From Octopus sinensis (lineage: Eukaryota): DNA of 41,631 bases. Each line of letters begins with the position of its first letter. The stretch's first letter is position 1. Shown here piece by piece: positions 1-41,631 of the stretch. The stretch is taken from contig NW_021835280.1 of NCBI RefSeq assembly GCF_006345805.1, positions 1 to 41,631 on the forward strand. Reading direction: 5' to 3'. The translations under genes were made by a program, and so were the position numbers. The notes below the pieces were generated by a model. It did not search any database. It worked only from the letters and a program-made list of their open reading frames with translations, and was not told where the DNA came from.

Positions 1-816
1 CTCATCCATGTCTCCCCATTAACATTTCTTCGCCGTGGTCTTTGCCTGCTTTCGCGTTCCAGTCACCTAATAATGCTTATTATTCAATCCGAGTTGCTCG
101 TAGTTTTTTGTCTCCTTTGTAGTACACATACGGTCGTTTACAAGTAGTATTTGTGAATTGAATTCTAAAAAGTCTTATGAATCCCGAACCCCTACCCGTA
201 ATGAAGTGTAAGAGAATAATTCGGTACTTGTTGTATCTCACCTAGTCTGCCCTTTGGTTTTTTTTCAAAACCTCCCCAAGTTGCACATCATAGTGCCAAC
301 TCAGGCACAAAAAACAAGCATAGCTAGCTAATCAAATGCAGAGACAGTAGGAAGGAATCGTTTGTGCCAATCAGCATAGACCTCCAAATCTTCATAACAG
401 TCAAAGAAAGATGGTAAAGGCTCAGTTCCAATTTCTGTCAGTCTCCTGTTGTCTCTGACCGAATTTTAGTACTTTGAAAAGGAAAGGTTTTGCATAATTA
501 GAAGTTTTCATTAATAATGTAAATCAGGAAAAATAAAGATTCCCTTTTAACAACTGTGTCGTGCCAGTAGGACTCGCCGCCTCACGGGTGGGGACGTTGA
601 AAAGATTGATCCAGCTCAAAAGTAGACTCCTTTGTTGCTGAACCACGATGGCCGTACTCCAGCATCCTAAGAATACTCTTCAGCCAACGGGGCTGTATAC
701 ATTCCGATCCTGGCATTGGATTTTTTGCTTGTATAGCTCAGATAGACCTCTGGAGTTAAACGATAGCAAAGTAAAATCTCTTTGCAGCCTCATCTCGCTT
801 GTGCCACCCTCTCCAG
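1..816 (-). mobile_element. Degenerate 5' part of an RTE-type non-LTR retrotransposon (APE endonuclease remnant)
   Basis: Minus strand reads ATG(793) MRLQRDFTLLSFNSRGLSELYKQ, resembling the APE N-terminal xFNxRGL motif, and LLGDWNAKAGK..MGRHG near 1-75, the APE GDWNAK motif. Stops and unrelated-looking sequence lie between them. Confidence 0.5.
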
Positions 817-905
817 GAAAAATAATAAAATGAAAGAATGTTTGATTTTTAATGAAATATATTTGTAAAGATGGTTAGTGAAATATATTAGTAATGACAA
901 TTAAA

Positions 906-1627
906 TTACCCAACAGTCAAGTCGTCGTTAAAGTAAAGTTGAATTGTAGGAAGAAATTCATTGGAATCCATTCCCAAGTCAGCAAATAGCTCATCTTCGT
1001 CGGTGATTCCGTTCTCCTCCAACGTCTTAGTCATCTCTAACGGTTTCCCCATGTATTTCCAAGTATAACTACGAGCGTGTGAGTTATATTTGAGATATCT
1101 TTCCAAGATTTGATCAATTTTTTCTTCGGAACAAACCTTATTTGTTATTATTGGATTTCTTTTACCTCGACTACATGTGCCTGCGAAGTAAATGAATTGA
1201 GAATGCGAATTAGTCTAGTTTTCGTAGAGAGTCGTCCAATACAGTATGTCTCATCCTCCCACCAAGGCACGGAAAAGTCATTTTTCCAATCAGAACGAGG
1301 GAAGAAAGGAGGACAATGAAGGAAAGATCCACGAGGGGCGTATGTGAGTTGACAGTTTGTCACAGGGTCAATGTATACTTTCATCTTGAAAATATAATAC
1401 ATATTTACATACCGAACGCGTCTGCGGATCAAACCAATGGGAAATATCACTCCCTGCGACTGAAAGAAGAGGCCTTGTCAATGTCGAACCTAAATTTAAA
1501 ACATAGACTTGTCACATATCTCCTCATTCAAAAGTGGGGTGAGGTCATAAACTTTGTTGAGAAAGGAAACCCATATGTCATTTCCAGAATTGTGATACGA
1601 GACTTCATTGGCAGTAAAATACTTCAT
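906..1627 (-). CDS. CYB5D1: Cytochrome b5 domain-containing protein 1 (ciliary/axonemal), 4 exons
   Basis: [98 protein letters not shown] matches the family. GT-AG introns of 26, 28 and 29 nt (last at 1137-1165) restore the frame. Ends in TAA. Confidence 0.9.
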
Positions 1628-1699
1628 TCTATCTCCTTAGCGACATGTTCTCAATTTATAAATGTTAGTTATTTTTATTACATTATATAAAATAGTTAT

Positions 1700-1992
1700 T
1701 CTTGTTAGGTAACACAAAACCCGAAGAAATTAGTTTGATGATTTCAAAGATGTTATCCTCAGATTGATAGGACACAGGCATGACCTGAACGAGGAGAAAA
1801 ATGCCCTCCTGGAACAGCATTTTTATCGGAAATCAAATTATGCTGAGTCTAAGTGATTCAAACGACGATGAGTGGTTTAGCAGACAAGGCCAAATTGACT
1901 TGCATGGACATTCGCTTTATGCTCGAAGATATTCAGAACTTTGCGAAGATATTCAGAAGGACACTTCACTTCTTTCGTTAATAAAAAACTGA
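1700..1992 (+). CDS. Possible small spliced gene of unknown product (weak EF-hand-like ADRQGQIDL motif)
   Basis: Candidate short GT-AG introns join FDDFKDVILRLIG..HFYRKSNYA to DRQGQIDLHGH..LIKN*. Start codon not identified. Confidence 0.2.
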
Positions 1993-2365
1993 TGATACTA
2001 AACAACACGCACATTGTTAAAAAATCAAGCTGTAACAGATTTTCTTAATAAATATCCATCCTACTAAAAGTCCTTTTGATAAGATGATTTTCATAAATAT
2101 CAAAACCTTTATAGTCCCGCCATGGTCTGACAAGTTCGATTGTATTTAGCTTGCCTAGAAAAATCTTCTAAAAATTTATTTTCCAAAACATATTTTAAAA
2201 TTTGATACTATGAAAATTTTTTCGCTAATTCTCTATAAAACCCACTAAAACACTAATCTAACACGTTAAAAATCAGTAAATAACTTTTTGAATGCTGCGC
2301 AAGTATGTGAACAAAATTTGTACTTTTTAAATAAAGCAAAAATGTAAATAATCATTTTCAAGAAA

Positions 2366-3591
2366 TCACACAACGTCATCGGTTCCACAACTTTCGTTGT
2401 CATATGACTCAACACACGTAACAGGGACCACTGGATAAAGAAGAGAACGAATTTGTTTGCCAATTGTCTTGCCCATAGCTTTACCCCGAAGAATAAGAGG
2501 ATAGACCAATAGTTGAGAAGCCGATGGTCTACAATGCTAGTCATACCCGAGACCTTTCTTCAGGACAATACTTTTGGCACTTATCAATCATTTCTACCAG
2601 TCTCGAATCTACCTTCCTTCTCTTGTAAATAGAATAAGCCCGTTCAATGTGATTGTGGCCAAAAATGTCATCAATAACTACAAATCATCGAGAAACAAAT
2701 ACTGTCGACTTGATCTCCAAAAGTGGTCGACATGCACGGCTTAACTGTCTCTCCGTGATATTTAAGTAAGAAAATCTAGAATAGAACAGAAAAGGGACCT
2801 GAGTATTCTCCAGTCCGTGATATGGTAGGAACCCGTTGAGAAGATGGCAGAGAGTAATCCCCAGACTGTACAAATCACATTTCGATGAATACCCCGATAA
2901 ATTCTGACTGTCATCAACACTTTAAAACCTGTTTGAGAACTTCTGGGGCCTGCAATGCACAGAATTCGGCCAATGAGGAAGGATAAGAATAAACTGGTTC
3001 CCCACCGACGTGGCACATGGAAAGTCCTCCTATTCGAATGTGCCCTTCTTGGTTGATCAGGATATGGGATGAGGACACTCTCCTGTGCTATAACAGGGAC
3101 TGTCCCACCGATGAATGATGTGGTTCTCGTGAAGGTACTCCAGTCCCGAGAGAACTGAAAAACATATCCAGATTATTAAATCTGCTGGCAGTCCATAACA
3201 AAAGTGAGATTTAATGAGATCTTGTGCAGAACCTAGTGGTTGTGTCGATCTGTGGCACCATATGTCATTGCAGGAGTCACGTGCCAAACGGAGTGACCAT
3301 GGATGAAGGAATATAGGGAGTTTAGTATGTTCGGGTGGTGGCACGAGTTCATTATTTTCACTTCGTTCTATTTTAACCCTTATTTCATTAACCATCATTT
3401 TCGTTAAATCAGATTCGCTTGAATTGGTTAATTCTATCATTTTTGAAGTGTAAAACATGCCATTTCGTTTATTTTTTACAAGATAATTTTTCTAGAGCAG
3501 TCGGAAAATTTATCTATGACATTAAATAATTTTTCCTACGTAATTCTAATAATAAATCAAGATTATCCACAAGCTGCTCCACATCAATCAT
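2366..3591 (-). CDS. STRAD: STE20-related adaptor (STRAD) pseudokinase
   Basis: After removing about 23-26 nt introns: GSAQDLIKSHF, LEYLHENHIIHRRVSSSHILI (catalytic Asp absent), GLS in place of DFG, [47 protein letters not shown]. These match STRAD motifs. The 5' exon needs one indel, so the start is tentative. Confidence 0.85.
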
Positions 3592-3651
3592 CCAAGACAA
3601 TAATTTTTTTGAATTTTAAATAAATTTTAAAACTCGATGTTTATAATTTAG

Positions 3652-4853
3652 TCATTCAAATTTAATAAGATCTTGACCATCTGAGACATATTTGTCGACC
3701 TTGTTAACGTCCCCCCCAATCCAGTTCTTCTAAATCGTATAAATATGAGCTATCGTCCAAATTCTGTGAACATTCTTCTTCAACAGGACACTCTTTAAAT
3801 AAATAAAATAAATCTCACTGTATCCCAAGATATCCTCCGCTCGTTCTAACGTCCACCCAGTCTAGTATATTAGTCAAACCAAACCATTTTGGTAAGTAAA
3901 AGTATCTGTTTATAAGCCATATCATCAAATTTTGGAGAATTAGTTCCAATTATCGGATCACATATAGACATTGATTCTTCCTTTGATTTAACATATTTGT
4001 TGATTAAGCTGAGTTCTTCTCGATCAATCTGCACTACAATACGGGCAACAGAGAACCAATGAGGGTAAAATAAACGACATTTCTGACACGTTGATCTGTT
4101 TTAAAGTGTTCACGTTGTGTTCGTATGACAGAATGCAATCAAAAGCATATCTCAAATCCCCAGGAGCAACATCACTGTATATCTTTTCGGTAATATTTTG
4201 GACTTCAAAGAAATAAAGGGGAGTCAACTCATTATATTCCCTTATAAATAAATTAAAAATACATTGACTCATAAGAATTGAGTGGCCAATCTAAATATTT
4301 AGTACTAATCTAACCACAGATAACATTAGCCTCAAAGAATTTCCTTTAATTCTCGTTTTTTGAATAAAATTCTCAGAACATGTGTTCTCCTCGGAGGTGA
4401 TTCCTCCCCCACATTTGGTGGATAAATATCTAAAATAACAGAGGATAAATTTATCCCAATCTGTGGAGTTATCTATCATCATATCACAGCAAATATACTT
4501 TTTAGTAACACTTGAAGCACATGTTTATTCTTGACTCGATTGGATATGAATTTAAATAAATACTCCTTTGAAAATATATCAATTATTTGTACAGATATGG
4601 AGTTATTAACTAAAATGTAGTGGCATATGAAGATGGCTCTGATTGCTTTCTTATGGTCCCCGCTCATAATAGTTTTGTCGATATCGGAACAGAGAATGTC
4701 TACATTTATTGATGATCTGTTCAATATTCTTATTAAGTGCTTAATAGTAGTAGTTCCATCAGTTTCGGATAATGCTTTATTTAATATAAATATATCTTGG
4801 TTATTATGAAAATCATCATGGAATTGCATTAAGCTAATTTTAAAATATATCAA
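3652..4853 (-). CDS. Divergent multi-exon protein, possibly ANTH-domain (HIP1/Sla2-like)
   Basis: Consecutive minus ORFs 4479-4853, 4291-4482, 4024-4272 and a 3' exon to TGA at 3652. The N-terminal QDIFILNKALSETDGTTTIKHLIRIL resembles ANTH helices 1-2 (Q..I.KA......KH...I). Confidence 0.4.
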
Positions 4854-5902
4854 TAATTTTATTTTAATATTATTTTTTTAATAAATGAATATTAAAAATT
4901 TTAAATGAAATAAAATTAAAATAGACTTAGACTTTAATCGGATATTTAAAATCTTTTCTATTAACCACCTCCATAAAAACAACCATCTTAAAATGCGCGG
5001 GCTCAAAATTTTAAATGAATCCGCAGCTGCTGACCACTCGGCTCATAATCTTTACAAAGAGGGCAACAAAATCAGTATTAATGCGTGACTTTCTCCACGA
5101 GGGACTATTAAAAAATAAAATGCTTCAAGAACCACCCTCGGAAATTGATAAATCAGAATTACTATTTTCAATAAAAGAAGGTGTGATTTTCGCAAGAATT
5201 TGCTGCGGACATCACCCCTGTCTTTGACAAAATTAGACGGGAAAAAGTAGAAAGTAAGCCCTCCCACGTGTGTAACTTCAATCCGATTTTCTTTCACCGT
5301 TTGTTCTCTTGTCCTGGACTACTGCCAATGTCATTACTACATGCAGCGATCCGGGATTTCTGAGATGCATCGCTTAACAGTCGCCGGCTTCCTCCATGTC
5401 AGGGAGTTTGGGGAAACTTACTAAAATTGACTTTGTCTGGGAAAACATCCAAGAAATCGTGACAATCCTCAATCATGCTCATCGAGTTTCTGTGGTATGT
5501 TTTTTCGAAAATGATTTAAAAACGACAAAGCCAATTTATTGGTGAAAAATGGACAAGAACAGGGAAACTTGGTTCATTTCTAGGTAATTGGGAAAATTTA
5601 CAGTAGAGAAAATACTTGCAATATTTTTATTTAAAATATTAAAGTCTAAATGGCTAAGCACATTTTAACAAATATAAAAGAGCGTCTATACCAGGGGTGC
5701 GCAAGCTTTTTGGGTTTGCGGCCGCATAGCATTTTTTTTCCTTCTCTTCCACGGCCGCACATTTTCTGCATTATTTTTTCGATATTAATATAGTAATTTT
5801 TTTTAATTATTAAAAGTGACCGCATAAGTTGCCCATTGTCATCGAGACCGAATGAGTTCTTTGAAACAATAGTTCGAGTGTTAATTAAGTGAATTTATGA
5901 TG

Positions 5903-6044
5903 TTAATTCTTTGATTGAGAGGACGCGCGAATAGATAGGCAGTTTCCGCGCAATATCGCGAGCGAAATGCGCTGAAAAAGCCAGCTAGACTCACGTCTCT
6001 CGTGCCTCAGTGCCGGCCATGCCACCTTGAACGATATTGTTAAG
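5903..6044 (-). mobile_element. CRE-like RLE retroelement 3' fragment (minus) joined to a short inverted upstream CRE piece (plus)
   Basis: Minus: RESSWLFQRISLAILRGN..SKN* (RLE C-terminus). Plus 6000-6044: SC.SAGHATLNDIVK, versus HAALNDIVK in the copy at 24335-24571. Confidence 0.75.
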
Positions 6045-6045
6045 C

Positions 6046-8571
6046 CACCTTGCAATTTAAACAAGAATGTTTTATTTGGAAGAGTAGCAAAGAAAAAACC
6101 ATTGTTAAGTAAAAAAAACATACTCAAAAGATATGAAATATCGAAAATATTCGTTGGTATGTATGATGAAGGATGGAGATCAATCATTTTTTCAGACGAG
6201 TGTACTTTTAAAGTTTATTATGCACCAAAAAGAAAAATAATATACCGAAAAAGGGGAAATGAATTCAAAAATTCAAATTATCACCCACTGTTAAGTGTGG
6301 TGGCGGAAAAATTATGGTCTCGGGATGCTTTTCATATTTTGGAATGGGTTCGTTATGTTTCATCGATGATAAAATAAACTCAGGACAATATATAAACATT
6401 CTTGCTAACAATCTAGAAAAATCAGCCATAAAAAATGGGATTAAACAGCTTCATATTCCAGCAAGACAATGCCCCATGTCAGTGGTTCTCAACCTTTATT
6501 TTGTATCGCCCCCTTGGAATTTTTTTCGCCCCTCCAATTTTTATATCGCCCCCTTATTTCATTAGTAAAAATTTTTATATAAAAAATAAGAGTTTTAATA
6601 AGATCCTTGTGGTTGATGAAGATTGACAAGTTTTTCAAAATTTGTACTTCTTTTCGTAAGTGTAATTCTAATGTCGCCTCTTTCTTCTATATTTAGTTTG
6701 TTTCTTTTTTCCGATCATACTATTCAGAGTGCTGAATCCTCTCTCTACGCAGTATGACGTAGGAAAACATAATATTATTGGCATCATTTTTTCCCATAAT
6801 TTCGGAATTCACGATTAGTGCAGTATTCACGAAAAATACGATCGTACTTGCTGTTTCTTTTAATTTTATTGATAACTTTGATAACAATTTGCATTGATGC
6901 ATTCAATTCTTCAGATAATTTTTTGCAATTAAATGATGCCGATGTAAATTACAATGAATTGAAGTGGACATTAAAGATTTTTGTTTTAGAAAAGCTAAAA
7001 AAAACCACGATATTTTCCAACCATAGCCATTGCGCCATCAGTTGCGCACGATAAAATATGTTCAAATGGAATATCATTTAAGAATAAATAAGATTCAAAC
7101 ATTTTGAATATTGACAATCCTGTAGTATCCGTGACTAAAGATTTTGCAAATAATAACTCTCCTTGCAAAATAGAATCATCATCGAAATATCTTTATAAAA
7201 AGTATTTATAAAAAGTAATACCTTACATATGCCATCAAAATTGACTGATTATCAACGACAACTGATTCGTCAAGTTGGACTGAAAACTTGCGTTTTCTGA
7301 GAAATAAAATTAAAGATTGTTCAATTTCATTAGAAATTTCATCAATTCTTCTTCGTATAGTGTCGTTGCTTAATGGAATAGTCTTCATAATATTTGAAGA
7401 ATCTTTTTGTAAGATATCGTTTATAAATAAATTTAAACAAGGACATATGACATTTTCTGCAATTGAATGGGCATTACCTATAAATTAAAATAATAATGCA
7501 ACCAGTTTTTGCGATTATCTCTGCAACTTTATATGAATAAGATAATCCAGAGACATTTTGAGATATATTTTTATTAAAGATTGACGGTAAGGTGTTTTTA
7601 TTTTCAAAATTCTTTTTTAATTCTAGAAAAAAGTCTGGCTTTTTTCCAATTGAATTATGATGTTTTCGCTTTAAATGTTCAATCAAACGAGACGGTTTCA
7701 TTGCCTCATTCGAAAAAATTGTACCACATTGAAGACAAAGTGGTTTATTAGGATCTTGAGGATCTTTAATAAATCCAAGAGAAATATATTCATCTTTACA
7801 CATTCTGACTTTTTTTTGAACACGACCCATAAAAAGAACTAGAAATCACGCTTAGAAATTTAAATAAAATATAATAAAAATATCATATTATTAATAAATA
7901 TTATTAGACTCGATTATATATCTTTATTTTTTCAAAGATTATCGACTTTTAACATAAGATTTTAATTTTTCAAATATTAGCAATAAGCCATCGCCCCCCT
8001 GGTAGAAAAAATCGCCCCCCTACCAAAAAAATCGCCCCTAGGGGGCGAATCGCCCACCGTTGAGAACCACTGCCCCATGTCATACTTCGAAAGCAACAAA
8101 GGAGTATTTTTCTGCAAACAAAATTAATTTAGTCGATTTGCTGGCACAATCCCCCGATATGAATCCATTGGACATATTTGGTCAAAAATTAAATATGAAT
8201 TATCGAGGGATGATACAGAAAATCGACCAAAAAATAAACATCAACAAAAGGATAAAATATTAGAAATTTGGAATAAAATTCCAATTTATTTTAATCGAAA
8301 ATTAATAAATTCGATGAAAACTCGTAGTTTAGAGTTATATAAATCGAGAGGAAAACATATTCATTACTGATATTTTATTTTTTGACATTTGTCCGGAATT
8401 TTTTGTCTTGAAAAATCGGTTTTTGCTTTATTCTCAATATTTTAAAAAGATTTATGGAGAAATATTATAAAATTAAAAAATATAGATGATATTAACATGC
8501 TTAAGTTTTTAATTTAATAAAATTGATAATAAAAATGGCATTAACTGTCCGGATTTTAATGTCGAGGGGTG
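6046..8571 (+). mobile_element. Tc1/mariner transposase remnant (left end lost), interrupted by a hAT
   Basis: GRVAKKKPLL, IIFSDE, MVSGCFSY.G.G, FIFQQDNAPC, resuming as HTSKAT after 8080, SPDMNP. Putative right end ..GTCGAGGGGTG followed by TA. Frameshifted. Confidence 0.85.
6480..8072 (-). mobile_element. hAT (Buster/ZBED5-like) element with intron-containing, defective transposase
   Basis: TIRs CAGTGGTTCTCAAC / GTTGAGAACCACTG; TSD CCCCATGT (6472-6479, 8073-8080). BED finger CLQC..HLKRKH, PLSNDTIRRRI, QLDES, ATDGA, IHC.LHR. Introns at 7478-7502 and 7191-7221. Confidence 0.9.
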
Positions 8572-9089
8572 TATTTAAGATTAGTTGCTCGATGACCTAA
8601 TTGTGCCCACGGCCGCACATTCATCGACTCACGGCCGCACTTGCGCACCCCTGGTCTATACAATGCATTTATTCTGCCTATTTTGCTATAAAAATGGAAA
8701 CCTTGAATGAAAATGCATTCCAAATAAAACAACTAAAATCTTACTCTATCCAAAAGTAATCAAAAACAAGGATCTATGTGCTACGTGTAAATCTGAAGCC
8801 TGGAGGATCTTGCTGCTCTTAACAATGACATAATGGAATTGTATCTCTTAAATACAGGTCATTTTCGAGGCAGCCCAGATACAACCCTTCTACTATCCAT
8901 AAAAATGCCTTAAAAATGTGGAACCATTTAATTAAAAATTTACCCGGAGAGAAGCACTGCCATAATTTTTGTTATTGTTCAATAATCAATACAGCCGTTC
9001 CGCGAGATCGCAACTTAATGTTGAAATCTCGCACTGGCCAGCCACATAAGATCAAGATAGAAAGAGAGAACATGTTATTAGGAACTAAC

Positions 9090-9301
9090 TAATCCAAACG
9101 AACTGTCACCCCGCGTCTATTTTTCTCTCGTGCTGTGGCTGATGTAGACATCCGGTTCCTCAGTGAAATCACTGATGACGGCGTCACTCGTCAATCCAGA
9201 GTGCATGTAATATGCATGGAACCTTCGGCCGGAATGATAGCAGTGAGATTCGAACCCAGAGCTTCGCAAAACTGCCAAATTCTTCAGGCACTGCACCACC
9301 C
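9090..9301 (-). mobile_element. Probable tRNA-derived SINE
   Basis: Minus strand starts GGTGGTGCAGTG (A box) with GGTTCGAATC (B box) about 33 nt later, followed by a GC-rich body with short hairpins. No full cloverleaf. The 3' boundary is uncertain. Confidence 0.5.
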
Positions 9302-9562
9302 TTTTGTTATTGTTGCGTTTTTAAATCAAAGCTGCAGCGTGGCAAATAAACACAAATAACTTTCCATCTACTGAAATAAATCCAATCAACGAAATTCAGC
9401 AAAAAACACAGTTGACTACAAAGTTTAGAAAAATTTTCAATATCTCTTATCTCAGAAGAATGAAATCTTTAAGTGTCTCCATTTCCACCTGTCCATTTAA
9501 TTAGGAATTAGTCTAACCACAAAATTCAAAACCCATTCAATCTAATTGGTTTAGGTAATTAT

Positions 9563-11414
9563 TAGGGCAACCAGAAATATGACCTTAAAAAAGTTAAATA
9601 TGACCGTAAAAAATATGACTTTATGACTTTAAAATTCTAAAATATAACTTAAAAATATTAAAATATGACCTAAAAAATCAAAATATGACCTATCGAATTT
9701 TGATTTTTAGATATTCTGAATTTGAAAATATGAAAAAATTAAACATTTCAATCCATGAATTTATTATAATATTGCATCATATAATATTTAATATTTTCTG
9801 GCTTGAAGTTTCTATCCTTTTCGAGCAATTTATTCAGCATAGAGAAGCTTCTTTCTGCAGATATTGATGTTGAAGGACATTTCCATAAGTAAATAAATGT
9901 TTCTGGAGAAATACTAGAAATTCTAGCATTTTTAATATTCGTCCATGGTAACATACTTATCCGCTTTAAAAAATACTTGTTGATGTCACAATTATCCTCA
10001 CCAAAATTAACGGAATCAATGAATTTAATTGCATCTTTAATTGTATAAAATTTTTCTTGGCATTTTCTGATTTCATCAATAATAGGGTTGTATGAAGCCA
10101 TTAACTCTGCCAGATTTTCCTCCAAATTTTCAGAGCTAACAGCATTTTTCGCATTCATCACAATCTTTCCACAATTTGGATAGGATAAGACAATTTCGTG
10201 AACTCTTGAAAGATGTCGACTATAATATTTTGCTGCGTCCAACCAGCTGCCCCATCTTGTTAGAACAACATCAGGTGGAAGTCCAATAACTGTAAAAAGA
10301 CTCCTCCGGGAGGGATTTTTTACAATCGACATTTTGATAGACGAGATTAAGTCGTCAACATATTTATAATGTGCTCTAATCTTTAATGCACAATTGTGCA
10401 GAAGATGAGCAAAACAAGTTATATGAATCATTTTAATATACATAACCTTCAATGTACTCGCTGCTAAAGTCATATAACGGGCAGCATCAGAAATAAATAA
10501 TAAAAAATTTTCCTTTTTATATCATAAATTCGAATTGTGTCATCCACAATTCTACAAATTGCAGATGCATCACAAATTTCAATTTCCAAACAATTTAATA
10601 AATAAATTTTTTCAGGACTTTCAATAGTCCCACAAAGAACGTTAACAAATTTCTGTTTATTGATTTCCGTTTCATCAACAAGTATGAATATATCTTTTCC
10701 AGAAATAATTGTTTTAAGCATTTCAATCAATTGATATTGCAAATCTGGAACTATATTTCTGCACCAACTTTCGCTGGGAACAGTAAATCCGAGATTATTA
10801 AAAAAATTAATAAAGTGTTCATTTCTTATTTTGTAAAGAGGTATATTCGCCTTCGTCATCATTTCGACTAAGCAAATTCCGAAATTTTTCTTTGCTTCAA
10901 GTTTCGGAAGAGTGTTGAGTTGCGTTTGAAATTTTGTCTGTTCCTTTTTATGCCGGGTAGTTTCCCTGTGCTGCACCACATTAAACTTTTTCGTAAAATT
11001 AACAAAAACTGAGCATTTCAAACAAAATAAACGTCCAGCTGAATCAATCTGAAATTCAGACGGGTATCGTTTAATTATTTTATTTAACTTTTGATTGTTA
11101 GATTGCTTTTGTTTCGGCATGTAAAAATCTATAATATTTAAGCGGCCAACTACCAAAACGTGTGAAAACGTGTTATTGTCAAAATTTAAACAAAGATTAA
11201 TAAAAATATATGATTTAATAAATATAAATATGACCTAACAAAAAAAATATGACCTAAAAAAATAATATGACCTAACGGCATAAAATATGACCTATAAGAC
11301 CTAAAAAAATTAATAAAACTATTAAAAAATATAATAATAGTTTATTAATTATAGAAATAACATCAATATGACCAATAAAAAATAATATGACTTATATGAC
11401 TTTTGGTTGCCCTA
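9563..11414 (-). mobile_element. Near-intact hAT-superfamily element (CGGBP1-like zinc finger N-terminus), transposase with one frameshift
   Basis: TIRs TAGGGCAACCA / TGGTTGCCCTA; TSD GTAATTAT (9555-9562, 11415-11422); many (GG)TCATAT subterminal repeats. ORFs 10470-11156 and 9748-10473 carry C..C..H...H, VDET, (SDAARY)M, HITCFAHLLH, TRWGSW, SISAERSFS. Confidence 0.9.
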
Positions 11415-13155
11415 GTAATTATTTTTTAGAAATAAGAGTGCGTATAACAATAAGAACTAGTAAACCAAGTATTTTTTAAGACAAAATCAGAAACTCATCA
11501 AGACTAAAATAACTTCCAAGAATCTTTTAAAACATGTTTAAGTGGAAAAAATGCACAACTAAGGCCTATTACCAAACGAACTGGGAATTATTCATAAAAT
11601 AATTTATGTGTACTTACGCTGTCTTTACCTGCACCCGGTTTCCCTCAGACTACCAATTCTTTTATACAAAGAAAAGAAGTTTGACGAAGTACAAATAAAG
11701 GATAACTCACAATCTCCCTTGCGAATTGATAACCGAAAACAAGTGACCATTCTACCTTCTCTCGATGACTCTAGGAGAAGAAGGCTGTACACAGAGTCGA
11801 GAAAAAATTTTGAAAATTTAGTATTAGTAAATATTTTAGTAATGCATGTATTTGCGTTCTTGCGTAATAATAAAACTAAAATCAACACACATTTAATAAC
11901 ATATTCATTACTTGGTTATCCTAACTTTCCTAGTGTGTAGAAGTCTAATAGCAACTAGGAGACGTACAGATATGATCAGTTTATCGGCTCTCCTCCCGTC
12001 GTTATTAAAGATTCAGGCACTGGCAATAAAAATTCTGATTTCAAAAAAGAATTATTTTCACAAATGATCTGACTAAATGTGATTTTTTCTTGTTTTGAGA
12101 TTTGATATTCGACTCTCTAAAAGTGAAATTTGTTCTAGAGATCAAAAAAATAATTTAAATAAATTTTTTAATAGTTAATTTAAAATTAATTGGTTTAACT
12201 TTTAGAATATTTAAATTTATTATTTGCATGTGACTGGTTTTTACTTGTTTTGTGCTCTTTACGCGTATTAATATTTTAGTACACATTAGTTCTTTTGAAT
12301 TAGAATTTTTTCCTTATTAAGTAAATAATTTGTTATATTCATTATCGTGCGAATGATGTTAATAATCCATTCTATGAAATTGAATGCATTTCCTTTTTTG
12401 TGGGTTCTGCAGGCAATCGTGATTATAATTTCTTACTGACGCAGTTTTTTTATTTTGTTAATTTTTTTGTAGTAAAAGATTAGTTGCCTGAAAAATTTTT
12501 TTTGAATACAGTCAAGCTCTTTTAGGGACCGACAGAATTGTCCGGTATATCGAACAAGTTATTAAATTTATTTATAACAAATAAGTGAAACTGTAAAATT
12601 GATGATAATATGTCACATGCCTCAGGGATTACTATGCCCACTCGTTACCTCCGAATTATTTCTGAGAAATAATTGATTAATGATTTTTCAATTTTTTAGA
12701 AAAATTAATAATCAATCACAACGACATAAAATTCAACCTATATATTAGGTTAATTAGAGTACAATTTAATGATATACTAAAAGATGCTTTAAAACAAATA
12801 AATTAAAATAATATTTTTATACAACAAACCATTTTGACTGATAAGCACATTAAAACATATTTTAAAAATGTGAATTGTGTGAAACGCTTTAAAGGCACAT
12901 AATTTGATAGTTTTATAATTAACTCTAACCAGTTTTTAGTTTTATTTAAAACATTTTTTGAAATGTAAAAAGATAAAGGTTTAAAATCATCTGTAGATCT
13001 CTTATAAAAAACTCAAACTTTATCCAGTTTTTTAGTTTAAAATCATATATAGATCTGAAGTTTAAAACGAAAAATTAAATTTGTCCTTTTTTGATTCTTT
13101 CATGTGAACAATCTTTGTATCTCCATTCGAAAATTCTACTTTAAATTTTTTCAAA

Positions 13156-13400
13156 CCCTAAACCCAACCAATTCCCTAACCTTCACCCAAACCTAACCTT
13201 CACCCAAACCCTAACCTTCACCCAAACCCTAACCTTCACCCTAACCTATACCCTAACCCTAACCTATACCCTAGGAATAGGATAGGAAGTTTTATTGGAA
13301 ACAGAGAAGGGTTAAAGGTTAGGGGGGAGTTTGTATAATGAAACAATAGGACTACCCTATCGACTTCTTCCCAGAAAAAAAAAAAAAGATCCCCTCAAGT

Positions 13401-13437
<37 letters not shown>

Positions 13438-13636
13438 CTTTTCTACCTCTGCAGGTACGTCCCAGTGACAATTGAGTTGGATTTATAACCACTTATAGCT
13501 TTTTCGACAGTTTCACCGACCATGGAGGATTTACTTTCAAGCCACAGGGGGATTGGATCTTCAACTTTTTGGTGGTAAGCAAGCTTCAAAGCGAGCCTGC
13601 GAGACTTTTCTTAACCTATACCCTAACCATAACCAT
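13156..13636 (+). repeat. Interstitial telomere-like hexamer array (CCCTAA variants), split by a 338-nt insertion
   Basis: 13156-13273 is built of CCCTAA, CCTTCA, CCCAAA and CCTATA hexamers (18-bp higher-order unit about x3) and resumes at 13612-13636. Confidence 0.85.
13274..13611 (-). mobile_element. 5'-truncated non-LTR retroelement-like insertion
   Basis: Flanked by a 14-bp direct repeat TAACCTATACCCTA. On minus: 55-codon open frame ending TAG (13443), then A34, T13, AATAAA and a terminal (CCTAT)-type repeat. Confidence 0.55.
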
Positions 13637-14355
13637 GAGATAAAACAGCATTCTTAATTTATTGTTTTTTAATGATAATGGTTAAGCATTGAAAAAATAA
13701 AAATCCATAATATTATTAATTTTTAAATTAATAAGTAAATATATTTCAATCATTTAAATATTTTAAATTGAAATTTTAAAAATTTAGAGCAATGGTAACG
13801 AGCGGGGCATGGTAACGAACAGGGCATGTGACATAATATGTTAATAAGGATTACCTTGTATTTAGCTTTGATTCCGCAATTGCTTTTTGTTTAGATAGTT
13901 GTTCAGGATCGAGTAACGCAGGGTTTTAAGTGCAGGCAAAGTGACAGATTTAGTCGAGCATTTGTTGAACATTTGTGTGTGTTTATTTCTCTATATGTTT
14001 TGGCTCTGTTTGCTTATTAGACTCTGAGTCATCTTCAAAAGCTGATACTATTTGGTATTGCTCAACTAAGGATGATTCCCAATTTTTGTGATTTTGAAAA
14101 TTTTAACATTATTTTTAAACGTCAAACCTATTTGTATGCACATGACAAAAATTTGATACTTGAGTTTTAACCGTAGAATTCGTTGATACAATCAAAACTT
14201 TCTTAAATTTGTGGTTTGTATCTTTTAGTGAACAATCCAGAAACCATTTTGTTTGATATTGTGAATAGTATTGTCAAACAAAGCAATCAAGTCTTTTCGG
14301 TTACCTAATCACATTCGAACAAAACATTCCAATAAGATGGAAAATCACCGATATA

Positions 14356-14660
14356 CAGTGGAATTAAAGACTACTTTAAAACATTCAGGTTTATTTGAAC
14401 TTATCACTTTTCGGGGGATTTTTAGCTAATTCTCTTTTCATAAAGCACCATACATGCTCTATTGGGTTAAGATCCCGTGATTGCGATGGCCAATCAAGAA
14501 TAATATATTTTTTGGTTTCGAAATGTGCCTTAACCATACGAGATGTATGGAATGGAGCATTATCCTGTTGAAAAATAAACGAGGATAAGCCCATTTTTTC
14601 AGCTGATTGGTCCAGATTATTAGACAGTAAATTTATATAATATCCAGCAAATCTTTCGGA
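14356..14660 (-). mobile_element. Tc1/mariner 3' fragment
   Basis: TA|CAGTGG terminus; GYYINLLSNNL..FIFQQDNAPFHTS..WPSQSRDLNPIEHVW. Confidence 0.8.
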
Positions 14661-15560
14661 TCTTGCCTGGATGGTGCTTTTTCGGATGGGCTCACTACCT
14701 GGGATCGCTCCTTTTCTGAGAGGCCCGAAGATTTCTCCTCCCAACGTGCCTGGGACTCTATTGCATGCCGAGCGCGTGTGTCTGAGCTCTCTGCAACCCT
14801 TGATCAACACCGCTGGCATGCCTTCGTGCGGCATCCGCCCCTCACTCTGGCAGCTGGCTGAATGCTCTTCCTCTCTCCAGCATCGGGACGTTGCTAGACG
14901 ATGCTGCCATACGCATCGGAGTGGCTCACCGTCTCGGCTGGATGTTTGTGCAAAACACCGCTGCAGATGCGGTGAGGACGTTGACGAAAAGGGACTGCAC
15001 CCACTTTCCTGCAAGAGGAGCGCAGGCAGGGAACACAGACACAAGGCCCTCAATGAAATCGTGAAGGCCGGTCTCGAAATGGCGGGCCATTCGTGCCTCC
15101 TCGAACCGGTCGGACTCGATCGGGGAGATGGCAAAAGGCCTGACGGATGACAATATTCCCGTACTCGTCGGGGAAGGCCCTCGTATGGGATGTCACCGTT
15201 GTGGATACCTTTTCGAAATCGAGGATCCATTCTTCTGCGGCAAACCCTTGTTCGGCTGCAAACCACGCCGAAAAGATCAAAATACACAAATATTCTTCGC
15301 TCGCAGACCGCTACCGCGTTACGACGGCAATCGCCCTGGAGACCGCTGGAGTTGCAGTAAAGGAGACTGACTCGTTCCTCAAAGAGGTCGGGAAGTCCAT
15401 CGGGAGGAGGCTCAAGGACTCGAGAGAGGGCCTCTGGTTCCGCCAGCGCATCGGCCTGGCCATTGTTCGGGGCAACGCACACTGCGTCCTCGCCGCTGGA
15501 ACTTAACAATTTTCGGTGTTAGTTGTTTTTGTAAATAAAAAAAAAATTAAAAAAAAAAAT
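14661..15560 (+). mobile_element. 5'-truncated CRE-like non-LTR retroelement (CCHC + RLE domain, poly-A tail)
   Basis: CRCG..HPLSC..GREHRHKALNEIV..LEPVGL..KRPDG.TIFP..LVWDVT..ETAG..QRIGLAIVRGNA*, followed by AATAAA and an A-rich tail. Frameshifted. Confidence 0.85.
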
Positions 15561-15618
15561 TAATAGGATTAGATCGAAGATTGATGTCAGAAGGCCAGTT
15601 TACGATAAAAGAAAATTC

Positions 15619-17067
15619 GGTACTTTTGTAGTAGTCTACAGCCACTTTCTAGCGAGTTTCAAAATAATACTATTTTTTACAGTGATAATATATGTGTTTT
15701 ATAATTAATTACTATAAAAAATGAATTATTTAAAAAATGAATTATTTACTAATTTTTTTTAAATATTTAACTCATACCTAATCACATTCTTAGTACCGAA
15801 AAGGTACTTTTGTAGTAGTCTACAGCCACTTTCTAGCGAGTTTCAAAATAATACTATTTTTTACAGTGATAATATATGTGTTTTATAATTAATTACTATA
15901 AAAAATGAATTATTTAAAAAATGAATTATTTACTAATTTTTTTTAAATATTTAACTCATTTATCCTCTACTTTGGTCTGAGGTGGCCAGCATATTGATAT
16001 AGCTTCGACAATTTTTCCAAATTCCTGTTTCTTGTGTTTTTGCCTCCAGATAAATTCTGAGAAGTAGCTATTCATATGCCTGCGGACAGTCCCTCTGTCT
16101 CTTCTTATTGCGCCATTTCGCGCTCCCCCACATTCTATTAACTAATTATTAATTTCAAACCGTTCAATGTGTTGTGTGTGTGCTCCCGTAGTAGAGTCGA
16201 CAAAGTGGTATCTGTGATTCACAGTTAAATGATGATATCCTGCACTTTCAAGGAATTCCGAAGAATATCCTTTCCAACAGTCCGATATTAAAATAGTTCC
16301 TTCTTCAACATTGTTCAATATCGCATTTGAGAGAGTCTCCATTGTACGGTCTGGGATCATCTCAAGGAAACAGCTTTTTGTCTCTCGACATATCCATCCA
16401 AATACCCATTGCTTGGGCAATACTCGGCCTTTGTTAAATTTGCGTTTTGAGAAATGACTCTCATCTATCTCGACTACCATTCCTTCACTTCCTAATACTA
16501 TTTAAATATACACTAACCTATTTTCCTTCTTCGACGAGATGTGAGTGATTGTATGCAAATATCACGAAGGTACATCGACCAATCCACAGTCGTATGCCCA
16601 GCCCACCCCAGATTGTCTGAACACACTTTGACCGATGAATATGTTATTGGCCCACAAGAAAATAAATCTTATGATATCCTCCAAAGGTACTCTGGCTCCC
16701 TCTAGCCAAGTTCCTGTACATTTTTACAACGTATTTTATACCGGCTTTCAATCCAGAACTAGTTCTGCACTCTCTTTTGTGACAATACCATACCGGTGGA
16801 TTGCACATTCTGAGGGACATCGAGTGGCCGCGGCTGCATAACTTGACGATAGGCACTATTCCATTAGTTTGCAGGAATTTTGTGGCTTCGGTAGTGTCTT
16901 TTGGTAAATTGAACAGGTTGAGGTCACGTCTCATTTAAATTTATAACACGTTGGATTATTATTTTATTTTATAGTAATTAATTATAAAACACATATATTA
17001 TCACTGTAAAAAATAGTATTATTTTGAAACTCGCTAGAAAGTGGCTGTAGACTACTACAAAAGTACC
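15619..17067 (-). mobile_element. Merlin (IS1016/IS1595-like DDE) transposon with duplicated left end and two introns
   Basis: About 100-bp TIRs starting GGTAC; 8-bp TSD GAAAATTC (15611-15618, 17068-17075). VEIDES, WVFG, ISDCWKGY, VNH..FVD..GAHTQHIE. Introns at 16492-16517 and 16135-16160. Confidence 0.92.
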
Positions 17068-17721
17068 GAAAATTCATGTTAGGACCACAAATACGGGCGG
17101 TATTCTAAATAGAAGGGATCCGATATATCGAAAATTAATTAGCAATGATGGTCTATTGATGAATCGGGACCAGAAGTTTAGTCCGGTTTCAAAGGAATTC
17201 CGGTATAGCGATTTAAAGGGATTTGACTGTATGTGGTAAAAACCACAGATATGTTTTACATTTGAATTAAAGACTACTTTAAACATTCTCAATTTTGTCC
17301 TACGTGTGCTCATCCAACTATGTATGTCAATCATAATAGAAATAGTCTGGGAATTCTCCTAATATACATTTTAATTACTAATTCAAATCTCATCAATGTT
17401 TTTAATAAGACTTTCAAATTAAGTAATTTATTACATAAATTGCTTAAAATAAATAAAAATGTCCAGCAGTCGTCTCCGGGAGGGATTTTGCGAAAATGTC
17501 GGGGTATTTAAATCCCATATAAAAGACCTGCCTCCACGGAAAGGAAATGTATTTATTCGATCTTTTTGTTGATGGGAAAGAGAGAAACCTTTAAGAGACA
17601 TCGTTAAAGGACAAGTGTCGAGGCATTCTGTCGTTGTTCATTCAGAATGATAGACCTTCCTTGGACAAATACTTAAGTCAAATTGAGATATCAGAGAGCA
17701 CATCCCAACTGCAGTCATAAT

Positions 17722-19119
17722 TAGGGCACCAAAAGTCAATAATGTCAACTTTTGGTCAACTTGGTCAATTTTTCCATTTTTAGGTCACCTTTGTCAATTT
17801 TTTGTATTTTTTTTTTTAATTTTTTGACCATGCTAACTTAATTTTATGTTTTGTGTAATGCCTAAATCTAAAAAATCTACCTATTCAAAAGAAAGCCTCT
17901 AAAATTATTAATGAATTCTCTAATGAATTTTCAATTACTCCCGACGGATCATTATATTGTAAAATATGCGATATTTGTTGACATTCCATAAAAATGGTCT
18001 GTGAAAAACACAGATTGACGCAATGTCAAAATTTTGGCAGAAAGACGTGTTAGTGAGAGTATCCAATCGTTAATTAATGAAGGATTTTCTAATTGTGATG
18101 ATCTGATGCCGGTACGATAAATTTGTCAATATTCTTATTGGGAAAATACTGATCCCAAAACAGTTATCTTATTGATTGTATTGTATTAAATTCTTCGCCG
18201 AACGCATCAATTGTATCCAGATTATGGACGATACGATCCGATATCAATATTGAAAGGAAAAATTTTTACTTGTTGTTAACCGACGCGGCAAAGTACATGA
18301 TTTTAGCAGGAAACACTCTGAAAAATTTGTACCCAAACCTTTCCACGTAACATGCATTGCACATTTGATACACAATTGTGCTTTAAGGATAAAACAAGTT
18401 TTTACCCTACAGTGGATAACTTAATAGCCTCCATTAAAGAACTTGTTCTCAAAAACAGTAGTCGAAGGCACTATTTTCTGAAATAGGACTACCTCCAGAA
18501 CCTATTGTTACGATGGGGAAGCTGGCTTCGAGCACCAAGTACTACGTGGAGCATTTTCCCAAAGTGTTGGAAATATGCAATTCGTTAAAAGGAGAATCCC
18601 TATTGATTCGGAGGGCAAAAGATCAATAACCATGAGGACTTATTAATGATTTAAAGAAATATGGAATCACTATTCTCCACTTGCAGATGTTCTTCCTGAA
18701 ATGAGTCCACAAACTTTTTCAATCGAGAAGAGCTATTAATTTTTGAAAATACTCGATCTGAAGGAAGATCCTGCAAAATAAAAGAATATATTGAGAAAGA
18801 ATGAATAAGAATTAAACTATGAAAATTGTTAACGGAGAATAAAATTTTTCGCCTATGGAAAAGTTGCGACTACTTCAATGTCAGGCAACTACATGTTCTG
18901 TGGAGCGTCATTTTCAATTCTCCATAAATTTTGGGAAAAGATCGGAATTTTAAAACCCGGAAACCTTAAATTTTATATGATTTTATAACTCCTGATTTTA
19001 AAAAATTCTTGGCTCTTTTTAGGTCAACTTTTTGGTCAACTTTCGTTTTTTTTGGGTCAATTTAGTTGACTTTTGGAGGTCATTTTTTGATTTTTTAGGT
19101 CAACTTTGTGGTTGCCCTA
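17722..19119 (+). mobile_element. Degenerate relative of the 9563-11414 hAT
   Basis: TIRs TAGGGCA(A)CCA / TGGTTGCCCTA; TSD GTCATAAT (17714-17721, 19120-19127); GGTCAACT subterminal repeats; decayed LTDAAKYM, HVTCIAHLIHNCAL and VERHF-like frames. Confidence 0.85.
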
Positions 19120-19473
19120 GTCATAATTAATAAAAAGAACTAATTAACTATTTAATTGCCTAACTGAATTTTCAGAATGAACAAAGGATGACACTTCACA
19201 AACCTCGTATCATTCTTTTTCATCTTCTCTGTCTATGTCAACTTCTGAGAAGGTAAAAATAAATCCTTCTGATTGGGGAGAGTTATTCACATACGTTAGC
19301 CACGTTAATGACGATACGTCAATGTAGTGGTTGTCCAGGCTGCAAAAAGAGTCTTCTTGCATCCTAGGAGCGTCCTTCTTTTTTTGAGTCTTAAAACGTT
19401 ATATTTTCGAAGAAAATTAATTAGCATAAAAATTATAATATATTATAATATCCGAATAGAAAATTAATTCGTA

Positions 19474-20141
19474 ATGTCAGATAGATCGGAAAAATCAGGA
19501 TTAACTCGCGAATCTTTTGAGAAAGTAAATCTATAAAACAAAAATTTAGAAAAAACAAAAATTCAACTGTAAAAAAGCCCACGAACTCCTCGAATGGATC
19601 AAGAATTTAATAGAACGGTCAATTCTCTACTGAAGGAGACATGGATAACTTTGCTTCAGTGCTCAAAGATGGGACAGTTTTAATACGGTTTGTAATCCAT
19701 GAAATATTCTAATTGATTGACCCAAGTTCTTTCAGGCAAACAATTATCTATAAAAAAGGGAAACACGATTTTTGCTGCAGGGGAGAACTAAAAACCAAGC
19801 GTCAAAGACTTGGAAAAAGTCCATTTAATCTGACAACTGGCGAACAATTCAAATTGTAGATGTCTTCGAGCAACAAGGACTTGCAGTGTTTTGAATACCA
19901 TAGAAACCATTGGGAGAAAAGTCGGTTCCAAATAAATTATGTTTCAGGCTCATGCAGTCAATAAAGGATTTGGTCCCAAAGAATCGCGCAAAAATACTCG
20001 AAATTTTCACACGAGCAGCAGCTGAAGGAGGCCGAAAATACCCCTGGCTTGATGAGTGGTCATTATAATACTCCCTCCACACCTCAAATCCATAAAAGAC
20101 GTGATATTGGAACGTATAACCAAAAACCAGGAAATAATTAA
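19474..20141 (+). CDS. Transgelin/myophilin-like calponin-homology protein
   Basis: MSDRSEKSGL.., ELLEWI, FSTEGDMDNFASVLKDGTVLIR, VDVFEQQ, GFGPKESRKNTRNF..EQQLKEAE (calponin-repeat-like). Short introns; at least one apparent 1-nt indel near 19615. Confidence 0.75.
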
Positions 20142-20199
20142 CATTAATTTGATTTTAACTAATTGAGGTGGATTTATTTAATAATTGAATCCCGTATGG

Positions 20200-20527
20200 T
20201 CATCATCAATGTGTCTGAAGAATGGGAATAACTTTCCTTGAGGAGAAAGGTTATTCTATATTTGCAGGATAGAAATTTTTTTAATGGTCAACGGAAACAG
20301 TGTAACCACTGTAAAAATAAGGCGATGACCGTTGAATATTTAGCTACTAAGTGCGGAAATATGCTGTACCATGATTACACATGGAGACACAACGAGGTGG
20401 TGAGGTGCCACCATTTTCTGCTCTGCAATAAGTATGCTTTGAGGCGGTCCAGAAAGTTGCGAACTTGTCGAGTTCAATCGGTGTGTGAAAACTCGAATGT
20501 GTGCATTAAGGTGGATACCTCCATGTA
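20200..20527 (+). mobile_element. RLE-type non-LTR retroelement fragment (zinc knuckle region)
   Basis: CNHC..TVEYLATKC..YTWRHNEVVRC..LC.KY..NVCIKVDTS; same family as 29333-30130. Confidence 0.75.
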
Positions 20528-21050
20528 AGTAATGAGTTTTTGAAGCTCTTCAGGGGCATATCTGATGAGCTCTGCATTAACATTATCTGGATTTGGGCTT
20601 TTGACTTGTTTAGTCTGGTCACAGATTTTTTAACTTACGTTAAAGTATTTCTTGTGATAGCTTTCTGACGCCTCCATCGAAAGGATAAAGTGTTTCTTCA
20701 TTTTCAAAATTGAAATATTTTTAAAAGTGGTCGGCTATAGTGTCTGTGCGTTTCTGATTGTTGTAAATGGTTCTTCTGAGTTCATCATGAACTGTTAGGT
20801 TTTCAGATTTCTTTTTTCGCGCTAGCATCTTTACAGATGCATACATTTGTGCTTCGTGTTTGTACTTTCTTAATTTATTTCAAAGTTTTGTAACTCTTTT
20901 TTGTGATTTTTCGAACATTTTTCTTGATTTTGTTTCTTTGGATTTTGAACTCAGCTGCTTTCACTTGGTTGTGGGTGTTTATGTATTTGATACGTAGATT
21001 CTTTTGTAGATGAAAAAGGTAATCTATATGCGGGTTATGTATTCCTTTGA
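20528..21050 (-). mobile_element. RTE-like remnant (start of RT region)
   Basis: Minus KSPNPDNVNAELIRYAP, the RT domain-0 motif; otherwise decayed. Confidence 0.55.
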
Positions 21051-21069
21051 AGGTTTTGGTCGTTTAAAA

Positions 21070-21600
21070 GATTAAACAACGTATGGTTGAGAGGTAAAGA
21101 AATTTCTGCGTCTTTAAAAATCAAACTATACAATATGTTCGTAAAACCAATCTTATGGTACAATTCTTTTTCTTGGGCACTCATAGCGCACGAAATGAAA
21201 ATCTGAATTCCTCCTATAAAATGCAGCTGAAATACATCCTAGGAATCTTTTGGCCAAAACGCATATCAAACAACATCTCTACTCTACTCCAATTACAATG
21301 TACATCCGTTAGACGAAGAAATAAGAAGTAATAGATGGGGCTTATTCGGTCACATCCTAAAATGGACAGGAAAACTCCCGCAAATCTCGCAATGGAACAC
21401 CACTAACGTCCCCCATCCGAGAACAAACTTCCGAGGAAGACCACGAATCACTCTAGCAACCCTCCTGTATCAAAATAAACTTTGATTGGAAAAGGGTTGA
21501 AATCAGCAGACGATCTGAGCACCTGAGGGAATTATCGAGGAACAGAGGAACTTTGGAGCGATTAAGAAGACGCTCTAGGAGAGGGTGGCACAAGCGAGAT
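21070..21600 (+). mobile_element. RTE-like remnant (C-terminal post-RT region and 3' end)
   Basis: LKIKLYNMFVKPILWYN, RWGLFGHIL, PANLAM, FRGRPRITL; frameshifted. Confidence 0.7.
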
Positions 21601-21611
21601 AACTTTACTAA

Positions 21612-22183
21612 CGTTATTTTGCGGTTTGCTTATTAATAATAATATGTCGGGCCATATCTTTGACAAAGCTAGTCGCATATCATCCCGTAGTCTATTTCTA
21701 TGTTTTATTTTTAGAAAAGGCAGACACGACATCGCCATTTCAAGGTGATAAGTATTAAGGAAAGCAAGTATTGATTCCAATGCATTTTATTCAAATGGGT
21801 AATTCTTTAGCCATCTAACACCTAAAACTAAGAAGTGATTATTAATGAAATACTAAAAATCTAAGAATGAAGTACATTTTAAAATAATCTGAACAGACTG
21901 ATTACATTAATTTTATTAAGCTCTGTTGAAAATTGAGTTTCTAATATTATTTAAAAACGATCAAGAAAAGTTGAACTATGCAGCTTGGAATTGGGTCTTT
22001 AACAGGAAAGTAATTATCAAATTTTGTTTTTTGATTTAGAGATGTTGATTAAGATTAAAAAAAATTATCAGGTGGATCAAACCATCAATTAGTTTAAAAT
22101 AGCAATCTACTTCAAATCAGAAAAATTTTCAAATGCTATTGTCAGTTCAAGGTTTTTTGCAATCTGTTGCTAACACTTTAAGA
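21612..22183 (-). mobile_element. hAT transposase C-terminal (dimerisation domain) remnant
   Basis: FLNTYHLE..LKIKHRNRL.DDMRLALSKI, matching the Buster-type TY.CE..LKTKYRNRL..DLRLALS motif. Confidence 0.6.
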
Positions 22184-22185
22184 TA

Positions 22186-23779
22186 CAGTGGGCCCAAAAA
22201 GTCATGGTACCACTTAATAATTTTAGTATTTTACGTTTTTACCCATAAAATATGAATTATTTTGACTTTAATTATTTTTTTTGAAAAATTCAAAGATTCT
22301 GATTTAGAAAATAATTTTAAATCTTTAAAATTAGCGATAATTGACAAAGAAAAAACATTTTTTTTAATTTTTAGCGTTATTTAAGGGTCAATAAGTGTTG
22401 GCACGATGCCTTATTAATATTTTGTTGCATGCCCTTTTGCAACAATTACTGCTTCTAATCTTCTTTTGTATGTATTTATTATTTAAAATTCTTTTTTGGA
22501 AATTTTATTCCACTCCTCACGACAGAATGCTTTTAACTCCACTATATTTCTAGGTCTTCGGTTTCCTATCTTTATTTTCAACGTTTTCCATAAATTTTCA
22601 ATTGGGTTTAAGTCAGGAGATTGACTAGGCCATTTCAGAACATTTATTCTATTATTATTAAGCCATTCAGTAGTTATTTTAGCTTTATGTTTGGGATCGT
22701 TGTCGTGTTGAAACGTCCAATGCTTCTTTGCTTTAATTTATTGATGGACGGAACTAAACAATTTTCCAAAATTTCGACGTACATCTTGGCATCAATATTC
22801 CATCTATGAAAAATAGTTCACCCACTCCTTGAGACGAAAAACACGCCCATAACACTAGGCTGCCTCCTCCGTGCTTAACTGTAGGTATGGTACATTTTTT
22901 GTCATATTCTTGATTTTTTTACCTGAGGCCAAAAAGTTCAATTTTGGTTTCATCTGACCATAATATGTTCATTATATATTCTAAATCTTTATTTAAAAAT
23001 TCTGAGCGAATTTAGTCGCGCTGATATATGGACTTTTCTTAGTAGAGGAATATGTCGTGCCCTCCTTTTATGAATTCCTTTTTGCGCAATGTATTAGTTA
23101 TCGTAGATAACTCAACTTTGATTCCCACGGTCTCTAAATCATCTACCAGCTTGCTTCTAATAATTCTGGGATCATTTGCCACACTCCTTTTTTTCATTGA
23201 ATGAGAACGGCTCGATATCTTTTAGGTGCACCAGACCTCGATTTATTGCAAACATTTTTTTGTTCTTTCAACGGACTATTATATTCCTTACTGAACTTTT
23301 CGGAATATTGAATTGTCTGGAAATTTGGTTGTAACTTTTTTTTTCTTGGTGGGACTTGACGATCATCTGTTTTAGCTCAAAAGAATATTCCTTCCGATTT
23401 CCCATAAAGTAGTAGTGCTAAAAACGGCTGTTTTCGTAATATCAATATTAATAATGCGTTATTAAGTAATAACAAAGCTTGTGAAGAAAAACTTAAAAGA
23501 AATAATCTGAAAGAATGACATTCTCTTATCATATGCACTTAAACTAAAACTGTAGATATAAAAGTCCCAACACTTTTTGACCCTTCAATAACGCTAAAAA
23601 TTAAAAAAAGTTGTTTTTTCTTTGTCAATTATTAATATTTTAAGGATTTAAAATTATTTTCTAAATCAGAATCTTGAATTTTTCAAAAAAAATATTAAAA
23701 GTCAAAATCTATTCATATTTGTTGTAAAAACGTAAATACTAAAATTTATTAAGTGGTGCCATGACTTTTTGGCCCACTG
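22186..23779 (-). mobile_element. Full-length, decayed Tc1-family element with long (about 210 bp) TIRs
   Basis: TA|CAGTGGGCC(C)AAAAAGTCATGG at both ends. Pseudo-transposase [33 protein letters not shown] with many stops. Confidence 0.92.
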
Positions 23780-24089
23780 TACCTTCCTGACTTAATTTGT
23801 CCCATTTTTACAAATATTCTGTTCTTCTTAACTAACACATTAACAAAAGCTGCCAAATCTCTGTTAAATGAACTGTTCAACACTTTATGCCAATATTCCA
23901 ATGAATTGGTTGTCATGTGCATTCACTTTAATACCCGATGAAAACAACTCCAAAAACTAATGTCATAAAATGGGCCGGGAGTGACATCACCTGCAATAAA
24001 TTGCTTTCTGAAATAATTCAAAAATTCATTATTTTTTGGCTGTTTTCTTTTCCTGTCGCATCATGAGAAATTTTTTCCAAATTTTTTTC

Positions 24090-24600
24090 AAATTAATTAT
24101 TTAGTATTAAATTAGCAGCAGTGGATAAGATGGAATGACAATTCCCACGCAAGATGGCTATTGATATGCGTTGGAAAAGCCATGTCCGTTCCCGATGATC
24201 ATTTTTCCTTCTGCTTGCCAGGTCCCTCAGTTTAATAAGAAATTTGTTAGTTCTGGGACCGAGGACTCCCGACGTCTACCCTCCGATCGGGGCAAAGATA
24301 TGCCGGGGCGATAATGCACTGTATTTCTTGATTTTTAGCGTTTCTGCCAGGTTAGCTGCAACTGACGTAAAGATGTTTCCGGCGGAGAAAGTGTCCGTGC
24401 AAGCTGCGTCCCAGATGAGCGACTTGCGACTTTACCATCCTCCCGAACCAGGCCGACCGGTTCCAACTGTGATGGGAATCCGGCAGTTTCGAGAGTCCGC
24501 TTGACTATGTCGTTCAGGGCAGCGTGTCGGGGAAAGCGTCCGGTGCTTCTCTGACAGGATAATGGGTGCAATCCAAAGGGGTCAACGGTGTTCTCGGCAT
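24090..24600 (-). mobile_element. CRE-like RLE retroelement 3' fragment
   Basis: [43 protein letters not shown]. Confidence 0.8.
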
Positions 24601-25070
24601 ACGTTTAATCTCAGACGCAATGAGACGCCGGTTTTCAAATTCCAATGAAACATTTTCAATAGGGATGAAAACTTAATGGTAGCATTTCCTCAATAGTTTT
24701 CGTGCCCACGATGAGACATCCTTGTAAACTCCGAGAAGACAAAGACATTGTATTTTCCGTCATATGATTTGACCGAAATGGAAATTACAGCCAAATACAC
24801 TCGATGATAAAAAGACTAATTTTGTGGAGTTAATCAAACCCTTTTTAAAATCAATTAGAATACATGTTGGTGAAATAGCAACAAGTGTCTTAATTTCTTC
24901 GAATAATTTTAAGCTGATAAGGCGTGCAAAGAAGGGACTGAGTCGCCTTTCTTTTTTTGTGGTGTGCAATAAAGTCGATTTATCACCCGCAAGTCGGAGA
25001 ATGATGAATTTGTTCGTCTGGATGATACTCTACTCACCCCTGTGGTTTTCTTGCGTAATTTGGGATTGAC
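24601..25070 (-). mobile_element. MULE/Mutator-like transposase remnant
   Basis: ILIDFKKGLINS..VF..VFGCNFHFGQII*RKIQ, matching the MULE D(F)E..GC.FH..Q..WR motif. Confidence 0.6.
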
Positions 25071-25149
25071 ATTGCAGACTTTCTGATTAAATTATGCTCT
25101 AAACTCTTTGCTTAGTAAAATGTGTGTACCACCACACCAGTAGAACAAC

Positions 25150-25265
25150 TAAGGCATGCAAGAATGCACAAATAAGGGTAACTAATCTAACAAATACCTC
25201 GCCTAAATAGTGAGGTAATGGTCACCCAACCAAAGAAAAACTGCGATCTGTGCCGCTTAACCAAT
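25150..25265 (-). repeat. Outlying copy of the modular repeat found in the PRCP intron
   Basis: Minus TTGGTTAAG..GCAGTTTTTCTTTGGTTGGGTGA (core 25222-25244) followed by an 8-bp stem, just downstream of the PRCP stop and in sense orientation. Confidence 0.75.
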
Positions 25266-25282
25266 GTTAATTAATTAAATTA

Positions 25283-27244
25283 TTAATTAAGCCAACCCTG
25301 TATGATCTCAATCTCACGTCTTCTGGCCAACACAACAGACGGGGGATCGTTATCAGAGGACTCCCTCAAGTCAACGTGGTGGGCCCCCCCTTCGATGACG
25401 ACCACGTGAATTCCCTCATTGTCCTGTCGATAGAAACCCCCTCCACTCCACGGATCCATGTCTCCATTACTGAAGATGATGTTAGTAAATGAAGACAAAT
25501 CACGCACATTCGTCTCCAATGGGATAAACCCCCGTCGTGGAGTCACTCCATACAACTCACTGCACTCCTTATTGACCCTACTACTGTTGTACTCCATTGG
25601 GGGGAACATATTGTCCACACCCTCCCTCGAACACATATAAAGATCCATCTCAGTACAGCTCTGTCATATTATTCACACATGACCACCTGGTACCCCCAGG
25701 GGAGCAAGTCTACTGAGCCATAAGTGTCGGTAAAATCAAAGCAGAGGACTCGAGTGCCCGTGTTGTTGAAGTACAGGTTGAGGGACAGTGCCAGTGCTCG
25801 GACTAACTCCTCTTCGGACATTCCCTTCCCGTTAAAGTATTGGGAAATGGCCTGGCAGTGAGATCGGGGGGTTACGCGGAGTGGGTAGGCAGGGAGGGGG
25901 ACCAAGAGTGTCGAGGGGGATGGGTAGTTCACCATGGATGCGGCAAAAAATAGATTAGTGATATTTTGAATGAGCAGTTCGATATTTCTCTCATTCTGGT
26001 TGCATAAATTTAATTCATTCCACAACCAATCCAAATATTTCGTGTCTAGTAATCATTTATATATAAAATAAACCATTTTTATGGTCATTTAGTATGTTCC
26101 ACAGTGTTTTAATGTTCTCAGGTGAATTGGGTCCTTCTGTTCGGAAATTCTTGGTTATTGTCACAAAGGGGGACCCACAATCTGAGTACCCCTCAAACAT
26201 TAATATTGGCGCAGACGATGCGAGAGCACTAGTCAATTAGTAGTCACCAAACAAGGAAAAACTGAAGCTTAACCAAACTACGTAACCTATCTTAGCTAGC
26301 TAGTTAACACTCACCTAACCAAAGAAAGACTGCCGCTTAGCTAACCAAAACTATAGTGTGATATACACTTAACTAGGCTAAGTGAACCAGAAATGGTCAC
26401 CCAATCAAAGAAAGAATGCAAAATGTGTTACTTAACCAGGATATGTCTCCAACATTAACAAACAGGTTAATGCTCACCTAACCAAAGAATGCCAGTTAAG
26501 CACAGCCAGAGCGTAATTGTGTCACCTGTGCTACGACTATAGACATGTTCACCCAACCAAATAGGTGATTAACTGCGGATACTAACCCGGTGATGTAAGC
26601 AGGGTACTTCATTCTCATCCAAGCCGCCAACATGCCCCCATAGGAGCCCCCAAATACAATAACTTTTGTTTTGGGAGGAAATAAATAGTCAATTAAACTG
26701 ACGTAGTCCAACATGGCTTGTTCAGCAGTCAAATATTCAAATGAAATGTTATTTTGTCCATTCTTGTAGGGAATCGACTCTCCATAATATCTATGTTCTC
26801 CAAACAGGACATAGGCCCCAAATAAGGAGGCAATCTCCCAAATAAAGCCCTGAAATTAATCAGGTTTATGTGAACCGAATTTTCAGCAAATCCTTCGACT
26901 GTCCCCTCGTTGCCCGCATAGAAGAAAACTGGCCCGTCCTTGGTGTAGAATTGGTCAGAATATAAATATTTTATTTCGAATTTGTCGTTGTTGTTGAAAT
27001 TGTAGTGATCAACCTGACATGTAAAAGTATGTGGGCTTACAAATGTCTCAAACCAACCAATTTTGTAATCCTTTTCAGCTTTAAGGGTGTTTTTTGGTTC
27101 TTTCAAAGTTATTTTTATATGTATATCCTCTTCAGGAAGGAGCGAAGAGATGGAAAACACAAATAAGGTCACAGCTAACATCACAAAAACAAAAATTAAG
27201 TCAAATAAATAATATTTATTAAACTTAAAGAATTTTACAAACAT
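25283..27244 (-). CDS. PRCP: Lysosomal Pro-X carboxypeptidase (peptidase S28)
   Basis: N-terminal hydrophobic segment; VDHYNF, GPVFFYAGNEG, LTAEQAMLDY, FGGSYGGMLAAWMRMKYP, GALASSAP, SNGDMDPWSGGG, GGAHHVDLR (Ser-Asp-His triad). Introns of 26-27 nt plus one of 358 nt. Confidence 0.92.
26229..26586 (-). repeat. 358-nt PRCP intron containing 5 degenerate modules (67-86 nt period)
   Basis: Plus-strand core TCACC(C/T)AACCAAAGA.. starts at 26244, 26311, 26397, 26474 and 26549. Removing the intron joins ITG|ALASSAP. Confidence 0.85.
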
Positions 27245-27358
27245 ATTAAATTAATATAACAATTTAATGAATATATTACATTGTCGGTTATGATCTAGAA
27301 CAATACAATATTTAAATATTGTCATAAATTATAATGTCTGGGCCCGTTCTAAGTGTCC

Positions 27359-27385
27359 GAAGTGATAAATCTGATTTATCACTTC
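27359..27385. other. Perfect 13+1+13 palindrome about 115 nt upstream of PRCP
   Basis: GAAGTGATAAATC-T-GATTTATCACTTC, preceded by GGGCCCGTT. Confidence 0.9.
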
Positions 27386-27759
27386 AAATCATCTAAATTA
27401 TTTGTTTAAGATATGAAATTCTTATTGATTTCGATTACTCTTGTTAATTCAATAATTTTTTAAATTATTAAAATTTGAAAAAAGTAACCCAGCTAATTAA
27501 CAAAAACGTGGAAATTAAACTTAGAAATTTGTAACGAACATAAAAATGTAAAATTACTCTATGCGAAAATTTTTTGCTTGCATAAGGTTTGCTTGAAAAT
27601 TTTTAAAGAAAATATTTATTTAAATAGAAAGGCTGTTAGAAGATGGTAAATAAAGACCTTCGGCATTTTTGCCTTTTCAGTCTCTCACACACGCTCGTCT
27701 CTCAGCCACAACCTAAGACTTACTGCCTTACCTGCCATTTTTTTCTCTAGGACCTCAGG

Positions 27760-28050
27760 GAGGCTTTTGAGGGATAATTCCTGGACGTCCGAAAGCTCCA
27801 TCCTAAGCCATGGGGTAGCCGGATGGCTCGTCTTCTGACTTTCTTGAGCGCGTCAACGTACTTCTCCCTATCCTCGCAGTAGTGTCAGGAATGTAGGCCA
27901 TAAGTCAACACGGATAACAACATGGCGTTAAACACGCCCAACCCCGCCCAGTCGCTGCATTGCACCCATTTTGGTACGTGCAATATAATCATCGAACTTA
28001 CCGGACGGCTTGAAGTGCAGGCCCAATGTGGCTCGTATCAGTTCTGGCAT
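27760..28050 (-). mobile_element. Non-LTR RT C-terminal/thumb remnant
   Basis: LGLHFKPSGKFDDYI..A.QRL and VFNAMLLSVLTYG..W..LKKVRRRAIRL; GC-rich. Confidence 0.5.
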
Positions 28051-29332
28051 ATCGCTCGAAAATTTCAATTTTCTGACTTCCAAAAAAACTTCAGGTACAA
28101 GTCTTATGCATTAACCTCTATACATACAATAGGGCTTCTTTTTAGACTGCTTTTAACGACTTTGTCAGTCGATGTTTCAGTAAGGTACAAAAAATCATTG
28201 ATTATTATTATTATTAGAACCAAGATGCCACAATGCAAAACACTACAAAAAATCATTGATAAAATGGCAACAATTAAACTGGCAAGAGTTGTGCTAACTG
28301 AGATACCTAGTCAATCAAAAAAACTATTAATGCTTTTTAAAAAGCGGTTGAGAACAGAAAATGCATAAAACATCTTTGAAACTGTTCTTAGAAGTCCAAC
28401 AATTGCTATATTGTTTAGAATATAAACTTTTTGCCAAAGAGATGTTGTTTGCTCTCGGCCAGCTCTTTTATAACTTCAACCATTGTTTGATGACAAAATT
28501 CCTGCCTCGATCATCTGATTAAACACTGTGAGCTTTGTTTCACAGAGCTCGAGCGCTGAAAAATTATTTCGATTCAAAATGGCTTTGGCAAAAATTTTAT
28601 AGTAATTATGAGGCATGAGCTGCTTTAGTCGTGAAAAGAGAAAAGCGTAGATAAAGATCATCACACTACTTATTGAGAAAAAAATAGGATCATATAAATC
28701 AGGGGAGCATTATGAAAAACATGTCTGAAATTAATCAGCTCTTCTGCAGAGAGGAAAAACAGAACTAAGGTAAATAGGAGTGTTAAAAAGAGGCACATTG
28801 GGTGTATCCAAATCTTCTATTTACCGACCAACTATCCCGATTATGCTGAACTCTCCTTTCTTTCGTAGACAAAACTTTTTAGAAATGAAAAACCCGTGCG
28901 TATTGAGTACTGCAGTGGAAACAAAGAGTGGATTCTAAATAAGGCTGAAGAAAATCCCGGAATAAATTGGGTTGATGTAAAGCTCAAGTTTCAGAGAGCT
29001 CATAAAATTCATTCGAAAAGGACTAAAATTAAAAACTGGTTCATTGTTTGTGGGGAAACCCAAGTTTTTACACGCGAATATCTTGCTGAAAATACTGTGG
29101 AAACAGTTTATGCGGAGTTTTCTGACCCCTGGATTGCCATGCGAAACATTGACTTATTCCGACTTCTTTCATGAAAGATGTATTAAAAGCTGTAAAACCT
29201 GGAGGAAAAGCTCATCTTGTTTCTAACTCAAAAGCGTATATTGCCCAAATGGAAGAGGAAATTTAAAAATATTAGGTTGGAAGCCTCTAATAAGTATGTT
29301 GAACTAATTATGCAAATTCTATCTTAAATTAT

Positions 29333-30130
29333 TTAAGAATTCAGATCGTCAGTGATTTTTCTTCTTTGCTTGGAAGAAGAGTTTGCAACAAAATTCTCAT
29401 CATTTTTCATTTCTGCGTCAAAGTAATTGTTTAGCTGAGTGTCCTCACGACATGCCAGCTCCGCAAGTTGATTGGCGGCAGAGGCGTACTCCTCGTTGTC
29501 TACCTTTATCACATGTCTGTGCTCGATAAGCATACTCTCTAGTGTCCTCTTCAGCAAAACGGACTGGATGTATGTCCTCGTTCCTTCTTCAATGGATAAC
29601 TTGTCCATATGACTTTTTAAGAACTTTGAGACAACTCCATCCCATGTCAAGACAATTGGAATAATCTTCACTTTTGCTTAATAGAGAACCGACAGTTCGT
29701 TTGCAGGGAGGTCGTATTTGTGAAATTTATCCACTTCAACTTGCTTTAAACGGTCTTGCGAGGTAACTCCCACTTCGATTAAATGAATTTCTCTTTTCCT
29801 CTTGTCATAAACGAAAATATCAGGTTTATTGAATTGAACTTTCGTTTCAGTCATAATTGACGTGTCAACTCTGATTTCAACATTTTGGGTTGAGATTATT
29901 GACACAACCGAATGTCCTTTCAATTTCCTGTTTCGTTTATTTCCATACATTCGACACTAGTGGAGATGAATACACTTTACCACTTCGTTGTGTCTTCGGA
30001 AATAATCACTGTTTAGCATCCTACCAAACCGCGTGGCTAGATGATCAACAGTCTGCCTGCTTTTTTTGCAGTGAATCGTCAGATAATGTTATGTTCTTAG
30101 AATGACAAACCATGCTAAGTAAATCAATTT
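29333..30130 (-). mobile_element. RLE-type non-LTR retroelement 3' region (zinc knuckle + PD-(D/E)xK nuclease)
   Basis: TVDHLATR..RRHNEVVKCIH, VEIRVDT, KPDIFVYDKRKREIHLIEVGVTS, KYDL..NEL, KIIPIVLTWDG; frameshifted. Confidence 0.85.
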
Positions 30131-30169
30131 CATAAGTTTTAACTTCAATATATTTTTATTTTGTAAAAA

Positions 30170-30198
30170 TTCGTGGGGACCACGGTTGAGAACCGCTG
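30170..30198 (-). mobile_element. Orphan hAT terminus
   Basis: Reverse complement CAGCGGTTCTCAACCGTGGTCCCC, like the 6480 TIR; no partner found in the window. Confidence 0.5.
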
Positions 30199-31094
30199 TT
30201 GTACAGGCTTATATGCAGTAAAATGTTCTTCAGACGACTCTGGAGAATATCTTGTTTAATGCTCCCCAATCCAGTTCTTTCCTGACATTTAGTCAGCGAG
30301 GGGCACTGAACTGCGCCTTCTCGGAGGTTTACAATGCCAGAAAAGAGGAGGAAGAATGGAAGAAGGTGGGTGGAGTGCCATCCTCTTTTCACTTTGAGGC
30401 CTCTGGATTTACATAGGCAATTAATTTGTTTTATTTTATTAATAATGATGATTGAATCCAGTATTTAATTCTTAAAAAACTATGTATTTAAAGAGAGTTT
30501 CAACTTTAGGACTAAATTTTCATGACTTTATAGTTTCCGAGTCCAACTTCTCTGGAAGACCTCATCAAGCTGAACCTGCGAATGCTCCGCCAAAAACGGC
30601 CTGCCGCCCAGTGCGATCTTGTGTGGGCTCGTGGAAAGATCACCGAGCGAGGATTAGGTCCCTGGTTGAGTGCATCTGGATCACGTGACGTTTGTTCGGT
30701 TTTTAGCGAGGTCTTGGTGATTTAATAAATAAATTTGAACTTATCTAACACTATAGTCAGATAATCAAGATTAGAAAATTTCTCTGATTTTTGATCATCT
30801 ACGTTTCTTAGTAACATCAATTAAGTCGTGTTAAATTCTGTTCATTGCCTGCCTTCTTTAATTCAGTCCACAAATTTCAAAATTTTCAAATCCAACCAAA
30901 TCTAAGATTCTATATTAGATTAACTAAAAACCTAATTATTTGATTTTTAATAGTAAATCAATATATTGAGTGGTTTACATGGAGATAACGACATTAATTA
31001 AACTGTAAAGTGCGATACGCGCAATCACAAATCCCGTGGGTTGATATGATCTAATTAAAATGTTAAGGTGTCGTTTTTAATCTTTTGATTTGAG

Positions 31095-31622
31095 ATGGAG
31101 GAATCCTACACAGATACAGTATACCATCCAAATTCAGATTTCACTACAACAGTCACTACACCCCACAGTGACCAGTCTTTATATATAAATGATCAAATTT
31201 ATCAAATGAACATTTCCCGACTCAATAGTAGTTCTCAACAGCATTCCTTGTCGGGGAATTATGAAGGTATTAGTTCATATTATTAGACATTAATATAGTT
31301 AACAGACCAGAAATGATTCAACCCAGAACTCACAAAATGTATGAGACAGTTCCTTTCCACGACAGCCCTCCTGCTTTTTATGGCAACAATCAGAATGTTT
31401 CTGATGTACATAGAAAACAGCAACTTCGATTAGTCAAAAACAGGTTTTTTTGTGACAGAGATGGACGGATATAGGGAGGCAGCCAGGGAATGTAGACGGA
31501 AGAAAAAGGAGTACGTGCAGTGCCTGGAACAGAGAGTTAAACTTTTGGAGACGCAGAATCGAATGCTTATAGAAGAACTGCGAAATTTGAAAACGGTGAT
31601 TCAAAATAAGGAGAATGAATAA
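31095..31622 (+). CDS. CREB: Short CREB/CREM/ATF1-family bZIP transcription factor
   Basis: RKQQLRLVKNR|EAARECRRKKKEYVQCLEQRVKLLETQN..LIEELRNLK, with an intron in the KNR|EAA segment. First intron is 20 or 32 nt (both keep the frame). Confidence 0.9.
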
Positions 31623-31673
31623 TTTTAATATATTATTTTTTCAATATTTACTTATCTTAATAAAATATTTTTG

Positions 31674-33650
31674 ATGACCTGTGATTTCCAAACTAATCCT
31701 CTTAAATCAGTCCAGGAACTGTTAAACTGGAAATCCACTTCCACCAAATCATTCAGCCAACTTCAATTCTCAAACTGGAAATCAAAAAAGAAGGGAAAAG
31801 TGTTATTCTGTCATGATATGAATGGCGGATATCTCGACGACAAGTTCCAAAAACTATAATTAGACCAGATTTTATTTTGGCGCTGGAAGGAGTGGCTATT
31901 CTTTCTTTAACTGGTATCTGGTGGACGTATTCGTGTACTTCAGTCATCATTTTGTTACAATTCCTCCTCTTTCCTGGAGCAAATGTGCTTATAAGAACGG
32001 TGTCCCTATATTAGGTGATCCCTGAGGGACATTGTGTAGGGACAGTCATCACAGAAGGAGACTGGGGGACTGCCTTTTGTTCCTTCATGTTCTCAGATGA
32101 GGAAATAGTGGAGTCAATTGTTGACCAATTGGTGGCCATTGCAGAGGAGTTTGGCCTAAGTGGATGGCTCATTAACATTGAGAATAACATATTGGTAATC
32201 AAATTGTAACTACTCAGCCTTCCCACATATCACGGATTGTTCAAATGCTTAAATTGCTTAATACACGACTGAGGGCAGTGGTAGAAAATCCAATTGTGGT
32301 GTGGTATGACTCCATTGTGGTTGGAGGACAACTTTTATGGCAGAATGAACTCAATCGCCACAACGAGTCCTGATTTATCAATTTCAATTCCAGAATATTC
32401 ATAAGGGACACTGGAGCTTATATGTTTACTAATTACTGGTGGGAAGAGAAGCACATGACCTCAATGACAAAAAACTATGCGGATTTTGTTGACAGAATAT
32501 TTGTAGGAATTGACGTGTTTGGTCGTGATAGTCGAGTTGGGGGTGCCGGATTTGATATATTTGAGGTTTATTGAGTCTTTTATATATTTGGCTGTAAAAA
32601 TGGTGATCCGAAATGAGCTGAACGTAGCACTCTTCGCCCCGGGCTGGACATGGGAAAATTTTGGGAATGAGAACATTTATTATGACATAGAGGCACTGTA
32701 TGGCACTTTTTATATTCTCAGTTTTTGGGAATCATTGGGAGACTTGGTCGAGCATAGGGAATACAGACTGCCATTTGATACCACTTTCTGTCGGGGAGTG
32801 GGTTCATGTACTTTCTATTTTGGACAAGTGTCATGTGCTAGTAATTTTAGAAAGTAGGGGATACTTGTTGGTACGACATTGGTCTTCAGGAACTGCAGTT
32901 GAATAGTTGTCGAACGATTGCTGGGGATAATTTGAATGTTGTATCTGTCACATATTCCGACAAGGCAGGCTGGTTGGGTGGAGGTTGTTTGAGCTTCCAA
33001 GTTCCCTTTTCCGATGAGCCGATTTGCAAGTACAGTCAGTCAGTTGTTATGTCAGGGACATTCTTTCTATATCCTGCGAGTCCTCTGAGATTAGGATTAT
33101 ACTTCAGTATTGGCACGACGTGACATTCCCTCATGACATACAACTTCAAGTCAAGACGACGACAGGCCAATTTATGAGTGTAGATGTCCATGAGGATGCA
33201 TTAATTGATCGTTTCTGGACTAGAAAGTAGATTTAGTACTTATTAGTAGGATTTTTGTAGCTCGTACATCGGAAGGATATCCTCAATTGGTTTCCATTCT
33301 GTTCAATCCAACGATTGCTGAAAAAGGAGGCATCTCGACGTTTTTGCTGTCGCGTCTTGCAGTAATTGGATATGGTTTAATTAAGTCAGGTATTTAAGAA
33401 TGGCGAATCTCCTCTTTGCTACGATCGGTCTACTCAGGATGTTTCATTCCGCATGGATTTATTGGAAAAGGGTGGTTATCTCCTCGTCTTTCAAGACATA
33501 TGCAATGTGGATTACTATATTATTTGGAAAAAGGAAGGCAATTCTTGGATATTTATTGAGAGAACATATCATCCTTATTATGTGACCAACGAAGAGGGAG
33601 TATTCAGAATTGAAGCAATTTTACTATTTAATAACCTGTCACTTTATTAA
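31674..33650 (+). CDS. ENGASE: Cytosolic endo-beta-N-acetylglucosaminidase (GH85)
   Basis: LFCHDMNGGYLDD, W..VDVFVYFSHH.VTIPP, GVPILGTVITE, GWLINIEN, VVWYDS, WQNELN, VGIDVFGR, ALFAPGWTWE; two 25-nt introns verified in the 5' part. The 3' exon structure is approximate. Confidence 0.9.
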
Positions 33651-34572
33651 TATGCAATTGTGTTTTATTATCGGACATTTATTTATAAGTGAATAGAGAG
33701 TGAGCAAGATTACGCAAAACTTGGCAAAAATGAGCAAGTGCAGAAAATTCTATTCCGAATGTCAATTAATTACAAGGGGTAGGGTTAATGTTTATTGATC
33801 TCCCGTTTTGGAACCGGATCAGATAGGTTTGTTTACTCTGTTAAGTCAGCCTATTTGTATTCGTTCATGACACATCGCTATAGAGCAGTATATAGTTTTT
33901 GCCTGATGGACGTCCTGATCGGATATCAGTATGGAATGCCTTTTAGAATTAAAAAACACGTTAGGGTGAGTATTGACGTTCAAATTCAATTTCAATTAAA
34001 AGCCTTTTGGATCAGCGGAGCAACTAAATTCAGGTAAACTCTCATGACTTAAGTAAAGTAATTCTGGCCTTCAAAACCGTTTGTCTATTGGAAAAAAATC
34101 TTTTTGCTATAATGACAGCCGGGTTGTAACAAAAACTCGAATATAGTCTCGATGGTTCATTATTATGACGCATTGCTTAGAAGCATAAAAAAGTTATAAT
34201 CCCACTCATATTCATCTTTGAAACTTTATGATGAAATTTTAATTCCTTAGCATAAACCGGAAAAGAGCAATTGACCGCTAAAAAATTAAGACCAGTTATA
34301 TTACTACGAACATTAAGAAAGACACGGGAATTAAAAGATTTAATTCGAAAAAAAGGAAGAAACTGGTATTTACTAGAAGTTAACAAAGCCATCTATCCGA
34401 AGTGGACCCCGCCAACATAATTGACGTTGCGTTGCCTCTCACGATAGCAACGGAGATCAACTGGAGAAGCCATTAAACACTATAATTATAAACACTATAA
34501 TTAACAGGCGCTGTTGTGGTGTGAAGAAAAGAAAAAATAAGAAAAAAAAGAAAGGAAAAATCGGAAAAGTAC

Positions 34573-34803
34573 ATGCAAGAAACTGCAAAAGAAGATGAGA
34601 TCTGCAAAAAATGCAACACGATGAACAAAAGAAAGAGGATGATTCATTGCACGGCCTGCTCGTGTGGCTTCCACATGTCCTGTGCCGAAATGACTAAAAG
34701 AGCCCTGGCACTCATTTCTGATTGGCATTGTCGGGCATGTCTCCAACCAGAGAATGCGACAAACTCTCCCATACGCTACCCTTCCAAACATGTTCCACTA
34801 GAC
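34573..34803 (+). CDS. PHD-finger ORF, probably the N-terminus of the CRE-like ORF, cut by the hAT
   Basis: CKKC..MIHCTAC..FHMSC..WHCRAC (C4HC3); the frame runs into the hAT TIR at 34804. Confidence 0.7.
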
Positions 34804-36030
34804 CAGGGGTCGGCAAAAGCGGGCTCGCGAGCCTTTAGAGGCTCTTTAACTCTTAAGTAGGCTCTTTCAATTTTTAACTATTTTTTTTGTTTTGTTAATA
34901 ATAAAAAATCTTTTCACGTTTAACATTAATTTTTTGTGTTACATCGATATATGCCTAGCAAAAAAAATTAATAGAAAATCGATAATGCGCGACATTTTCA
35001 ATCAAAATGGACTGAAACTTTTGCATTCACGTCTAATTCAGAACAACTACCGAAATGTCTCATTTGCCAGGAAACTTTGAATCAAAATAAAAAGTCAAAT
35101 TTAGAGAGACACTTTAACACAAAACACTCATATTTCGCAAAAAAATATCCAATTGGTGGTTCGCGAAAGAAAGCTGTAGAAGAACTTGCAAAGAATAATC
35201 AGATTGAGAATTCCGCTTTTTAATATTGGTATCACAATACCAGGACTGCAAATATTGCCGGTTTTTTGATAAACCACGAGATCGCAAAAAGGGGAAAACC
35301 ATTTACCGATAGCGAATTTATAAAGGCATGTTTCATTAAAACCTCTGAAGAACTTTTTCACGATTTTTCAAATAAGGCAGAAATCGTGAATAAGATAATG
35401 AATATACCTTTATCTGCGAAAATAGTAGCCGACAGGACTTTTAAGATGTCTTCGAATGTATCTGTTCAACAAGTTTCTGACATGAAATTGTCTAATTCAA
35501 TTTCAATAGCAATAAATGAATCATGTGATATAAATGACATTGCACAAGTATCATTGTTCATGTCATACTTAGGTGTCTCTGTTTGTTCGTTATGTGTCTC
35601 GAGGTTTCTTGAGGCAAGAACTTTTGCCATTATTGCCTCTAAACCCGTGGTGAAGATCTTGTTGGCGCAGTCGTAGAATATTTTGAAACGAATTATATTC
35701 CTCTTAATAAAATCGTTTCAATTTCAACTGACGGTGCTGCAAGCATGCTGGGATCGAGAAAGGGATTTATAACTTTAATTAAAAGGTGAATTGATCATGA
35801 AGTGATTACTCTACATTGTATTATCCACCTAGAAGCACTCTCTGCGCAAACGTTTCCGAAAGAAATTTTAGAAGTGATGGAATTGGTCATAAAGATTACT
35901 AACTTCATTATATCAAGAGTAATATATTATATATTTAAGGGACTTAATCATCGGCTATTTAAAGAGTTGTTAAACGAAACCAACAACGAGTATATTGATC
36001 TACTTCAATACAACAAAGTTCGCTGTCTTT
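34804..36030 (+). mobile_element. hAT (Charlie/GTF2IRD2-like) left part with two introns; right end deleted
   Basis: TIR CAGGGGTCGGCAA after CACTAGAC. CLICQE..LERHF..KH, IAKRGKPFTD, NESCDINDIAQ, KIVSISTDGA, HCIIHLEAL, LNHRLF. Introns at 35548-35572 and 35919-35939. Confidence 0.85.
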
Positions 36031-38210
36031 GAGGAATCACATTTCTCATTAATGTGTCTAATTAGTTTAATTTTTTTGAGAAGCCTATCTCTGACACTCA
36101 GAGACTACGAAATGCGATCCGTCGAAAACTTTTGGAAGGTGGAATACGTGCTGCTGTGAGGACTCTGGCAGACCAACACCGTATAATTGAGCCGTCTGAA
36201 CAGTCCTACGCATCACTTGTTGATCGTCACCCAAGTCCCCCAGACGATCATCGGATTGCTCCTTGCCCAGGACAATTACCCAATCTACTTGTCTCCGAAG
36301 AAGACGTAAAAGATGGGATTCTCTCCTTTGTACCGAGCAGCAGTGGTGGACTAGATGGGCTCCGTCCGGGCCACCTCAAAGATCTTATTGGTCGCAACAC
36401 GGGCAATTCTGGGGTCCGGCTTGTGCTGGCTATCACCAAACTAATGAACAGGATGCTATCAGGGACACTACCAGAAACAATTCGACATGTAATTTTCTCT
36501 GCCAAGCTAATCGCATTCGACAAGAAGGGAGGGGGAGTACGCCCTATTGCTGTTGGCCTGGTCTTTCGTCGTTTGGCCTCAAAGCTTGTTGGCAGAGCAA
36601 TCCTGCCTACGTTGATAACACAATTACAACCAGCCCAATTTGGGGTCGGTTCACCGGGGGGTTGTGAGGCGGCAGTCCATGCTGTCCGAAGATTCACTGA
36701 AAAGAACGAGACACTCCTTTTGTAATCGTCAAAATCGACATTAAAAACGTCTTCAACTCGATACGACGTGATACAATTCTGGAGGATTGCCCCACACATT
36801 ACCCATCAGTGTACAGCTATATTCATAGTTCTTATGGAAAACCATCGAGTTTGGTGCACGGCCAATATCACATCCCATTGTGTTCTGGAGTCCAACAAGG
36901 AGACCCATTGGGCCCTGCCTTGTTTAGCCTGGGAATTGCCCGTGTCACCAAATATTGTTCGACTCCTCTGAAGGTATGGTATTTGGATGATTGCACAATG
37001 GGCGGCCAGCCGAAGTATGTGCTAGATTGCCTTAAAAGTCTGATAGCCCAATTGGAATCCCTATGCCTAACCCTGAACACCAATAAGTGCGAAGTTATCA
37101 ATTTTGGATTTCCGCTTACGTTCTTCGGGGTGCACCCTGCTACCTGAAAACGCAACAGCTCGACAATATCGATTGTCTCTTTCGGATCACAATTGAACGC
37201 ATTACGAATGTGAAATTCGAAGACCAAGGGTGGGACCAAGCGACCCTACCCGTTAACCTGGGCGGACTGGGTATCCCTTCTCCGAATGATCTGGCTTGCC
37301 CCGCATATCCTCTTTGGACTCCAGCCAACTGCTGATCAGGATGATTCTCCAACTCCAAACTGAATCATTTGAAATCACAGAGATGGAGCATTCGAGAGGG
37401 ATGATGCCTGAGCAGAAAAATCGTTACAAGACCATCTGCGAGGATAAATACGAGAGGCTTCTGAACCAATCAAACCAACACAGACGTGCCTGTCTAGTGA
37501 CTGGAAGATGCGAATCGAGTGAATCTTGGATCAATGCACTCCCCGTTGATAGTGTCGGAACCCACCTTGACGACAATACTGTCCGCATTGGCATCAGCAC
37601 CAGACTTGGACTGGAGATTTGCCGGACTCACAAATGCCGGTGTGAGGCCACCGTCGATTGTTATGGACACCATGCTCTCTCTTGTCGAAGAAGTGCAGGA
37701 CGATTCCCAAGACACAAGGCGATCAACGAAATTGTCACAAAAATATCCGGATAACCATACATCTCAAGCGAGCCCTGGAGTCTGCAGGATACCCAGCCGT
37801 ATTTGAACCGGTCGGGCTTGACTGAGGAGATGGAAAACGTCCTGATGGGATCACAATTTTCTCATTTGAAGAGGGGAAACCCCTAGTCTGGGACGCAACC
37901 TGTGTGGACATTCTCTGCCCGTCCAACATTGCCGGGAGCGCAGTGGACAGACTGTATGCCGCGGAAAAAACGATGAGGGCAAAGGAGAGAAAATATGAAG
38001 CCCTGCGAGATCGATTTGTGTTCTGTCCGATTGTGGTCGAGACAACTGGAGGAATAAGTGGGAAATCGCTTCGCTTCCTAAAGAAGCTTGGACGCTTAGC
38101 CACATTAAAAAGCCACGACACACGTGAGACCCGGTGGCTTCTCCAGTTGATTTCCGTTGCTATCGTGAGAGGCAACGCAACGTCAATTATGTTGGCGGGG
38201 TCCACTTCGG

Positions 38211-38700
38211 GAATTAAAATATATTGATGAAAACTGGAAGAAAAAAATGAAATTGGGATTCTTATTTGGTGATAGTGAGAAAATGATGTATAAACGAGTC
38301 CTAGCGACTGGAATGTATAGAAAAATTAAACACATATAGATTCAACGGAAAATAATCAAAAAAATCTGCAAATAAGACTATACAACTTAAATATAGCCGG
38401 TATTCATGTAAAACTAGCACATAAGGAGTTACAGAGTTAGAACTCAACAAAATGACATATTTCATCGAAAGCTATTACACACTTTACTTGGTCAAGATTT
38501 GCCAAAGAAGATTTCAAACAAGAAATGGTACTCTACGACACAATCAGTTCCAATAAGCACCAAAATTATTCAATCAAAATGGCGGCTATTTGAACATGTA
38601 CTTAGAATAAATATAAACATTCCTGCAAGCATAACGATGAACATATACTTTAACAATGAAAACAGAACATCGTTTTACTGAAAGACCTGGATTCACTCTC
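38211..38700 (+). mobile_element. RTE-like C-terminal remnant
   Basis: DENWKK..LGFLFGD..KRVLA, IRLYN, KWRLFEHVLR..IPASITM..YF. Confidence 0.65.
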
Positions 38701-38910
38701 CCTGTTGCTCTAAATAAGGATCTTACTGAAATTGGAAGAAAGCTTAAATGTGGGGACTCCCGAAGGGGTAAATCTTAGTCGTCTGCGACATTTATTGCCA
38801 TAATCCATTAAGTATTCATTCATAGCGAAATTAGCAGGAATGGCTGGGCACAGTCTCAAGATGCGGCCAAACAATTTCCAGGATCCTGCCACAATTTCTG
38901 CAATCACCGG
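38701..38910 (-). mobile_element. RTE-like C-terminal remnant, opposite orientation
   Basis: WKLFGRILRLCPAIPANFAMNEY. Confidence 0.6.
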
Positions 38911-39295
38911 TGTATGTGTTTGTAGAGTGACTGATTATTGATTTCAGTAAATTTCGTGTGGAAGGCACAGGTGCTTGGGGTAAAAAGAGTCTATGGTCTT
39001 TAGTTCAGTATTCAAAATCCCCCATATTAGGGAATTATAAAATAGAACAGGTTTCACCAAGGCGTTATAAAGCCTTGATCAGAATAAACGATCTACAGGC
39101 CGAGCATGGAGCCATGCTCTGCGTATTCTGCTTAAAAACGCAGTAGCCAGAAACTTTCTGTGGGCAATGTCTTCACTTTTTCACCAACTCTGATGTACAT
39201 ACATTTTATCTCGGTGTATTTGTTCTAAGAAGTGTTGATTGTGCGGAATCAGTTATTAAATGTTCTCGGAAAATTGTTTAGAAGATTGATTAGAG

Positions 39296-40687
39296 TAGGG
39301 GTGTCAAACTCATTTCGCTTTGAGGGCCGCATTTTGTAAAAATTTCGCCTCGAGGGCCGCATTTATAATAATTTCTCATTAAAAGAAGATTAGTTCTGAT
39401 ATTTATTATGATGAATAACAAAAATAAGAGAAACTAAATTATTCAATTATCGCCCTTTAATTTTTGTAAGAGCTGCTTCCAGAGGATTGACATCTTTTTT
39501 TAGATACAATTTTTGATATGTCAGGCTGAGCTATTCGTGTAGTTCCGACTTTTATTAAAGAGGATAAATGTTTATCAGTTAGTCTTGTTCTTTGAGCAGT
39601 TTTTGTCATTTTCATAAATAAAAAAGCTGTTCACACACATATGTCGAACCAAACATAGCAATGATTTTTGTTGCAAACTTTTTAAAGTTGTTAAACTTTC
39701 CAGAAAGATATGAAAAGAAAGCAGGTATTCCAACCTCCAAATATTTAGCTTTAAATATAGAATCTGATTGGATTTCCAATAGTTCCATTTGTAAACTTTC
39801 ATCTGCATTGGAAACATTAAAAGAGAATGGTGATGCGAATAATGAAAATTGTTGTTCAAAAGACGAAAAATCGTTAAATCTTTCTTGAAATTCATTTAAC
39901 AACGATTCTAATTGTCTTTAATACTGAGAAAAATTCATTACATTATGTGCATCAACAGTACTCCTGAGCTCTTTGCACGTAGGAAAATGAGATAAATCTT
40001 CATTTAATAGCTGAAACTTCCATAATTTTATTTTCAAAATAAAACACTTGATATGATCTGACAACTGAGTTATGAGCTTGTCTTTACCCTGCAATTCTAA
40101 ATTAAGGTCGTTCATATATGTGGTAATTTTCACTGCAAATGCCAAATCTTTGTTTCAAGATTGACTTTTCATTCCGTCTGTGTTTTGCCCTTTCATCTCC
40201 ATAAATAAAATTATTTCCGATCTCAACAAATAAAATCTTTTAACAACTTTGTGAAGTGATAACCAGCGGACTGGAGTATAAAAAGGAATGTCGCTGAACT
40301 GATTATTCATATCTGTCAGCAGTTTACTAAACTGCCGGTGGTTGAGGGGATGACCTCTGATATAGTTTACTGACTAATGCAGTACTTCGATTATGATTTT
40401 GTGTGAAATGAGTTTGTAACGCAGATAATTTTTTTCGCAATTCATTTAGCTTTGAAACACGCATTGGACCTTCTTGGTTAATAAACAACTTAATACCTTC
40501 GAAATAATTGTATGATAGATCATTAGATTGATAATGGGTCTTTAGGTTATATTCTTTAAAAATACAATTAAAATTTTTAATTAAATGTAAAAAAATAAAT
40601 AATAATTTTTTGCATTTTATAGCCATTAAATCAGACCGCACTTATGTTTGGCAAAATACGCTGAGGGCCGCATGTTTGACACCCCTG
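39296..40687 (-). mobile_element. Internally deleted hAT (Charlie/GTF2IRD2-like)
   Basis: TIRs (T/C)AGGGGTGTCAAAC; TSD GATTAGAG (39288-39295, 40688-40695). KEYNLKTHY, LNLELQGK, LQMELLEIQ, MFGSTYVCEQLF. Candidate intron at 40470-40496. Confidence 0.92.
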
Positions 40688-40862
40688 GATTAGAGCATCT
40701 TTGTTATTCAAACCAAAGTCGGCATCGTTACTAATTTTATAAAATCATTAAAATTTTTGAAACAAATTTTAAATGATTTATATATTAAATTATTTAAAAA
40801 TAATTAAAGATAATAATTATTTATTAAATAAACGAGAGAGTTTGATTAATTCTTGTGTGGCA

Positions 40863-41417
40863 ATGTCAAAATCGGAAGTCTTTCTAAGATATTACGTTGG
40901 ACATCGTGGACAATATGGTCATGAATTTCTTGAATTTACATTTAATCCAAATGGTTGAAAATATATTTATGAATCTTAGGTCATTTTCAATATGTTAACA
41001 ACAGTAATTACAAAAACGACATTATGATCCGCAAAGATGTTTTGATGTTTATATATAATCCATAGTCATACATATCCCCTCAAGTCCTCGACGAACTGGC
41101 AAGAATCCTTGAAGACTCCGAGATCCTATCAGAGTCCGATTCTCAGTGGCCTGAGCCAAATTCTGACGGAAAACAGGTTTTTCTTAAAAATGCCAAATAT
41201 CAAGGAATTGGAAATAGTTTTGGGTGATCGACACGTTTCTTTTGTCACTTCGAAGATCGGTTCAATTGTAGAAATGGAGAAATCATTGGGGTTTTTGGTT
41301 GTGATTATGTGTAGTTCCGAAATGGAAGGAATTCGGATTTTTTACGATCTCGTTCAGAACTTGAGGACTTTTGTGTTTTCGTTGGTTCGACTCCACTTTA
41401 AGATCAATCCAATCTAG
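40863..41417 (+). CDS. MAGOH: Mago nashi, exon junction complex core protein
   Basis: [59 protein letters not shown]; four introns of 24-28 nt. Confidence 0.95.
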
Positions 41418-41631
41418 TTTACTTGTCTGTTCTCTTTACTTTTGTTCTTGATTCTAATTAATTTTATTCTTTATTTACTTGAAATTATTTGGTTTGAATG
41501 AGATTTTATCGGAAAATCAAACTTTTTTGTAACTAGAATTATAAATAATCTGTTTGGTTTTTTAATCAAGTTTTTCACTTTTTGGCTGGACATTAATTTC
41601 TATAAAATTTTCTAACTGGTCGTCGTGGAAA

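Follow-up and report, generated by a model that had tools for sequence, protein, structure and literature searches.

Several described systems can be compared with the long intron analysed here. Introner elements and MITE-derived introns form one comparison class, intronic minisatellites and short satellite arrays form another, and alpha-satellite dimers with a conserved protein-binding box are an analogue in pattern. Short interstitial telomere-like sequences are a further comparison class, and spliced-leader (SL) RNA gene arrays are found in nematodes, flatworms and rotifers. Ratchet points of recursive splicing are defined, in the long introns of flies and vertebrates, by a juxtaposed acceptor and donor (bioRxiv 10.1101/006163; PMC8605326), and the recursive introns of Drosophila measure 11-133 kb (bioRxiv 10.1101/006163). 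Among animals, introns shorter than 30 nt are known from myxozoans and Dicyema alone, and the splice signals of D. japonicum are reduced to a GTa donor and an AG acceptor, without a pyrimidine tract (PMC13644364). In the published dicyemid genome the mean intron length is 38 bp against a median of ~27 bp (PMC6736024, PMC6543705), indicating that longer introns exist.

The intron described here is ~14 times as long as is usual in its host, occupies an ancestral position and contains a repeat with a conserved donor-like core, which makes it a clean test case that bears on how the tiny-intron spliceosomes of dicyemids and myxozoans cope with a minority of long introns. It lies in a 41,631-nt stretch of DNA deposited as Octopus sinensis (contig NW_021835280.1), the whole of which was analysed and is called the window below.

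The PRCP gene and the source of the window

The window carries, on the minus strand, a gene for lysosomal Pro-X carboxypeptidase (PRCP, peptidase S28). Its coding region (25283..27181, with the ATG at 27181 and the stop codon at 25285-25283) comprises seven exons and, when spliced, gives an open, full-length translation of 469 aa in the standard genetic code. The protein matches PF05577 proteins, and its identity to animal PRCPs amounts to 36-43%. Five of the six introns are GT..AG introns of 24-28 nt, namely 27040-27014 (27 nt), 26875-26850 (26 nt), 26073-26046 (28 nt), 25875-25852 (24 nt) and 25686-25661 (26 nt), and the sixth, at 26586-26229, is 358 nt in length.

Octopus kidneys are the habitat of dicyemids, and from this, the introns of less than 30 nt and the matching GC content (~36% in the window) we infer that the window is probably dicyemid DNA. 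The D. japonicum genome has a GC content of 36.7% and consists of repeats to 49% (PMC6736024). The sole near-identical database protein is P0001, labelled 'Octopus sinensis' and encoded on the 482-kb scaffold VCDQ01001777.1. In its gene model the tiny introns are either read through or bypassed, and the 358-nt intron has the same boundaries as ours; the scaffold is almost certainly parasite DNA, and the PRCP-like protein model almost certainly wrong. No dicyemid orthologue was returned by a homologue search with the PRCP last exon, and exact look-ups of the PRCP last-exon ORF and ten window ORFs found no record. Fragments of Tc1/mariner-type, IS1595-like and reverse-transcriptase sequences abound in the window, whose DDE_3-bearing ORF had no match at 1e-20.

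Position and outer splice sites of the 358-nt intron

The 358-nt intron (26229..26586, minus strand) is a phase-2 intron between codons ...ITG and ALA..., and reads GG/GTTAGT ... TACTAATTGACTAG/T, where slashes mark splice junctions; exon 3 upstream of it ends in ...ATCACCGG. The protein alignment passes through this junction without an indel. The PRCP genes of Capitella teleta (L002) and Pecten maximus (L003) have an intron at the identical codon and also in phase 2 (GG/N), with the junctions ...GTT GG/GTGAGC...CAG/A GCA in Capitella and ...GAT GG/GTAAGG...CAG/A TCG in Pecten. Since the intron is common to these two species at the same codon and in the same phase, its position and phase are, on this comparison, ancestral; the intron thus predates the repeat that fills it, and the repeat has only enlarged an existing intron and not created one.

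The extra length is entirely repeat. Outside the array, 18 nt remain on the 5' side (GTTAGTATCCGCAGTTAA) and 15 nt on the 3' side (CTACTAATTGACTAG), and the sum of ~33 nt is near the usual host intron size. The outer splice sites consist of a comparatively strong GTTAGT donor, which (as G/GTTAGT) coincides with the first box of the array, and a final AG that is preceded at a distance of 8 nt by a TACTAAT branch-like motif.

Anatomy of the repeat

The intron holds about five head-to-tail, diverged units with a repeat length of ~77 nt. Each unit contains two boxes, TGGTTAAG or TGGTTAGC and then, 11-19 nt downstream, a 23-nt core, GCAKTYTTTCTTTGRTTRGGTGA; one or the other form of the first box was found upstream of four of the six cores. 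The cores in the intron end (GGTGA) at 26549, 26474, 26397, 26311 and 26244, giving core-to-core spacings of 75, 77, 86 and 67 nt, and the sixth core ends at 25222; all are in the sense orientation, that is, on the minus strand. An earlier note on this DNA had described a modular, repeat-built intron in a tiny-intron genome, a core motif often preceded by a box and a sixth unit just past the stop codon, and all three descriptions hold.

Specifically, core U0 (TAATCACCTATTTGGTTGGGTGA, 26549..26571) is B-like in type and the most diverged. Core U1 (GGCATTCTTTGGTTAG/GTGA, 26474..26493) belongs to type A and contains an AG/GT junction at 26478/26477 with the donor GTGAGC. Core U2 (GCATTCTTTCTTTGATTGGGTGA, 26397..26419) is of type B, with TGGTTAAG upstream at 26438-26431, and core U3 (GCAGTCTTTCTTTGGTTAG/GTGA(GT), 26311..26333) is again of type A, with an AG/GT junction at 26315/26314 and TGGTTAGC upstream at 26347-26340. 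Core U4 (CAGTTTTTCCTTGTTTGGTGA, 26244..26264) is degenerate, has TGGTTAAG upstream at 26275-26268 and sits 19 nt upstream of the real 3' splice site. The solitary copy in the 3' flank of the gene (25158..25266, minus strand) is a fragment of ~1.2 units: its TGGTTAAG box (25263-25256) begins 20 nt past the PRCP stop codon and is followed by core U5 (GCAGTTTTTCTTTGGTTGGGTGA, 25244-25222), a spacer and a partial unit that breaks off 12 nt into the next core (TTGTGCATTCTT, 25171-25160).

When the 17-mer TTTCTTTGGTTRGGTGA was searched at up to three mismatches, the window gave six matches where 0.43 were expected; five lie in the PRCP locus, and these five are all on the minus strand. An nhmmer search of both strands of the 41.6 kb with the unit profile found the six known copies only, and the remaining 40 kb gave none. 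With less than 70% similarity among its copies, the array was too diverged for Tandem Repeats Finder, which did not report it. The genome papers and the other literature searched make no mention of this repeat.

The spacers had been regarded as unique to each unit, which is not the case. In ungapped alignments, the type A units U1 and U3 (...GGTTAGGTGAG..TTAAC...) agree at 49 of 70 positions and the type B units U2 and U5 (...TTGGGTGACCATT...) at 52 of 74, which is 70% in each case. The spacing from A to A is 163 nt, so that alternating A and B units form a dimer of ~163 nt. Given this period and the homology of same-type pairs over 70-74 nt, the array is, as far as such alignments tell, an old A/B dimer repeat. 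Pairs of A and B units have the core only in common.

The core is a genuine and highly significant island of conservation. The 23 nt are kept at about 75-90% identity, and the remainder of the unit has decayed almost to random: mean pairwise identity was 0.74 within the core and only 0.51 over the next 45 nt, compared with 0.47 for random sequence pairs, a contrast that is somewhat inflated by alignment anchoring although ungapped pairwise comparisons give the same pattern. The best 23-column window reached 0.75, whereas all of 20,000 column shuffles stayed at or below 0.66 (p<5e-5).

Origin of the array

We give about an even chance to the reading that the tandem-repeat array is a passenger of an ancestral intron and that this intron is excised whole, in a single ordinary splicing step. 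On this reading a spliceosomal intron of roughly 30 nt, itself ancestral, would have been enlarged to 358 nt by a short, old array of about five non-coding units of 67-86 nt, alternating A and B in a ~163-nt dimer, with a ~1.2-unit fragment in the 3' flank. Splicing would then take place conventionally between the outer sites, that is, the GTTAGT donor and the 3' end with the TACTAAT branch-like motif, and the donor- and ratchet-like look of the cores would come from a G/T-rich, telomere-variant-like sequence (TTTGGTTAGGTGA / TTTGGTTGGGTGA), not from a function in splicing.

This reading is supported by the head-to-tail order and regular spacing of the units, the homology of same-type units over their whole length with a 163-nt period, the phase-2 intron at the same codon in Capitella and Pecten, the ~33 nt of flanks that remain outside the array, and the confinement of nhmmer matches to the six known copies. 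The lack of RNA structure, Rfam families and tRNAs, and the 10-mer common to B-type cores and a telomere-like array (both described below), point the same way, as do the 49% of repeats and the occurrence of longer introns in the dicyemid genome (PMC6736024, PMC6543705). Intronic minisatellites and short satellite arrays are likewise made of head-to-tail units of similar length within an intron, and both the A/B dimer and the short conserved box amid diverged monomers have their likeness there. However, the PRCP array differs from them in having only about five units, in its low spacer identity (0.51, against 0.47 at random), in showing no copy-number difference between two assemblies and in lacking a known box-binding factor.

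The main difficulty of the passenger reading is the core itself. Under neutral decay, core and spacers should be lost at the same rate, yet the core is conserved, which calls for some constraint on it, homogenisation or an independent origin. The three mechanisms of the earlier note found no support in the tests made; the decayed minisatellite that it had named as its refuting scenario comes closest to the evidence, but as pure neutral decay it leaves the conserved core unexplained. Further points against a mere passenger are the presence of two separate pieces in one gene, both in the sense orientation, and of none in the transposon-rich 40 kb that flank it; the strand bias of GGT[GT]A (12 sense against 2 antisense); and the weak similarity of the core to the telomere-like array. 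Because the preservation of the core is unaccounted for by the passenger reading, we keep two alternatives and assign them a low probability, namely that the core is a cis-acting element, in RNA or DNA, and that the units are a dispersed family with one functional box.

In the last of these, the units would be members of a short mobile or satellite family, dispersed and MITE-, SINE- or introner-like, that was inserted twice in PRCP and then amplified locally, the conserved core being the part needed for the propagation of the family. We consider this unlikely. A core with a variable remainder does fit a family with one functional box, the two pieces are 1 kb apart, 49% of the genome is repeats (PMC6736024), and the window is rich in transposon fragments; however, the other 40 kb of that same window contain no further copy. 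Both ends of the array and the surroundings of the 3' copy were without terminal inverted repeats and target-site duplications; by eye, only a 5-nt TCACC/GGTGA match was noticed at the array ends. In addition, an exact search for the 23-mer core in a metagenome collection, which is not expected to contain this genome, gave 0 matches. As in introner elements and MITE-derived introns, a repeated non-coding element makes up almost the whole length of the PRCP intron, but unlike them, the intron is at an ancestral position and phase and was hence not created by the element, and one copy is outside any intron. The same facts, namely the ancestral intron, the copy in the flank, the lack of terminal inverted repeats and target-site duplications and the absence of further copies from the other 40 kb, speak against the proposal of the earlier note that the unit is a mobile repeat tolerated because it splices itself out.

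Ratchet-like sites and the splicing of the intron

Cores U1 and U3 resemble the ratchet points of Drosophila and vertebrates in reading pyrimidine tract-TTAG/GTGAG(T/C), and GTGAGT of U3 (26314) is a full consensus donor. Outside the cores, AG/GT also occurs in CACAG/GTGACA (26520..26530, minus strand), where the CAG/GTGAC junction is at 26526/26525, and in GATAG/GTTACG (26291-26281, minus strand). The four AG/GT junctions of the intron are at intron positions 61/62, 109/110, 272/273 and 300/301. The sites that the earlier note had called ratchet points (TTAG/GTGAG in U1 and U3, and CAG/GTGAC) are thus present in the sequence, but the consensus they follow is that of flies and vertebrates and not that of the host, which uses GTa and AG only, without a pyrimidine tract (PMC13644364).

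Stepwise removal through these junctions, as hypothesised earlier, would proceed in steps of 61, 48, 163, 28 and 58 nt, compared with 24-28 nt in the other introns of the gene. Moreover, AG is absent in four of the six cores (U0, U2, U4 and U5), in which GG or TG precedes GT, and not in three as had been counted. The intron measures 358 nt, as opposed to the 11-133 kb of recursive introns in flies (bioRxiv 10.1101/006163), and the literature searched makes no mention of recursive splicing in dicyemids. It had also been claimed that an AG, at the distance of a host intron, follows every GTGA. An AG does lie 19-31 nt past the GTGA in six of six cores, but the same is true of 55% of all GTGA in the window, with P ~0.03 for a range that was chosen after the fact. 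Recursive or nested paths of tiny introns were rejected after enumeration of all GT and AG: steps of 19-35 nt do not link up into a path across the intron, and removal of the identified nested GT..AG pairs of 25-31 nt would still leave well over 150 nt.

A broader alternative gives the cores a role as cis-acting RNA elements, by which a spliceosome adapted to introns of ~26 nt would be helped to handle one of 358 nt. The A-type cores might serve as zero-length-exon recursive sites, or the cores might be bound through UCUUUCUUU and UUAGGU by U1 snRNP or hnRNP-type proteins, which would compact or protect the intron. The conservation of the core far above the spacers, the sense orientation of every copy and the pyrimidine tract-TTAG/GTGAG of U1 and U3, with the full consensus donor in U3, accord with such a role. 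So does the distribution of the donor-like GGT[GT]A, which occurs in the intron 12 times in the sense and 2 times in the antisense orientation against 0.5 expected, a ~23-fold enrichment that is confined to the sense strand. The evidence from AG-less cores, step sizes, the reduced host consensus (PMC13644364) and the length of known recursive introns (bioRxiv 10.1101/006163) weighs on the other side, as does the copy that lies outside the intron, in the 3' flank, and we regard a role of this kind as quite unlikely.

A more general and very improbable form of the idea is that rare long introns are kept spliceable by dedicated arrays of RNA modules, of which the PRCP cores would be the first example. 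The module might comprise a pyrimidine run, a telomere-like UUAGG or UUGGG and a GUGA donor, and might act as zero-length-exon resplicing sites or as landing pads for U1 or hnRNP proteins. If the core is functional, it would indicate a specific adaptation; if it is not, the PRCP intron shows no more than that repeat insertion can re-inflate introns despite strong shrinkage pressure.

Proposed small structured RNAs

A conserved box followed by a variable segment of ~50 nt resembles the arrangement of small RNA gene arrays, and the array could accordingly be read as an intronic cluster of small RNA genes (snoRNA-, miRNA-, SL-RNA- or piRNA-like), in which each unit would join a conserved promoter or processing box to a variable product. 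The earlier note had put forward small structured RNAs and had pointed to stems in the spacers. The hairpins are real, but they are no better than those of shuffled sequences, z ranging between -1.2 and +0.6. The unit folds had sense-strand z-scores of -1.15, +0.58, -0.31, +0.19 and -1.07, and the whole intron had one of -1.20. No consensus structure emerged from the units (RNAalifold energy, -0.12 kcal/mol), and no covariation was found in the spacers, whose hairpins lie at non-homologous columns even in pairs of the same type (U2 vs U5, U1 vs U3).

Searches for known families were also negative. Rfam gave nothing at gathering scores in the whole window and no SL family; the best match within 25000-26800 was mir-50 with E=3.5 and 16.8 bits, compared with a gathering score of 43. 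ARAGORN found no tRNA, and inspection by eye revealed no C/D or H/ACA boxes.

As to SL RNAs, the PRCP units share with SL RNA gene arrays the tandem arrangement, a GGTTAA-like start (GGTTAAG) and a GT donor ~37 nt downstream, a likeness that is loose. Unlike SL RNA genes, they have no conserved leader, the 11-19 nt between TGGTTAAG and the core being different in every unit, and no conserved stem-loops; inspection by eye for an Sm site turned up AGUUU(U)GG at two unit junctions and nothing clearer. The units are, furthermore, only 67-86 nt in length and lie inside an intron of a protein-coding gene, and trans-splicing has not been reported for dicyemids in the literature searched. Taken together, these results make a small RNA cluster of any of the four kinds extremely unlikely.

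Telomere-like character of the core and comparison of two assemblies

The only other hot spot of GGT[GT]A in the window is a telomere-variant array, TTTGGGTGAAGGTTAGGG, at ~13.2 kb (13174-13273), on the same strand as the PRCP cores, so that the enrichment in the intron seems to reflect the G/T-rich nature of such sequence. The exact 10-mer TTGGTTGGGT is common to B-type cores and the 13.2-kb array. Like short interstitial telomere-like sequences, the core contains GGTTAGG or GGTTGGG together with GGTGA, the building blocks of that array; unlike them, it amounts to about one telomere-like repeat set within a longer unit. Statistically the resemblance is weak (P ~0.004-0.09, depending on the null). 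A telomere-like origin of the core is thus a lead only, to which the shared motifs faintly point.

Another candidate origin was rejected, namely that the cores are fossil junctions between exon 3 and its intron. The only match of the unit profile outside the locus was the Capitella junction GTGGTTGG/GTGAGCATG (E=0.14), and the Dicyema exon end is not alignable with the cores; the match was judged to be a generic likeness of donors.

The telomere-like GGTTAGG/GGTTGGG, the resemblance to the 13.2-kb array and the presence of conserved 23-nt boxes at ~77-bp spacing would also suit a function at the DNA level, in which the cores form a homotypic cluster of sites for a protein such as a telomere-repeat-type Myb or zinc-finger factor, and the intron and 3' flank would be regulatory elements of PRCP. 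We rate this as very unlikely: no factor or motif match is known, and tandem duplication explains the uniform orientation.

Sequence comparison with a second assembly bears on the same point. L001, 22.8 kb of VCDQ01001777.1, has an overall identity of 98.9% with the window, rising to 100% across 25100-26700, and the two differ by 149 events over 17.8 kb (~1.1% overall). Between the two assemblies, the repeat locus showed no polymorphism in copy number or sequence over 1,601 nt. The whole gene, including its intron, is identical in an assembly that differs by 1.1% elsewhere, which by itself would agree with regulatory elements in the intron; but polymorphism was rejected as a test of constraint, as the intron is not separable from the exons in this respect. 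The longest identical block (24611-27668, 3,057 bp) spans the PRCP gene with its exons, intron and flanks alike, and this fits low diversity around a functional gene, with the cores not singled out.

Origin and Surroundings of the PRCP Locus

We compared the window with its counterpart of ~99% identity, L001 (GCA_006345805.1 VCDQ01001777.1:344841-367615), which lies on a 482-kb scaffold of an Octopus sinensis assembly where PRCP, the lysosomal Pro-X carboxypeptidase gene, is annotated as an octopus protein. The tiny introns of the locus, 24-28 nt long, suggest that dicyemid parasite DNA was included in the host (octopus) assembly. The public PRCP-like protein model labelled Octopus sinensis, P0001, is wrong at these tiny introns, which were read through or skipped.

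The window and L001 differed on average once per ~120 bp, and the longest difference-free stretch between them, 3,057 bp (24611-27668), spanned the entire PRCP gene and its flanks. Large structural differences were found elsewhere, window 8778-20257 being longer than L001 18084-22775 (11.5 kb vs 4.7 kb). Within this extra DNA were ORFs with a DDE_3 transposase domain (14391-15509) and an IS1595-like DDE transposase domain (16145-16501), suggesting polymorphic transposon insertions. The perfect tandem duplication at 15619-15959 (184 bp, 1.9 copies, 100% identical) probably either arose very recently or is an artefact of assembly.

Coding fragments near PRCP were located at 2688-3491 (-), 28869-29171 (+), 29336-29677 (-), 36701-37144 (+), 22486-22737 (-) and 5976-6374 (+). 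These fragments included a protein kinase, a Methyltransf_4 (TrmB-type) gene and a topoisomerase I catalytic-core fragment, together with mobile-element types, namely reverse transcriptase and Tc1/mariner-type DDE_3 and Tc3 HTH pieces. Amid this transposon-rich DNA, PRCP forms a gene island.

Sequences Resembling or Flanking the Long Intron

Besides the PRCP long intron, only one region of the window was a hot spot for GGT[GT]A: an interstitial telomere-like array at 13174-13273. TTGGTTGGGT was common to this array and the long-intron cores. The array, whose G-rich strand is the minus strand, consists of GGTTAGGG and, interspersed among it, the 18-nt variant unit TTTGGGTGAAGGTTAGGG (4 copies at 94%), and is accompanied by a 39-nt A/T run (13404-13442).

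Outside the PRCP locus, the profile built from the intron repeat units matched only the orthologous exon/intron junction of Capitella PRCP (L002 1345-1376, E=0.14). The junction sequence, GTGGTTGG|GTGAGCATG, had 17/20 matches to the type A core U1, a similarity that probably reflects generic donor likeness.

Exons 3 and 4, which flank the long intron, were partly complementary (26593-26608 / 26185-26200, minus strand), with AGUACCC/GGGUACU forming 7 bp inside a 16-nt match at 75%. Such pairing could bring both long-intron splice sites together; complementarity of this extent may, however, be due to chance (roughly 5%).
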